64,000 bases of DNA from Acidobacteriota bacterium (lineage in GTDB: Bacteria > Acidobacteriota > Blastocatellia > RBC074): NCBI GenBank assembly GCA_031423495.1, contig JANPFP010000001.1, positions 32,030 to 96,029 of the forward strand, given 5' to 3'. The notes below the pieces were generated by a model. The model was given only the letters and a program-made list of their open reading frames with translations, made no database searches and was not told the origin of the DNA. This document shows, in pieces, positions 1 to 64,000 of the stretch (within the stretch, counting starts at the first letter, position 1; each line of letters begins with the position of its first letter). The position numbers and the translations under genes were made by a program.

Positions 1-1313
1 ACGCCGTCGTGATTATGATTACGGCGAACGTGCTGGTCGAAGATACGCTCGCGGCTTTGCGCGGCGGGGCTTATGACTTTATCGGCAAGCCAATCAACTT
101 GAATGAACTGCAAGTCACGATTCGCAACGGCATCGAAGCCAACAAATTACGCAAGGAAGTCCATCAACTGCGCCGCGAGAAATCGCGTGAATTCAGCTTT
201 GAGCAAATCATCGGCAGTTCGCACACGATGCAACGAATGATCGCACTGGCGCGCAAGGTCGCCGAGAGCGAAGCATCGTCGGTGTTGTTGCAAGGCGAAA
301 GCGGTACGGGCAAAGACTTGGTGGCGAAAGCCATTCATTACGGTTCGCGCCGTTCCGAAGCGCCTTTCGTAGCGATCAATTGCGCAGCGATTCCAGGGAC
401 ATTGATCGAGAGCGAACTCTTCGGTTTTGAAAAGGGTTCGTTCACCGACGCCAAAGCGCGCAAAGAAGGTTTATTCGAGCAGGCCGAAGGAGGGACGATC
501 TTTTTAGATGAAATCGGCGAACTCGAACTGAGCTTGCAAGCCAAGCTCTTGCGCGTTTTAGAAGAAGGCGCGTTTCGGCGCGTTGGCGGATTGAAAGACC
601 TGCCGCTTGACGTGCGCATCCTCGCGGCATCAAACCGCGATCTCAAAACTGAGAGCGAAGCCGGACGATTCAGGCTTGATCTTTATTATCGGTTGTCGGT
701 GATTCAGATTGATTTGCCGACCTTGCGCGAACGCGGCGATGACGTGTTGTTGCTGGCTGATTACTATCTCGCGCAATTCAATCGCCAATTCAGCAAGGGC
801 AAGCGCCCGGCGGTACGCGGCCTGATGCCAGAAGTCGCAGCGATCTTTCGTCGCTACGGTTGGCCGGGCAACGTGCGCGAACTACGCAACGTGATCGAAC
901 GCGTGATGATTCTCGAAGACGGCGACCAGATTACGACAATGTATTTGCCGCGCGGCCTTATGGCAGAAATGCTGGCCGAAGAGCCAACCGTTCCCCACGC
1001 TCCCCACGCCGCTGCGGCTGCGGCCACGATGACGACGAACTATGTTCCGTCGGTGGTCGCGCCGCAGCCAACCATAGAAGTTCCTGCGCTGACGGAAACG
1101 CCTGCGGCAGTGCCGATGACGATTCCCGTAAGCACAACCTTTCAACTGCCTACGCAAGGCTTGCAACTCGAAGAGTTCGAGTTGTCGCTGGTGCGGCAGG
1201 CCATCGAACGCAGCCACGGCAATCAAACGCGCGCGGCTGAATTGCTGGGCATCTCGCGCGATCAGTTGCGCTATCGTTTGAAAAAACTCGAAGACATTCC
1301 AGCGGAGCCATAA
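1..1313 (+). CDS. sigma-54-dependent Fis-family response regulator (NtrC-like), 5' partial; receiver domain runs off the window start
   Basis: AAA+ sigma-54 activator motifs [15 protein letters not shown] and GAFRRVGG, C-terminal Fis-type HTH ([19 protein letters not shown]); ~70-aa Pro/Ala-rich linker between the AAA+ and HTH domains. Confidence 0.85.
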
Positions 1314-1316
1314 ACT

Positions 1317-2441
1317 ATGGCGAGCGATTCTCCCTTACCGATTTTGCCAAACATAACGAGCCTGCCGCCCGCTTGCGAAGCCTTGCTCAATGCGCTGACT
1401 GACGGCGTGTGCGTGCAAACGCTTGACTCGCACATCGTCAAAGCCAATCCCGCGTTCGCCGCCATGCTCGGCCTGCCACTCGATCAAATCATTGGTCACA
1501 CCTGCGCTGAAGTGTTTGGCTGCACGAATGAGACGGGCAGCGTGCCGTCGTTTTGCGCGCGGCAAGCCAGCCACGCTACGCATGAACCTGCGAGCGAAGA
1601 AATCAACGGACGCCTGCCCGGCCAACGGCTGCGCGCGCGCGTCTCGCCCGTGCTGGACGAGGGCGGCAACGTGACGGCTTATGTGATGGTGGTACGCGAC
1701 GTGACCGATGTGGTCGCGCGCGAACGCGAACAAGCCCGCGTCGAGCAACTAGCACGTTTCGGCGAACTCGCCGCCGGACTCGCACACGAAATCAAAAATC
1801 CGCTCGCGGGCATTCAAGGCGCGATGGATATTTTGCTGCAACGTTGTGCCGACCACGCGCCCGAACGCGAAGTACTCGCCAACGTCAAACACGAAGTCAG
1901 TCGCATCAACAATACGGTGCAAATGCTGCTCGAACGAGCGCGCCCGCGTACGCTGAACTTCCGTCCGACTTCGATCAACGAGACGACGCAACAGGCCGTC
2001 AATCTGGCGCGCGCGAGTTTGACCGGTGAACGCCGCCAACGCATCTGCATCGAATTCACGCCCGCCGCGACCGCACCCGTGCTGCCCGCCGACGCGGCGC
2101 AACTCGAAGACGCCATCCTCAACCTCATTCTCAACGCCGTCGAAGCCATCGAAGGCATCAAAGGTATCGAAGACGGGGACAGGGGCGCGATCACCGTCGA
2201 AGTCCGCCATCCCGACGAAAACCCCAACCACACGATCATTGCCGTCACCGACACCGGACGCGGCATCGCCGCCGCCGACCTGCAACGTATTTTCAGCCCG
2301 TTCTATACGACCCACAGCAACGGCACCGGACTCGGCCTGCCCGCCGTACGCCGCATCGCCCGCGCTCACGGCGGACGCGTCGAAGTAAATTCAACGGTCG
2401 GCAATGGCTCTACCTTTTCAATTCACTTGCCGCATCACTAA
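1317..2441 (+). CDS. sensor histidine kinase (PAS - HisKA - HATPase_c), soluble
   Basis: H-box LAAGLAHEIKNPLAGI; N/G boxes LNLILNAVEA and GTGLGL; starts 4 nt after the regulator stop, so probably an operon. Confidence 0.8.
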   Translation: MASDSPLPILPNITSLPPACEALLNALTDGVCVQTLDSHIVKANPAFAAMLGLPLDQIIGHTCAEVFGCTNETGSVPSFCARQASHATHEPASEEINGRLPGQRLRARVSPVLDEGGNVTAYVMVVRDVTDVVAREREQARVEQLARFGELAAGLAHEIKNPLAGIQGAMDILLQRCADHAPEREVLANVKHEVSRINNTVQMLLERARPRTLNFRPTSINETTQQAVNLARASLTGERRQRICIEFTPAATAPVLPADAAQLEDAILNLILNAVEAIEGIKGIEDGDRGAITVEVRHPDENPNHTIIAVTDTGRGIAAADLQRIFSPFYTTHSNGTGLGLPAVRRIARAHGGRVEVNSTVGNGSTFSIHLPHH

Positions 2442-2460
2442 CGAAATTAAGCGCGATAAG

Positions 2461-2543
2461 AGTTATGGGAGTTATAGGAGTTATAGGCCAAAGTGGACTC
2501 ACCTTACTATCTCTTTCACTCCTATAACTCCTATAACTCCCAT
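2461..2543. repeat. AT-rich inverted repeat with 23-bp perfect arms (atgggagttataggagttatagg / cctataactcctataactcccat), each arm made of a tandem 9-mer (gagttatag), with a 32-bp loop
   Basis: read directly from sequence; unusually AT-rich for this window; lies between the HK gene and a USP gene. Confidence 0.6.
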
Positions 2544-2601
2544 CGCACTTTCACTGCGTAATTTCCCCGCAGCCATTGCGCGAATTCCCGCAATAAACGT
2601 G

Positions 2602-2617
2602 CGGCACACACCTTGCA
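2602..2617 (+). promoter_or_regulatory. candidate sigma-54 -24/-12 promoter cGGCACacaccTTGCA upstream of USP gene
   Basis: GG-N10-GC spacing with TTGCA at -12; ~43 nt upstream of the ATG at 2660. Confidence 0.5.
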
Positions 2618-2659
2618 ATTCAACGCGGCAGAGGCTGCGACCAAGCGCAGGGTGTTTTT

Positions 2660-3589
2660 ATGATTCAACTCAAACGTATTTTGTATCCAACTACTGCCTC
2701 GGCGACCGCGTTGCAAGACGGTGATGAAGCCTTGCATTACGCCATCGCGTTGGCGCGTGCTTATGGCGCGGAGTTGTTGCTCTGCCATTGCGTAGAGGCT
2801 ATGCCAATGGTCGCCGACGTAGGTTGGATGACCGCGCGGCAAGATACGCAAATGGCAGCGCGGTTGCGGGGCCTATTGCCTGCGAGTGATGTGCCTGCGA
2901 TCAAAGTGTTGCCCGCAATTAAAGTCTTGATTGAAGACGGCGATCCTGCGACGGAAATCCCGCGCCTCGCCGCCGAACATAACGTTGACTTGATCGTGAT
3001 GCGTTCGCGGCGGCGTCCGCGCGCGGCGGCGTTGTTAGGCTCGACGGCTGAGGCTGTGTGCCGCACTGCGCCTTGCCCGGTGTTGGTCACGCACGCAGAG
3101 GAACACGATTGGGTTAAGCCGCACGACGACACCATCGCGTTGCATCGCATCCTGGTGGCGCATGATTTTTCGAACGATGCGGAGTTGGCGTTTAACTACG
3201 GCATGCTGTTAGCACAGGAATATCAGGCCGAATTGCATTTGTTGCACGTGCTGCCTTTCGCGGCTGTGCCCAGCATGACGACGATTCCCGAAAGCCAAGC
3301 AAACGCGATGCATCAGGCCGCGCGGCGTTTGCAATCCGCCGTACCCGCCGAAACTTACCTGTGGTGCGAAGTCAAACATGCCATCCGCAACGGGCAGCCT
3401 TACCGCGAAATTTTGAGTTACGCCGAAGAGCAAAAAATTGACTTGATCTGTTTGGGCGTACACGGCGCGGGCTTTGCGATGCGCGCGTTGTTCGGCTCGA
3501 ACGCCGACCGCGTCTTGCGGCAAGCGCCATGTCCCGTGCTGATCGCACGTCCGCTGAAACCATTCATCAAAACCGGAGAAACATCATGA
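2660..3589 (+). CDS. universal stress protein, tandem UspA domains
   Basis: two Usp modules (..LLLCHCVE.. and ..LICLGVHGAGF..RVLRQAPCPVLIARP); 309 aa. Confidence 0.85.
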   Translation: MIQLKRILYPTTASATALQDGDEALHYAIALARAYGAELLLCHCVEAMPMVADVGWMTARQDTQMAARLRGLLPASDVPAIKVLPAIKVLIEDGDPATEIPRLAAEHNVDLIVMRSRRRPRAAALLGSTAEAVCRTAPCPVLVTHAEEHDWVKPHDDTIALHRILVAHDFSNDAELAFNYGMLLAQEYQAELHLLHVLPFAAVPSMTTIPESQANAMHQAARRLQSAVPAETYLWCEVKHAIRNGQPYREILSYAEEQKIDLICLGVHGAGFAMRALFGSNADRVLRQAPCPVLIARPLKPFIKTGETS

Positions 3590-4047
3590 AAATCTTACTG
3601 GCCGTTGACGGCTCAGATTACAGCAAGTTTGCCGTTGAGTCGGTCGCCGCGCGTCCGTGGCCGCCCGACAGCGAAGTGAAAGTGCTGTCGGCGATTGAAA
3701 TTCCCTTCACGCCGACGCCTGAAACCTGGTCGCTGCCTGACAGCTATTACGCGCAGATGGAAAAGAACGCGCGCGAAAGCGCCGTGCAAGCGACGCAGGA
3801 AGCCGCTGATCGTTTAGCGCAAAACAGTCCGTCGCAACTGCGCGTCAGCACGGCAACGGAATTGGGTCGCGCGCGCGACGTGATTCTCGACACGGCGGAA
3901 AAGTGGGACGCCGATCTGATTGTGATGGGTTCGCACGGATACAGCGCGATCAAACGCTTCATGCTCGGCTCGGTTTCGCACGTCGTGGCAACCCACGCCC
4001 ACTGTTCGGTCGAGATCGTACGCGAGCGAAAGGCAGCCCAATCATGA
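3587..4047 (+). CDS. universal stress protein, single domain
   Basis: MKILLAVDGSDYSKFAVE...IVMGSHGYSAIKRFMLGSVSHVVATHAHCSVEIVR; ATG overlaps the upstream stop. Confidence 0.85.
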
Positions 4048-4481
4048 TTTCAGAACTAGGCGAAAACGAAGCCCGTGCGTTGTTGCAACGCGGCACGCTG
4101 GGACGGCTGGGCGTATGCGAACCCATCCCCGATGACGAACACCACCGGCCTTACGTCGTACCGGTGAGTTATTGGTACGACGACAACTCGGTCTATGTGC
4201 ATTCGTTGAAGGGCCGCAAGGTTCGCGCGTTGCGCGCCAATCCGCACGCCTGTTTGCAAGTAGACGAAATCGAAAGCCCCTACGTCTGGCGCAGCGCACT
4301 GGCGTCCGTCCTTTATGAAGAAGTCACTGACGCCGCTGAACGCGACCGCATATTGTCGGAGTTATTCAAACGGCTGCCGCACCTGACGCCGGTCGAATCG
4401 CGCATGACCAAAGGGTTGGACGAAACCATCGTCTTTCGGTTGCGCCTGACCAGCGTCACTGGCGTCTTTGAAAAGTGGTAA
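4044..4481 (+). CDS. pyridoxamine 5'-phosphate oxidase-like FMN-binding family protein
   Basis: N-terminal EARALLQRGTLGRLGV motif typical of the PNPOx-like split-barrel family; ATGA overlap with upstream USP. Confidence 0.65.
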   Translation: MISELGENEARALLQRGTLGRLGVCEPIPDDEHHRPYVVPVSYWYDDNSVYVHSLKGRKVRALRANPHACLQVDEIESPYVWRSALASVLYEEVTDAAERDRILSELFKRLPHLTPVESRMTKGLDETIVFRLRLTSVTGVFEKW

Positions 4482-4494
4482 CAATCACCAAAAC

Positions 4495-4523
4495 TGTGGG
4501 GCAGGTTCTCAACCTGCCTCACA
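4495..4523. repeat. palindromic element tgtGGGGCAGGTT-ctc-AACCTGCCtcaca, copy 1 of a 3-member family, followed by a U-rich tract and RBS
   Basis: same core GGGCAGGTT/AACCTGCC recurs at 56635 and 63133. Confidence 0.55.
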
Positions 4524-4542
4524 AATTTTCCGAGGAGGAGTT

Positions 4543-4905
4543 ATGACCATGCCTATCGAACGCGCCGCGTGGAGCGGCTATGTGAAAGAATTCAATCAAC
4601 GTAACACCGCTCGCCCGACGCGGATGGAAGTCTTCGGCGAACTCGGCGCACAGGAAGCCGAACATGATTTACCCTTCAACGGGATCACGCTCGAAGCGGG
4701 CGGACTCGACGCACCCAAGTTGCAAATCATGCTCGGCGTGGCGGCTGCCAACGAACGCCACCTGACCCATACGATCACGCGCGTCACGCGCATCACGCCG
4801 AAACGCGCGGCGGACGGACGCGATGAAGTGCTGGAAATTCAAGACACCGACGGTAATCGCGTCTTGCTCAGTTTCACCGCGTTGCCTGAGTTGCTTTCTG
4901 CCTAA
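4543..4905 (+). CDS. hypothetical protein
   Basis: ORF with strong RBS gaggaggag 6 nt upstream of ATG; no family recognised with confidence. Confidence 0.55.
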   Translation: MTMPIERAAWSGYVKEFNQRNTARPTRMEVFGELGAQEAEHDLPFNGITLEAGGLDAPKLQIMLGVAAANERHLTHTITRVTRITPKRAADGRDEVLEIQDTDGNRVLLSFTALPELLSA

Positions 4906-5096
4906 CTCTCTCAGCGCAGCAACCGCGCCGTTGCGCTTCCTTTCGCAGCGATTCATACGCTGCTTTCAAACGCGGCAACGGTTTCAAGCACGCACGATTG
5001 CCTATCGCGCGCGGCAAGCCCGGCAACCCCACGGAGTGTCGGGCTTGTTCATTTTTCGTAACAGTACTTGGCCTTTGATTTGCACTCGCCACGAGT

Positions 5097-5959
5097 ATGA
5101 GAACGATAGAGGAATTTCACCCACAGGCTTTTTGGCAACGACTGCTCGCCGCAATTGGTATCGCTTGCATTCTTGCCTTCAACGCCCAAGCACAAATTCC
5201 GACACCGCGACCAACACCGATACCGGTGCAGGTTCCGACACCGACACCGACACCGACACCAACACCAACGCCGACGCCCAAAGCAACGCCTGCGCTCAAA
5301 CCAGCAGCGCCAACGGGCGAAGATATCAACGAAGCCCGCGAGTTGTTAAGCGCGCTCGGTTTTTGGGTGATCTTTGCCGAAGAGAAAAAGGGCGGGCACA
5401 TCGAACAGAATCAAAAATTCGACACGTCCATGCGGCATTCGCTGATCGCGTTTCAAAAAATCACGGGGCGTAAGCGCACCGGTGTACTCACCGACGACGA
5501 GTTGGAAGCCTTGCGCAAGGCCAAACGCCACGAAGCCTTAGAGAGCGGTTACGCGCACATCGAAGTTGATCTCGCCCAACAAGTCTTACTCGTGGTGGAC
5601 AGTTACGGCGCGTGTTTGCGCATCCTGCCCATTTCATCAGGCAGCGGCGAGTGGTTCACCGAAGGCGGCAGAACGCGCCGCGCCGTCACGCCCGTGGGCG
5701 TTTCAAAGTCGAGCGCAAGATAGCGGGCTGGCGCAAAAGCGCGCTGGGCTTGCTCTATTACCCCAATTACATAGTTGACGGTATCGCCATTCACGGCAAC
5801 CCGCTCGTACCGCCGCAACCCGCCAGTCACGGCTGCATTCGCATTCCGATGTTCGCGGCCAAAGAGTTTTCTGAAATGGCGGTCATCGGTTTGCCGGTGA
5901 TCATTTATGAGAACAAGTCGCCGGTTGAGAAGCCGATACTGACTTTCGCTAAGCCATAA
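5097..5959 (+). pseudogene. L,D-transpeptidase (signal peptide, PT-repeat linker, PG-binding domain, YkuD catalytic domain) interrupted by a single -1 frameshift near 5695
   Basis: the two track ORFs 5097..5723 and 5612..5959 are consecutive parts of one Ldt: ..RAVTPVG in frame 1, then [11 protein letters not shown]...AIHGNP...SHGCIRIP in frame 2. Confidence 0.6.
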
Positions 5960-6039
5960 AGAGCGCGCATGTAGTCCCGCCTTCCAGGCGGAATGTCTCG
6001 CGCATCAAACCCTTCCGGCTGAAGCCGGTACTACGAACT

Positions 6040-8721
6040 ATGCACGTCATGATCAACCAACAACCTTACGAATTCGCCGACGGCCTCACCGTCTTGCAAG
6101 CCTTGCGCGCCGTTCACTTGGACGTGCCTACGCTTTGCCACGATGAGCGTTTGCAACCGTGCGGCGAGTGTCGAATGTGCCTCGTTGAAATCACGCAACA
6201 CGGGCAAATGCGATTTGCTACGGCGTGCAATACGCCACTCGCCGATGGCATGCAGTTTGCGACGCATACCGCTGCCCTAGAAGACGAGCGTCGCTCTTTA
6301 CTCGCTATGTTGGCTAGTGGTTATCAGACGGAAGTCATAAACCGCTTTCCAGCCAAGCCGTTGCATCAACTGTTTCGGCAATACGATTTGCTCGAGGCGT
6401 GTTACGGCGCGGCGGATGAATCGTTGCGCGACGTGTCGCATCCATACATCACCGTGGATATGGCGCGTTGCATTGATTGTTATCGTTGCGTACGTATCTG
6501 TGACGAAGTGCAGGGCCAATTCGTGTGGGAGATTTTGAATCGCGGCGCTGAGACGCGCATTGCGCCAAGCAATAAAGACGGCACGGCGGCGAACCTGCTG
6601 GCGAGCGCCTGTGTGAGTTGCGGCGCGTGCGTTGACACCTGCCCCAGCGGCGCGCTCGAAGATCAATCCGTCATCGCGTTCGGCGCGGCTACGCAATGGA
6701 CGAAGACGACTTGTCCATATTGCGGCACGGGCTGCGAAATGAACGTCGGCACAAAAGATGACCGCATCGTGCAGATCACGCCTGCGCACGAAGCCCCCGT
6801 CAACAAAGGCCATCTGTGCGTCAAAGGACGTTACGCCTATGAATTTGTTTACGCCGACGACCGCGTCACTTCGCCGATGATTCGTGAAAACAACGAATGG
6901 CGGCGCGTCTCTTGGGACGAAGCGATTCAATTCACCGCCACCCGCTTGCAACAAATCGTCAACGCCCACGGGGCTGACAGCGTAGGCATGCTCGGTTCGG
7001 CGCGCGCAACGAATGAGGAAAACTATCTCACGCAAAAATTCGCCCGCGTCGCGCTTGGCACCAACAACGTAGATTGTTGCGCCCGCGTCTGCCACGCGCC
7101 TACCGCCGCCGCGATGAAACTCACTTTAGGCACAGGCGCGGCGACGAATTCATACGACGACATCGAACGCGCGCATACGATTTTGTTGTGCGGCACGAAC
7201 GCTACAGAAAATCATCCGATCATCGGCGCGCGCATCAAACAGGCTGTCATCAAAGGCGCAAAGCTGATTGTGATTGATCCGCGCCGCATCGAAATGGCTG
7301 ATTACGCCGACGTGCATCTGGCGTTGCGTCCGGGTACGAACGTGCCGCTGCTCAACGCACTCGCCTGCGCCATCATCGAAGAAAAACTCTATGACGAAGC
7401 TTTCATCAGCGAGCGCGTCAGCGACTGGGAAGCCTTTCAAACCTTCATCAAACAGTTCACGCCCGAAAGCGTAGCCGACCTTTGCGGCGTCATCGCCGAA
7501 GCGATTCGCCAAGCCGCGCGGCTCTACGCAACCGGCCAGCCGAGCATGTGTTTGCACGGTTTGGGCATGACCGAACACACGCAAGGCACCGAAGGCGTGA
7601 TGGCACTCGTCAATCTCGCGCTGCTCACCGGCAACCTCGGCAAGCCCGGCGCGGGAGTCAATCCGCTGCGCGGACAAAACAACGTGCAAGGTTCCGCGCA
7701 CATGGGCTGCGAACCAAACAATCTCACAGGCTTTGTTTCGTTAGCTGACGGACGCGCGTTGTTTGAAAGCGTCTGGCAATCCGCCTTGCCAACGACGCAA
7801 GGTTTGAACCTGATGCAGATGATGGATGCAGCAGCGGCAGGCAAGCTCAAGGCGCTCTGGGCGATTGGTTACGACATCCTGCTGACCAACGCGAATACGC
7901 ACGAGACGCGGCGCGCGCTCGACAACCTCGAACTCGTCATCGTGCAGGATATGTTTTTGAACGAGACCGCGCGCGAGTTCGGTACGGTCTTTCTGCCCGC
8001 CGCTTCGTCGTTTGAAAAAGACGGTACGTTTATGAACGCCGAACGCCGCGTGCAGCGCGTACGCAGCTCAATCGCGCCGCGCGGCGAAAGCAAAAGCGAC
8101 TGGCAAATCATTTGCGACTTGGCGCGCGCGCTAGGCCACGGCGCGCAATTCGCTTTTCAATCCGCTGAAGAAATCTGGAACGAAGTTCGTCAGGTGTGGC
8201 CCGCCGGGCGCGGTATCAGTTACGCGCGCATCGAGACGGCGGGCTTACAATGGCCTTGCCCCGACGAAAGCCACGCGGGTACGCAACTCTTGCACGCCAC
8301 GACCTTCCCCATCGGCAAGCAAGCCGCGTTGCGACGAATTGATTATCGCGCTACGCCTGAAACCGTATCAGACGAATTTCCTTTCCTGCTCACGACCGGA
8401 CGTACGCTGCATCAGTTCAACGCAGGCACGATGACGATGCGCACGAAAAACGCGGTGCTGCGTCCGGCTGATACGCTCGACATCGCGCCCGCCGATGCCG
8501 AACGCCTGCAACTGCCCGACGGCGCGCGCGTCCGCGTGATCAGCCGCCACGGTGAAACTGTGATGGCGCTCAAGCATGACGATGCGGTTAAGGCGGGTGA
8601 GTTGTTTGTTACGTTTCACACGGCGGAGGTGTTTTTGAATCACGTGACGAGTCCGCACCGCGATGGGTATGTTGGTGCGCCGGAATACAAGGTGACGGCG
8701 GTGCGGATTGAGCGGATTTGA
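6040..8721 (+). CDS. formate dehydrogenase alpha subunit-like molybdopterin oxidoreductase with fused N-terminal 2Fe-2S and 4Fe-4S ferredoxin domains (Cys-type, not Sec)
   Basis: N-terminal CHDERLQPCGECRMC (2Fe-2S), CxxCxxC clusters, MopB Fe4S4 TKTTCPYCGTGCEM, GHLCVKGR, ARVCHAPT at the FdhF selenocysteine position, 893 aa. Confidence 0.8.
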   Translation: MHVMINQQPYEFADGLTVLQALRAVHLDVPTLCHDERLQPCGECRMCLVEITQHGQMRFATACNTPLADGMQFATHTAALEDERRSLLAMLASGYQTEVINRFPAKPLHQLFRQYDLLEACYGAADESLRDVSHPYITVDMARCIDCYRCVRICDEVQGQFVWEILNRGAETRIAPSNKDGTAANLLASACVSCGACVDTCPSGALEDQSVIAFGAATQWTKTTCPYCGTGCEMNVGTKDDRIVQITPAHEAPVNKGHLCVKGRYAYEFVYADDRVTSPMIRENNEWRRVSWDEAIQFTATRLQQIVNAHGADSVGMLGSARATNEENYLTQKFARVALGTNNVDCCARVCHAPTAAAMKLTLGTGAATNSYDDIERAHTILLCGTNATENHPIIGARIKQAVIKGAKLIVIDPRRIEMADYADVHLALRPGTNVPLLNALACAIIEEKLYDEAFISERVSDWEAFQTFIKQFTPESVADLCGVIAEAIRQAARLYATGQPSMCLHGLGMTEHTQGTEGVMALVNLALLTGNLGKPGAGVNPLRGQNNVQGSAHMGCEPNNLTGFVSLADGRALFESVWQSALPTTQGLNLMQMMDAAAAGKLKALWAIGYDILLTNANTHETRRALDNLELVIVQDMFLNETAREFGTVFLPAASSFEKDGTFMNAERRVQRVRSSIAPRGESKSDWQIICDLARALGHGAQFAFQSAEEIWNEVRQVWPAGRGISYARIETAGLQWPCPDESHAGTQLLHATTFPIGKQAALRRIDYRATPETVSDEFPFLLTTGRTLHQFNAGTMTMRTKNAVLRPADTLDIAPADAERLQLPDGARVRVISRHGETVMALKHDDAVKAGELFVTFHTAEVFLNHVTSPHRDGYVGAPEYKVTAVRIERI

Positions 8722-8781
8722 AATCGGGCGTTGTTGAGAAAGCGCGCTCAGGGTTATGATTCAGGGCAAGGAGGAATGCTA

Positions 8782-9033
8782 ATGAATGGAACGATCACTT
8801 TACCGATTGACGCAGAATTGGCCGGCTGGCTTACCACGGGAGCGGCGACACGAGGCGTCAGGGTTGAAGAATTCGCCGTAGACACCTTACGCCGCGTTGC
8901 CAAAAAGCCGACTATCAACGAAGTCTTCGCCGACGTGCAAGCCGATTTCAAAGCGAGCGGAATGACCGAAGATGAGTTGGGCGATTTGCTGGAAAAAGCC
9001 GTTGCCGAAGTGAGAGCGAGCAACCGTGACTGA
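8782..9033 (+). CDS. putative antitoxin partner of PIN toxin (small acidic protein)
   Basis: 83 aa; RBS ggagga; its stop overlaps the GTG start of the downstream PIN gene (gtgactga). Confidence 0.5.
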   Translation: MNGTITLPIDAELAGWLTTGAATRGVRVEEFAVDTLRRVAKKPTINEVFADVQADFKASGMTEDELGDLLEKAVAEVRASNRD

Positions 9034-9499
9034 AAAATATCTGGTGGTGTTCGACACGGTGGCTTTGGTGCAGCGCGTAATCGCTCCCGAAGGAAACGCC
9101 GCCAAATGCTTTGCTTATTTTGAAGAAGGAGTAATCGCCGTCGCCGTCAGTCACGCCACACTCAAGGAACTCAAAGACGTGCTTTCACGCTCCTACATCC
9201 GCGACAGGTTTCCGCACATCACCGATGCAATTGTTACTTGGCTAACCGATTTATTGCTTGAAGAAGGCGAGTACCGGCGAAACGTACTCAGACATTTCAC
9301 CTACCCGCGCGACCCCAAAGACGAACCGCCCATTAACCTCGCTATCGAAGTCAATGCTCATTACCTCATCAGCCGTGATAAAGACTTGCTTGATTTGATG
9401 AACTGGAACAAACCGGATGGCCGTGAGTTTCAGCGCCGCTTTCGGTTTCTAAAAATCGTCAAGCCGGAAGAATTCTTGCAAGTAATGGAAGGCAATTGA
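9026..9499 (+). CDS. putative toxin-antitoxin system toxin component, PIN family
   Basis: 157 aa; LVVFDTVALVQ...ISRDKDLLDL acidic PIN-like residues; 8-nt overlap with upstream small gene. Confidence 0.65.
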   Translation: MTEKYLVVFDTVALVQRVIAPEGNAAKCFAYFEEGVIAVAVSHATLKELKDVLSRSYIRDRFPHITDAIVTWLTDLLLEEGEYRRNVLRHFTYPRDPKDEPPINLAIEVNAHYLISRDKDLLDLMNWNKPDGREFQRRFRFLKIVKPEEFLQVMEGN

Positions 9500-9502
9500 A
9501 CC

Positions 9503-9589
9503 GCGTAACAAGTCCGCAATGTGACGGCTACGTCGGCGCACCGAAATACAAAGTCACAGCCGTCCAGTTCGAACGCCTCGCCGGATAAA
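9503..9589 (+). other. degenerate duplicate of the fdh 3' end (encodes RVTSPQCDGYVGAPKYKVTAVQFERLAG* versus fdh C-terminus HVTSPHRDGYVGAPEYKVTAVRIERI*)
   Basis: direct comparison of 9503-9589 with 8641-8721; ~75% nt identity; flanks the TA cassette. Confidence 0.6.
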
Positions 9590-9708
9590 GGTCTGCCTGA
9601 GCGAAGAATAAAGGCTCTGCCTGAGCGAAATCGCGCATACAAAACAACACAACTGGGGAACCTTGCGCGGCTGACGGCGCAAAACCGACTTATCGCCATT
9701 TATCCGGG

Positions 9709-9725
9709 CTGGCACGAGGCTTGCC
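9709..9725 (+). promoter_or_regulatory. candidate sigma-54 promoter cTGGCACGaggcTTGCc upstream of Hsp20
   Basis: near-perfect match to TGGCACG-N4-TTGC; ~63 nt upstream of the ATG at 9787. Confidence 0.6.
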
Positions 9726-9786
9726 AATCTCAGAGGTACGCCATCAAACGGTTGGCGCAACTTTAACCCGAAAGGAAATTCGTTTT

Positions 9787-10338
9787 ATGCAAGCCCAAAC
9801 AGCGCTGGAAAAGAAACCGGCAACTAACGCAACTAGCCCCTTCTTTGTCGAAGCCGAGAAGCTCCTGGAAGAGATGAAGGAGGTTTCCCAATCCGTAGCC
9901 AAACGTGCTTACGAATTGTTTGATACGCGAGGCCGCGAACTGGGCCACGAACTCGAAGACTGGTTCCGCGCGGAATTTGAAGTCTTACGCTGGGTGCCCG
10001 TCGAGTTGAAAGAAGCGGACGGCAAATTCGTCGTGCGTGCCGAAGTGCCCGGCTTCAACGCCGCCGACCTCAAGATCAGCGTCGAACCCAAACAACTCAC
10101 CATCAGCGGCAAGAAAGAAGAGACGAAGGAAGAACCAAAAGAAGGGCCAAAAGAAGGAAAAGACGCGAATCGCTACTTCTCAGAATTTCGCGCGAATCAA
10201 TTCTGCCGCACGCTGAACCTGCCCAAAGCGGTGGATACGACACAGGCGCAGGCCGCGCTCAAAGATGGTGTACTCGAATTGACGTTGCCGAAAGCAGCGG
10301 TGAGTGAACCGGTCAACGTCTCCGTCAAACCCAATTAA
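9787..10338 (+). CDS. Hsp20/alpha-crystallin family small heat shock protein
   Basis: alpha-crystallin domain ([37 protein letters not shown]...GVLELTLPK). Confidence 0.85.
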
Positions 10339-10428
10339 CCGAAGCGTGTGCGAAAGAATTCTGCTTGTGCTGTAAAGACAGCGTTCGCGCACGGCGCAGA
10401 ATGAACACATCCCCCAAAACCAACTGTC

Positions 10429-10824
10429 ATGAAAAAACCAATTGAGTACGGTTACAGCAAAACGATTGATATCAGTTACCGGCAAGCCATCGAACGCACC
10501 AAAGAGGCGCTGCAACAGGAAGGTTTCGGCGTGCTGTTCGAGTTGGATTTGCAGGAAAAGCTGCGCGAAAAGCTCGGCGTCGAGCTTCGGCCTTACGTGA
10601 TTTTAGGCGCGTGCAATCCGGCGATGGCTTATCAGACGTTGCAGGCTGAAATTGACATCGGCCTGCTGTTGCCGTGCAACGTGATCGTTTATGAACAGGA
10701 CGGCCAGTCGGTCGTCGCGGCGATTGATGCGGCGAAAATGATGACCGTCGTCGGCAATCCGCAATTGGCCGCCACTGCCGCGCAAGTGAATGAAAAGCTG
10801 CGGCGCGCGATTGACAGTTTGTAA
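10429..10824 (+). CDS. DUF302 domain protein
   Basis: [45 protein letters not shown]... typical DUF302. Confidence 0.7.
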
Positions 10825-10845
10825 AAGCAGAAAAGGAGCAAACGT

Positions 10846-10935
10846 TATGTCTGACTTTCTTTGGATGATTTTGTTTTTCGTAGCTTATTTTGCGCTGATG
10901 CGCTGGGTGTTGCCGCGTTTCGGCGTGGCTACCTG
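10846..10935 (+). CDS. candidate 29-aa hydrophobic peptide ([29 protein letters not shown]), below the track cutoff
   Basis: RBS aaaggag 7 nt upstream of ATG; single predicted TM helix; may be non-coding. Confidence 0.3.
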
Positions 10936-11013
10936 AATGGCTCCGTCGTGTCGCGTCGAGGATCGGCGCAAAGAACCGCAATCAAACAGCAACCTTACTC
11001 ACGGAGAGCAGCA

Positions 11014-11688
11014 ATGAAAAAAGTACTGTTGAGTTTATTCGTGCTGAACGCACTTGCATTCACGGCGCTGGCGCAAGGGCGTGGCCCCAGCCCCAGAATG
11101 ATGGGCGGCATGCAGCAAAAAGACATGGACACGATCCATACCCTGTTTGCCAACCGCAAGAAAATCAAACGCACGGTTACGCCGATTAAACACGGCGTGG
11201 AAACCGTGACCGAGGGTGAAGACGAGGCTACGCGCAAGCTGATCGCCGAACACGTTGCGGCCATGAAAACGCGGCTGGAAAAGAAACAACCGATTCGCAT
11301 GTGGGATCCGCTGTTTGCCGAACTCTTCAAGCACGCCGACAAGATCAAGCTGGAAATTTTGCCCACCGCGAAAGGCGTCAAGGTTGTTGAGACTTCTGAC
11401 GACCCGTACGTCGTGAAGCTGATTCAGGCGCACGCGCAAGGCGTTTCTGAATTCGTCAAAGAAGGCATGCCGAGCATGCACAAGCGCCACGAACTACCCG
11501 GCGCTGATCCATCTGTCGAAAAGTTTCTCGGCAAGGGCGATGGCGTTACGACCTGTCCGGTTACCGGCGAGCCGGTGAATAAGAACATCAGCGCGGTGAT
11601 CGGCAAGCGCACGGTGTATTTCTGCTGTCAGAGTTGCGCGGATGCCGTGAAAAAAGACCCGGCGCTTTATCTCAAAGACTATCAATAA
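11014..11688 (+). CDS. secreted protein with C-terminal YHS/TRASH-type metal-binding domain
   Basis: signal peptide [22 protein letters not shown]; C-terminal TCPVTGEPV...[16 protein letters not shown]. Confidence 0.6.
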
Positions 11689-11701
11689 GGAGCGAAAAAC
11701 C

Positions 11702-11899
11702 ATGACTGTCGAACAAGCATTGCGATTGATTGCGGGCGCTCTCGTGTTAGCCAGCATCGCGCTGGGCTATTACGTCAGCCCTTATTTTTTTCTGTTCACC
11801 GCGTTCATCAGCTTGAACCTGATGCAATCGGCGTTTACGAATTGGTGCCCGATGATGACGCTGTTGCGCAAGGCGGGCTTACGCGACTTACAGGCGTGA
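11702..11899 (+). CDS. DUF2892 (YgaP-like) small membrane protein
   Basis: 65 aa; LRLIAGALVLASIALGYY...FTNWCP motif. Confidence 0.6.
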   Translation: MTVEQALRLIAGALVLASIALGYYVSPYFFLFTAFISLNLMQSAFTNWCPMMTLLRKAGLRDLQA

Positions 11900-11908
11900 G
11901 AGGCTTTC

Positions 11909-13264
11909 ATGTTGAATCGAGCTTTTGCACACACGCTGGCGTTGCTGCTCGCGGTTAGCCACTCGGCCTTCGCGCAAACCGCCGTTGAGCCGCTGACCTT
12001 GCCGCTGGCCGTAGAGATTGCGCTCAAAACCAATCCGCTCACGCGCGCTACCGAAGCAGGCCGTGCGATGGCCGATGCGCAAGTCAGCGAAGCCAAAGCC
12101 GCGCGCTTCCCGCTGTTGCAGGTGAGCGAGAATTTCGCCGCGAGCAACAATCCGGTTTTCGTGTTCGGTTCGTTGCTCGAACAAGCGCGCTTTGCGCAAA
12201 AGAATTTTGATCTGCGCGCGTTGAACAATCCAGCGACGATGAGCAACTTTCGCAGTTCAGTGAATTTCAAACTGCCGCTTTTCGATCAGCGGCAAACCGC
12301 CACGCGCATCAATCGCGCGCAATTCGGTCAACAACAAGCCGACGCGCAAACCAACCTGGTCGCGCAACAGATTCGCTTTGAAACGCTGAAAGCCTTTTAT
12401 GGCGTGCTGCTCGCGCAAGCCCATCAGGAAGTCGCCGACGAAGCCGTCAAGCTCGCCGCAGCCGATGTCAAACGCAGCCGCGACCGCGTCGAAACCGGTC
12501 TCGCCGTCGTCTCAGACCTGCTCGCCGCCGAAGTCCAACTCGCCGAAGCTACGCAACAACAGATTCAAGCCGCTGGCGAAATCGTCATCGCGCGCGCCGC
12601 GCTCAACACCGCGCTCGGCCTGCCCATCAACGCACCGCAAACCATCAACGGAGCTTTGCTCGAAAAAGATTTCGACCTTGCCGAACAGGATGAATTGTTG
12701 CGCCTCGCGCTCGCACACCGTTCTGATTTGTCACGCGCGCAATTACAGGTGCGTTCAAATCAAGAACAGATGCGCGGCACGCGCAGCGAGTGGTTGCCGC
12801 GTCTCGACGTATTCACCAGTGCGGGCGTGAGCAGTCAGGCTTTCAACAACGGCAGCGCAGATTACCTGGTCGGAGCGAGTGTGACGTTCAATCTGTTTGA
12901 CGCCGGACGCAAAGCACGGCTGCAACAGGCGCGCGCGGGGGAAGCGCTGGTCGTCGCCGAACAGCAGCATCTGACGAATCAAATTCGGTTTGAAGTCGTG
13001 CGCGCGCAACAGCAATTCATCAGCGCCCGCGCGCGTTTGAACGTCGCCGGACGCGCCGTCACGCAAGCGACCGAGGCGTTGCGCATCGTGCAGGATCGTT
13101 ATCTCGAAGGCTTGACCACGATCACCGAACTCTTGCGCGCCGAAACCGCTTTGACCCAAACGCGCATGAGTCTCGTCGCGGCGCGTTATGAGCATTACGT
13201 AGGTTACGCCCAAGTGTTGCTGTCGTGCGGCAGGCTGAACGACGTGCAGGTGTTCGTTTCATAA
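11909..13264 (+). CDS. TolC-family outer membrane efflux protein
   Basis: signal peptide, two repeated coiled-coil/beta modules, 451 aa, upstream of MFP and RND genes. Confidence 0.85.
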   Translation: MLNRAFAHTLALLLAVSHSAFAQTAVEPLTLPLAVEIALKTNPLTRATEAGRAMADAQVSEAKAARFPLLQVSENFAASNNPVFVFGSLLEQARFAQKNFDLRALNNPATMSNFRSSVNFKLPLFDQRQTATRINRAQFGQQQADAQTNLVAQQIRFETLKAFYGVLLAQAHQEVADEAVKLAAADVKRSRDRVETGLAVVSDLLAAEVQLAEATQQQIQAAGEIVIARAALNTALGLPINAPQTINGALLEKDFDLAEQDELLRLALAHRSDLSRAQLQVRSNQEQMRGTRSEWLPRLDVFTSAGVSSQAFNNGSADYLVGASVTFNLFDAGRKARLQQARAGEALVVAEQQHLTNQIRFEVVRAQQQFISARARLNVAGRAVTQATEALRIVQDRYLEGLTTITELLRAETALTQTRMSLVAARYEHYVGYAQVLLSCGRLNDVQVFVS

Positions 13265-13273
13265 GAGGTTCAG

Positions 13274-14455
13274 ATGAAGATACTCATTTCCTTTTTTGCC
13301 CTTGCGTTGCTGGCGACATCGTGCGCCAAGCGGCAGCAAGTCGCCGCCGAACAACCCGCCATCGTCAAAAACGTCCCCACCGAAACTATCAAACTGGTTG
13401 CCACGGACGATTATTACGAAGCCGTCGGCACGGTGCGCTCAAAAACCACGACGACGCTTTCGGCCAAGATCGTAGGCACGATCACCGCCGTCCGCGTGAG
13501 CGCAGGCGACCGGGTGCGCGCAGGGCAACCGCTGATCCAAATCGAAAACCGCGATGCGCGCGCGCAAGTCGAACGCGCTGAAGCTGGCTTGCGCACAGCC
13601 CAAACCGCCACCGAAGAAGTCGAGAAAAACATTCGCGTCGCCGCCGCCGCGCAAGCTGCTGCCGAGGCGCAACGCCAATTGGCTGAAAGTACGTTGAAAC
13701 GCTATCAGGCTTTGCTGGAGCGCAAGTCGGTTAGTCCGCAGGAATTCGACGAGACGCAAACGCGCTTCAAAGTCGCCGCCGCCGAAGTCGAACGCGCCGA
13801 ACGCATGTTGCAAGCAGCGCAAGCGCGGCGCGCCGTGGTGCTAGCGGGCATCGAACAAGCCAAATCCGAGGTTGCCGCCGCGCAAGTGATGGCGAGTTAC
13901 GCGCGCATCGTCGCGCCCATCAACGGCGTCGTCACCGCCAAACAAGCTGAAGCCGGTTCGATGGCCGCGCCGGGTACGCCACTGCTCACGCTCGAAGACG
14001 GCGCGAGCTATCGCCTCGAAGCCGCCGTCGAAGAATCGCGCATCCGCAACTTGCGCTTAAACGCGCAAGCTCTGGTCATCATTGACGCGCTGGGCGGCGC
14101 TGAGTTGAACGGCCACGTCGTCGAAATCGTACCCGTCGCCGATCCCGCCAGCCGCAGCTACATCGTTAAGATTGCTTTGCCGCCGCATCGTTTCCTGCGT
14201 TCGGGGCTGTTCGGCAAAGCGCGTTTCAGCGCGGGGCAAAAACAGATGATCGCCGTTCCGAATCAGGCGATTGTGCAGCGCGGCCAACTCACGGGCGTTT
14301 ATGTCGTAGATCAAAACAGCTTCGCGCGCTTGCGCCTCATCTCGCTCGGCAAAGCGCACGGCTCAATGACCGATGTGTTGTCAGGCTTGAACGACGGCGA
14401 ACGCATCGTGACCAGCGCCGCCCTCATTCCGCGCGAAGGAGTGAAAGTGCAATGA
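13274..14455 (+). CDS. efflux RND transporter periplasmic adaptor subunit (MFP)
   Basis: lipoprotein-like N-terminus, long coiled coil, beta-barrel domain; ATGA overlap with RND gene. Confidence 0.85.
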
Positions 14456-17400
14456 GAGAGATAGGGTTCGCAGGCAAACTCGCGCGTGCTTTCATCAATT
14501 CAAAACTCACACCGCTGGTGATTGTGGCTTCGGTGTTGCTCGGTCTCGGTGCGGTCGCGTTGCTGCCGCGCGAAGAAGAGCCGCAAATCATCGTGCCGAT
14601 GATTGACGTATTCGTTGAAATGCCCGGCGCTTCAGTCAAAGAAATCGAAGAGCGCGTTGCCAAGCCGATGGAAAAGTTGCTGTGGGAAGTGCCCGGCGTC
14701 GAGTATTTGTATTCGACTTCGTCGCCCGGTCAGGCAATGGTGATCGTGCGGTTTCTGGTGGGGCAAAACGAAGAAGACGCCATCGTGCGGCTGAATCAAA
14801 AGTTGCTGGCGAATTTCGATTTGATTCCGCCCGGCGCATCGCCGCCGCTGATCAAGCCGCGTTCGATTGATGATGTGCCGATTCTGGCTTTGACGTTGGC
14901 GAGCGAACGTTACGACGGTTTCACGCTGCGCCGCATCGCCGCACAGCTTCACGATCAAATCAAAGAGATCAACGACGTATCCGAAATCAAACTCATCGGC
15001 GGACAGCGCCGCCAATTGCGCGTCACGCTCGATGAAGCGCGGCTGACGGCTTTCAACCTCGCTCCGGCGGCGCTGGCGCCGTTGCTCGAACAGGCCAATC
15101 GGCAATTGCCATCCGGCAGCTTCGCCACCGGCAACCGCGAGTACCTGGTGGAAACCGGCGGGTTCTTGCGCAATGCCGATGAAATCGCCGCCGTCGTCAT
15201 TGGCGTATTCAACGGCAAGCCCGTCTATTTACGTGACGTGGCGAAAATAGAAGACGGCGCGGAAGAGCCTGCCGATTACGTGATGTTCGGCGTCGGGCAA
15301 CACGTGAAAGAATCTTCCACTCCGCACTCCACACTCCGCACTCCGCGTTCGGTTTTGCCCGCCGTCACGCTTTCCATCGCCAAGCGCAAAGGTACGAACG
15401 CGATTGCGATTGCCGAAAAAGTTTTAGAGAAAGTCGAACGCCTCAAAGGCACGTTGATTCCCGCCGATGTCGCGGTGCATACGACGCGCAATTACGGCGA
15501 GACGGCGAGCGAGAAATCGAATGAGTTGCTGTTGCACATGCTCATCGCCATCTTCTCGGTTGCGGCGTTGATCTGGCTCACGCTCGGCCGGCGCGAATCG
15601 GGCATTGTGGCGACGGCGATTCCCGTGACGCTCGCGCTGACACTGGCGGTCTTTTATTTGTATGGCTACACGCTCAATCGCATCACCCTGTTCGCGCTGA
15701 TCTTTTCCATCGGCATTCTCGTGGACGACGCCATCGTCGTCGTCGAAAACATGGCGCGGCATTACCGTCTGCCTGAAAACAAAGGGCGCGCGCTGATTGA
15801 CATCGCGGTCGAGGCCGTTGACGAAGTCGGCAATCCGACGATTCTGGCTACGTTTGCCGTGATCGCGGCGATTCTGCCGATGGCTTTCGTGGGCGGATTG
15901 ATGGGGCCTTATATGAAACCCATCCCGATTGGCGCAACGGCGGCGATGGTCTTTTCGTTGTTGGTCGCTTTCATCGTTACGCCGTGGGCGAGCTTGCGTT
16001 TGCTCAAACGCGACGACAGGCATGGAGATGAGCAGGAAGGGCGAATGACAAAACTCTATCGCGTAGTGATGGGCAAACTCATTCGCGTGCCGGCGTGGCG
16101 TTATGGCTTTTTGCTCGGCGTCGTCCTGCTGTTGTTCGCTTCCCTGGCGCTGGTCGGATTGAAACTCGTGCGCGTCAAGATGCTGCCTTTCGACAACAAG
16201 AGCGAGTTCCAAATCATCGTAGACATGCCCGAAGGCACGCCGCTCGAACAAACCGCCGCCGTCACGCGCGAGATTGGCGAAACGATCAGCGCCGTGCCCG
16301 AAGTCACCGATTACCAGATGTATGTGGGCACGGCGTCGCCTTATAACTTCAACGGACTGGTGCGGCATTACTTCATGCGGCGCGGCGCGAACGTTGCCGA
16401 CCTGCAAGTCAACCTCGTCGGCAAAGGCGAACGCGACGCGCAAAGCCACGACATCGCCAAACGAGTGCGCCCCTCAATTCAAATGATTGCGCAGCGATAC
16501 AACGCGCGCGTGAAAATCGCCGAAGTCCCACCCGGTCCGCCCGTCTTGCAAACGCTGGTCGCTGAAATTTACGGCCCCGATTACGCGCGGCAACTCGCCA
16601 TCGCGCGGCAGATACGCGATGTGTTCGACAACACCGAGGGCGTAGTTGATGTGGATTCATACGCCGAAGACGATCAGCCGAAATATCAATTCATCGTGGA
16701 TAAAGAGAAAGCCGCGCTCAACGGCGTCACGGCTGAACAGGTCGCGGCAACCTTGCGCATCGCGGTCGCGGGGCTGTCGGTCGGCCTCGTGCATCAGCCA
16801 CAGGAAAAAGAAGACGTGCCCATTGTGTTGCAACTCGCACGCGCCGAACGTTCGAGCCTGAACGATCTGAAACAAATCAAAGTGCAGGGACGCAACGGCA
16901 ACCTCGTGGCGCTCGGCGAGTTGGCGCGGGTCGAAGAGCAAATCGCAGAGAAAAGCATTTACCACAAAAACCTGATGCCGGTGACTTATGTGACCGCCGA
17001 CATCGCGGGCAGCGAAGAAAGCCCGGTTTACGCGATTCTCAAACTCAACGAAGCGATAGATCAGCTCAAGCTGCCGGAAGGTTACGCGCTTGAACGTTAT
17101 GTCGCGTCGCTGCCGTTTAGCAGCGACAAATACGCGATGAAATGGGACGGCGAATGGCACATCACTTACGAGGTCTTCCGCGATCTGGGCCTGGCCTTCG
17201 CGGCGGTGCTGGTATTGATTTACATCCTCGTCGTCGGCTGGTTCCAGTCGTTCAAAACGCCGCTGGCGATTATGGCGGCGATTCCGTTTTCGCTCGTAGG
17301 CATCCTGCCCGCGCACGGATTGATGAACGCCTTTTTCACGGCGACTTCGATGATCGGCTTCATCGCGGGCGCGGGCATCGTCGTGCGCAATTCAATCATT

Positions 17401-17709
17401 CTCGTAGATTTCATTGAACTCAGATTGAAAGAAGGCATGCCGCTCGCCGAAGCCGTGATTGACGCAGGCGCAGTGCGCTTTCGCCCGATGATGCTGACGG
17501 CGGCGGCGGTCGTGGTCGGAGCCATCGTGATTTTGTTCGACCCGATCTTTCAAGGGTTGGCGATTTCACTGATGGCGGGCGAAATCGCTTCGCTGTTGCT
17601 GTCGCGCATGACCGTGCCGATTCTTTACTACCTGAGCGAACGAAAAAAACACCAAGCCGCAACGCACGACGACGTGATGCCAGTCGTGGCTTTGGGGCAA
17701 ACACATTGA
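14452..17709 (+). CDS. efflux RND transporter permease subunit (AcrB-like HAE1 signature)
   Basis: 1085 aa, 12-TM layout, TM4 motif [16 protein letters not shown]. Confidence 0.9.
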
Positions 17710-17726
17710 GCAGGAGCTTTGCATTT

Positions 17727-18176
17727 ATGAACGAACAACTTCCCTATTTTTATGACACGACCGTTGAATGGACGAACGCGCGACAAGGCACGTTGAGCGC
17801 GCCTGAGTTGACTTCGCTAACCATCGCAGCGCCGCCTGAATTCAAAGGCCACGCGGGGCTGTGGACGCCCGAACATCTTTTCGTCGCGTCGGTCAATGCG
17901 TGCTTTATGACTACGTTTCTGGCAATTGCGGAGTTGTCGAAACTCGAATTCGTCAGCTTCACCTGCAGCGCGCAAGGAAAGCTGGAAAAGGCCGAATCGC
18001 ATGGCTTCAAAATCACTGAAGTCGTGCTGCATCCGAAACTTGTCATCCGTCACGCGCACGACCTTGCGCGAGCCGAACGAGTTTTGGGAAAGACCGAACG
18101 CAACTGCCTCATCTCTAATTCAATCCATACGGTCGTCAGGCTTGAATCCGAAATTAGCTTAGCACCTGCCAGCTAA
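17727..18176 (+). CDS. OsmC/Ohr family peroxiredoxin-like protein
   Basis: GLWTPEHLFVASVNACFMTTF and ...NCLISNS motifs of the OsmC family. Confidence 0.75.
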   Translation: MNEQLPYFYDTTVEWTNARQGTLSAPELTSLTIAAPPEFKGHAGLWTPEHLFVASVNACFMTTFLAIAELSKLEFVSFTCSAQGKLEKAESHGFKITEVVLHPKLVIRHAHDLARAERVLGKTERNCLISNSIHTVVRLESEISLAPAS

Positions 18177-19774
18177 CGGGCTTGTGCGCGCAACCAGTCA
18201 GCCGCCCGCTGCCCAATCTCGGCCAGCGCAACATTGGTGTCGAGCTTCAGTTCTTTGTCATCAGCAATAAGCATAGGCTGCGCTTCAGCGCGTTGCCGTT
18301 GATAAACCTCCCACGTCGCATCAGACGCGCCTTCGTGTTTGGCCGCACGCGCATCAAGGCGAGCGCGCACCAGTTCGGGCGCGAGTTCGCATTCGATAAG
18401 ACGAAAGGTAGCGCCGAACTCAACAGCCAACGCGCGCGCTTGCTGCCGCTCTTCGGCGCGTTGAAAGGTCGCATCGAGTATTACGCTTTGCCCGCTGGTG
18501 AGCAGTTCACGCGCTTGCTCAAAAATCGTTTGATAGGTGAGGCGGCTGGCTTCGTCTGAGTAAGCACCCGCGCCGTAGTCGCACGGCCCTTTTTCATCTT
18601 TGAACAATTCGCCGCGCACTTCGTCTGAAGAAATTACGCGCAAGCCCAATTCATCGGCCACCGCGCGTGCGACCGAAGTTTTGCCCGCACCCGAAAGCCC
18701 GCGTACGACGATGAGCGCGCGCTGTTTGAGCGGCGCGGCGTAACGTCGCGCCCAATCGAAATAATGTTTGGCGCGCGCGGCGGCGGCTTCGTGTTCGGCT
18801 TCGGTGAATTCAGTTTCGTTCAATTGAAAGCTCAACACCTTGCCGCGCACGTAAGCGCGATAGCAGCGATAGAACGGCAGCAGCGTGAAAAAGTCAGGAT
18901 CGCCACGGCGTCGTTGATAGGCTTCGACAAAATAATAACCGAGGTCGGGGCGTCCGCGCGCGGCCAAGTCCATGTCGAGAAAGGCGGCTTCGCTGGCTAC
19001 ATCGTCGCAGCGGAAGCGTTCGTTGAATTCGATGCAATCGTAAATGCAAATGTCGTGGTCGAGTACGCAAATGCTTTCGCAGCGCACGTCGCCGTGACCA
19101 TCCACAATGCGGCCTTCGCGCTGGCGGCGTTCAAACAATTCGGTATGCGTCGTGATCCAATCGTTAACCCAGGCTTTGATCGCTTCGTGGTCAGCCGCGC
19201 TGATCGTGCGTCCGATGAAAGGTTCGGCTTGCGCGAAATTCTCTTCCCAGTTGTGGCGGATTTCGTCGCGGCTGCCCCAGCGTGCGATGTCACGTCCGCG
19301 TACGGCGTTGTGATGAAACTCGGCCAGACGCGCGGCGATGCGGTCAATCATCATTTCGGTCGCTTCGTTGCGCGCTACGAGTTGGTCGAGCATGCGTTCA
19401 GTGGGCAGCCGGTTCATCCATACGCAATGATCTATGAGCTTGCCGTGGCGGCCTGAGAACGCGATCTTGCCGTCGGTTTCGACTACGCCACCGAGGCCGA
19501 TATAAGTGTCAGCGCACAAGCGGCGATTGAGGCGAATCTCGTCTTCACAGGCTTTCATCCGCTTGTCTAAAGTCGTGAAATCGAGGAAGCCGAAATTGAC
19601 CGGCTTTTTGAGTTTGACGACGCGCGTGCGGCCCAACAGTAAAACCGAAATATGCGTTTGAATCATTTCAATCGGCAATTCTTCGGGCGGCCATTCGGGC
19701 GCGTGCTTTAACTGTTCAACCTGTGCCAACCAGGTTGGCAGATCGGTTTTTTCCGCTGCGTAATTTGACGCCAT
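18173..19774 (-). CDS. bifunctional aminoglycoside phosphotransferase-like / P-loop ATP-binding protein
   Basis: N-terminal APH-like kinase fold (HGDVRCESICV..DCIEFNERFRCDD), C-terminal P-loop VVRGLSGAGKTS. Confidence 0.65.
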   Translation of the reverse strand: MASNYAAEKTDLPTWLAQVEQLKHAPEWPPEELPIEMIQTHISVLLLGRTRVVKLKKPVNFGFLDFTTLDKRMKACEDEIRLNRRLCADTYIGLGGVVETDGKIAFSGRHGKLIDHCVWMNRLPTERMLDQLVARNEATEMMIDRIAARLAEFHHNAVRGRDIARWGSRDEIRHNWEENFAQAEPFIGRTISAADHEAIKAWVNDWITTHTELFERRQREGRIVDGHGDVRCESICVLDHDICIYDCIEFNERFRCDDVASEAAFLDMDLAARGRPDLGYYFVEAYQRRRGDPDFFTLLPFYRCYRAYVRGKVLSFQLNETEFTEAEHEAAAARAKHYFDWARRYAAPLKQRALIVVRGLSGAGKTSVARAVADELGLRVISSDEVRGELFKDEKGPCDYGAGAYSDEASRLTYQTIFEQARELLTSGQSVILDATFQRAEERQQARALAVEFGATFRLIECELAPELVRARLDARAAKHEGASDATWEVYQRQRAEAQPMLIADDKELKLDTNVALAEIGQRAADWLRAQAR

Positions 19775-19822
19775 ATTGACTCACCTCTCTCACGATGCCG
19801 GGGGAAACTCCCCAACTTGCAG

Positions 19823-19838
19823 CGGCACAGTGCTTGCA
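19823..19838 (+). promoter_or_regulatory. candidate sigma-54 promoter gCGGCACagtgcTTGCA upstream of the small-protein/holin-family operon
   Basis: GG-N10-GC with TTGCA; ~69 nt upstream of the ATG at 19906. Confidence 0.5.
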
Positions 19839-19905
19839 CACTTGTAAATTGCTGCTGGCGTAACCTCACAGGCAACAACCGAACCATTCAAGAAAGGAGC
19901 ATCCG

Positions 19906-20115
19906 ATGAAAACCGCTAAACTCATCAAGCGAGAAGAGCAAGTACTGCCACCCAACCAACCCGTCGCGCGCGCCCAACCGCCCATCACTCGCTCACCAAC
20001 GATGCGAGAGGTCGTAGCCCAATGGGTGCAAGAGCATAAAATCGCACGCCCGACGAATCCGCGTAAGGAATTTGCCGCGTTATTCATTTCCTCGCCGCAA
20101 ACTGTTTCGGCTTGA
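19906..20115 (+). CDS. hypothetical small protein (69 aa)
   Basis: strong RBS aaaggag 7 nt upstream of ATG. Confidence 0.4.
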   Translation: MKTAKLIKREEQVLPPNQPVARAQPPITRSPTMREVVAQWVQEHKIARPTNPRKEFAALFISSPQTVSA

Positions 20116-20168
20116 ACGAGACCGCAATGACTGTGCCGCGAGACACTAAAGGTAGGAGTATTTATCCC

Positions 20169-20534
20169 ATGAAATTTTTGATTCGGTGGGGTTGCAACGC
20201 CATCGCCATTTACGCCGCCGTGAAGTGGTTGCCGGGTTTGTATTTCGCCGGCGCGTGGTGGCAACTGTGCCTCGTCGCGCTGATTCTCGGCTGTTTGAAT
20301 GCGTTGGTGCGTCCGTTGCTGGAATTCCTCACTTGCCCGTTGATTCTGCTGACGCTGGGCTTGTTCGTGTTGGTAATCAACGCAGCATTGCTGTGGTTCA
20401 CGGCAGCGATTGCCGCGCGGCTCGACATTCCCTTTCACATCGCAAGTTTCTGGTCGGCGTTCTGGGGCGCACTGGTGATCAGCATTATTAGTTCGACGCT
20501 GTCGTTGCTCATCAGCGACGATGAAGAAAAGTGA
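20169..20534 (+). CDS. phage holin family / DUF360 (YvlD-like) membrane protein
   Basis: CLNALVRPLLEFLTCPLILLTLGLFVLVINAALLWF matches the conserved core of the YvlD/Phage_holin_4_2 family; RBS aggtaggag. Confidence 0.75.
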   Translation: MKFLIRWGCNAIAIYAAVKWLPGLYFAGAWWQLCLVALILGCLNALVRPLLEFLTCPLILLTLGLFVLVINAALLWFTAAIAARLDIPFHIASFWSAFWGALVISIISSTLSLLISDDEEK

Positions 20535-20541
20535 GGTGGCA

Positions 20542-20763
20542 ATGAAAACGCTCAAAGTGCAACTCACTCAACAAGACGATAACGGCACAGTGGTCGTCAA
20601 AACTCTGACGGGCGATGACGCCGAGCAGTGGCAGAAATGGGTGGATAGCGTTTGCCTACTGGCCTGGAATCACCGGCAAAACCCTGACTGGAGCCGCCTG
20701 CATTGGGAAGTGCGCAAACTCGAAAGCCCGAAGCCGCCGCGCGATCACGAAAGCATTGCCTGA
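20542..20763 (+). CDS. hypothetical small protein (73 aa)
   Basis: RBS gaggtgg; overlaps the upstream gene end. Confidence 0.4.
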   Translation: MKTLKVQLTQQDDNGTVVVKTLTGDDAEQWQKWVDSVCLLAWNHRQNPDWSRLHWEVRKLESPKPPRDHESIA

Positions 20764-20907
20764 GTTCATCATCAAACACGCCTTGTCTCATCCTTTCGCT
20801 CTCTCAGTCAGGCGCGCTACACTGAGCCACCGTTCAAGCAAACCATTCACGTGCAATCTTGCCAGATGACCTGACAGACGACTTGGCAGATATTTTCGCT
20901 GACCTGA

Positions 20908-22929
20908 TTGCCATCGCCCTCCCAAGCTGAGTTTGCCTGGCGCGTTCAATTCGTAACCCAATCTATACCGTCCCCGTCACAGACTTTGCTACTGATGAAA
21001 AACCCTACGCCCCAACCGCCGTCGCTCTCTGCGGCGGAACACCTCAGACAAGAGAATGAAGCGCGCCTGACCGGCCTTATCAATTCGGCCATGGACGCCA
21101 TCATCAGCGTGAACGAACAGCAACAAATCGTGCTGTTCAATCCCGCCGCTGAACAGATGTTTGGTTACGCGCAGGCCGAAATTATGGGCGAGCCACTGAC
21201 GCTGTTGATTCCCGCGCGCTTTCACGCCGGACACGAAAAGCACATTCAACGATTTGGTGAAACCGGAACAACCACGCGCGCGATGGGCGCGCTCAACGCA
21301 ATCAGCGGCGTGCGCAACAGCGGCGAAGAGTTCCCGATTGAGGCTTCGATCTCGCAAGTCGAAGCCAATGGACAAAAACTTTTCACCGTGATTTTGCGAG
21401 ACATCACGCGCCGCCAGCAGGCCGAAGCGCGTTTACGCGAACAAGCCGCGTTGCTCGATTACGCGCAGGAAGCCATTGCCACTTGCGATCTGAATGGGTG
21501 CGTGCGGTTTTGGAATCACGGAGCGGAACGGTTATACGGCTGGCAGTTTGCCGAGGTCGCGGGACGCAACCTCCGTGACGACCTTTATCGCGGCGAGTTC
21601 GCGGCTGCCGAGCAAGCGGCACGAACGCTGCATGAAAAAGGCGAATGGCGCGGCGAGTTGCGGCAGTTCACCAAAGACGGACGCGAACTAGTCGTCGAAA
21701 GCCATTGGGTGCTGGTGCGCGATGACGCCAGAGCGCCTCAACTCATTCTCATCATCAACAACGACATCACCGAAAAGAAACAGCTCGAAGCCCAATTCCT
21801 GCGCGCGCAACGCATGGAAAGCATCGGCACGCTGGCGGGCGGCATCGCGCACGATTTGAACAACATCCTCTCGCCGCTCTCGATGGGCTTGCAGATGATG
21901 CAGATGAAATACGCCGATGATTACGCGCAAAAGATGCTGGGCATGATGACGACGAACGTGCAGCGCGGCGCTGAGATGGTGAAACAGATTCTGCAATTCG
22001 CGCGCGGCGTAGGCGGCGAACGCATCGCGCTGCAACCCAAACACATCGTCAAGGAACTCATCAAAATGCTGGCCGAGACCTTGCCGAAATCTATCACGAT
22101 TAAACAGCAACTCACTGAAAACCCTGCGCTGGTGTTGGGCGATGCGACGCAGCTTCATCAAGTGTTGCTGAACCTGTGCGTCAACGCGCGCGACGCCATG
22201 CCGACGGGCGGTACGCTCACCATCAGTTTGGAAAACACCGAAATCAAAGCCAACTACATGCCGGTCGCGCCTGATGCGAAGCCTGGCCTGTACGTCGTGC
22301 TGAACGTCACCGACACAGGCGAAGGCATCGCGCCCGAACATCTCGAACGCATCTTCGATCCTTTCTTCACGACCAAAGCGCCGGGCAAAGGCACGGGGCT
22401 GGGACTCTCGACAGTCTTCGGCATCGTACGCGCGCACAACGGATTCATCACCGTCGAAAGCGCCATCGGTCGCGGCACGCAATTCAAGGTTCACCTGCCC
22501 GCGCATGTGTGCGAACCCGTTCAGCCTGCCGAAACTAAGCGCCACACGACGCCCGTCGGGCAAGGCGAATTGATTCTCGTCGTAGATGACGAGGCCGCCA
22601 TCCGCGAAATGAATCGCGCGGCGCTCGAGGCTTACGGTTATCGCGTGTTGACTGCCAGCGACGGTGCGACGGCCATTGCGCTTTACGCGCAACACCAAGC
22701 CGAGGTGCAACTCGTCCTCACGGACGTAATGATGCCGGTGATGGACGGCCTCACCATGATTCGCACCTTGCGTACCCTCAATCCTGATTTGCGCGTCATC
22801 TGTTGCAGCGGCACTTCAGGCGTCGGCCAAAACGAAGCACTCGCGCAACTCAACATCCAACGTATTCTGACCAAACCACTCAACGTCGAGATGCTGCTGC
22901 ATGCCGTGGCGCAAGCTCTCAATGACTGA
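20908..22929 (+). CDS. hybrid sensor histidine kinase / response regulator with PAS domains
   Basis: PAS repeats, H-box GGIAHDLNNILSPL, HATPase (DTGEGI, GTGLGL), C-terminal receiver (ILVVDDEAAIRE...LTDVMMPVMDG); true start may be the ATG at ~20995. Confidence 0.85.
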   Translation: MPSPSQAEFAWRVQFVTQSIPSPSQTLLLMKNPTPQPPSLSAAEHLRQENEARLTGLINSAMDAIISVNEQQQIVLFNPAAEQMFGYAQAEIMGEPLTLLIPARFHAGHEKHIQRFGETGTTTRAMGALNAISGVRNSGEEFPIEASISQVEANGQKLFTVILRDITRRQQAEARLREQAALLDYAQEAIATCDLNGCVRFWNHGAERLYGWQFAEVAGRNLRDDLYRGEFAAAEQAARTLHEKGEWRGELRQFTKDGRELVVESHWVLVRDDARAPQLILIINNDITEKKQLEAQFLRAQRMESIGTLAGGIAHDLNNILSPLSMGLQMMQMKYADDYAQKMLGMMTTNVQRGAEMVKQILQFARGVGGERIALQPKHIVKELIKMLAETLPKSITIKQQLTENPALVLGDATQLHQVLLNLCVNARDAMPTGGTLTISLENTEIKANYMPVAPDAKPGLYVVLNVTDTGEGIAPEHLERIFDPFFTTKAPGKGTGLGLSTVFGIVRAHNGFITVESAIGRGTQFKVHLPAHVCEPVQPAETKRHTTPVGQGELILVVDDEAAIREMNRAALEAYGYRVLTASDGATAIALYAQHQAEVQLVLTDVMMPVMDGLTMIRTLRTLNPDLRVICCSGTSGVGQNEALAQLNIQRILTKPLNVEMLLHAVAQALND

Positions 22930-22939
22930 AGCCCCTGCG

Positions 22940-23725
22940 CTACAACATCAGCGCCGCTGCGTTCGGACGGGACGAAGTGGCAAAGCGTTTTTTCGCCAGA
23001 CGAATCATCTCATCGCGGCTGCATTGCATGGCGCGATATTGCGGCAGCACGCCCGCCAGTTTCGTCGGCACAACGGCATCAGCCATTTCGACCAGAATGG
23101 TCAGCCGCCCTTGCGGATCACACGCGCGCAGGTTTTTCAGCGCCGCTTCCAGCAATTCGGGCGCGACGCTCAACAGCGCGAGATCGTATTGCTCATTGAT
23201 GACGTAATCCCATTCTTCAGGAAAAAGGATGCTGGTTAGCTCAACGTGCTGGGTGCTGAAAACCGCTTGCAGCGGCGGAATGCGCTCTGGCGTATCGCAC
23301 AGGATGAGTATGCGCGGCGGATGCGCTGTCGTTTTTTTCGTCGGTTGGCTCCATGGGCTGGTAGCTTGCTTGATGCGTTGCAAGGCTTGCTGCAATTCGG
23401 CAAGCACGAGCGGCTTGCGCAAGAAATCCAACGCGCCGCCGCGCAAGGCCGAGACAACGTTGTCGTAAATCGCCTCACCCGTCACCATCAAGATCGCCGC
23501 GTGCGGCAAACGCACTTTCAGCTTTCGCAACAATTCCAATCCCGAACCGTCGGGCAAGTTGACGTCGAGCAAGATGACTTCGGGTTGTTCTTCAACCGCC
23601 ACCGTTAAGGCTTGCGCACTGTCAGTGGCCTCAACTGTTTCATAACCCCAATCGGTCAACGCCTCACGCAACATCCAACGCTGCGCCGCTTCATCATCCA
23701 CTATCAGTACTTTGGTTTTTTCCAT
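22940..23725 (-). CDS. response regulator (receiver domain plus uncharacterised C-terminal domain)
   Basis: KVLIVDDEAAQRWML...ILLDVNLPDGSG...LMVTGE receiver motifs. Confidence 0.75.
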   Translation of the reverse strand: MEKTKVLIVDDEAAQRWMLREALTDWGYETVEATDSAQALTVAVEEQPEVILLDVNLPDGSGLELLRKLKVRLPHAAILMVTGEAIYDNVVSALRGGALDFLRKPLVLAELQQALQRIKQATSPWSQPTKKTTAHPPRILILCDTPERIPPLQAVFSTQHVELTSILFPEEWDYVINEQYDLALLSVAPELLEAALKNLRACDPQGRLTILVEMADAVVPTKLAGVLPQYRAMQCSRDEMIRLAKKRFATSSRPNAAALML

Positions 23726-23832
23726 ACGCCTCTCAACAAGCTGGGTCGTATTCCACACTTCGACCTATATTTCTGTCTTTGAGCAAAGCACAGCAAATCG
23801 CAGACCACAGCACGCGAACCGTCACACGTCCG

Positions 23833-23848
23833 AGGCACGTCAGTTGCC
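23833..23848 (+). promoter_or_regulatory. candidate sigma-54 promoter aGGCACGtcagTTGCc upstream of the P-type ATPase
   Basis: GGCACG-N4-TTGC; ~83 nt upstream of the ATG. Confidence 0.45.
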
Positions 23849-23929
23849 CTTGTACGTCAGGCAACGAAACGGGTGCGCAAAATCACGCACCGCAAATGAA
23901 AGCAGCGTAAAAATCTCCCCCATTGCCTA

Positions 23930-26455
23930 ATGACACAACTCGTGACCGATCAACTCGCCTTGCTAAACCACCACGGACTAACCGATGCGGAGGCCGCCGC
24001 GCGCTTGCGGCAATACGGCGCGAACACTTTGCCGGAGCCTGTGCCTGATACGTTGCGGCAACGGTTCGTGCGCCAGTTTCGCAATCCGTTGATGTACCTG
24101 CTCATCTTCGCTTTGCTGGTGGATGTCGTCATTTGGGCTATCGAAGGCGCTGACGGTTTGCCGGTGGGATTCACGGCCATCGGGCTGATTCTGTTGTTGA
24201 ATGCGGGGCTGGGCGTATATCAGGAAAACAAGTCAGAAGCCGCGCTGCAACAACTCAAGGCGCTGGCCGCTGCGCGCGTATGGGTATTGCGTGAAGGAAA
24301 GCTCGCGCATCTGTCGAGTGCCGAACTCGTACCCGGCGATGTAGCTCGTCTCGAAGCCGGTGATCGCATTCCGGCGGATGGCAATTTCATCGAAGCGCAA
24401 GGTGTGCTGCTCGATGAATCAACCATGACGGGCGAATCAGTGCCGCTCGACAAAGGCGTCAACGACGAAGCGTTCAGCGGCACGTTGCTGGTGCGCGGCA
24501 AGGGCTATCTTGAAATTACGCGCACCGGCACGGCTAGCGCGATGGGCAAGCTGGCTGAAATGATCGGCGGCATCACTGCCGAAAAGACGCCGCTCGAAAA
24601 ACGCATGGAAGTGTTCGGCTACCAAGTCGCGCGCGCGATTTTGGCGCTCGCCATCGTGATTGCCGTCGCGGGCGTATACGTCGAGGGCATTCATCGTCTC
24701 GGCCACGTATTGCTGTTCGCCGTCGCGCTCGCCGTCGCCGCCGTCCCCGAAGGCTTGCCCGCCGTGTTGACGCTCACGCTCTCGCTCGGCGTCGAACGCA
24801 TGGCGAAACGCAAAGCCGTCGTCCGTCGTTTGAGCGCGGTCGAAGCGCTTGGTTCCGTCACTGTCATCGCCACGGATAAGACCGGGACGCTCACCGAAAA
24901 CCGCATGTTCGTGAAAGACGTAGACACGTCCGACACCGCGCGAGCCTTGCGCGCAATGGCGCTGGCGAACGACGCCGAAATCACGACAGGCGCGGGCGAT
25001 CCGCTCGAACTTGCGCTGCTTGAATACGCGCAAACGCACGGCCTCGCGCTGGCTGAGTTGAATCAACACGCGCCGCGTTTGAGCCTGTTGCCTTTTGATA
25101 GCACGCACAAATACATGCGCGTCACCGTGCAGGAAAACGGTCAGTCGGTGAGTTATCTCAAAGGCGCACCCGAAGTGTTGATTGCGCGCAGCCAATTCAA
25201 CGAAGCCGAGCAACGCAACTGGGAAGAGAAAGCTGAAGCCTATGCGCGCGAAGGCTTTCGTGTGCTGGCGCTCGCGTGGCGCGCGGGCGAAGGCGACGAG
25301 CAACTCAACTGGCTGGGACTCGCGCTGTTGTGGGATCCGCCGCGCCCCGAAGTGCCCGCCGCGATTCGCCACGCGCAGGAAGCAGGCATTCGCGTCGTGA
25401 TGATCACCGGCGATCATCCGGCGACCGCGCTGTCAGTCGCCGCCGAAGTAGGCATTCCGCCCAGCCGCGTCTTGACCGGACTCGACCTCGCCGAATTGTC
25501 TGACGAAGAAATTCGCCGCGCCGTGAAAGAGACCAATGTCTTTGCGCGCGTCGCGCCCGAACACAAGCTGCGCCTCGTCGAAGCCTTGCAGGCCAATGGC
25601 GAAATCGTCGCGATGACCGGCGACGGCGTGAACGATGCGCCTGCCCTCAAACGCGCCGACATCGGCATCGCAATGGGGCTACGCGGCAGCGACGTAGCCC
25701 GCGAAGTCGCGCACCTCGTTTTGCTCGACGACAATTTCGCCACCATCGTCGCCGCCGTCGCCGAAGGGCGCGGCATTTATGAAAACATTCAGAAATTCAT
25801 TCGCTTTCTGTTCTCGACCAACTTCGCTGAAATTTTGATTGTGGTCTTGGGTGTCGCCGGTTCGTTCGCGTTGGGCTTGCGCGACAGCACGGGCGGCTTG
25901 CTGTTGCCGCTGACGGCGGTGCAATTGCTGTGGATCAACATTGTCGCCGACGGCCCGCCCGCACTCGCCCTCGGACTCGACCGCAGCGCGGGCGTAATGA
26001 ACGCGCCACCACGCCATCCGCAAGCGCCGCTGCTCGACCCGGTGTCGTTACGCTTCATCCTGCTCGCGGGCGGCTTGCTCGCGCTGGTGGGCGGAATGTT
26101 TTTAGTCGCGCTACCTCGTTACGGTTACAGCGAAACCGTCACGCGCACCATCGTGTTTCTTTACGTATCCATCGCCAAGCTGATTTTCGCTTATCCCGCG
26201 CGCCGCGTCGCCGCCGAACCGTCACACAACCTCGCCTTACACGTGACCATCGTGTTGAGCGTAGCGTTGCAATTGCTGACGGCTTACGTGCCCGCCTTGC
26301 GCACGCTGTTGGGATTGGAGCAACCCGACGGCTTGGCGATGGCGTGGCTCGGCGGTGCAGTCATACTGAGTTGGCTTGTCGCTGAATCGTTCAGCCGCCT
26401 GTTGCATTCAACGATGCATTCAACGACGCAAACGCGCGGGCAAAGAAATGCATGA
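23930..26455 (+). CDS. cation-transporting P-type ATPase (type II, Ca2+/Mg2+-like)
   Basis: DKTGTLT phosphorylation site, [22 protein letters not shown]-terminal cation ATPase domain, 841 aa. Confidence 0.9.
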
Positions 26456-26468
26456 AGTTTCCCAAATG

Positions 26469-26510
26469 AAAATAGGTGGGACAGGATACGATCCTGTCCC
26501 ACCTATTTTC
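26469..26510 (+). terminator. rho-independent terminator: perfect 19-bp stem aaaataggtgggacaggat / atcctgtcccacctatttt followed by a T-run
   Basis: read directly; lies 14 nt after the ATPase stop. Confidence 0.75.
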
Positions 26511-26526
26511 TGCGGAGGTTTTGTTT

Positions 26527-27558
26527 ATGTACGGCAATCTGACCAAACGGCTGTCAATGTTATTGATTGGGCTGTCTGCTTTTGCGCACGCGCAAACCGG
26601 CAGCCGCGAACCGCATACGTTTTTGCAAAAACATTTGGCGTTTACTGCCGCCGACCTCGCCGCGTTGGAACAAGGCCAGGTCATCGCTAAACAACCCAAA
26701 GCCAGCGAGACGCGCGAACTCGTCACCTTTGGCGCAGTCAAAGTGGCGACGGCGCGCGATAGTTTCGTCAGCCGCTTCCGCGACATCGTGAATTTCAAAC
26801 GCAGCGCAAACGTGCAGCAGATCGGCAAGTTTCAAGCGACGCCCGCAGTGAGCGACCTCAACGGATTCACTCTCGATGAAGACGATTACCGCGCGCTCAA
26901 GCAATGCAACGTCGCCGATTGCGACCTCAAGTTGCCCAAACATCAGATCGAACGCATGCGCCGCGAAATCAATTGGAACGCGCCCGATAGCCGCGCTCAG
27001 GCGTTGGCGCTGTTCAAACAGATGCTGGTTGATTACGTCGCGGCTTATCAACGCGGCGGCAACGCGGCGCTCGGCGAATATCACGATCAAAAACAACCGC
27101 TGCGGCTGGCCGATGAATTTCACGGCTTGTTGCAGCAAACGCCTTACCTCGTTGAATACGTGCCTGAGTTTCACCGCTACCTCGAACAGTATCCCAATCA
27201 GACGTTGCCGCAGGTCGAGAATTTCATCTATTGGTCGAAAGAAAAGTTCGGCCTCAAACCCGTGCTGACGCTCACGCACGTCACGATCTATCAACGACCG
27301 CACGGACTCTTTTCCGCACTGATCGCGTCCAAACAGATTTACGCCAGTCATTATTACGAAGCCTCGCTCGGCCTCACGGCGTTCGTACCGTCAGCGCAAA
27401 GCGCGTATCTGCTTTATCTCAACCGTTCGCGCGTAGACGCTCTGCGCGGCTGGCTCGGCGGCACCAAACGCTCGCTCATCACGCGCGAGTTGCGCAACGG
27501 CACTGAGAAGAACTTACAACTCATCAAGCAGCGGCTCGAATCTCCCGCCAGCCAGTGA
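26527..27558 (+). CDS. hypothetical secreted protein
   Basis: signal peptide MYGNLTKRLSMLLIGLSAFAHAQ; RBS ggagg. Confidence 0.5.
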   Translation: MYGNLTKRLSMLLIGLSAFAHAQTGSREPHTFLQKHLAFTAADLAALEQGQVIAKQPKASETRELVTFGAVKVATARDSFVSRFRDIVNFKRSANVQQIGKFQATPAVSDLNGFTLDEDDYRALKQCNVADCDLKLPKHQIERMRREINWNAPDSRAQALALFKQMLVDYVAAYQRGGNAALGEYHDQKQPLRLADEFHGLLQQTPYLVEYVPEFHRYLEQYPNQTLPQVENFIYWSKEKFGLKPVLTLTHVTIYQRPHGLFSALIASKQIYASHYYEASLGLTAFVPSAQSAYLLYLNRSRVDALRGWLGGTKRSLITRELRNGTEKNLQLIKQRLESPASQ

Positions 27559-27569
27559 GATCAACCACC

Positions 27570-28643
27570 ATGCCCAACCTACAAAGACAACGCTCGACCA
27601 TAATTTTTCTGACAATTGGAACCGCACTGGCGCTGACGCTGTGCGCATACATCGTCGCGCCTTTCTCACGTCCCATCGTCGCCGCCGCGCTGTTTGCGGT
27701 CGTCTTTCATCCCGTGCATCAGCGCGTCACGCGCATCGTAAGCAACGCCAGCGCCGCCGCGCTGCTCTCAACCATTCTCGTACTCCTCATCGTCACGCTG
27801 CCGCCGTTGCTGTTAAGCGTAGCCCTGCAACGCGAACTCTCTGACCTTTATCGCACGCTGCAAGCGCAAAGCGCGTCTGATGGAGGCATCTGGCAATGGA
27901 TCGCTCATCAACTCGAACGCGTTACACACTGGTCGCGCCAATTCGTCGCCTTCGCAGATTTCGACTTCCGCGCGCTCGTGCTCGAACGATTGCAACAATG
28001 GAGCAATGCCCTGCTCACGCGCGCTGCGCAATTCGTCGGCAACCTGACTTCGTTCATCGTCGAACTCGTCGTGGCCTTCTTCACGCTGTTCTTTCTTTTG
28101 CGTGACGGCGCAGAGCGCGTGCGCTGGCTGCTCGCGCGTGCCCCGCTGCGTGCCACGCAACTCGAACAGCTTTCTTCCGGCATCTATCGCACCATCATCG
28201 CCAGCGTATACGGCAGCCTCGCCGTCGCCCTCGCGCAAGGCACGTTGCTCGCACTCGCTTTCTGGACGCTCGGCCTTCCCTCGCCGCTCTTGTGGGGCGT
28301 CGTCACCGGACTGTTCTCATTGGTTCCGTTGGTAGGTTCCGCCGCCATCTGGCTGCCCGCCGCGCTGGTGTTGATCTTCACGGGTCACTGGATCAAAGGC
28401 CTGCTGCTGCTCGGGTGGGGCGCAGGTGTAGTCGGTTTAGCCGACAACGTAATCCGCCCGCTGGTGATTCACGAACAAGTTCAATTCAGCACGATCTATG
28501 TTTTCTTCGCGTTGCTCGGCGGCGTGCAAGCCTTCGGACTGCTCGGCCTCATCATCGGGCCGGTCGTGCTGGCGGTGACGCAAACCTTGATCAAATTACT
28601 GTGGGAAGAAAGCCGCGCACCAGATTCAACGCAAGCTGGTTGA
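27570..28643 (+). CDS. AI-2E family transporter (PerM/UPF0118)
   Basis: 8-TM layout and conserved C-terminal LVPLVGSAAIWLPAALVL..GLADNVIRPLV motif. Confidence 0.8.
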   Translation: MPNLQRQRSTIIFLTIGTALALTLCAYIVAPFSRPIVAAALFAVVFHPVHQRVTRIVSNASAAALLSTILVLLIVTLPPLLLSVALQRELSDLYRTLQAQSASDGGIWQWIAHQLERVTHWSRQFVAFADFDFRALVLERLQQWSNALLTRAAQFVGNLTSFIVELVVAFFTLFFLLRDGAERVRWLLARAPLRATQLEQLSSGIYRTIIASVYGSLAVALAQGTLLALAFWTLGLPSPLLWGVVTGLFSLVPLVGSAAIWLPAALVLIFTGHWIKGLLLLGWGAGVVGLADNVIRPLVIHEQVQFSTIYVFFALLGGVQAFGLLGLIIGPVVLAVTQTLIKLLWEESRAPDSTQAG

Positions 28644-28667
28644 CCAATCCTGGTTATGCACTGAACC

Positions 28668-29174
28668 TCAATAGTTCCGCCTATAAACGATGCCGGTGTG
28701 AGCTACATGAAAAGCAATGAAGCAACAAGCCAACATCTCGAAAAGCCACCACCGATAGGGCCAATTCCAGTAGAGCCTGCGACCAACCATGCCAAGGCCG
28801 ATCAACCAGATGAGTGGTGTATACGCCGGTGCGAGAAATCCAGCCCAACTCGTACTCCACGCGGATTGCGGAAAGAGCATAAGCGCACACCAAGCCATCA
28901 GGTATAAAATTGCCCCCACCACAAACAACTGCAAGCCTCGGCGTTGCATGTCCGTCGTCACTTCAAGCGGCATCAGGAATGGCAGGAGCAAAACAGCGAA
29001 GCGCAAGATGTTCTCGCCATATCCCACGAACGGCGGAATCTCCCGCCAAAACTCATCCGGTGCAAATGCGGGCGGCAAAAAGCTGGGGAAAACTAAGTTC
29101 CACACAAGTATCGGTACGATCAGCAAGCCACAACTCCAAAGATAGCGCCGCCAGCCTGAGTTACTGATAGCCAT
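28668..29174 (-). CDS. hypothetical membrane protein
   Basis: multiple TM helices; RBS ggaggt upstream of MAISNS start. Confidence 0.5.
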   Translation of the reverse strand: MAISNSGWRRYLWSCGLLIVPILVWNLVFPSFLPPAFAPDEFWREIPPFVGYGENILRFAVLLLPFLMPLEVTTDMQRRGLQLFVVGAILYLMAWCALMLFPQSAWSTSWAGFLAPAYTPLIWLIGLGMVGRRLYWNWPYRWWLFEMLACCFIAFHVAHTGIVYRRNY

Positions 29175-29323
29175 GTCATTAACCTCCAAGGGAACTGTCG
29201 TTAGATGAAGTTCCGGGTTCTGCCTCAAGCAATCCTTCGCCACTCTCAATCAATGTCTTGAACTGTTGAATGAATCGCCCAGCCGGAGCGCCATCCACCA
29301 GATCGTGATCGAAGCCGGCAGCC

Positions 29324-29695
29324 TTAGCGAGGCAATAACTTAGCGATTCCGCGCGCGGCCAGCAGCGCCAGCAATCCGCCTGCGGCAATCGCTGGGATCA
29401 CTGTGGCCCAGCCCCGAATTGGCTTGTAAAGCGCGCCACTGTCGCGAAGCTCAATGTACCCCACGGGCGTAATGCGCACGCCGCCGCCACCGCCGGAGCC
29501 TTGCTCGCCTTGTTGTGTTCCGCCGCCGCCTCCGAATCCGTATACGACTTTGGCAATGGGAATCACTGCGACGCTGCCGCGTTCTATCGGCGCACCGAAG
29601 ATGGTCGCGGCATTGGCGCTGCCGCCCAACTGTTGGGCCAGTCGGTTTAAAAAATTCTCTTGGGGTTGGTTTTCACTTCTTTTCTCTTCAAGCAT
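29324..29695 (-). CDS. GerW/YtfJ family protein
   Basis: VAVIPIAKVVYGFGGGGG...GGGGG...ITPVGYIE glycine-rich core typical of GerW/YtfJ; RBS ggaggt. Confidence 0.6.
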   Translation of the reverse strand: MLEEKRSENQPQENFLNRLAQQLGGSANAATIFGAPIERGSVAVIPIAKVVYGFGGGGGTQQGEQGSGGGGGVRITPVGYIELRDSGALYKPIRGWATVIPAIAAGGLLALLAARGIAKLLPR

Positions 29696-30125
29696 CTCTA
29701 CCTCCTTCCAAGGTTCCAGCACGCATTGTCGTCTCACGCAACTTCTTCGCGATGAATGGCGACAACCACAGCACAATCATTCCGAACGAGAGAAAGCCTC
29801 CGCGCGTGAGGTCGTAGTCCTGGATCATTCGCTCCCACGAATATCCGAACACGAACACCCCCAAGCCGAACTCGAAGGCCAGTGTGAGCGCCACCCACAA
29901 CAACCCCACCAACAACAATGCCTTTGTACTCTCTGCCCGAATCCAGCGGATAAAGGTATAAGCGACGACGAGGATGATCAGCATCCCTGTAAACACGGCG
30001 ATCTGCCGCGCGCGGAAATCGCCGACGTACGGTTTCAGCATCAACTCGCGCAACGTGCCGTGAATGGATTCCGAGACGATGATGAGTAACCAAACCGCCA
30101 ATGCTTTGAAAAAGATTGCTTTCAT
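29688..30125 (-). CDS. hypothetical membrane protein (operon partner of GerW-like gene)
   Basis: 4 predicted TM helices; RBS gaggaagg; 8-nt overlap with downstream gene. Confidence 0.5.
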   Translation of the reverse strand: MKAIFFKALAVWLLIIVSESIHGTLRELMLKPYVGDFRARQIAVFTGMLIILVVAYTFIRWIRAESTKALLLVGLLWVALTLAFEFGLGVFVFGYSWERMIQDYDLTRGGFLSFGMIVLWLSPFIAKKLRETTMRAGTLEGGRDA

Positions 30126-30246
30126 TCTTCCTTCCTCAATTTTGATTCTGCGCTTCACGGGGCAATCACTGTGCCTGCTGGATTGCGCAAGCGCGAAAGT
30201 GGGCAGGCGTGGTGCGGCTAAATGGCTCACTCGATTGCTTTCCCAA

Positions 30247-31173
30247 TCAGTGGGTTGAGGTTTGCAGTTCGGGCGTAAGCCACAGCCCGTGCCGCGCTTC
30301 ATCTTCTTCCACCAAAGCTGGTACGACCGCCGGTTTGCGCGGACGCGCGATCAAGACCGGACAAGGCGCTTGCCGCAACACGCGGTCTACATTGGAACCG
30401 AAGAGCGCACGCATGCCGAAGCCCGCGCCATGCGTACCCATGCAAATCAGATCAATCTTTTCTTCTTCGGCGTAAAGCAAAATTTCGCGGTAAGGCTTGC
30501 CCGCGCGCACGTTGTGTTTGACGCGGCTCCACCACTGCACATCGTCAGTAACAGCGCGGTGCAAGAGACCGGCGGCGCGTTCGACTTCGGTGTCAACGCC
30601 GGGCGGCGCGAGCACGTGCAAGGTGTGCAACTCAGCTTGAAACTGTTGCGCCAGCGAAGTCGCAAAGGTGAGCGCTACTTCGGCGTCGCTCGAAAAATCG
30701 TGCGCCAGCAAAATGCTTTCAAGGCCGACGTCGTTGCTGGTCAAGCCCGCCCATTCGCGTTCGCCGGGATGCGTGATGAGTACGGGACAAGGTGCGGTGC
30801 GACAGATGGCTTCGGCAGTCGAACCCAAGAGCGCCGCAGCGTGCGGACGGCGGCGCGAACGCATCACGATCAAGTCGGCGCGCTGTTCGGCGGCGGCACG
30901 CGCGATTTGAGTCGCGGCTTCGCCTTGCACGAGCAACGGCTGCCAATCAATCGCGTCAGGACAAGCCAGACAAACGTGTTCTGCCAACTCGTTGCGCAAC
31001 GTGGCCTGCATCACTGCCACTTGCGCGAACGCAGGCGCGGCGTTTGATTCGATGCAATGACAAACGGTGAGTTCGGCCTGATAAGCGCGCGTCAACGCGA
31101 CGGCATATCGCAAGGCCTGCGCTGATTCGGGTGAGATATCCACCGGACAAAAAATTCGTTTTAGTTCCAACAT
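30247..31173 (-). CDS. universal stress protein, tandem UspA domains
   Basis: paralog of 2660..3589 (shared strings ..RPHAAALLGSTAEAICRTAPCPVL.., LICMGTHGAGFGMRALFGSNVDRVLRQAPCPVLIARP). Confidence 0.85.
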   Translation of the reverse strand: MLELKRIFCPVDISPESAQALRYAVALTRAYQAELTVCHCIESNAAPAFAQVAVMQATLRNELAEHVCLACPDAIDWQPLLVQGEAATQIARAAAEQRADLIVMRSRRRPHAAALLGSTAEAICRTAPCPVLITHPGEREWAGLTSNDVGLESILLAHDFSSDAEVALTFATSLAQQFQAELHTLHVLAPPGVDTEVERAAGLLHRAVTDDVQWWSRVKHNVRAGKPYREILLYAEEEKIDLICMGTHGAGFGMRALFGSNVDRVLRQAPCPVLIARPRKPAVVPALVEEDEARHGLWLTPELQTSTH

Positions 31174-31224
31174 ACGCTCTTCCCCGCTGTCGAAATGCAC
31201 AGCGGCCTCCGTTCATCGCGCATG

Positions 31225-31242
31225 TTTGCAAGGTGTATGCCG
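31225..31242 (-). promoter_or_regulatory. candidate sigma-54 promoter tCGGCATacaccTTGCAaa (minus strand) upstream of USP 31173
   Basis: almost identical to the 2602 element (cGGCACacaccTTGCA). Confidence 0.5.
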
Positions 31243-31553
31243 AGCTAGTTTGCGCACAATTCCCCAGCCCGGCGAATACTTGGTTCGCACTTTTCCCCCT
31301 CCGGCAGTGAAAGCCGTTGGAAAGCTGCGGCATCGCGCTTGCTCTGAGGTGATGCGTGAAAATTGAATGGCAAACTAATTTCAGACAGAGGTAATAACCA
31401 TGATCCTTCCCGTACAAATCACCTTTCGCAATATGGAAAGCTCTCCAGCCGTATGGCCTTTGCGCATAGGCCGCGTGGCTCGTGACGCAACTCAACGCAA
31501 GTACGATCTCACTTACCTACACCACAATCTTTCGCATGGAATGCCTCCCCTCA

Positions 31554-31952
31554 TTATTCGATTAACAGCCGCTCGCCTTTGAATGATTGAAATGCTTCTT
31601 TGAACATCGCGCGGTGATGCGTCTCGCGTTCAAGCGCCAGCCGGAAACTGGCGACGGCGTCTTTGCGTCCGTCTTCCTGCGCTTCGCGGATGAAGCGCGG
31701 ATACATCTCTTCGATCTCTTCGTCTTCGCCGTTGGCCGCGTGGTCAAGGTTTTCAATGGTGGTTTTCACTCCGCCCGCGACGCGCAAATGATTGACGCCG
31801 TGAATCGCCTCGGCTCCGGCGGCTTCTAAAAACAACTGCGCGATTTCGGGGAAGCCCTCCTGCATCGCCTGCATCGCAAACGCCGTGTATTCGAGCCGCG
31901 CCGTCGCTTCGCCCGTAATGGCGGCTTTCAGATTGGTGACAGTCTTGGTCAT
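31554..31952 (-). CDS. rubrerythrin/ferritin-like diiron protein (no rubredoxin domain)
   Basis: E..E..H ligand pattern (EATARLE, EAIHG, ERETHH); ~132 aa. Confidence 0.7.
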   Translation of the reverse strand: MTKTVTNLKAAITGEATARLEYTAFAMQAMQEGFPEIAQLFLEAAGAEAIHGVNHLRVAGGVKTTIENLDHAANGEDEEIEEMYPRFIREAQEDGRKDAVASFRLALERETHHRAMFKEAFQSFKGERLLIE

Positions 31953-31974
31953 GGTTCGCTCCTTCTCCAATGGG

Positions 31975-32007
31975 TTGTAGAACAAGATGCTATCTTGCTC
32001 TACAACC
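31975..32007. promoter_or_regulatory. 33-bp near-perfect palindrome GTTGTAGAACAAGAT-gct-ATCTTGCTCTACAAC between divergent rubrerythrin and USP genes (operator-like)
   Basis: 15-bp arms with 1 mismatch; located in a divergent promoter region. Confidence 0.5.
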
Positions 32008-32009
32008 AC

Positions 32010-32028
32010 TGAAGCAAGCCTGATGCCG
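32010..32028 (-). promoter_or_regulatory. candidate sigma-54 promoter cCGGCATcaggcTTGCt (minus strand) upstream of rubrerythrin-like gene
   Basis: GG-N10-GC with TTGC. Confidence 0.45.
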
Positions 32029-32165
32029 CTACCTGTTTGCGGCTTTTGACGCAGTTGGCCGTGCTAATTGCGCACAATCCCCCACCACCAAAGAGGCATA
32101 TCAATTGCTCATCATCAGCCGACGGATACATCACTGGATGCACCACAACTACGAGGAGCAATACG

Positions 32166-33083
32166 ATGAATAAGCTAATGAAAATCCTGATTGCCCACGA
32201 TGGCTCTGACGGAGCCAATGCCATGTTGGATGATTTGCATCGCGCCGGTTTGCCGCGTTACGCCGAGGCCGCAGTCGTCTCTGTCGCCGAGTCATACGTA
32301 TTGCTGGCCAGCGGTTTGGGCGGCATTGCGCCTGCATTTGCGACAGAGGGCATCAACAGCGTGAGCCGAGCGCGCACGTTGGCTGAACAAGCCGCCGTGC
32401 GCTTGCAGGTAGAGTTTCCCGAATGGCAAGTGCGTCATACGGCGCTCTTTGGTCCGCCTACCCAAAAGTTGCTCGAAGAAGCCGACGCCTGGCAAGCCGA
32501 TCTCATGGTGTTCGGCTCGCACGGCCACAGTGTGCTGGGGCGTCTCTTTTTCGGCAGCGTCTCGCACAACGTCATTCATCACGCGCCATGCTCCGTTCGC
32601 ATCGCGCGCGGCTCGCACAAAGAAGCCAGCGCGCCTATCCGCCTCATCGTCGGCGTAGACGGTTCGCCGCATGCTGAAGCCGCCCTCAACGCAATCGCCG
32701 CGCGCGCCTGGCCGCCAGGCAGCGAAGCCCGCATCGTCAGCGCCTATCATTTGCAAAACCAAAGCGTCGAGCCGCTGGCCTACCACGAAAACGCCGACGC
32801 ACAACTGGCGGAATGGATTGCCGCCGCACACAAAAGCGCCGAAACCATCGCGGCGGGCGCGGCTGCGCGTCTCTTGCCGACGGGGTTGCAAACTTCCATC
32901 GCGGTTAAAGAAGCGAGTCCGAAACAGTTGTTGCTGGACGAAGCCGAAAGCTGGAAGGCCGACTGCATCTTTGTCGGCGCGCGCGGCCTGAGCGATTTCA
33001 AGCGCCTGTTGCTGGGCAGCGTTTCAACCGCCGTCGTCACGCGCGCGCACTGTTCGGTCGAAGTCGTGCGAACACACTCGTAA
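32166..33083 (+). CDS. universal stress protein, tandem UspA domains
   Basis: MKILIAHDGSDGANAML...LMVFGSHGHSVLGRLFFGSVSHNVIHHAPCSVRIAR and second module ..[33 protein letters not shown]; RBS gaggag. Confidence 0.85.
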   Translation: MNKLMKILIAHDGSDGANAMLDDLHRAGLPRYAEAAVVSVAESYVLLASGLGGIAPAFATEGINSVSRARTLAEQAAVRLQVEFPEWQVRHTALFGPPTQKLLEEADAWQADLMVFGSHGHSVLGRLFFGSVSHNVIHHAPCSVRIARGSHKEASAPIRLIVGVDGSPHAEAALNAIAARAWPPGSEARIVSAYHLQNQSVEPLAYHENADAQLAEWIAAAHKSAETIAAGAAARLLPTGLQTSIAVKEASPKQLLLDEAESWKADCIFVGARGLSDFKRLLLGSVSTAVVTRAHCSVEVVRTHS

Positions 33084-33097
33084 AACGCGGAGCCACC

Positions 33098-34085
33098 ATG
33101 AACAACACCTTTTGTGAGCGCGTCATCGCCAGTGCGCAAATGCGTCCCGACAAGATTACGATGATTGCGCCCGGCAAAGACGGCGCTGAAACGATCACCT
33201 TCGGCGCGATGCTCGAACAGATTCGCAGCCTCGCCTTTCGCCTTTCGCAAGAGCAGATCGGGTTCGGCGACCGCGTAGCCCTGCTCGGCGAAAATCATCC
33301 GCACTGGTCGCTGGCTTATCTCGGCGCGTTGTTTCGCGGCGCGGTCGCTGTGCCGCTTGATCCGGCCTCCACCATCGAAGCGTTGACGCACTTCCTCAAT
33401 GATTCACAAGCCAAAATCGCTTTCGTCGCGCTTTCGTCTTTCGACAAGTTTCACGCCGTATGCGAACGGCTGGGCCGCAAAATTCCCGCCGTCTCGTTGC
33501 TGCCTTCGCCTATGCAGAATGGCTACGCGAGTTTTGCCGATTGGGCGCATACGCCCGTGCCGCCAGAATTCGTTAACGCCTTGCCACCCGCGCAAGCCGC
33601 AGACATCGCGGGCTTGATGTATACGTCCGGCACGACCGGCACGCCCAAAGCCGTGCCCATCACGCACGGTGCGATCTTTGCCGAAGCCGACGGCGTGCAG
33701 GCGGCGCTCAACATTTCAGAACACGAAGTCGTCTTAAGCCTGTTGCCGCTCTTTCACGTTTATTCGCAAGTGGTGAATCTGTGGCTCTCAACGATTCATC
33801 GGCGCGCAGGTTTATTACGTCACTGAATTGACGAGCGCAGCGATTGAGCGCGCCTTGCACGACAGTCACGCCACCGCGCTCGTCGGCGTGCAGTGCGTCT
33901 GGCCGCGCGGTTCCAAACTCATTCGTCCGGCGCAGATCAAACTCAGCTTTGGCGCACCTTTCATGCCAGCCGAAGCCTTCACGGCTGACGTGAACGGCGA
34001 AGCGCGTTATCAAGCTGTCACTACTTTGCTCAAACGGCGTATTCAACAAATGCTCAATGAATTGCGGAAATTGCCGAAGAGGTAA
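33098..34085 (+). pseudogene. remnant of an AMP-dependent synthetase/ligase (acyl-CoA synthetase): N-terminal ~240 aa, then a frameshift near 33800 and a premature end
   Basis: AMP-binding motif MYTSGTTGTPKAV and LPLFH; continuation (..YYVTELTSAAIERALHDSHATALVGV) lies in another frame (ORF 33828..34085), and the C-terminal ~250 aa of a normal ligase are missing. Confidence 0.5.
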
Positions 34086-34141
34086 AGGTCATTCGCTATC
34101 AGATATGCCCCAACGAAACCTTCCCCGATAACATCCGCCGC

Positions 34142-34966
34142 TTGGCACAACAACAAGCAGACAAAGCCTTGCGTCATCTGGCTGCGATTGACGTTGACCG
34201 CGACACGGCGATTCATCAACCACGGCGTTGTTTCAAACGCATTCGCGGACTCTTGCACTTGTTACGTCAGCTTCTGCCCGCCAAAGTTTATCGACGCGAG
34301 AACCGTTACTATCGCGATGCCGGACGTAGCCTCGCGTGTTTGCGCGAACCCATCGCGCTCGTGCAAACCCTTGATCGGCTGGCGCAATCGCACGAACACG
34401 CCGAAGCCTTCGCCGAATTCCGACGCGCCTTGCAAGCTGTCAGCGCCTTGCAAGGGCTGCACGCCGAACGCATTGCCGCCAGTCTCGTCAAGACGCTGAA
34501 AACCGCCCGCGCGCCCATCGCCAACTGGCCGCTGGCGACGGATGAGCGTCAAACAATGACCGGAGGCATGGCTGCTGTCTACCGGAAAGGCCGCGCGCGA
34601 ATGGTTCAGGCACAGCGCAAACCTTCGACCGAAAACTTTCATGCGTCGCGCAAACAAGTGCGTTACCTGCACGACGGCTTGCAGTTGTTCAAATCGCTCG
34701 AACCCACAACGCTCAGTCAGTACGCGCTGGAACTCAACGAATTGGCCCTTGAGTTGGAAAGCTATTTAAGCGAATTGCATGACCTCGCGGTCTTGCGCCA
34801 ATGGCTGCTGCTCGTCACGCAAGAACTATGGCCGTTGGAACAAGCTGAACCGTTGACCCCATCCACGCACGGCAATCCGTCGTGCGCGCGCTCATCAAAC
34901 CGCTTGGTAAAAAACTTTTTGATCAATCGCCTCAAGGCTTTCGTCAAACTCGTAAAGAGTGGCTGA
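34142..34966 (+). CDS. CHAD domain-containing protein (start codon uncertain; track uses TTG)
   Basis: AIHQPRRCFKRIRGLLHLLR and repeated helical His/Arg-rich CHAD-like segments. Confidence 0.5.
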   Translation: MAQQQADKALRHLAAIDVDRDTAIHQPRRCFKRIRGLLHLLRQLLPAKVYRRENRYYRDAGRSLACLREPIALVQTLDRLAQSHEHAEAFAEFRRALQAVSALQGLHAERIAASLVKTLKTARAPIANWPLATDERQTMTGGMAAVYRKGRARMVQAQRKPSTENFHASRKQVRYLHDGLQLFKSLEPTTLSQYALELNELALELESYLSELHDLAVLRQWLLLVTQELWPLEQAEPLTPSTHGNPSCARSSNRLVKNFLINRLKAFVKLVKSG

Positions 34967-35216
34967 GCGCGAAGCGCAAGCGGGTTACAGTTTTACGGCT
35001 ATTCTGCCTTACAGTGCGGAAACGCTCACAGCCTGAGCGAACTCGCCCACTTCATTGCGAAAATTCTCATGCGCAAAAGCGATAAGTCCTTGAATAGCGT
35101 GTCTGCGTTGCGCGACATAGCGGTTGCACTGTTGTCAGACGGCAAGCAAATAAACGTCAGTTGTTCGCTTGCCGTTGACCGTGAACCAATGACTGAAATT
35201 TAGAAGGAGTAAAACC

Positions 35217-35693
35217 ATGAAAAGTGCTACTGCAATGGTGCCCGCAAAAATATCTGGCGGGTTGACAACCGATCCGTTCCGCGAATTCGAGCGGCGCATG
35301 AATCGTTTCTTCGGCGGGAATTTCGGCTTCTTGCCGGAAGGCGAAGAAAGTTTCTCGCTGGCGACTTGGGCTCCGGCCTGCGATGTTTATGAGAACGAAA
35401 ACGAACTTGTTGTCAAAGCCGAATTGCCTGACGTGAAAAAAGAAGACGTGAAAGTCAGCATTGATAACAACGTGCTGACCCTCACTGGCGAACGCAAGTT
35501 TGAGGAAGAGACGAAGCGCGAAAATTACCATCGGCTGGAACGCAGCTACGGCGAATTTCTGCGCAGCTTCACCCTGCCCAACTACGTGGATGCGGCCAGG
35601 ATCAACGCCGAATTCAAGGACGGCATGCTGAAGGTCACGATGCCCAAACGCGCGGAAGCCAAACCCAAACAGATCGAAATCAAGGCGAGCTAA
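35217..35693 (+). CDS. Hsp20/alpha-crystallin family small heat shock protein
   Basis: [44 protein letters not shown]...GMLKVTMPK. Confidence 0.85.
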
Positions 35694-35732
35694 CTTTTGA
35701 ACTCGCATGATTTTCGCTTTGATCAGTAAGCG

Positions 35733-35782
35733 AAAAAAACCATCCGCCAGCACAACCAGTGTGGGCGGATGGTTTTTTTTTG
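35733..35782 (+). terminator. rho-independent terminator (aaaaaaaccatccgcc-loop-ggcggatggttttttttt), preceded by a second small hairpin
   Basis: 9-bp GC-rich stem flanked by an A-run and a T-run, 40 nt after the Hsp20 stop. Confidence 0.8.
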
Positions 35783-35928
35783 TTGGGCGCAAATCAATCG
35801 CGCTATCGAAATTTTACTCAGCCCTTGAGGCTTTCTGCTCAGGCCAGAGCGAAGTTTTCCGCAAATATCCTGCGCCACTGCGTCAATTCGCGCGGCATCT
35901 GATTTGCTCCTGTGTCAGCGAGGAATAT

Positions 35929-36264
35929 ATGAAAGAACCGAAAGCCCTTCGACTACAACTCACGACGCGCTACGCCGAGTTACGCGAACGCTTGGCGCGC
36001 ATCAGCAACGACGAACGCCGCGCGAGCGAACCGCTCGACGCCGATTTCGCCGAGCAAGCCGTCGAACGCGAGAACGACGAAGTACTCACCGCGCTCGACG
36101 GTTCGATTCGCGCCGAGATGGCGCAACTCGAAAAAACGCTCGCGCGTTTAGACAGCGGCGATTACGGCGTATGCGAATCGTGCGGCAAAGCGATTGCTCC
36201 CAAGCGACTGGAAGCCTTGCCGTTCGCTACGCGCTGTGTGGCGTGCGAAGAGCGCAACGCGTAA
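35929..36264 (+). CDS. DksA/TraR family C4-type zinc finger protein
   Basis: coiled coil plus C-terminal CESCGKAIAPKRLEALPFATRCVACEE. Confidence 0.75.
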   Translation: MKEPKALRLQLTTRYAELRERLARISNDERRASEPLDADFAEQAVERENDEVLTALDGSIRAEMAQLEKTLARLDSGDYGVCESCGKAIAPKRLEALPFATRCVACEERNA

Positions 36265-36284
36265 CGCACGGAATCGGCAAGAGT

Positions 36285-37082
36285 ATGAGCTTACGCAAAA
36301 CCCTGAATCTGCCCAAAGAACACGGCGCGTGGGCGATGTTGTATGTGTCCTTCGTGCTGGGCGTGTTAGTCGCCGGTCGCATCAACCTGCCTGTCGCCTT
36401 GTTGTTGCTGACCGTCACCGCACTGTTCATCTCGCGCGAATCGCTCTTGATCTGGTGGCGTGCGCATCGGCGCGGACGTTCTGCACCTGACGCCGCGCGC
36501 TTGTTGCTGATTTATTTTTCGCTCGCTGCTGTGGGAGGGCTGTGGCTGTTATTCGGTCATCGGCTGTGGTGGCTTGCGCTGTTGGGATTGTTCGGTTTGG
36601 GATTGCTGATTCTCAACGGCAATCAGGGCGCGCAATTGGCGGATCGTTCGTTGCGCAATGAGTTGCTGGCGATTGTCGGCTTAACGCTGACCGCGCCGGC
36701 GGCTTATTACGCAGCGAGCGGTTTATGGAACGCGCAGACCATCTGGCTCTGGGCGTTGAGTTCAACCTATTTCATCAGCAGCGTTTTTTACATCAAGTTG
36801 CGCGTGGCGCGGTTGCATCCGCAAGGGCAAGACGCGGCGTTGCAGGCCGGGCGTCATTGCCTCCTTTACCATTCGTTTCTGTTGAGCGCGCTTTTACTGC
36901 TCTGGCTCACCGGTAGCTTGCCGTTATTCGCGCTGGTCGCGTTCGCGCCCGCCGTCGCGCGCGCCTTCTGGAGCCTGATCAAGCCTGTACAACGCATCAA
37001 CCTGACGCGCGCCGGTATTTTCGAAATCGCGTATTCGCTCATTTTTCTCACCTTCATCGCGCTCTCATTCCGGTGGCATTAA
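36285..37082 (+). CDS. YwiC-like family membrane protein
   Basis: 265-aa polytopic membrane protein beginning MSLRKTLNLPKEHGAWAMLYVSF; immediately upstream of PFOR. Confidence 0.5.
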   Translation: MSLRKTLNLPKEHGAWAMLYVSFVLGVLVAGRINLPVALLLLTVTALFISRESLLIWWRAHRRGRSAPDAARLLLIYFSLAAVGGLWLLFGHRLWWLALLGLFGLGLLILNGNQGAQLADRSLRNELLAIVGLTLTAPAAYYAASGLWNAQTIWLWALSSTYFISSVFYIKLRVARLHPQGQDAALQAGRHCLLYHSFLLSALLLLWLTGSLPLFALVAFAPAVARAFWSLIKPVQRINLTRAGIFEIAYSLIFLTFIALSFRWH

Positions 37083-37084
37083 CC

Positions 37085-40000
37085 ATGAACAAACCTCTTG
37101 TCACACTCGACGCCAACGAAGCCGTAGCGCATGTGGTTTATCGCCTCAATGAAGTCATTGCGCTTTATCCGATCACGCCTTCGTCGCCGATGGGCGAATG
37201 GGCTGATGCGTGGGCGACAGCGGGTACGCCGAACCTCTGGGGCACGGTTCCCGCCATCGTTGAAATGCAAAGCGAAGGCGGCGCAGCGGGCGCGATTCAC
37301 GGCGCTCTGCAAACCGGCGCGTTGGCGACGACGTTCACCGCGTCGCAAGGGCTGTTGTTGATGATTCCGAATATGTACAAGATCGCGGGCGAACTCACGC
37401 CCGCCGTCTTGCACGTAGCCGCGCGCGCACTGGCCGCGCAAGGACTTTCGATTTTCGGCGACCACAGCGATGTGATGGCGGCGCGCGCGACGGGTTTCGG
37501 CATGCTTTGTTCCGCGTCGGTGCAAGAGGCGATGGACTTTGCGCTGATCGCGCAAGCCGCCACGCTCGAGGCGCGCATCCCGTTCATTCATTTCTTCGAC
37601 GGCTTTCGCACTTCGCACGAAGTCGCCAAAGTAGAGTTACTCAGCGAAGACGAGATGCGCGCGATGATTGATTTGGATTTGGTATTCGCGCATCGGCAAC
37701 GTGCGTTGTCGCCCGACCATCCCGTCATTCGCGGTACGGCGCAAAACCCGGACGTTTATTTTCAGGCGCGCGAAACCGTCAATCCGTTTTATCTCGCTTG
37801 CCCAAACATCGTGCAAAACGCGATGGATCGTTTCGCGCAACTCACCGGTCGCCGCTATCAACTGTTTGAATATCACGGCGCACCCGATGCCGAGCGCGTG
37901 ATCGTGTTGATGGGTTCGGGCGCTGAAGCCGCGCACGAGACGGTTGATTACCTGAACGCGCGCGGCACGAAAGTCGGTGTGTTGAAAGTGCGTTTGTATC
38001 GTCCTTTCGACGCGCAGCGATTCGTCGCGGCCTTGCCCGCTACGACTAAAGCCATTGCCGTGCTTGACCGCACGAAAGAGCCGGGCAGTGCGGGCGAACC
38101 GCTTTATCAGGATTGCCTGACCGCTTTATATGAAATCGCGGGGCACGAATTCGCTTGGCCCGCGATGCCGCGCGTGGTCGGAGGTCGTTACGGCCTTGCG
38201 TCCAACGAATTCACGCCCGCGATGATCAAGGCGGTCTTCGATAACCTCGCGCTCACGCAACCTAAAAATCATTTCACCATCGGCATCAACGACGACGTGA
38301 CGCATACGAGTTTGCCTTTTGATGACAGCTTTTCGACCGAGCCTGACAATGTCGTGCGCGCGTTGTTTTACGGCCTCGGCTCTGACGGCACGGTGGGCGC
38401 GAATAAAAATTCGATCAAGATCATCGGCGAGAATACGGCGAATTATGCGCAGGGTTATTTCGTTTACGATTCCAAAAAATCCGGCGCGATGACGGTCTCG
38501 CATCTGCGCTTCGGGCCGCAGCCGATTCGTTCGTCTTATCTCATCACGCAAGCCAATTTCGTCGCCTGCCATCAACCGATTTTTTTGGAACGTTACGACA
38601 TGGTTGCGCCGCTCAACGCGGGCGGTACTTTTTTGCTGAACGCACCTTGGAAAGCAGACGAAGTTTGGGACCACCTGCCGCGCGCAATGCAGCAACAAAT
38701 TATCGCCAAGCACATCAGGCTTTACGCGATTGACGCGAACAAGGTTGCGCAAGCCAGCGGTATGGGCAATCGCATCAACACCGTGATGCAGGTGTGTTTT
38801 TTCGCGCTCTCAGGCGTGCTGCCTAAAGACGAAGCCATCGCCGCCATCAAACACGCGATTGAAAAAAGCTACGCAAACAAGGGCGATGAAATGGTGGCGA
38901 TGAACATCAATGCTGTAGACCAAACCATGTCGCAACTTTTTGAAGTCACCGTGCCTGCGCAAACCAGCAGCCTATTCGAATTGCCGCCGCCGGTCGCTCA
39001 GACCGCGCCGCCATTCGTGCGCGACGTGCTGGGCATGATGATCGCGGGACGCGGCGATGAATTGCCCGTGAGCGAGTTGCCGTGTGACGGCACTTATCCG
39101 AGCGGCACGGCGCGTTGGGAAAAACGCAATCTGGCGTTGGAGATTCCCGCGTGGGATTCGCAAGTCTGCATTCAATGCGGCAAGTGCGCGATGGTGTGTC
39201 CGCACAGCGTGATTCGCATCAAGGTTTACGATGAGAAAGAGCTTGCCGCCGCACCGGTGACGTTCAAAGCCTGCGACGCCAAAGACCGCGAGTGGCACGG
39301 GATGAAATACACCATTCAGGTCGCGCCCGAAGATTGCACCGGCTGCGGCATTTGCGTAGACGTTTGCCCCGCCAAAAACAAAACCCAAACGCGCCTCAAG
39401 GCTTTGAATATGACGCCGCAACCGCCGTTGCGCGCGGCGGAACGCGACAACTGGGATTTCTTTTTGACGCTGCCCGAAATGGATCGCCGCCTGGTGAAAA
39501 TCTCGAACATCCGCCAGCAACAGTTGCAGGAACCGCTGTTTGAATTTTCAGGCGCGTGCGCGGGCTGCGGCGAAACGCCTTACATCAAGCTGGTCACTCA
39601 ATTGTTCGGCGACCGCACGCTCATCGCCAACGCGACGGGCTGCTCTTCGATTTATGGCGGCAATCTGCCTACGACGCCTTACACGATGAACGCCGACGGG
39701 CGCGGGCCGGCGTGGGCGAATTCACTCTTTGAAGACAACGCCGAATTCGGCCTGGGCTTTCGCGTATCACTCGACAAACAAAAAGAGTTCGCTACGCAGT
39801 TGTTGCAACGATTGTCGCAAATCGTCGGCGATGAATTGACGCGCGGCTTGCTCACGGCTGACCAACACGACGAAGCTGGTATTTATGAACAGCGCGAGCG
39901 TGTGGCTTTGTTAAAAGAGAAACTGCGCGGTGTTGATTCCGTTGAAGCGCGGCAGTTGCTGCAACTGGCCGACCTGCTGGTTCGCAAGAGCGTGTGGATC

Positions 40001-40672
40001 ATCGGTGGCGATGGCTGGGCTTATGACATTGGCTTCGGCGGACTCGATCACGTAATGGCGACAGGGCGCAACGTCAACATCCTCGTACTCGACACCGAAG
40101 TTTATTCCAACACGGGCGGACAGATGTCGAAAGCTACGCCACGCGGCGCTGTCGCCAAGTTCGCGGCGGGGGGTAAACCTGGGCCGAAAAAAGACCTGGG
40201 CTTGATGGCGATGACTTACGGCAACGTTTATGTCGCCCGCGTAGCGATGGGCGCGCGCGATGAACATACGCTGAAAGCCTTTCTCGAAGCGGAAGCTTAC
40301 GACGGGCCATCGCTCATCATTGCTTACAGCCACTGCATTGCGCACGGCATCAATATGACGACCGGCATGCAGAATCAGAAAGCGGCGGTGGACTCAGGGC
40401 AATGGCTGCTCTATCGCTTCCATCCTGACCGCGCACAGCAAGGCGAGAATCCGCTGCAACTCGATTCGCGCGCGCCCAAAATTCCACTCGAGCAATACCT
40501 CTATCGGGAAAACCGTTTCAAGATGTTGACCAAGAGTCAGCCTGAACAAGCGCGGCAATTGTTGAAAGAAGCACAGGCCGATGTTTATTCGCGCTGGCAT
40601 TTGTATGAATACCTCGCCGCGCGCCAGCCAGAACACCAGAAGCCGGAACCCAAATCCACGGGGGCGCAATGA
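37085..40672 (+). CDS. nifJ: pyruvate:ferredoxin (flavodoxin) oxidoreductase, homodimeric PFOR
   Basis: 1196 aa; N-terminal [28 protein letters not shown]; two 4Fe-4S motifs [12 protein letters not shown] and [12 protein letters not shown]; TPP domain [16 protein letters not shown]. Confidence 0.95.
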
Positions 40673-41700
40673 TAGACATCAGCACGCATTATCTGGGCTT
40701 GCAGTTGCGCTCGCCGCTCGTTGTTTCGGCATCGCCGCTGTCAGAAGAGTTGGACAACATCAAACGGATGGAAGACGCGGGCGCAGCCGCCGTCGTGTTG
40801 TACTCGCTGTTTGAAGAGCAACTGGAACACGACCAACGAGAGTTGGAACATCACCTGTCACACGGCACTGAGAGTTACGCCGAAGCGTTGAGTTACTTTC
40901 CCGAACCGACGCACTTCCGGCTCGGCCCCGAAGGTTATTTGAATCACATTCGGCGCGCGAAAGAGTCTGTCGCCATTCCCATCATCGCCAGCCTGAACGG
41001 CGACCGGCCCGGCAACTGGACGAGTTACGCCAAAGAGATGCAACAGGCGGGCGCTGATGCATTGGAGTTGAATATCTATTATCTGCCGACTGATCCGAAT
41101 TTGTCGGGGGGCGAAGTCGAGGCGAACTATCTGGAAATTCTGCGCGAAGTAAAAGCGCAGGTGACGATTCCCGTGGCCGTCAAACTCAGTCCGTTTTTCA
41201 GCAGCCTCGCGCACATGGCGCAGCGGCTGGACGCAGCAGGTGCGAGCGGGCTGGTGCTGTTCAACCGTTTCTATCAACCTGACATTCATCTCGAAACGCT
41301 GGACGTGCGCCCCAACATCATTCTCAGCACACCGCAGGCGCTGCGGTTGCCGATGCGCTGGGTTGCGATTCTCTATGGACGCATTCGCGCTGATCTGGCT
41401 GCGACCAGCGGCATTCATACGGCGCAGGACGCGCTGAAGATACTGATGGCAGGCGCGCGCGTTACACAACTCTGCTCAGTGTTATTCCGCCACGGCATTG
41501 ACCACATACGCATCATCGAACGCGAACTCAGTCAATGGCTGACAGAACACGAATACGAATCGGTCACGCAACTGCTGGGCAGCATGAGCCAACTCAATTG
41601 CGCTGATCCGGCTGAATTTGAACGCGCGCAATACGTGCGGGCGCTGCATACGTTCACCCTCACGCACGCGCAACCGGCAGAAGCTATCGTCCACGGGTGA
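40669..41700 (+). CDS. dihydroorotate dehydrogenase-like (PyrD-family TIM barrel) protein
   Basis: DHOD fold signature (..[13 protein letters not shown]..., ..[11 protein letters not shown].., ..[10 protein letters not shown]..); start overlaps PFOR stop (ATGA). Confidence 0.7.
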
Positions 41701-41804
41701 ACAAACAGCGCCATTAAACCTATGAGAAAGCGTTCGAATCGCCAGTCTGCTCCGTCGTCACCGACCAGAAGGCAAGCGAGTTGTTTCCAAACAACCTAGC
41801 CACC

Positions 41805-42704
41805 TTACCTGACAACCTCTACCGAACAATGCGCACGTGCTGCGACGGCGGAAGAAACGCTGCCGAGCAGGATGCGGTCAAGCCTTCCCATCCCGTGCGA
41901 GCCGACGAAGATGCAATCAGCACCCCAGCGTTCAGCTTCGTTGACAAGCAACTGTTTGGGGTCGCCTTGCTTCATCAAATGCGTAACGCGCAGGTTGGCA
42001 CCTTTCAGCCGGTTGGCAGCTTTTTCGATGGCGGCGGTGATGCGTTCGTTTTCTTCGGCGATCCACTGCGACATCGGAGTGATCACGCCTTGTTCGTTAA
42101 GCGCGTTGCGAACGCCTTGGGAGGCGAGCGTCCAGTTCGCCGCGACGATCATCGCTTCGTCATCGGATGACCAGTGGCGGCGCGCGAGTGTTTGCACCAT
42201 TTCATCGGCGCACTCTGAACCGTCTACGCCAACGACTAAACGCAAAGGCTGACCAGGCTCTTTGTCATTGTCTCGTGCAACGCGTACCGAGCAGCGCGCG
42301 TGTTGCAACACGCCGTGCGAGACGCTGCCGAAAAAGAAACGGCCCAACGCGGTGCGTCCGTGCGAACCCAGCACGAACAAGTCGGGCTGCCATTCATCGG
42401 CGCGCCACACCAGTGAACTCACGGGCGAACCGGTCACGGCTTCGGCGTGTACGTGCCATTCGGGGAAAAGCGTTTTCACTACGTTTTGCGCTTCGTGCGC
42501 GAGTTGCAAGGCTTCGTCTTGATGCTTGCTCTCTTCGGCGGGAAAAGCCGTATCTACGCCGCCGTAGCTGGCAGGTAATGGAATCCATGATTCCGCTACG
42601 GACACAACGCGCGCCTCGACTTTGCGCGGCAAGCCCGCGCGTTGCAGATCAACCAACGCAGCTTCCGCGCAAGCCGAACCGTCATAACAAATCAGAATTT
42701 TCAT
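41805..42704 (-). CDS. universal stress protein, tandem UspA domains
   Basis: [17 protein letters not shown]...[36 protein letters not shown] and second module. Confidence 0.85.
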
Positions 42705-42790
42705 TTTGCCTCCTACCATCGAAACAAGTCAGGCAAACAGCCTGGCTCACGATTACTTAATCACTAACGCTGAACTGCGTTCGCTGAAGA

Positions 42791-42811
42791 GAATGGCAAC
42801 TGTTGTTCCAG
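42791..42811 (-). promoter_or_regulatory. candidate sigma-54 promoter cTGGAACaacagTTGCc (minus strand) upstream of USP 42704
   Basis: TGG-N..-TTGC with canonical spacing; weaker -24 (TGGAAC). Confidence 0.4.
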
Positions 42812-42860
42812 ACCGATTTCACAAGGTGATTGGGGACTTTCGCCACGCTGGCTGGGGAAA

Positions 42861-43343
42861 TTAACTGTCTTGCCGACCTTTGCTCACAACTTTGAACACG
42901 GGAAAGTCCGCCGCGATCTTTTCAAATTCCGCGAGCGGCGCGTCTTTGCTCACGGGCACATGCGGACGCGCGCCGGGCGCTCGTTGCAGGTAAGCCTTGA
43001 TGATCGGCGCGCGTAGTTCGAGGGGAACATCTTCGAGTCGTATCTCTTCACGACCACCGCTGCGCAGCGCCGCTTTGCCTCCGGCTGCGCGAACGTTGCG
43101 AACCCATTGCCCGTCATTGCCGAGCATTGACACCAAATAGCGCTGCCCTTCAACGACAGCGACAACCACGGGCAACGAAAAAACTTTGCCTGACTTTCGC
43201 CCGATCACTTCCAACGCCAAGAGGTAATTGGGGGTGATGCCAGACGCTCCCACCGCAGCCCACATGCGATTGAGGAGGCTCGCAATCCAGCCGGGTCGTC
43301 GCCCCCTATATAACCAGTGTGTGAATTCGGCCAGCATAACCAT
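42861..43343 (-). CDS. nitroreductase-family deazaflavin-dependent oxidoreductase-like protein (DUF385/PNPOx-like)
   Basis: ~160 aa split-barrel-like protein (..GRKSGKVFSLPVVVAVVEGQRYLVSMLGNDGQWVRNVRAAGG..); RBS aaggag. Confidence 0.55.
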   Translation of the reverse strand: MVMLAEFTHWLYRGRRPGWIASLLNRMWAAVGASGITPNYLLALEVIGRKSGKVFSLPVVVAVVEGQRYLVSMLGNDGQWVRNVRAAGGKAALRSGGREEIRLEDVPLELRAPIIKAYLQRAPGARPHVPVSKDAPLAEFEKIAADFPVFKVVSKGRQDS

Positions 43344-43368
43344 TGCTCCTTCTTTGCTCTCGCTTGAG

Positions 43369-44850
43369 CTAAAGCCCGTCCGGCAAAATGACGAATTGAA
43401 AGGTGCTATCGCGGCTTGGCAGATACGCCGCATCGCCGCCATAACGCACAGTGATCCAGTGAATGCCCGCTTTGAAGCGGTTCGTTGAAAACCTCGCCTT
43501 GCCATTCGTCAGTGAAAGCGGCGGGCTGATGGGTACACCGTTTTCCCACAATTGCACTTGGCCGGTTGGCGTGCCGCTGCTGCTTGTCGCGGCATTGACG
43601 AAGATTCTGAATTGGATTGCTTGCCCAACCTTGGCTGGATTAGGCAGCGAATCCAGTCGCGTGTTGGTGGCGTCACGAATGACTGCCGTGCAAGTGTTGG
43701 TGAATACGTCAACGTGGCCGAGTGGGCTGCCTGCGATGTTATTTGCCGTAACCAAATCGGGGCTGCCGTCGCCATTGACATCGCGCGCCGCCAACACCGT
43801 CGGCGCGGCTCCGATCACCAGCAGTTCTTTCAGATGAAAGCCGCCCATGCCATCGCCCGACAGAATTTCTATGGTGTCAGTACTTTCGCGCGCCGCCGCC
43901 AGATCAAGCCATCCGTCGCGATTGAAATCGGCGGCCTGCATGTTTGAAAGCGGAACTGCTACACCGAATATCGTCACGTGACCGTCGTTCCACCACACTT
44001 CGATGAAGTTGTGTCCCTGACGCTGAAAGGCATAAGCCAAATCAGGCCGCCCGTCGCGATTGAAATCGCCAGCGATCAAGGAAACAGGGCGTCCAGCGAC
44101 GCGGAGACTGTTCGTTACGCTAAAGCCGCCCGCGCCATCTCCCTGCCAGACTGACACGAAATCAGATTGCACCGTCGCCAGATCAACCTGGCCGTCGCCA
44201 TTGAAATCAGCCAGCGCGAGCAAGTGCGGAAACGCCGTCTCAACCAATTTCCACGGGCAAAAGAGATTCACCTCATCGCCCAGCAACACCGCGAGTCCGG
44301 TTACCCCATCGGTGATTCCGACGACTAGATCAAGCTTGCCGTCGCGATTGAAATCAGCCGCCGCGATGGAAAACGCATCGGGCAATCCGAACCAGCGCGA
44401 GGCGCTGAAACGTCCGTTGCCTTCACCCGGCCAGACGACGACGCCGTGCAACACCGTGCCATTGTGATAAAGCGCCGCGAGGTCGGCATGACCGTCGCCG
44501 TTGAAATCTCCGCTGACGATTCCATCCGCTTGCGCAAAACCATTGAAATCGAGCGCGAGCCTCACAGCATTGCTGAAGCTTCCATCCCCCATGCCCATCC
44601 ATACGGACACAGCATCAACGCTGGTCACTGCAGCGAGATCAGGCTTGCCGTCGCGATTGAAATCAGCCACCGCCGCCGCGTTCACCTTGCGCGCCGTCAA
44701 CGCATTCCAGCGGCTGGATACATCGAACGGTAAACTGTCGCAGCCTGCCGAGGCAGATGACTGTGCGTATGTGACGACACTGATCAGTAGGCAAAGCAAG
44801 GTCGTCATTGTGAATATAAGCGCCAATCGGTAAGGGCTTTCATTGCACAT
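43369..44850 (-). CDS. secreted FG-GAP/VCBS repeat protein with C-terminal Ig-like domain
   Basis: signal peptide; 8 or more repeats of ADFN(R/G)DG.(P/L)DLA; RBS gaggtagg. Confidence 0.75.
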   Translation of the reverse strand: MCNESPYRLALIFTMTTLLCLLISVVTYAQSSASAGCDSLPFDVSSRWNALTARKVNAAAVADFNRDGKPDLAAVTSVDAVSVWMGMGDGSFSNAVRLALDFNGFAQADGIVSGDFNGDGHADLAALYHNGTVLHGVVVWPGEGNGRFSASRWFGLPDAFSIAAADFNRDGKLDLVVGITDGVTGLAVLLGDEVNLFCPWKLVETAFPHLLALADFNGDGQVDLATVQSDFVSVWQGDGAGGFSVTNSLRVAGRPVSLIAGDFNRDGRPDLAYAFQRQGHNFIEVWWNDGHVTIFGVAVPLSNMQAADFNRDGWLDLAAARESTDTIEILSGDGMGGFHLKELLVIGAAPTVLAARDVNGDGSPDLVTANNIAGSPLGHVDVFTNTCTAVIRDATNTRLDSLPNPAKVGQAIQFRIFVNAATSSSGTPTGQVQLWENGVPISPPLSLTNGKARFSTNRFKAGIHWITVRYGGDAAYLPSRDSTFQFVILPDGL

Positions 44851-44864
44851 TGCCTACCTCACTT

Positions 44865-45581
44865 TCATCTGTGGCCTTTCAACAGATAGACCAGAAAAAA
44901 TCCTTCGATCGCTCCGACCACTGCGCCGGTAACGGCGAGCGTCGCGGCAATGAACAGGCCGGCTCGCCAACCGACGCCGAGTTGTCCCGTGATTCCAACG
45001 CCCATAAAGATCAATGGCATCCCTGCTGCCCAGGCCAACGCATTTGCAGGCAGCCACCAAACAGCGTGGCTCACGTGGCGGCGCAGCACGCGCCATTGCG
45101 GCAGCGCGAGAATTATTCCGAGTGCCGCGCCCATGGCCGCCGCCAAGCCAAACATCAACGCATCGTTCATCGCTGGCGGAGGGCCGCTCGCACCTGTCGC
45201 GCTCAAGTTAATGATCGTACTTGGCAACATTCCCAACATCCATGCGATGAAGGCTCCCAACGCGGTTGCGCCAATCCAGACGCGCGCCATCAACGTTTCG
45301 AGGTATGAGCGCAACACACGCCATTGTGCGTAACCGACGATAACGCCTTCGGCCACGCCGATCATCACCATCAAGCTGGCTACTGCCAATACGCCCGCAG
45401 TGCTACGCGGCTCGCCCATCAGCAACATCACTCCAATGCCGATGGCTGCCGCCAATCCCAAACCGAACAACTCACCGAGCGCGTTGGCCACTATCCAGCG
45501 CCGCCACAAACGCCAATGCCAGTGCGTTGGTGACGGCACGGCAGGCGTCAACCAATACGGGTTGTTCAGCGTCAGTTTCAT
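44865..45581 (-). CDS. hypothetical polytopic membrane protein (internally duplicated)
   Basis: two similar 4-TM halves each containing PQWRVLR. Confidence 0.5.
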   Translation of the reverse strand: MKLTLNNPYWLTPAVPSPTHWHWRLWRRWIVANALGELFGLGLAAAIGIGVMLLMGEPRSTAGVLAVASLMVMIGVAEGVIVGYAQWRVLRSYLETLMARVWIGATALGAFIAWMLGMLPSTIINLSATGASGPPPAMNDALMFGLAAAMGAALGIILALPQWRVLRRHVSHAVWWLPANALAWAAGMPLIFMGVGITGQLGVGWRAGLFIAATLAVTGAVVGAIEGFFLVYLLKGHR

Positions 45582-45970
45582 ATCACGCCACCTTTCCATT
45601 CAGGCGGCGCAGACTGGGCGTGCCGCCCTTCCCACCACCAGCAGAAAGCGAACAACAGTGCCGGAATCGCCGTGAGGACAATGAGTGGCAGCGCCTCACG
45701 GCTGGCGGTTTGAGTGAAGAACAGTGCGCCGCTGACGACGACCAGCAAGCTGCCTGCCAGTTCCCAACGCAACGCGATGAGCAAGCCCGCCAGCATCAAC
45801 AGATGCAAACCTTGCAACAGCCACACCGACAGCGGCGGTCGTTGCGGCGCGTTAAAGAACCATTCGAGATGCTCGACGAAAAATGCGCCCCACAAGAGAA
45901 ACAACATCACGCTCAAGCCGCGCGCCGTCCAGCGCACGACGGGCAATAATTCAAATTGACGAGTTTCCAT
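45578..45970 (-). CDS. hypothetical membrane protein
   Basis: RBS aaaggagg; 4-nt overlap with downstream gene. Confidence 0.5.
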   Translation of the reverse strand: METRQFELLPVVRWTARGLSVMLFLLWGAFFVEHLEWFFNAPQRPPLSVWLLQGLHLLMLAGLLIALRWELAGSLLVVVSGALFFTQTASREALPLIVLTAIPALLFAFCWWWEGRHAQSAPPEWKGGVI

Positions 45971-45999
45971 CTCAGCCTCCTTTTTGCAGGGGATTGCGA

Positions 46000-46926
46000 T
46001 CAGGTTGCGCTATGCGCTGCCAGCATCTGTTGCGGCATGGGCGCGGCAGGGCGCGCGGCAGCCTGTTCAAAATAAAACTGCGTACATTCCGACTCGCGCC
46101 CGCGCACGATGCGACGGCCTGCCAGCGGGCCGAACTCGGCGGTTATGACGGTGCATTGCCGTTCGCCCCCGTAGCCGTTGTAATCGCCATCGTAGTAAAT
46201 CACGACCCAGTCGCGCGTCTTGCCTGCTTGATGCGCGTGTGCCGTGTTGGAAAACAGCGCCGTGTAATGCCGCTCGCCGCGCACCGCATGCAAAATCGGC
46301 AGCCACGCTTCCTGTTGCGGATTGAAGCGGCGCGGCGCGATTTTCGTCAGTTCATCTTTGTGAGCTTTGGTGCGGTACTCCTCATCCACACTGAGAATTT
46401 CACTCACCGTAGGCGCGGGCATCTGCGAGTCCCCCACAGACCTACGCACACGCCCCAGTCGGCTTGCCAACGAATCGCGGATGCCCGCGACACTTTTGCC
46501 GCCGAATCCTTTCAGTTCAAACAAGCGTCCGTCGTGCGCAGCGGCTTCAAGTTCTTCGAGCGAATGAATGTGAAGCTCTTCGTGCAAACGCTCCGCCAGT
46601 CGCTTGCCGATGCCTGTCACCGAAGCCAACGCCTCGACCGGATCGCCCTCGCCGCGCAAACGATCAAGCATAGGCAGTCGCCCTGTCTTCACCATTTGAT
46701 GCAACGAACGCGAAAGGCTCTCGCCAATGCCGGGCAGTTCGCGCAAGCCAGGGAGACCTTTCTCTTTCACCAATTCATCCAGCGGGCGCGGCCAGTTCAG
46801 CACGGTCAGCGCGGCGCGGCGATAGGCTTCGACGCGAAAGCGATTGGCCTGTTGGGCTTCGAGTACGTCGGCGACTTCGGCCAGCCGCGCGGCAATTTCA
46901 GTGTTGATGCGATGAAGCTCAGACAT
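46000..46926 (-). CDS. helix-hairpin-helix protein with PolX (Pol beta-like) N-terminal region and an uncharacterised C-terminal domain
   Basis: N-terminal ~170 aa resembles the 8-kDa plus fingers HhH region of PolX (FRVEAYRRAA...LPGIGESL...VTGIGKRLAERL); no nucleotidyltransferase palm recognisable. Confidence 0.45.
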   Translation of the reverse strand: MSELHRINTEIAARLAEVADVLEAQQANRFRVEAYRRAALTVLNWPRPLDELVKEKGLPGLRELPGIGESLSRSLHQMVKTGRLPMLDRLRGEGDPVEALASVTGIGKRLAERLHEELHIHSLEELEAAAHDGRLFELKGFGGKSVAGIRDSLASRLGRVRRSVGDSQMPAPTVSEILSVDEEYRTKAHKDELTKIAPRRFNPQQEAWLPILHAVRGERHYTALFSNTAHAHQAGKTRDWVVIYYDGDYNGYGGERQCTVITAEFGPLAGRRIVRGRESECTQFYFEQAAARPAAPMPQQMLAAHSAT

Positions 46927-47000
46927 ACGCTTGTTCCTCGCTTAACGTTTGCTATCCCGTGCGACCACAATCGGCTTTGATGGCGGAGCTGGGCGCGCAC

Positions 47001-47441
47001 TCAGCCAAACCTTGACGGGATTGCTGTGGCCCCGTCCTGCACCCGCACCCAGATCAGGTAATAGCCCTCGTTGATCGAAAGCGGCGCGACGCCTTCCAAT
47101 CGCTCAGGGCTGGCGGACGTGAGATGAATCTCGCCTGCGTATTCACACAGCGGTGGTGGCAATTGCGGCGTATCCGTAAAGATGCGCAAGCTCACGCGAT
47201 TCTTAGCCAGCGCCGATGAAAAATTTTTACCGAGCAGCGTGACCTTTTTGCCCGGACGCAAATGCGGCTCGCCATTCGCGCCGACGGGTTGCACGCTCAG
47301 AATTTCAGGCGCAGCCGATTCATTGGGCGGCTTGACCGACTGACCGTGGACAATGGCAGTTGACCAGCCCAACGCCAGGCAGCCCAACGCCAGACAAGTC
47401 AGCGCACTGGTTGTCAGCATGATTTTTCTCGTGTTGTTCAT
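47001..47441 (-). CDS. hypothetical secreted protein/lipoprotein
   Basis: signal peptide MNNTRKIMLTTSALTCLALGCLALG; RBS aaggagg. Confidence 0.5.
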   Translation of the reverse strand: MNNTRKIMLTTSALTCLALGCLALGWSTAIVHGQSVKPPNESAAPEILSVQPVGANGEPHLRPGKKVTLLGKNFSSALAKNRVSLRIFTDTPQLPPPLCEYAGEIHLTSASPERLEGVAPLSINEGYYLIWVRVQDGATAIPSRFG

Positions 47442-47659
47442 AAGTCCTCCTTTTTGAGAATCAAACAAACAAGGTACTGCAACTGTCAGACCATTGCGTT
47501 TGGTGGTGATAAAGCTGAATTTTTCGCAGTAGATGAAAGGCGATTGATGGATTTCGCGCGGCTTGAATGGCAAGACCCAACGGGACGCCAAGATGCGGCT
47601 CTCCGTTGGGTCTTAGTGGACACTGCCTTGAATGCAGGTCGCTGGGTAGGAAGCAAAAC

Positions 47660-48073
47660 TCAGTGATGATGCTGTTGATAGTTGATGAGATGGCCTTCGG
47701 CGTCACCGACGAATTGAATCTCTCTCACGATCGGAGTCGCGATACCAAACCCAGCGCCGTGATAGCTGATCTTAAACGCAGCCGCTTTGTCACGCGCGAC
47801 CGGCTCGCAATGAAAGGTCGTCACGAGTTTGCCGCGTACGCCTTTATCGTAGGTGTAAACGAAGAAGCATGGCTTGCCCTGTTCCATCAACGCGCCGTCA
47901 TGCACGATAAGGTAATCACCACTTAACAAGGCTCCATGCAAAGCCACTGTGCGTTCAAAACGCACTACGACTTGCTGTTTCTCTTCGATCACCGGGTTGG
48001 CGAAAGCAGCCGTCGCAACTCCGAATGAACAAACCAACGCAACTGACATCAGAAATTTAGAAAAGCTATTCAT
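47660..48073 (-). CDS. hypothetical secreted protein
   Basis: signal peptide, C-terminal HHH; RBS aaaggagg. Confidence 0.5.
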   Translation of the reverse strand: MNSFSKFLMSVALVCSFGVATAAFANPVIEEKQQVVVRFERTVALHGALLSGDYLIVHDGALMEQGKPCFFVYTYDKGVRGKLVTTFHCEPVARDKAAAFKISYHGAGFGIATPIVREIQFVGDAEGHLINYQQHHH

Positions 48074-48394
48074 AACGATACCTCCTTTACGTTTTGGACG
48101 CGCACCGGAAGGCCTCTAACGAGGTCGTAATGATGCGAAAGAAAAGTCTCTTTCTGTTTTGCGCTCCGATGTCGCGTCCGTCTTGCTTGCTGCAAATAAC
48201 ACGCCAACAAAAATCAGCCTGCCTTTGAGGAATCTCGCGCAAGCCGCGCGTCAATTTGCGCTAAATTCGGTAAGGCTGCGCAGTTCAAAGCGGCGATTCA
48301 CTCACAATGCACGCGGCATCACGATTGCACTGCTGAACTGGTGAAGCGCTGATTAGCGGCGAATTTCGTTTATCACTAGAGGAGTAAAAACAAT

Positions 48395-48724
48395 ATGACC
48401 GCAACCGCCCCGACTAAAGAATCAACTGGCATTTTGGAAAAGAGCTTGCACGTAGGCGAACGAGTCGCCCAAGCCGTAATCCAAACCGAACGTGTCAAAG
48501 ACCAACTTACGCACGCGGTAGAAGACTTGAAAGTAGACGTGAAGGCCGAAGCCCAGCGCGCGATCAAACGCACGCGCCGCGTGGCAGAAGACTTGACCGA
48601 AGACACCGCCTATCGCATCAAGCACGATCCGTTCCGCGCCGTGGCTTGTACGTTCGGTGCGGGCTTCGCGCTGGGCGCGTTAGCGAGTTGGGCCGTAACG
48701 CGACGCCAAAAGGAATGCGTATGA
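48395..48724 (+). CDS. DUF883 (YqjD/ElaB-like) membrane-anchored protein
   Basis: coiled-coil N-terminus and C-terminal TM (FRAVACTFGAGFALGALASWAV) typical of ElaB/YqjD. Confidence 0.65.
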   Translation: MTATAPTKESTGILEKSLHVGERVAQAVIQTERVKDQLTHAVEDLKVDVKAEAQRAIKRTRRVAEDLTEDTAYRIKHDPFRAVACTFGAGFALGALASWAVTRRQKECV

Positions 48725-48828
48725 GAAACAACTTCATCAAAAAAGAACACGCGCATTGGTGGATGATCGCCGTCGCGATTGTGTTCGGCATCGTCGTTTT
48801 CTTTGCCTATCACCTACACGCCTACTAA
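48721..48828 (+). CDS. candidate 35-aa single-TM peptide (MRNNFIKKEHAHWWMIAVAIVFGIVVFFAYHLHAY)
   Basis: ATG overlaps the DUF883 stop (gtatga). Confidence 0.35.
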   Translation: MRNNFIKKEHAHWWMIAVAIVFGIVVFFAYHLHAY

Positions 48829-49023
48829 CTCATTCATAGTGATGAGGCCTCGGCCATTTTCTAAACTCTGTGTCGGCTCCGTCTCGGCCCTCATAGCCGG
48901 GAACCATCCTTTGTGAGTGATGGTGAAATTTCCGCATCACATTCAACCAACCCGCCGGGAACGATACTTGCTGCGGCATTTTACGTAGTTACATTTCATC
49001 AAAAATAAATCACGAGGATAAAG

Positions 49024-50931
49024 ATGGGCGAGCATAACATTTCTTCCATGCACGACCTGCAACAATCACAGCAGTTCATGCATGCCTTACTCAACGATCT
49101 GACTGCGTTAGAGCGAATGATTGAAAGCGGACGTATCGAAACCGGTGTGCGTCGCATAGGCGCTGAACAGGAGATGTTTCTGGTGGATGCCGGAATGCGC
49201 CCTGCCTCAGTCGCGCCGCAGGTATTGGATGCGTTGAATGAGCCGCGCCTGACGACTGAAATTGGACGCTTTAACCTCGAAGCCAATTTATCACCGCAAC
49301 TATTTGCTGGCGGATGTTTGCGCGCGATGGAACAAGAGTTGATTGAATTGGTCGCCTTGGCGCGTCGCGGCGCAGCAATGCAACAAGCTGACATTGTGTT
49401 GACCGGCATCTTGCCAACGATTCGACAGTCTGATCTGGCAATCGAAAACCTCTCGCCTGGCCCGCGATACGAGGAACTGAATCAAGTGTTGCAACGATTG
49501 CGGGGCAATCATTTTAATTTACACATCAAAGGGCTAGACGAATTGCAACTCACGCACGATAACGTCTTGCTCGAAGCCTGTTGCACGAGCTTCCAGGTGC
49601 ATTTGCAAGTAGGCCCCTCGGAATTCGCACAGCTTTATAATTTGGCACAGGTCATCACTGCGCCGGTGTTGGCCGCTGCCGCCAATGCGCCATTACTGAT
49701 GGGGCATCGGCTTTGGCACGAGACACGGATCCCGCTGTTTCAAAACGCGGTGGATGAACGCTCTGACGCGCGGCAGTTACGCTCACATCCGCCGCGCGTC
49801 AGTTTTGGCGAAAGCTGGGTCAAGGATTCAGTACTCGAAATTTTCCGCGAAGAAATCGCACGCTTTCGCGTCGTGCTGACCAAACACATAGAAGAAGACG
49901 CACTAGCGGTTTTAGCGTCAGGCACCTTGCCTGAATTGACGGCGCTCCGTTTGCATAACGGTACGGTTTGGCGCTGGAACCGCCCTTGTTATGGCGTGGC
50001 TGGTGGCATCGCGCATTTGCGCATCGAAAACCGTGTCATTCCTGCGGGGCCTTCCATCATTGATGAAATGGCGAATGCGGTATTCTTTCTGGGCCTGATG
50101 ACGGCCTTGCCGGAAGAGTATGGGGATGTCACGCGCCGACTAAGTTTTGATGAAGCCAAAGAAAATTTCTTCGCTGCTGCGCGACACGGCTTAAAAGCAC
50201 AACTCAACTGGATCGGCGGGCAAAGCCGGCCTGCTGCAAACTTGATTCTCGAACATCTTTTGCCGCTGGCGCGCGCCGGATTGAAATCAGTCAACATCCC
50301 AAGCGCCGACATTGACCGCTATCTGGGCGTGTTGGAAGAACGCGTTATCCGTGACCAAAACGGAGCGCAATGGACGTTGCGCTCGCTCAGCGCGCTCGGC
50401 CAACAAGGCACGCGTGAACAAAGACTCGCGGCAATAACCTCTGCGATGGTGCGCAATCAACGCAACGACAAGCCAGTCTGTGAGTGGGAACTTGCTCAGT
50501 TGGATGGCGCGCTTAAGTGGAAACACAACTACCAAACAGTTGGTCAGTTTATGTCTACCGATCTTTTCACCGTGCGGCCTGATGACTTGGTTGATTTGGC
50601 TGCGTGCGTGATGGATTGGCGGCACGTACGCCACGTTCCCGTCGAAGACGATGAAGGCCGTCTCGTTGGCCTTGTCTCGCATCGTGAACTGCTGAAATTA
50701 GTCGCACAAGGGACTGCTCGCAATGCTCAAGTTACCGTCAGCGAGGTGATGAAGCCGCAGCCATTCACCGTCACGCCGCAAACAGCTACGCTCGACGCCA
50801 TCGCGATAATGCGGCAACAAGGCATAGGCTGCCTGCCTGTGGTAGAAAACGGCAAACTCGTAGGATTAATCACTGCGCACGATTTTCTGCGGCTTTCAGC
50901 CGAGATATTGGAAGCAGAGTTAAAGTCATAA
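49024..50931 (+). CDS. glutamate-cysteine ligase family 2 (carboxylate-amine ligase) fused to a tandem CBS-domain pair
   Basis: GCL2/YbdK-like core ([11 protein letters not shown]...), C-terminal two CBS domains ([12 protein letters not shown].., [12 protein letters not shown]..). Confidence 0.7.
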
Positions 50932-50951
50932 GTAATTTTCAGCAAATGGCT

Positions 50952-52121
50952 TTAGTTGTTCTGCCGACGCCTTATCACGACCAGCTTGCCGCCAATCTTG
51001 GCATGCTTGCGATAGCCGAGCAGGTGACAAATTTCGATGACAAACCAACGAGCAATGCGCGTGTCAATCACCAGTGAGTTTTCATCCTCCATCACACGGC
51101 TTACGCCAGGCCACCATGCAAGAGTTCGATCTATGCCGAATTTTCGTAACCAAGCCGCCAGTTTCAACCACAACGGCTTAACGGGGCGAATCAGAAAGAA
51201 ACCGTCTTCACCCTGTGCCTGATAGAGCGGCATAAAAAGCCAGCTCCGCTCAGGCGCGCGCACTTCGCCTTTGCGTTCGGTTGCAAGCAGAATGCCGCGC
51301 TCCACTTCCTGAAAATTGACGTAACCCGGTTTCATCACGAATTCATCCTCAGGTTTGATCGCATGGCGATAACGAACTTCAAAAAACGACGGTAAGCTGC
51401 GCCGTGCTTCTATCAGGGTACGACATTGGGCGCGCCAGTGAGGCACTGCTTGACGTGGCAAACAGCCCGCCGTCACCAGCGTAATCCAGATAGCGGCTTC
51501 ATGATTTTTCAATGCCGAAGCCGAATGGTGCTGCCCGGCCTCAAAACCGAGCGCGGCGTGACCAAGGTCGTTTATGTAATTGAGCAGCGTACCTTCAATG
51601 CTTTCTTCCAGACCGAGAATAATAGGTGTGCCGAGTGCTTGTGCGAACCGGCGATTCGCCAGGGTGTCGCTGATCAAACCAAAGGGCGAACCAGCCGACG
51701 AGGTCGTATGCAAATCAAGAAAGATGGCTTGGCTGAATTTGCCAGCTAACTGAGCTTCGATTACCGCCAGCAATTCGTGCTGTTCTTTACTCTCAGCGGT
51801 TTCGATTTCTCCTAAAATGCCTTCCTTGAGTTGATAAACTCGGCTTGGCACCCACATACGATTTAAGTCGAAATCAATAAATCGCTGGCCCCGATACAAT
51901 GCTGCCACGTTGCCGGCAAGGGCGACGAGTTTGCCGTTGAAAGGCGGATGATGCTGTTGCATATGACGCAATACGTTTTGCAACGCCAGCACGCCGGCTG
52001 GTTCGTTGCCATGCATGCCGCCTGTGCAAACTACCAATGGCCCAAAAACTGTGCCGCCATAACTTCCCAAGCGCCGTTGGAACTGAGCCTCGATCTCTTT
52101 GCTTTCTCTCACAGCTAACAT
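50952..52121 (-). CDS. succinylglutamate desuccinylase/aspartoacylase family protein
   Basis: Zn-binding CTGGMHGNEPAG and downstream H/E residues of the AstE/AspA family. Confidence 0.7.
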   Translation of the reverse strand: MLAVRESKEIEAQFQRRLGSYGGTVFGPLVVCTGGMHGNEPAGVLALQNVLRHMQQHHPPFNGKLVALAGNVAALYRGQRFIDFDLNRMWVPSRVYQLKEGILGEIETAESKEQHELLAVIEAQLAGKFSQAIFLDLHTTSSAGSPFGLISDTLANRRFAQALGTPIILGLEESIEGTLLNYINDLGHAALGFEAGQHHSASALKNHEAAIWITLVTAGCLPRQAVPHWRAQCRTLIEARRSLPSFFEVRYRHAIKPEDEFVMKPGYVNFQEVERGILLATERKGEVRAPERSWLFMPLYQAQGEDGFFLIRPVKPLWLKLAAWLRKFGIDRTLAWWPGVSRVMEDENSLVIDTRIARWFVIEICHLLGYRKHAKIGGKLVVIRRRQNN

Positions 52122-52247
52122 CGAATGAACCTTACCACCTCTCTTTTCTCGGTTGTCTGCAAACACAATGCCCAACTCATTTTGCGGACTTCTGCTCAAT
52201 GAATTTGCCTTTCTGAATGCAAATTGCGCGGAATCTCCCAATAAATG

Positions 52248-52264
52248 CTGGCATCTGATTTGCT
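52248..52264 (+). promoter_or_regulatory. candidate sigma-54 promoter cTGGCATctgatTTGCT upstream of pentaheme cytochrome
   Basis: GG-N10-GC; ~65 nt upstream of the ATG at 52328. Confidence 0.5.
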
Positions 52265-52327
52265 AGCTTTCGCCATATATCCATTTGAAAAATTCGCTCA
52301 CCTGTTGGGTAGCAAAGGAGAAACATC

Positions 52328-53137
52328 ATGTTCAAACGATTGATCGTATTAGTTGCATTGCTGCCGGGTATATTCATGCTCGCCTCCAACCAACTTGAAA
52401 AAGCGGCAGCTCAGGATGTATTGGCTGCCTTCAAAGGCAATAATTGTGTCACCTGTCACGTCAGGTTGACTGCGCCATACAAAGTAACTTCGCGCTATGC
52501 TGAATGGCACATCTCAACGCACATGGATAAAAAAATTGGCTGCGAGAAATGTCATGGCGGAGACGCTGCGGTAGCGGATGCAGCTAAAGCTCATGTCGGT
52601 GTTCAATCAGCGACAAATCCAGACAGCAAATTGCACGCAAAGAATCTGGCGACGACCTGCAATGCCTGCCACAAAGAAATCACCAGCTCATTCGTCGAGA
52701 GCAAGCACTATCAAAATTTGACTGGCGCCGGACTTGGGCCGAGTTGCATTACCTGCCACGGGCATATGGCTTCTGAAGTGATTTATACGCCCGCCCAAAC
52801 CGCCAAACTTTGCGCCAGTTGCCATGATTCAACGAACGCGCTGATGCCCAAACGCCCTGAAATTCCCGGCAAAGCTGAGGTGACGATGCAAGCCATCCGT
52901 CGCGCCAATATGGTTACGCTTTGGGCTGAGAGATTGGTGAATGAAGCCAAGGAAAAAAAGATGGAGATCGCGGATGCTGAAAAAGAAATGAAGATCGTCC
53001 GCGCCATGATGGCCGAATCTGTGATCGCCTGGCACAGCTTCAACTTGGATGTTGTGCAAAGAAAAGCTGACGCTGCATTCGAAACCGGCACGAAGTTAAA
53101 AGACGAATTGCGCGCCAAGCTTTATCCGAACCGCTAA
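52328..53137 (+). CDS. membrane-anchored pentaheme c-type cytochrome
   Basis: 5 CxxCH (CVTCH, CEKCH, CNACH, CITCH, CASCH); N-terminal TM/signal anchor; paralog at 62313..63110. Confidence 0.8.
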   Translation: MFKRLIVLVALLPGIFMLASNQLEKAAAQDVLAAFKGNNCVTCHVRLTAPYKVTSRYAEWHISTHMDKKIGCEKCHGGDAAVADAAKAHVGVQSATNPDSKLHAKNLATTCNACHKEITSSFVESKHYQNLTGAGLGPSCITCHGHMASEVIYTPAQTAKLCASCHDSTNALMPKRPEIPGKAEVTMQAIRRANMVTLWAERLVNEAKEKKMEIADAEKEMKIVRAMMAESVIAWHSFNLDVVQRKADAAFETGTKLKDELRAKLYPNR

Positions 53138-53199
53138 TGACTCAATTAGCCTGCGGTTATTTGCGACCACTTCGCACTCTCTGCCACCTACAAACTAAG

Positions 53200-53245
53200 C
53201 ACAGCCAAACCATTTGGCGCGTGGTTTGGCTGTGTTCAATTTTAG
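53200..53245 (+). terminator. rho-independent terminator: 13-bp perfect stem cacagccaaacca / tggtttggctgtg plus U-tract
   Basis: read directly; 60 nt after the cytochrome stop. Confidence 0.7.
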
Positions 53246-53316
53246 CCAACCAAAAGCCGATTCCTTACATTGAGAAATCGCTTGCGGAATAGTCCCCAAC
53301 TTTGCCTTTTTCGCGG

Positions 53317-53332
53317 TGGTACGAGTGTTGCA
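53317..53332 (+). promoter_or_regulatory. candidate sigma-54 promoter TGGTACgagtgTTGCA upstream of decaheme cytochrome gene
   Basis: matches TGGCAC-N5-TTGCA at 14 of 16 positions; ~85 nt upstream of the ATG at 53416. Confidence 0.55.
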
Positions 53333-53415
53333 CTCCCCGTAGTCGAACGACTCAATTGAGTCAAAATCCGCAGCAATTATCCTTTTGCTGTAACTCTTGG
53401 ATGAGGTACTCATAA

Positions 53416-54462
53416 ATGAAAGCAATCAAACTCATCTGCGTTGTATTTTTTGGACTGGGCGTATTACTGCTGGCACTTTCGCCACGCATTGCCCAGTTCT
53501 CGTTATTCAACCGTTCTGTCGTGACTGCTAAGGCTTTACCACCTGACGACTTGAGCAAATACGTTGGCAGCGATTCGTGCGCAGAATGCCACGGAGCCGA
53601 GGTCGCCCGTTATGAACTGACGGCGCACAGCAAAACCAAACTCATCAGTGACAAGGTGAATTTGCGCGGTTGCGAATCGTGCCACGGCGGCGCGCGCGAT
53701 CACGTAGCCTTTTATCTGGACATTCAAAAAGCGAACGAAGCGGGCAAGGAAGCCGAGGCGGAAAAGTTAATGAACGATACCGTGAAAGCTGCGGCGGCCT
53801 CGCTATCTTCGTTCAAGAACATGCCTGCCGCGCAGGCCACGGCGACTTGTTTGAAATGCCACGAAGGCACGCAAGGCCGCAGCGAAGAACGCTTCAATTA
53901 CCGACGCGGCGAACACGCGCGACACGGCGTTTCGTGCAACGATTGTCACTCTTCGCACGAACCCAAACGCACTGAGTTTCTGTTAAAAGCGCCTGAGCCG
54001 GGCTTGTGTTACACCTGCCACGCCGAACAGAAAGCCTCGTTCGCCAAACCTTTCCATCACAAAGTGCCCGAAGGCGGCATGAACTGTTCTGATTGCCACA
54101 ATCAGCACGGCGGATTCGCGGGCAAGTCGTTGCGCAATTCGGTCAACGGCGATTCGGCTTGCGTGAAATGCCACGCCGATAAACAGGGGCCGTTCGTGTT
54201 TGAGCATGCACCGGTCAAAGTCGAAGGCTGTCAGGCTTGCCATACGCCGCACGGCTCGACCAACCCGAAATTGCTGACGCGCAACGTCGTCAGGTTCCTG
54301 TGCCTTGAATGCCACTCGAATACACCTGAGTTGACGGGCGACGGAGCCGGGCTGGGTACGCAATCGCCGACGGGGCACGACCTGACACAACCGCGTTATC
54401 AAAATTGCACGGTCTGCCACATTGACATTCACGGCTCAAACAAAGAGCGGTTCTTCCGCTAA
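53416..54462 (+). CDS. periplasmic decaheme c-type cytochrome, MtrA/MtoA/PioA-like
   Basis: 348 aa with exactly 10 CxxCH (CAECH, CESCH, CLKCH, CNDCH, CYTCH, CSDCH, CVKCH, CQACH, CLECH, CTVCH); signal peptide; followed by a large OM beta-barrel gene. Confidence 0.8.
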
Positions 54463-54480
54463 GAGGAAAGGAGGCTGACA

Positions 54481-56622
54481 ATGAATATTCAAAGTAAATC
54501 AATGCAACGGTGGCTCTCCTGCTTGTTCGTGGGAGCCTGCACAACACTTTGCTTCTCCGGTGGCGCATGGGCGCAATCCGTCGAGAAGGCTGAAACGAGC
54601 CAGCAAGCACGTGAGGCTGACAGCGAACTCGAACGCGCCAAAGCCATCGTCAACAAACCCAAAGAGAACAAACCCGTAAAGACCGAAACAGGCCGTACGT
54701 GGGGCGTTTATTCGACGACCAGTTCGCTGGAAGTCGGCTATCGCTTCGTCAATGCGCGCGGCAGCGAAGCACGTTATCTGTCGGACGTGAATGTGCGCGA
54801 TGGTTTGCGCGTGCTGGAATCCACTGTGGATATGCGCGCGCGACCGGGAACTGGTTTGCTCTTCGATCACATGCGCGCCGAAGTACACAACGCGGGCGGC
54901 GATCAAAGTCAGAGCTTTGCGTTGCGTATGGACAAAACCAAATGGTATCGCTTCGATAGCAACGTCAGGCGGTTTAATTATTATCGTTCGCCGGGGCCGA
55001 ATTTCGCGTTGGGCTTTCGCGATTACGATTTGCGGCAACAGGTGTCTGATTACAGCTTGCGGTTGTTGCCGCAACGCGCCGTGCGCTTCAACGTGGGTTA
55101 TGCCCGCAGCATGGCGAAAGGCCGTTATAACCCGACCTACAGCTTTCAACGCGACATCTTTCAGTTGTTCGGCGATACGCGCTGGGAAGCCAACGATTAC
55201 CGGCTCGGAATGGACGCCACTTATCGCAAGTGGGATTTTAACGTAGAGCAACTTTATCGCACCTTCCGTAACGATCCCGACATCAACTCACGACCGGGCG
55301 GCGATTTGGGTTTCAACCCGACGGACGGCGGCAGACTTACGCTGCTTGATCGGGCGACGCCACAACGTTCGACGGCGGCGGTCATTCGCGGCAGTGTGCG
55401 CGGCAGTGTGGCGGAACGCGTGCATGTCGTGTTACGCGGCTTGCACGATGAAGAGCGAATGCGCGCGGCTTATTACGAAATTGCCAGCGGCAGAAACAAC
55501 AACAACGTTGCCATGCCGAGTTACGTGCTGACGCTGCCCGCTCCCGGCGCGAATGTCACTAGGCCGAACAGCCGCGTAGACGCCGCTGTCAGTTTCGACA
55601 TCAATGATCATCTGACCTTGAGCAATACGTTTGGCTATACCGCGTTCAAGATTCTCGGCAACACCGACGTGACGGCGACGACCGTGTTGCAACCCGCGAC
55701 GGGGCCGCCAACGACTACGACGACGCGGCAAGTGTTCACGAATTACATCACCGACCTGACTTCCTATTCCAACACGCTGGCGTTGGACATCAGTTATGGC
55801 CGCAAGTTCAGCGCCAATTTAGGCTGGCGCGCCATGCAACGTGATGTTTCGCTGGCGAATAACTTTCTCACGGCGACCAGTCCGATTTCGGCCACCAATC
55901 CGCAAATCGGGAGCGAAAGCGAATCTATCGGCACGCACGCTTTCATCGGCGGTCTGCGGGTGCGTCCGACTGAGAACACCAGCTTTATGTTCGACATCGA
56001 ACAGGGGCAGAACAACAACTCGTTCGTGCGTATCAATCCACTTGATTACCTGCGCATCCGCGCGCGCGCGCAAGTGAAAGCGACTGATAAGTTAGGTTTC
56101 ACAGGCACATTCACTTCGACGGATCGCACCAATCCTACGCCGCAGGTGAACAACGAATCTGACGCGCGTAGTTACACGGTGGCAGTGAATTGGGAACCCA
56201 AAGAGCGCGTGTGGCTTGATGCCGGATACGACTATCACGACCTGTTTGCGACGGGGAACATTCTTTACACGCTCAATGTCGGCGGCACGAACCAACGCAT
56301 TTCGGGCCGGTCGCTTTATTACGCGCGCATCAATTCAGTTTATTTGAACACGCGGTTGGGGTTGAGCAAACGTCTTGATCTGATGATGTTCTATTACTAC
56401 ATCATGGATCGCGGCATTCCGTCGGTCAGTTTGGGGCCGAACGACAACGCCAATGCGCTGCCACTCAGACGCCACAATCCTGAAGCCCGCCTCGCTTATC
56501 GCTTCACCAACCACGTGACCGGCAATCTGAGTTACCGACATTACAGCTACAACGAGCGCGATTTCTTCGTGCAGGATTATCGTGCAAACATCCTCACGAG
56601 CAGTCTGCGTTTCACTTTTTAA
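54481..56622 (+). CDS. MtrB/PioB-like outer membrane beta-barrel (porin partner of decaheme cytochrome)
   Basis: 713 aa, signal peptide, alternating amphipathic strands, C-terminal ...LRFTF aromatic terminus; size and synteny match MtrB/MtoB. Confidence 0.6.
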   Translation: MNIQSKSMQRWLSCLFVGACTTLCFSGGAWAQSVEKAETSQQAREADSELERAKAIVNKPKENKPVKTETGRTWGVYSTTSSLEVGYRFVNARGSEARYLSDVNVRDGLRVLESTVDMRARPGTGLLFDHMRAEVHNAGGDQSQSFALRMDKTKWYRFDSNVRRFNYYRSPGPNFALGFRDYDLRQQVSDYSLRLLPQRAVRFNVGYARSMAKGRYNPTYSFQRDIFQLFGDTRWEANDYRLGMDATYRKWDFNVEQLYRTFRNDPDINSRPGGDLGFNPTDGGRLTLLDRATPQRSTAAVIRGSVRGSVAERVHVVLRGLHDEERMRAAYYEIASGRNNNNVAMPSYVLTLPAPGANVTRPNSRVDAAVSFDINDHLTLSNTFGYTAFKILGNTDVTATTVLQPATGPPTTTTTRQVFTNYITDLTSYSNTLALDISYGRKFSANLGWRAMQRDVSLANNFLTATSPISATNPQIGSESESIGTHAFIGGLRVRPTENTSFMFDIEQGQNNNSFVRINPLDYLRIRARAQVKATDKLGFTGTFTSTDRTNPTPQVNNESDARSYTVAVNWEPKERVWLDAGYDYHDLFATGNILYTLNVGGTNQRISGRSLYYARINSVYLNTRLGLSKRLDLMMFYYYIMDRGIPSVSLGPNDNANALPLRRHNPEARLAYRFTNHVTGNLSYRHYSYNERDFFVQDYRANILTSSLRFTF

Positions 56623-56634
56623 TAACCCAATTCG

Positions 56635-56661
56635 GTAGGGCAGGTTACTAACCTGCCCTAC
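56635..56661. repeat. palindromic element GTAGGGCAGGTT-acta-AACCTGCCCTAC, copy 2, between beta-barrel and monoheme cytochrome genes
   Basis: perfect 12-bp arms; followed by aatttcggaggaaaatccATG. Confidence 0.6.
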
Positions 56662-56679
56662 AATTTCGGAGGAAAATCC

Positions 56680-57033
56680 ATGAATTCGACTGCCAAAAAA
56701 ACTGTGGCCGCACTCTTAGCCACCGTAGCTTTGACACTCTCTTTTTATGCGTCCCTGTCGGCTCCTGAGGCTGAAGCTTTCCAGAGCGTCAAGAGTTTGT
56801 ACGCCTCGAAATGTGCGGTTTGCCACGGTAACGACGGAAGCGCGAACACAGCCAAAGGCAAGGAATTGAAAGTTCGTAACTTGAAATCTGAGGAATTCAA
56901 AAAAATGCCCGACGCCAAAGCTATGGAAGTTATGCTCAAGGGCAAGGGCAAGATGGAAGGCTATGAAAAAACTCTCGGCAAGGAGAAGTGCGAACAATTG
57001 CTCGCCTATTGCCGCGAGCTTTCAAACAAATAA
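56680..57033 (+). CDS. periplasmic monoheme class-I cytochrome c (MtoD-like)
   Basis: signal peptide; single CAVCHG; ~117 aa. Confidence 0.7.
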   Translation: MNSTAKKTVAALLATVALTLSFYASLSAPEAEAFQSVKSLYASKCAVCHGNDGSANTAKGKELKVRNLKSEEFKKMPDAKAMEVMLKGKGKMEGYEKTLGKEKCEQLLAYCRELSNK

Positions 57034-57161
57034 GCTGTTACCTGCATCGGAATAGATACGGGTTGGTGAGTTGTTGCGTTCCATCCTGGCAGTCGCGCAA
57101 TTCGCCAGCCCTTTTATTATTTGCCGATTATTTCTGCCGATTATTTCTGGAGAACATTGCT

Positions 57162-57791
57162 ATGGGAGCTAATATAACCATTGTGATTGCCGTCATCCTG
57201 TTCAGCATCGCTCTGATTGCCTGGCTGATCTGGCGTCCGTCAATAACCGCCACGCGCGGAGGCAAGATGCTGGCCTTCGTTACGTTGCTGGTGTTTCCAC
57301 TGTTAGCCGGTGGCCTGGGCGTCAATGAACAACTGGCGCATTCCAAGACGACCAATTTCTGTCTGTCGTGCCACGTGATGGAAGATTACGGCAAGAGTTT
57401 GCACGTAGATGATCGCAGCCTCGTCCCCGCCATCCATTATCAGAACAACCTCGTGCCGCGCGACAACGCCTGTTTTACCTGCCACACCGATTACACGATG
57501 TTCGGCGATATGAATGCGAAGTTGCGCGGCTTGAAACACGTATACGCTTATTACATTGGCAAGCCGCAGCAGCCGATCAAGTTGTATACGCCTTACAACA
57601 ACCGCGAATGTTTGCATTGCCATTTGGGCGCGCGCTCTTACCAGGAATCAGAAGCGCACACCAAAAAGCCGCAACGTCTTGAACAAATGCGGCTCAATCA
57701 ACTGAGTTGCAGCACTACGGATTGCCATAACAACGTCCACAACATCAAAACGCTGAAAGAGGCGTCCTTTTGGAAGGAGTCCGGCAAATGA
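57162..57791 (+). CDS. NapC/NirT family membrane-anchored multiheme cytochrome (CymA-like quinol dehydrogenase)
   Basis: N-terminal TM helix; CLSCH, CFTCH, CLHCH plus an atypical CSTTDCH; spacing typical of NapC/NrfH. Confidence 0.7.
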   Translation: MGANITIVIAVILFSIALIAWLIWRPSITATRGGKMLAFVTLLVFPLLAGGLGVNEQLAHSKTTNFCLSCHVMEDYGKSLHVDDRSLVPAIHYQNNLVPRDNACFTCHTDYTMFGDMNAKLRGLKHVYAYYIGKPQQPIKLYTPYNNRECLHCHLGARSYQESEAHTKKPQRLEQMRLNQLSCSTTDCHNNVHNIKTLKEASFWKESGK

Positions 57792-58012
57792 ATCACCCAC
57801 TCACAAAAATCGAAAAACGGATTCGCCTTTCCGGCTTGCTGATTATCGCAGGGCTGTTAGTGGAACTGATTACGTTGCGCTGGTCTCATCCAACTGCGTT
57901 TCTGTTCTTCCTGCTGCTGGGCGGTACACTGATGGCGGCAGGCATTCTGATTTATCTTTTCTCTCTGGCTTCGATTGGCGCGACCGATGAGCGATCCGAT
58001 CTTGCCAAATAG
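57788..58012 (+). CDS. small membrane protein (74 aa)
   Basis: two TM helices; ATG overlaps the CymA-like stop (aaatgaatc). Confidence 0.4.
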   Translation: MNHPLTKIEKRIRLSGLLIIAGLLVELITLRWSHPTAFLFFLLLGGTLMAAGILIYLFSLASIGATDERSDLAK

Positions 58013-58057
58013 CGTTCCCCCCGCAGCCGATTAGGAATGAGGAATGGCGGGCGGCGC

Positions 58058-59383
58058 TCAATCAATGTCGCGCGCCTCTGTTTGCGCTTGCGACAAATTG
58101 ACGCCGCTCAATAACCACAACCCGCCGACAAACAACACCAACAGCGAAAGAATCGCCAGCCGGTATTGTCCGGTGAATTGATAGGCCAGCCCAAACAGCA
58201 AAGGCCCCAGCCAACTCGCGCCCTTGTCGGTGATTTCATAAAAACTGAAATACTCGGCCTCGTGGCCGACGGGAATCATTTGCGCGAACAGCGAACGACT
58301 CAGTGCTTGACTGCCGCCCAACACCACCGCGATGACTGCGCCGAGCCAATAGAACTGTGCCGCCGTGTGTAAAAAGCCGTAAAGATAAAACAACGCGCCA
58401 ATCCAAATCAGTAAGCTCAACATCACGGCGCGTTTGGCTCCCATCACTTTGGCGAGCGCGTTGAAAAGCAAGCTGCCGCCAAAGGCTACGAATTGCACGA
58501 GCAAAATCACTTGCGTCAGCGTAGCGATTGAGAGCCGCAATTCTTCTTGTCCGAATTGCGAAGACAGCGTGATGACTGTTTGAATGCCGTCGTTGAATAA
58601 CAAATAGGCGAGCAAAAATCGCAGCGTATGCGGCGCACGACGAATCTTGCCGAACGTGGCGCGCAAGCGAGTGAATCCGGCGGACAGATAATTCGTTGCG
58701 CTTGGTTGGGTTGGCATCGAGGGACGATTGCGCAGGATAGCCACCGGAATCAATGTGAACACCGCCCACCACACGCCCGCCGAAGCGAGGCTTAATCGCA
58801 CGGCGCGTTCGGTCGTCAGTCCCCAACGTTCGGCTTGCGTGACGAGCAATAGATTCAAGGCCAACAGCAATCCGCCGCCGAGATAACCGAGCGCCCAACC
58901 AATCGAAGATACGCGGTCGCGTTCGTCCGGCGCGGCGATTTCGGGCAAGAAGGCGTTGTAAAAAACGATGGATGGATGATAGGCAAACGTCGCCAACAGA
59001 AAGAGCGCGCCGCCTGCCAGATAATGCGTACCTTGCAACCAATACATCGCCATCGTCGCGCCTGATCCGACAAAAGCGCACACGCCGAGCAATTCGCGTT
59101 TGCGATTGGTCGTATCGGCCAACGCGCCTACGACGGGCAACACCAAAACTTGCACGGCAACCGAAAGCGCGATGAGGTAAGGAAAGTAAGCTCCCGCGCG
59201 AATGCTCAAGCCCAACGGATGCACGTAACCATTTTCATCTGCTGCGGCCTTCGTAATGACCGTCAGCCACGGGCCGTAAAACACCGTCACCACGCTGGTA
59301 TAAAACGCCGAGTTCGCCCAGTCGTAAAAATACCAGCCGAACCGCGCGCGTTTCATAGCGACGGGCGAGACACAATCATCCAT
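58058..59383 (-). CDS. MFS transporter
   Basis: 12-TM layout, 441 aa. Confidence 0.75.
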   Translation of the reverse strand: MDDCVSPVAMKRARFGWYFYDWANSAFYTSVVTVFYGPWLTVITKAAADENGYVHPLGLSIRAGAYFPYLIALSVAVQVLVLPVVGALADTTNRKRELLGVCAFVGSGATMAMYWLQGTHYLAGGALFLLATFAYHPSIVFYNAFLPEIAAPDERDRVSSIGWALGYLGGGLLLALNLLLVTQAERWGLTTERAVRLSLASAGVWWAVFTLIPVAILRNRPSMPTQPSATNYLSAGFTRLRATFGKIRRAPHTLRFLLAYLLFNDGIQTVITLSSQFGQEELRLSIATLTQVILLVQFVAFGGSLLFNALAKVMGAKRAVMLSLLIWIGALFYLYGFLHTAAQFYWLGAVIAVVLGGSQALSRSLFAQMIPVGHEAEYFSFYEITDKGASWLGPLLFGLAYQFTGQYRLAILSLLVLFVGGLWLLSGVNLSQAQTEARDID

Positions 59384-59487
59384 AAACTACCTCCGCCGCT
59401 TTCTTGAGCAATCGTCAAGCCGTGAGTGTGGCTGCGTGATTTCGCGCAAGCCACGCTCATCGTTGCGCAATATGACACAGCTTTAGG

Positions 59488-59504
59488 CTGGCATCGCACT
59501 TGCA
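59488..59504 (+). promoter_or_regulatory. candidate sigma-54 promoter cTGGCATcgcacTTGCA upstream of USP
   Basis: TGGCA-N..-TTGCA with canonical spacing; ~25 nt upstream of the ATG. Confidence 0.5.
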
Positions 59505-59527
59505 CTCCGCAGTGTCGGAGGTGAGTT

Positions 59528-59977
59528 ATGAAAATTCTTGTAGCAGTAGATGGTTCAGCAAGCAGTCAAGCCGCAGTGGCTTCGGTCGCGGCGCGTCCGT
59601 GGCCGACGGGCAGCGAAATCAAAATTCTGGCAGTCGCCGAGTTGCACATTATTCCTACGCAGGAGTTTGGCATGTTGCCGCCGAGCTATTACGACAGCGC
59701 GGCGGATGCGGCGCATACGTTGGCGCAGGCTGCGGTCAAAGCGGCAACGGACGTAATCCAACATCGCACGACGACCGGTTTAACGGTGGCGACCGATATC
59801 AAGACGGGCTTCGCCAAATCGGTCATTCTCGATGAAGCCGAAAAGTGGGGCGCTGATTTGATCGTATTGGGTTCGCACGGATACAAAGGCTTGCAACGCT
59901 TTTTGCTCGGCTCGGTTTCGCAAGCGGTCGCCGCGCATGCGACGTGTTCGGTCGAAATCGTGCGGGTGAAAAAGTAA
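59528..59977 (+). CDS. universal stress protein, single domain
   Basis: MKILVAVDGSASSQAAV...LIVLGSHGYKGLQRFLLGSVSQAVAAHATCSVEIVR. Confidence 0.85.
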   Translation: MKILVAVDGSASSQAAVASVAARPWPTGSEIKILAVAELHIIPTQEFGMLPPSYYDSAADAAHTLAQAAVKAATDVIQHRTTTGLTVATDIKTGFAKSVILDEAEKWGADLIVLGSHGYKGLQRFLLGSVSQAVAAHATCSVEIVRVKK

Positions 59978-59993
59978 CAACTATAGAGCGCAG

Positions 59994-60110
59994 ACAAATT
60001 AGACAGGATTGACAGGATTTTCAGGATTCACAGGATAAGGAAAACGCTGAAAAGTCCATGTCTATTGCAGAATCCTGTCTATCCTGAAAATCCTGTCTAT
60101 CCTGCCTAAT
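59994..60110. repeat. AT-rich inverted repeat of ~35-bp arms built from four 9-mer iterons (gacaggatt / tcaggattt / cacaggata) with a ~32-bp loop
   Basis: left arm agacaggattgacaggattttcaggattcacaggata; right arm is its approximate reverse complement aatcctgtctatcctgaaaatcctgtctatcctg. Confidence 0.6.
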
Positions 60111-60132
60111 TCTGCTTGAGAGCGAAAACGTT

Positions 60133-61305
60133 ATGGCGCGCATTGTCATTCTCGGCGGGGGCTTCGCCGGTGTCGTCACCGCCGAAGCCCTCGCGCAACA
60201 ACTGGGCAGCGAACACGAAATCACGCTGATTGCGCGACAACGCGAATTCACGTTTTATCCGGCGCTGGTGCGGCTGGCCTTCGACCAATGTCATGTTGAA
60301 GACGTGTTCTTTGATCTCGAGGGTTCATTGCTTTCGCAACGCGTCAAGTTCATCCAGGCCGAGATTCTCTATCCTGACCCACTCAGCGAAACGGTCGTAA
60401 TTCGTCAAGCAGAGCGTGAACGCGCTGTGCCTTACGATTATTTGGTGATGGCGTTGGGGCGACGTCTGGCGACCCGCGAAATCAAAGGCTTCGACGCGCA
60501 CGCGCATCATCTGTTGTCAGTAGGTGCGGCGTTGCGCTTGGGCGAAGCCGTCAAACATTTTCACGCAGGCAACGCCATCATCGGATATTGCCCCGAAGCG
60601 CGGCTGGTCGTACCGGTGTTTGAAACGGCCTTCGCCTTAGATCGCGTATTGCGCGAACGCGGCGAACGTGAGGCTACGCAAATCAGCATCTTGAGTCCGG
60701 GCAAGCTCGGCGAATTTTTAGGCGGTGAGGAATTGCTGCCCGCTTTGCAAAAGGCGCTAGCGAAACACGACATCACTGTAACGACTGAGTTTCCGGTTGA
60801 CTTGATCGGTGACCGCGAAATCTGGGCGCGCGACAATCGGCGAATGCCTTACGATTTGTTGATGTTGATTCCGCCCTTCGCCGGGCCGGATGAAGTGGCT
60901 TATCGCGGCTTGACCGACGAGACCGGCTTCGTCCGCGTAGACCGACAGATGCGCGTGCGCAGCGCGCGCAACGTTTACGCCGCCGGAGATTGTGTGAGTT
61001 TGATCGGGCCGAAGATGGGCCACCTCGCCGTGCTGCAAGCCGATGTCGTCGCCGCCAACCTCATCGCCGAACTCAGTGGACGCGAACCCGAAACCCGCTA
61101 CGAACACGAACTAACGCTCATCATCAACGAAGATGGCGAGGATTCACTTTTCTTTCACAAGGAACTTTGGGATGGCGGGCTGGGGACGATTCGACAAGGC
61201 CGTTTTTGGAGTTGGGCGAAACAAGCCCATACGAATTACTGGGCGCGAATGCACAAACTCAGTCCGATTGAAAAAGCTAACCACCCTTCTGAAAGCGACT
61301 CCTGA
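60133..61305 (+). CDS. FAD-dependent pyridine nucleotide-disulfide oxidoreductase (sulfide:quinone oxidoreductase / NDH-2-like)
   Basis: Rossmann ILGGGFAGV motif, second FAD/NAD site YAAGDC; 390 aa. Confidence 0.65.
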   Translation: MARIVILGGGFAGVVTAEALAQQLGSEHEITLIARQREFTFYPALVRLAFDQCHVEDVFFDLEGSLLSQRVKFIQAEILYPDPLSETVVIRQAERERAVPYDYLVMALGRRLATREIKGFDAHAHHLLSVGAALRLGEAVKHFHAGNAIIGYCPEARLVVPVFETAFALDRVLRERGEREATQISILSPGKLGEFLGGEELLPALQKALAKHDITVTTEFPVDLIGDREIWARDNRRMPYDLLMLIPPFAGPDEVAYRGLTDETGFVRVDRQMRVRSARNVYAAGDCVSLIGPKMGHLAVLQADVVAANLIAELSGREPETRYEHELTLIINEDGEDSLFFHKELWDGGLGTIRQGRFWSWAKQAHTNYWARMHKLSPIEKANHPSESDS

Positions 61306-61414
61306 AGGCAGAAGAAAACATGGAAATAAGGGAACAAACGGAAGTTGCTCTATTTTTTCATTTTTCGTCTGCTCCGTTATTTCTGTCTGTTCCGTACTCT
61401 CAAAAAAGCCTTCG

Positions 61415-62284
61415 TCATCCGCGCACCACTTCAACAGAACATTCTGCGCGTGCCGCTACGCCCGCCGAAACGCTGCCGATCATGATGCGTTCAAAGCGTC
61501 CCAGACCGCGTCCGCCGATGAAGATCACATCGGCTTGCCAACGCTCTGCTTCGTCACAAAGCAGCTTTTTCGGTTCTTCGTCTTTCACAACTGACGAAGC
61601 GTATAAGCCCGTCGTACTCAGCAATGCTTCGCCGTGTTGCATCATGTCTGAGATGCGGGTGCGTTCATCGGCGAGCCATTTTTCGAGTGTCAACATTGTT
61701 TGTTGCGATGAGGCGGGCAACGTATAAGGCGCACCGTTCACCAGTCGCACCTCGCTGCCTTGCGGCCAGTGGCGCGCGGCGACCGCCTTGATGGCGGCTT
61801 CCGCGCCCGGCGAACCGTCTACGCCAACGATGATGCGGGCGGGTTCATCGGGCTGGCGCGCGTGGGTGCGAATGCGAGCGACGTGAACGGAACAACGCGC
61901 TTCGTGCAAAACCTTTTGCGAGACGCTGCCGAAAAAGAAGCGCCCCAACGCCGTGCGTCCGTGTGAACCGATGACGATCAAGTCGGGCTGCCAAACATCG
62001 GCTTCGGCCAGCAAGACGCTGGCGGGCGAACCAAACTCGGTGCGCGCGTCTATGTTCCATTCAGGAAAAGCGAGCTCCAGCGCGGTGCGCGCACGACGCG
62101 CGAGCGCCAGGTTTTCTTGATCGTGCGTAATGCCCTGATACGTCTCAAGCGCAGAAGGCGGCGGCAGCCACGTTTCGGAGACCGCCAACACGAGCGCTTC
62201 GGCGTGGAGCGGCAACCCCGCGCGCGGCAAATCAGCCAACGCGGCATCGGCGCATTCAGAGCCGTCATAAGCGATTAGAATTTT
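61415..62284 (-). CDS. universal stress protein, tandem UspA domains
   Basis: MKILIAYDGSECADAAL...[36 protein letters not shown] and second module; 13 nt downstream of the cytochrome gene. Confidence 0.85.
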   Translation of the reverse strand, partial: KILIAYDGSECADAALADLPRAGLPLHAEALVLAVSETWLPPPSALETYQGITHDQENLALARRARTALELAFPEWNIDARTEFGSPASVLLAEADVWQPDLIVIGSHGRTALGRFFFGSVSQKVLHEARCSVHVARIRTHARQPDEPARIIVGVDGSPGAEAAIKAVAARHWPQGSEVRLVNGAPYTLPASSQQTMLTLEKWLADERTRISDMMQHGEALLSTTGLYASSVVKDEEPKKLLCDEAERWQADVIFIGGRGLGRFERIMIGSVSAGVAARAECSVEVVRG

Positions 62285-62312
62285 CATCAGTTCTTTCATT
62301 TTGTTTTTACTC

Positions 62313-63110
62313 TCAACGTAGGTTCAGCTTTTGGCGCAAGGCATCGCGCGCTTTGACACCTTGCTGATAGGCGTTATCGGATTGCTTGCGTACGTTCGTT
62401 AAATCAAACGTATGCCAATTAATTTTTGCTTCGACCAATTGCCGCTCCGCCGTTTGCAGCGCAGCGCTTTCAGCTTCGTGCGGCAAATGGCGCTGTTCGG
62501 TTTGCGCCAACAATAGGTTCGCCCATAACACGACGGCGTTCGCGCGTTGCAACGCCGTCATGGTTTCAGCCGCTTGTTTGGGGATTTCAGGACGTGGCTG
62601 CAAGTAATTCAACGCGTCATGGCAACGCGCGCAGAGGTTGGCGGTTTCGTTGGGCGCGGTAATCACTTGCGTAGCCATATGCGCGTGGCAGGTGTTGCAA
62701 CTCGCCCCGATGCCGATTCCTTTCAGGTTTTGATAATGCTTGCTCTGAACAAAAGCCTTGACGATGTTCTGATGACAAGATGCGCACGTGGCGGGCTGGT
62801 TGCGGTAATGCAAGCGGCTGTCAGCGTGTGACGACGGGCGCATGCCGTAATGAGTTTTTTTCAGGTCGCGCGTCGTCGGATCGCCGCCGTGACATTTGTC
62901 GCACGTGACGCCTTTGGCTTGATGCCGCGAGAGTTGCCATTCATAAAAACGCGCGCTCAGTTGCAACGGCTCCTGCAATCCGCCGTGGCAACTGACGCAG
63001 GTGTTTTCGTCCGTCCAGGTTTGTTGAGCTTGTGGCGGACTGCTTGTCGTTGGCCAGCTCAAAACGCCACAAAAGCCTAATAACAGCCCTAATCGCCAGC
63101 GTCTTCGCAT
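62313..63110 (-). CDS. pentaheme c-type cytochrome (paralog of 52328..53137)
   Basis: CVSCH, CDKCH, CASCH, CNTCH, CARCH; signal peptide MRRRWRLGLLLGFCGVLSW; RBS gaggag. Confidence 0.8.
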   Translation of the reverse strand: MRRRWRLGLLLGFCGVLSWPTTSSPPQAQQTWTDENTCVSCHGGLQEPLQLSARFYEWQLSRHQAKGVTCDKCHGGDPTTRDLKKTHYGMRPSSHADSRLHYRNQPATCASCHQNIVKAFVQSKHYQNLKGIGIGASCNTCHAHMATQVITAPNETANLCARCHDALNYLQPRPEIPKQAAETMTALQRANAVVLWANLLLAQTEQRHLPHEAESAALQTAERQLVEAKINWHTFDLTNVRKQSDNAYQQGVKARDALRQKLNLR

Positions 63111-63132
63111 AAGATTACTCCTCAGAAAAAGT

Positions 63133-63159
63133 GTAGGGCAGATTCCCAACCTGCCCTAC
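63133..63159. repeat. palindromic element GTAGGGCAGaTT-ccc-AACCTGCCCTAC, copy 3, immediately upstream (minus strand) of the pentaheme cytochrome RBS
   Basis: 11-bp perfect arms gtgtagggcag / ctgccctacac. Confidence 0.6.
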
Positions 63160-63179
63160 ACTTTCGATCCATTCAGTCG

Positions 63180-63353
63180 CTATGCGAGGTGGCGCGCTTC
63201 GTGCCAGGCCAGATCGCATTCCTCGTGTCCGCAATGACAAGTCACATCGGGCAGGTTCGCGGCGTAGCGGCAAAAGTCGCTGCAATACTCGCCATCGAAT
63301 TCCGCCAGACAGTGGCACGTCGGATGGGCGCATACATCGGTTGGTTCAGTCAT
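63180..63353 (-). CDS. 57-aa Cys/His-rich metallothionein-like protein (below the 60-aa track cutoff)
   Basis: MTEPTDVCAHPTCHCLAEFDGEYCSDFCRYAANLPDVTCHCGHEECDLAWHEARHLA: 8 Cys, 6 His; YCSDFC resembles YCSEAC of the bacterial SmtA/BmtA family; TAATG coupling with the upstream gene. Confidence 0.5.
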   Translation of the reverse strand: MTEPTDVCAHPTCHCLAEFDGEYCSDFCRYAANLPDVTCHCGHEECDLAWHEARHLA

Positions 63354-63805
63354 TATGATTTTCGCTCCTCATCGCGCTGCCACCAGACGTGCGCGAGTTT
63401 GTTTTCGTGCGAAAAATCGTAGCGCGTCTTGCCGCTGAAAGCCTTTTCCAGCGCATGTCCCAGTCGTTGTGCCAGATGTTCGGTCGTCGTTGTGACGATC
63501 AGTTCGTTATCCTCGCCCTCTTCCCAATTCATAATGCGCGCGAGCGGATTGTCTTCGGCGGCGCGTTCGGCTTCGTTGGCGAGCAGGCGTTCGATTTCTT
63601 CGTAATGCTTGACGAGAAAGCCGCCCGAAAGATGTACGTAACCGTTCGGCACTGCGCCTCGAATCGCCTGACATGCCGGACAAACCACCGTCACCGGCGG
63701 GCGAAAATGCGGGTGCTTCTTGCTTTGGCTGTCGGGGTTGGGCCGCGACCAGCGGCGGTCGGCGTAAACATTCCCGCAATCGGCACACACTGCCGGTTCG
63801 CTCAT
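63353..63805 (-). CDS. zinc-ribbon protein (two CxxC pairs; NMD3-like N-terminal zinc ribbon?)
   Basis: VCADCGNV...VVCPACQAI; start MSEPAV. Confidence 0.45.
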   Translation of the reverse strand: MSEPAVCADCGNVYADRRWSRPNPDSQSKKHPHFRPPVTVVCPACQAIRGAVPNGYVHLSGGFLVKHYEEIERLLANEAERAAEDNPLARIMNWEEGEDNELIVTTTTEHLAQRLGHALEKAFSGKTRYDFSHENKLAHVWWQRDEERKS

Positions 63806-64000
63806 AGCGCGGCGCGTATGGTGGCGTCCGGCCTCGTGGTCTACGCGCTTGGTAAATGTTTGATTGCTGTAACATTTCTTCGTCTGCATAAAATCCTTTG
63901 CGTGGTGATACCTCAAAAGGCAAAACGAACGACAGAGCGACGACGATCATCCTCCCAGCAAACGCCGTTTCACATTCCTTCTCGCGGTTCGTCCCTCACA

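Follow-up and report, generated by a model that had tools for sequence, protein, structure and literature searches.

The locus examined here has its nearest known counterparts in porin-cytochrome systems of Shewanella, Sideroxydans, Gallionella, Dechloromonas, Geobacter and Acidobacteriota. In the Shewanella MtrCAB complex (PDB 6R2Q), the genes for the decaheme MtrA and the barrel MtrB follow one another with a very short gap, a surface decaheme of the MtrC/OmcA type is present, and the inner-membrane partner is CymA. The Mto cluster of Sideroxydans lithotrophicus ES-1 comprises a decaheme, a barrel, a small monoheme cytochrome and a NapC-type quinone-pool cytochrome, with locus tags that run MtoD 2498, MtoA 2497, MtoB 2496, ImoA/CymA 2495 and PmcA 2494; the MtoD heme is bis-His, and ImoA is reported to be 64% identical to NirT. 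Gallionella and Dechloromonas carry MtoAB-MtoD-MtoC with a CbcL/MtoC-type protein, and the Mto clusters contain no surface cytochrome. Geobacter Pcc (OmbB-OmaB-OmcB) and Ext share the concept of a barrel with a periplasmic multiheme cytochrome, and Geobacter also has CbcL- and ImcH-like inner-membrane cytochromes. Quinol/quinone oxidoreductases of the CbcL/MtoC and ImcH types have already been linked to extracellular electron transfer (PMC6295460).

Canonical MtrB/PioB pairs also occur in the same class of Acidobacteriota as our locus, where PGAP names them “MtrB/PioB family decaheme-associated outer membrane protein”; their barrels are ~790-810 aa long and pass both PF11854 and TIGR03509. A literature search for this Blastocatellia system turned up nothing on the barrel family reported here, and otherwise only general mentions of mtrA/mtrB candidates from other acidobacterial subdivisions. 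Soils and wastewater sludge commonly contain Blastocatellia, which are generally regarded as aerobic heterotrophs. The cluster described below, found in a 64,000-nucleotide stretch of a Blastocatellia contig (the window), is probably an unannotated variant of the known MtrAB/MtoAB kind of conduit.

A conserved six-gene cluster

Open reading frame coordinates in the window place six co-directional genes at 52328-58012 (Table 1). The original prediction had listed five consecutive same-strand genes, all of which are found where it placed them, and had missed the sixth, at 57788-58012.

Table 1. Features of the porin-cytochrome cluster and its surroundings, in window positions
Feature	Position	Strand	Basis
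Sigma-54-type -24/-12 promoter-like site TGGCAT-N5-TTGCT (TGGCATCTGATTTGCT)	52249..52264	+	motif scan
Pentaheme c-type cytochrome, 269 aa	52328..53137	+	5 CxxCH
Perfect 16-bp hairpin, then UUCAAUUUU (U-rich tract)	53198..53236	+	folding energy
Sigma-54-type promoter-like site TGGTAC-N5-TTGCA (TGGTACGAGTGTTGCA)	53317..53332	+	motif scan
Decaheme c-type cytochrome, periplasmic, DmsE/MtrA/MtoA/PioA family, 348 aa	53416..54462	+	10 CxxCH; TIGR03508
Predicted outer-membrane beta-barrel, 713 aa, divergent MtrB/PioB superfamily branch	54481..56622	+	profile-profile, fold
Perfect 12-bp hairpin GTAGGGCAGGTT-ACT-AACCTGCCCTAC, between barrel and monoheme genes	56635..56661	+	read from sequence
Monoheme class-I cytochrome c, 117 aa	56680..57033	+	Pfam Cytochrome_CBB3; 1 CxxCH
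Divergent NapC/NirT/NrfH-superfamily tetraheme, 209 aa	57162..57791	+	Pfam Cytochrom_NNT; motif pattern
Two-helix membrane protein, 74 aa	57788..58012	+	conservation, ATGA overlap
Pentaheme paralogue, 40% identity, 5 CxxCH	62313..63149	-	sequence comparison

As in Shewanella MtrAB, the decaheme gene precedes the barrel gene at very short distance, with the barrel start 18 nt past the decaheme stop codon. The porin-cytochrome synteny anticipated for related genomes proved strict: wherever a related locus includes upstream DNA (51/51), the gene immediately preceding the barrel gene is that for the decaheme. All 51 are from Blastocatellia/Acidobacteriota metagenome-assembled genomes. Every locus found comes from a metagenome-assembled genome, and the system is known from sequence alone. 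The monoheme gene directly follows the barrel gene in 40 loci, genes for the NapC-like and 74-aa proteins were found in ~30, and the number of heme motifs is invariant among orthologues of the decaheme, pentaheme, monoheme and NapC-like proteins. In place of the NapC-like gene, some relatives encode an ImcH-like cytochrome and a CbcL/MtoC-like protein that combines 11 CxxCH with a b-type membrane domain, recalling Gallionella, Dechloromonas and Geobacter. Unlike Shewanella MtrCAB, the cluster encodes no MtrC/OmcA-type surface cytochrome, and it therefore leaves contact with solid acceptors unexplained.

The arrangement had been likened to a Sideroxydans-type order mtoA-mtoB-mtoD-cymA, which is not the order of the ES-1 locus tags. 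Compared with the Mto clusters, the genes are in a different order, a pentaheme and a 74-aa protein have been added to the set, and the host belongs to an acidobacterial heterotroph lineage.

The decaheme and its barrel

The assignment of the decaheme to the MtrA/MtoA type was confirmed. With an N-terminal hydrophobic signal and exactly 10 CxxCH motifs in its 348 residues, the protein scores 242.9 bits against TIGR03508, the DmsE/MtrA family model (cut-off 192.2), over model positions 1-257 of 258, and it matches the MtrA chain 6r2q_A at E = 4e-29. Ten motifs are present in 53/53 orthologues. By these sequence measures it is a true member of the DmsE/MtrA family, differing from Shewanella MtrA in an insertion of ~40 aa between hemes 2 and 3. 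A weak match to 6F0K had prompted consideration of an alternative complex III fragment, which was ruled out, as ActB, ActC and ActF genes are absent.

Some related genomes also carry a canonical MtrAB pair: GCA_035560235.1 has one alongside a pair of the window type, and in GCA_018268995.1 the two even share an operon. The canonical pairs L060 and L061 differ in consisting of two genes alone, without the monoheme, NapC-like and pentaheme set, and canonical-pair decahemes are only 37-40% identical to that of the window. Across hemes 4-10, identity is 74% among orthologues paired with a window-type barrel, compared with 37% to the canonical-MtrB/PioB-paired decaheme of the same genome. This region thus appears to co-vary with barrel type, which lends indirect support to the predicted decaheme-in-barrel complex.

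The barrel open reading frame has the expected 713 residues, with a signal-peptide-like N-terminus ending in ...AWA followed by Q and the C-terminus LRFTF. Its proposed identity as an MtrB failed the family HMM check that the original prediction had named as grounds for refutation: neither Pfam nor NCBIfam, with PF11854 (MtrB_PioB) and TIGR03509 among their models, gave any match up to E = 1. The positive control, a 799-aa barrel from a relative (L007), does pass TIGR03509, at 267.1 against a cut-off of 240.05. Neither the single sequence nor the family profile matched any solved structure in the PDB by sequence. Among the 120 homologues listed, none carries a Pfam domain and those that are named are called “hypothetical protein”.

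The MtrB relationship was recovered by comparing profiles. With hhalign, the narrow barrel family aligned to 24 genuine PF11854 proteins at 98.2% probability (E 5e-14, 569 columns) and the wide family at 99.7% (E 3e-27), with 569-646 aligned columns across the two, while reversed or block-shuffled controls gave <=41%. Against one canonical barrel the probability was only 19%, and an alignment of canonical members is needed. Four of 66 wide-family members weakly touch PF11854; profile-to-sequence links run only through the wider family, indicating transitive homology. The AF2 model has moderate confidence (pLDDT 74, pTM 0.62), and its clearly best structural match is MtrB, at ~13-14% identity in structural alignments and beyond the reach of sequence search. 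DSSP assigns the model 30 strand segments, a provisional strand number, where ~26 would be expected of an MtrB/PioB-type barrel wide enough to sheath a decaheme. Taken at the level of profiles and predicted fold, the barrel is a remote MtrB/PioB homologue with an MtrB-like fold, on a divergent and unannotated branch, and the predicted sheath for the decaheme. At E<=1e-3 this wider branch comprises 1,317 cluster representatives, almost none of which has a family annotation.

Geobacter Pcc, which combines an octaheme, a surface lipoprotein cytochrome and a barrel not of the MtrB type, was ruled out as the identity of the cluster, since it fits neither in cytochrome family nor in barrel type.

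Pentaheme, monoheme and NapC-like partners

The pentaheme, with 5 CxxCH motifs in 32/32 orthologues, had been described as membrane-anchored. In the alignment, its N-terminus shows a hydrophobic stretch of ~16 residues and then a conserved S/A-x-A followed by QD, which resembles a cleavable signal peptide, and the protein is probably soluble. Its heme domain resembles the N-terminal half of MtrA/DmsE, with partial matches to TIGR03508 and NF041028 (E ~4e-11) that fall far under the cut-offs. A C-terminal three-helix domain bears a His236 that is invariant in the alignment of orthologues; the AF2 model (pLDDT 79) places helices at 178-265, and a fold search with this model found no solved fold at E<1, the weak top matches being octaheme nitrite and sulfite reductases.

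The monoheme protein is a class-I cytochrome c, as predicted, with a signal peptide, a Cytochrome_CBB3 score of 36.9 (cut-off 27) and a single CxxCH in 47/47 orthologues. Among PDB sequences it comes closest to CcoP, Kuenenia c552 and c6; MtoD (PDB 4XXL) is absent from the matches at E<=0.01. A Met in a KG..KM motif, conserved across 43 orthologues, suggests His/Met ligation as in PmcA, to which the protein also seems nearer in position, in contrast to bis-His MtoD. The earlier “MtoD-like” label can thus be kept by analogy only, for a predicted periplasmic carrier.

Similarly, the NapC/NirT assignment of the tetraheme was borne out only at the level of the general Pfam domain Cytochrom_NNT (40.4, cut-off 24.1), and the “CymA-like” part was not. 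The protein has 3 CxxCH and one Cx4CH (CSTTDCH, the fourth motif) rather than four canonical motifs, a 3+1 pattern kept in 30/30 orthologues that are 60-80% identical, and two N-terminal hydrophobic segments read from the sequence at residues ~5-24 and 36-54; four canonical CxxCH and one N-terminal helix would be expected of a CymA/ImoA protein. It reaches only 33.7 bits against TIGR02161 (NapC/NirT; cut-off 310.6), and a PDB sequence search gave no match. Orthology to CymA or ImoA was ruled out on these scores and on the 64% identity of ImoA to NirT, so that “CymA-like” is also an analogy, and the inner-membrane partner differs from that of both Shewanella and ES-1. The protein is predicted to link the quinone pool to the periplasmic cytochromes. 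The stop codon of the NapC-like gene and the ATG of the 74-aa gene overlap as ATGA. The 74-aa protein has two hydrophobic helices, a WSHPTxFLFFL motif and 53-85% identity across 26 loci, with no Pfam or NCBIfam family match; its gene is translationally coupled to the NapC-like gene, and it is probably a membrane partner of the NapC-like protein.

Regulatory elements and neighborhood

The predicted sigma-54 sites are present and precede the start codons of the pentaheme and decaheme genes by 64 and 84 nt, respectively. One-mismatch matches to the motif number 8 in the window, compared with 3.5 expected by chance. Conservation is seen across related loci: the 250 nt preceding the pentaheme gene contain a motif in 14/30, and sigma-54-like sites are found upstream of the decaheme gene in 10/50, compared with a background of 0.039 per 250 nt; none was found upstream of the monoheme (0/38) or NapC-like (0/30) gene. 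The terminator proposed between the pentaheme and decaheme genes was also recovered: the hairpin there folds at -25.5 kcal/mol (z = -4.5), more stably than any of 200 shuffles, and is followed by a U-rich tract, making it a likely intrinsic terminator or attenuator. Neither a promoter nor this hairpin was picked up by a simple sigma-70 and terminator scan. The hairpin downstream of the barrel gene is possibly an mRNA-stability or attenuation element.

The window further contains at least 7 USP genes and genes for pyruvate:ferredoxin oxidoreductase, a formate dehydrogenase alpha subunit and a BCAM0308 (lxa) family protein; in relatives, Crp/Fnr-type regulators and hemerythrin adjoin the cluster. 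This context suggests expression at low oxygen.

Proposed electron route, direction and alternative explanations

We consider it highly probable that the cluster encodes an MtrAB/MtoAB-type conduit that moves electrons across the Blastocatellia outer membrane. The original prediction is partly supported, its core holding and several particulars failing. Transcription would start at the sigma-54 promoters before the pentaheme and decaheme genes. The decaheme would be exported to the periplasm and threaded through the MtrB-like barrel, so that its ten-heme chain spans the outer membrane, and on the periplasmic side it would exchange electrons with the soluble monoheme cytochrome and the pentaheme, which in turn would connect to the quinone pool through the two-helix NapC/NirT-type tetraheme and its 74-aa membrane partner. 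We infer this threading, carrier order and quinone coupling, as well as any direction of flow.

Direction is not readable from gene content, because Fe(II) oxidizers have the same parts list. Outward disposal of electrons under oxygen limitation, with Fe(III), Mn(IV) or humic-type acceptors outside the cell, has, in our estimate, an even chance of being correct. A smaller but substantial share goes to Mto/Pio-like oxidation, in which electrons from extracellular Fe(II) would enter the periplasm and reach the monoheme, which would hand them to a terminal oxidase or, by way of the NapC-like protein, to the quinone pool; bidirectional flow or another substrate takes up the remainder. Fe(II) oxidation fits a parts list that mirrors Mto clusters (NapC-type in ES-1, CbcL/MtoC-type in Gallionella and Dechloromonas), a cluster lacking an MtrC-type surface cytochrome and a lineage that is largely aerobic (PMC5900883). 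The Fe(II)-oxidizer role implied by the original prediction is, however, not established: the NapC-like protein is no orthologue of ImoA/CymA, nor is the monoheme one of MtoD, the neighborhood resembles a low-oxygen stress island in its many USP genes and its pyruvate:ferredoxin oxidoreductase, no autotrophy or oxidase genes were seen in the window, and the ImcH-like genes of relatives are of a type reported so far from outward-transferring bacteria.

Two readings would change what the conduit serves or deny it altogether. A DmsEF-like conduit is improbable; instead of a metal or humic redox system, it would serve a specific terminal reductase located outside the cell or in the outer membrane, with its gene elsewhere in the genome and with DMSO, for example, or some other soluble oxidant as substrate. 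TIGR03508 is named after DmsE, the cluster has no surface cytochrome and one relative carries a molybdopterin oxidoreductase gene ~8 kb away, but no molybdoenzyme or reductase gene is linked in the window or consistently across 57 loci. More improbable still is an ordinary outer-membrane role for the barrel in transport or assembly (as a TonB-dependent receptor, an LptD-like protein or a generic porin), beside cytochromes of periplasmic respiration. The missing MtrB/PioB HMM matches would agree with this, as would the significant but weaker fold matches to TonB-dependent receptors and a distant family member, L059, that does not adjoin any cytochrome gene. Against it, neither Pfam nor NCBIfam reveals a plug, a TonB box or any other domain of a transporter, the best structural match is clearly MtrB, the profile-profile homology to MtrB/PioB survives its negative controls, and the decaheme gene adjoins in 51/51 loci, with a second distant member, L058, also preceded by a ten-heme cytochrome gene. 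A TonB-dependent receptor in particular was ruled out by the absence of plug and TonB domains and by a superposition much poorer than that with MtrB.

Implications of an undetected barrel branch

A conserved, regulated trans-outer-membrane conduit would tie Blastocatellia to the redox cycling of iron, manganese or humic material, or help them survive the exhaustion of oxygen. Since this barrel is missed by PF11854 and TIGR03509, metagenome surveys and iron-gene or annotation pipelines that rely on MtrB/PioB models will overlook it together with its wider family, and such surveys probably under-count extracellular electron transfer; an HMM built from barrel alignments A1 and A2 would close this gap. 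We tentatively propose that a large unrecognized MtrB branch, with its own pentaheme, NapC variant, 74-aa subunit and sigma-54/low-oxygen control, serves extracellular respiration or Fe(II) use in Blastocatellia. If so, current gene surveys would greatly underestimate how widespread extracellular electron transfer is, and such metabolism would be open to abundant “aerobic” bacteria of soil and activated sludge. The components offered for study are the pentaheme with its helical ligand-bearing domain, the Cx4CH NapC variant and the 74-aa partner of the latter.

Finally, the window holds a paralogue of the pentaheme (Table 1), whose true start is probably an internal Met near 63113 and which, judging from paralogy only, may be linked to the conduit. 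The paralogue lies immediately upstream of a tandem-USP gene at 61415-62299 on the minus strand.

Identification of the decaheme and its barrel

Six genes that run in one direction (52328-58012) form the cluster in the window sequence, namely the five of the original prediction, all of which were recovered, and one added here for a 74-aa protein. The decaheme and barrel genes are separated by 18 nt. Assignment of the decaheme to the MtrA/MtoA type was upheld, as it passes the curated DmsE-family model TIGR03508 over its full length (242.9 bits against a cut-off of 192.2) and is matched by the MtrA chain of PDB 6R2Q at E = 4e-29.

Features of the cluster and its surroundings (window positions)
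Feature	Position	Strand	Description
Pentaheme	52328-53137	+	269 aa; 5 CxxCH
Decaheme	53416-54462	+	348 aa; 10 CxxCH
Barrel	54481-56622	+	713 aa; signal-peptide-like N-terminus, C-terminal ...LRFTF
Barrel N-terminal segment	54574-54690	+	residues about 31-70, first ~40 of mature protein (AQ-SVEKAETSQQ...)
Monoheme	56680-57033	+	117 aa
NapC/NirT-like protein	57162-57791	+	209 aa; three CxxCH and one CSTTDCH
74-aa protein	57788-58012	+	two hydrophobic helices; ATG overlaps NapC-like stop codon (ATGA)
Sigma-54-type site	52249		TGGCAT-N5-TTGCT
Sigma-54-type site	53317		TGGTAC-N5-TTGCA
Sigma-54-type site	59489-59504	+	TGGCATCGCACTTGCA
Tandem repeat	57123-57148	+	two perfect copies of 13-nt unit GCCGATTATTTCT
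AstE/AspA-type gene	50952-52241	-	succinylglutamate desuccinylase/aspartoacylase family
Second pentaheme	62313-63149	-	5 CxxCH
Flavoprotein	60133-61305	+	
Tandem-USP gene	61415-62299	-	
Other USP genes, single and tandem	2660-3589, 30247-31200, 32037-33083, 41805-42719, 59528-59977		
Further genes of the putative low-oxygen or stress island	37073-40672, 6040-8721, 63353-63916, 9-2441		

By the family HMM search that the original prediction had itself set for it, the barrel is not a member of the MtrB/PioB family, with no match to Pfam MtrB_PioB or NCBIfam TIGR03509. It likewise matched no PDB sequence, including when a 32-sequence profile was used. The listed homologues all lack a Pfam domain, those named by a source are called "hypothetical protein", and the named sources are all Blastocatellia or Acidobacteriota MAGs. 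As a positive control, the 799-aa barrel of a relative (locus L007) scores 267 on TIGR03509 against a cut-off of 240, so this family test discriminates.

With the family alignment as input, AlphaFold2 gave a model (pLDDT 74, pTM 0.62) whose best solved match by two methods was MtrB (6r2q_B), with a Foldseek E of 4.6e-14 and TM of 0.63/0.69; the Foldseek runners-up were TonB-dependent receptors at a TM of about 0.4. A set of 24 genuine members of PF11854 was assembled with the canonical L007 barrel as seed. In profile-profile comparison with this set, the narrow barrel family reached a probability of 98.2% (E 5e-14, 569 columns) and the wider family, sampled with 66 members, 99.7% (E 3e-27, 646 columns), while reversed or block-shuffled MtrB/PioB alignments reached at most 41%. 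Profile-to-sequence comparison with MtrB/PioB was insignificant for the narrow family (best E 0.014) and reached 1e-10 for the wider one; the homology is therefore transitive, its sequence links becoming significant through the wider family. Together, the modelled fold and the profile comparisons indicate that the barrel is a relative of MtrB, which bears out that part of the proposal at a remote level.

An exhaustive profile search with the barrel family returned 1,317 cluster representatives at E<=1e-3, of which 701 also passed E<=1e-10. Only 4 of the 66 sampled wider-family representatives touched PF11854, all weakly, and the ten that were looked up were unnamed or "hypothetical". Among distant members, the barrel gene is preceded by a ten-heme cytochrome gene in one locus (L058) and stands without one in another (L059). 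Candidate mtrA/mtrB genes have been reported from Acidobacteria subdivisions 1, 3 and 6, and Blastocatellia MAGs carry annotated canonical MtrB/PioB proteins, so this kind of system is already known; no account of the barrel branch, of the accessory set dedicated to it or of its sigma-54 signature was found in the literature. The main value of the finding is that it lays bare a blind spot in the MtrB/PioB family models.

At the mature N-terminus of the barrel, positions A31, Q32, E35, K36, T39 and A53 are invariant. AlphaFold2 places this segment (residues about 31-70) outside the barrel as a low-confidence helix, and it may serve the decaheme as a docking site or plug on the periplasmic side.

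Conservation and modular organization

A total of 57 loci were gathered, all from MAGs and 50 from GTDB species representatives, with a few being the same contig twice. Carriers of the cluster include complete or near-complete genomes such as GCA_046331565.1. The porin-cytochrome synteny anticipated for related genomes was present throughout, the decaheme gene lying directly 5' of the barrel gene in all 51 loci with upstream DNA. The monoheme gene directly follows the barrel gene in 40 loci, with the NapC-like and 74-aa genes next in about 30, and heme-motif counts of the cluster cytochromes, including the Cx4CH motif, do not vary among orthologues. Seven loci keep the genes for the pentaheme, the monoheme, the NapC-like and the small protein as one group, a few kb away from the decaheme and barrel genes, which separates an outer-membrane module from a periplasm/inner-membrane module. 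In place of the NapC-like gene, L001 and L003 of a deeper branch encode a CbcL/MtoC-like protein (690 aa; 11 CxxCH; b-type membrane domain), after which L001 has an ImcH-like cytochrome of 509 aa.

The system has not replaced canonical MtrAB but is its paralogue, since both occur together: in GCA_018268995.1 a canonical decaheme and PF11854 barrel pair is inserted within the same operon, and in GCA_035560235.1 it stands alone on another contig. Over hemes 4-10, decaheme orthologues share 74% identity with one another, as against 37% with the decaheme of the canonical partner; this region tracks barrel type, which fits physical pairing with the barrel.

One operon in L007 (same contig as L041) has two mosaic decahemes (3319-4368 and 6957-7982). 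Up to heme 3 they are 58% identical to each other and 43-45% to the window orthologue, and their C-terminal parts share only 38%, a pattern suggestive of gene conversion or recombination at the 5' ends of the two genes. Twelve barrel-bearing MAG records (L010-L013, L015, L017, L019, L027, L029, L035, L048, L057) are titled "Heliomicrobium sp." or "Heliobacteriaceae" (Bacillota); their barrels are 55-78% identical to Blastocatellia proteins in the same synteny, and the titles are almost certainly taxonomic mislabels.

Accessory cytochromes

Compared at the sequence level, the accessory proteins are best described as analogues, not orthologues, of Mto parts. The NapC-like protein, previously called CymA-like, passed only the general Pfam NapC/NirT domain (40 bits), scored 33.7 against a cut-off of 310.6 on TIGR02161 and had no match among PDB sequences. 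For reference, the CymA-type protein of Sideroxydans, ImoA, shares 64% identity with NirT, and a 2018 survey did not find CymA homologues in Acidobacteria. Similarly, the MtoD-like label for the monoheme did not hold: it is a generic class-I cytochrome c whose top PDB sequence matches are CcoP, c552 and c6, with MtoD (4XXL) not among them, and its orthologues conserve a Met, whereas MtoD is bis-His (+155 mV). From its place beside the NapC-type gene and its likely His/Met ligation, the monoheme would have a closer counterpart in PmcA, a -143 mV shuttle now thought to link MtoA with ImoA. The order in Sideroxydans lithotrophicus ES-1 by locus tag is MtoD, MtoA, MtoB, ImoA, PmcA, so the mtoA-mtoB-mtoD-cymA order quoted for Sideroxydans is not its arrangement.

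The pentaheme had been read as membrane-anchored; its signal peptide is instead probably cleavable. The heme domain is similar to the N-terminal half of MtrA/DmsE, three long helices with an invariant His lie at the C-terminus, and no match to solved folds was obtained. A second pentaheme in the window is 40% identical to the first, and the tandem-USP gene follows after 13 nt in the same orientation, an arrangement that suggests co-transcription. Additional pentaheme copies lie downstream of the cluster in L057.

Regulation and genomic neighbourhood

Both claimed sigma-54-type sites were found, and a perfect 16-bp hairpin followed by a U-rich tract lies between them; one-mismatch matches number 8 in the window against 3.5 expected. 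Across loci, -24/-12 motifs (at least 9/11 positions, GG and GC fixed, within 250 nt upstream; background 0.039 per 250 nt) precede the pentaheme gene in 14/30 and the decaheme gene in 10/50, and are absent upstream of the monoheme (0/38) and NapC-like (0/30) genes. Given the enrichment at the pentaheme and decaheme genes, sigma-54 control looks like a family trait. A third good site lies 24 nt 5' of the USP gene at 59528 and suggests that this control is common to the cytochrome cluster and the USP genes. The window also encodes a sigma-54 activator and a PAS histidine kinase. The tandem repeat that closely precedes the start codon of the NapC-like gene could serve in regulator binding or in translation.

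At least seven USP genes are encoded in the window, as are pyruvate:ferredoxin oxidoreductase, a formate dehydrogenase alpha subunit and a BCAM0308 family protein (NCBIfam name "lxa"). The lxa locus of Burkholderia cenocepacia is activated by low oxygen. From the gene content of the window, together with the Crp/Fnr-type regulators and hemerythrin that adjoin the cluster in relatives, we infer a low-oxygen response or stress island.

The divergent AstE/AspA-type gene next to the pentaheme gene has no obvious connection to electron transfer. It keeps this linkage in many relatives, including loci where the pentaheme-monoheme-NapC module has left the decaheme-barrel pair (L007, L010, L015, L016, L022, L037, L043, L055, L056).

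Proposed conduit and direction of electron flow

The best-supported model is an MtrAB-type conduit, in which the decaheme would be threaded through the MtrB-like barrel and soluble cytochromes with a NapC-variant complex would connect it to the quinone pool. Because the same parts list serves both reducers and oxidisers, gene content does not reveal the direction of flow. Outward flow, to which we give an even chance, is favoured by the low-oxygen context, the heterotrophic lineage and the presence in relatives of ImcH-like and CbcL-like partners. The absence of a surface cytochrome and the Mto-like parts list speak for inward flow, which we regard as a tentative but serious reading, and bidirectional or other use of the conduit seems unlikely.

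A flavoprotein gene flanked by USP genes lies 2 kb from the cluster; its product is closest to type III sulfide:quinone reductase (144.9 bits, under the 525-bit cut-off) and may be a further link to the quinone pool.
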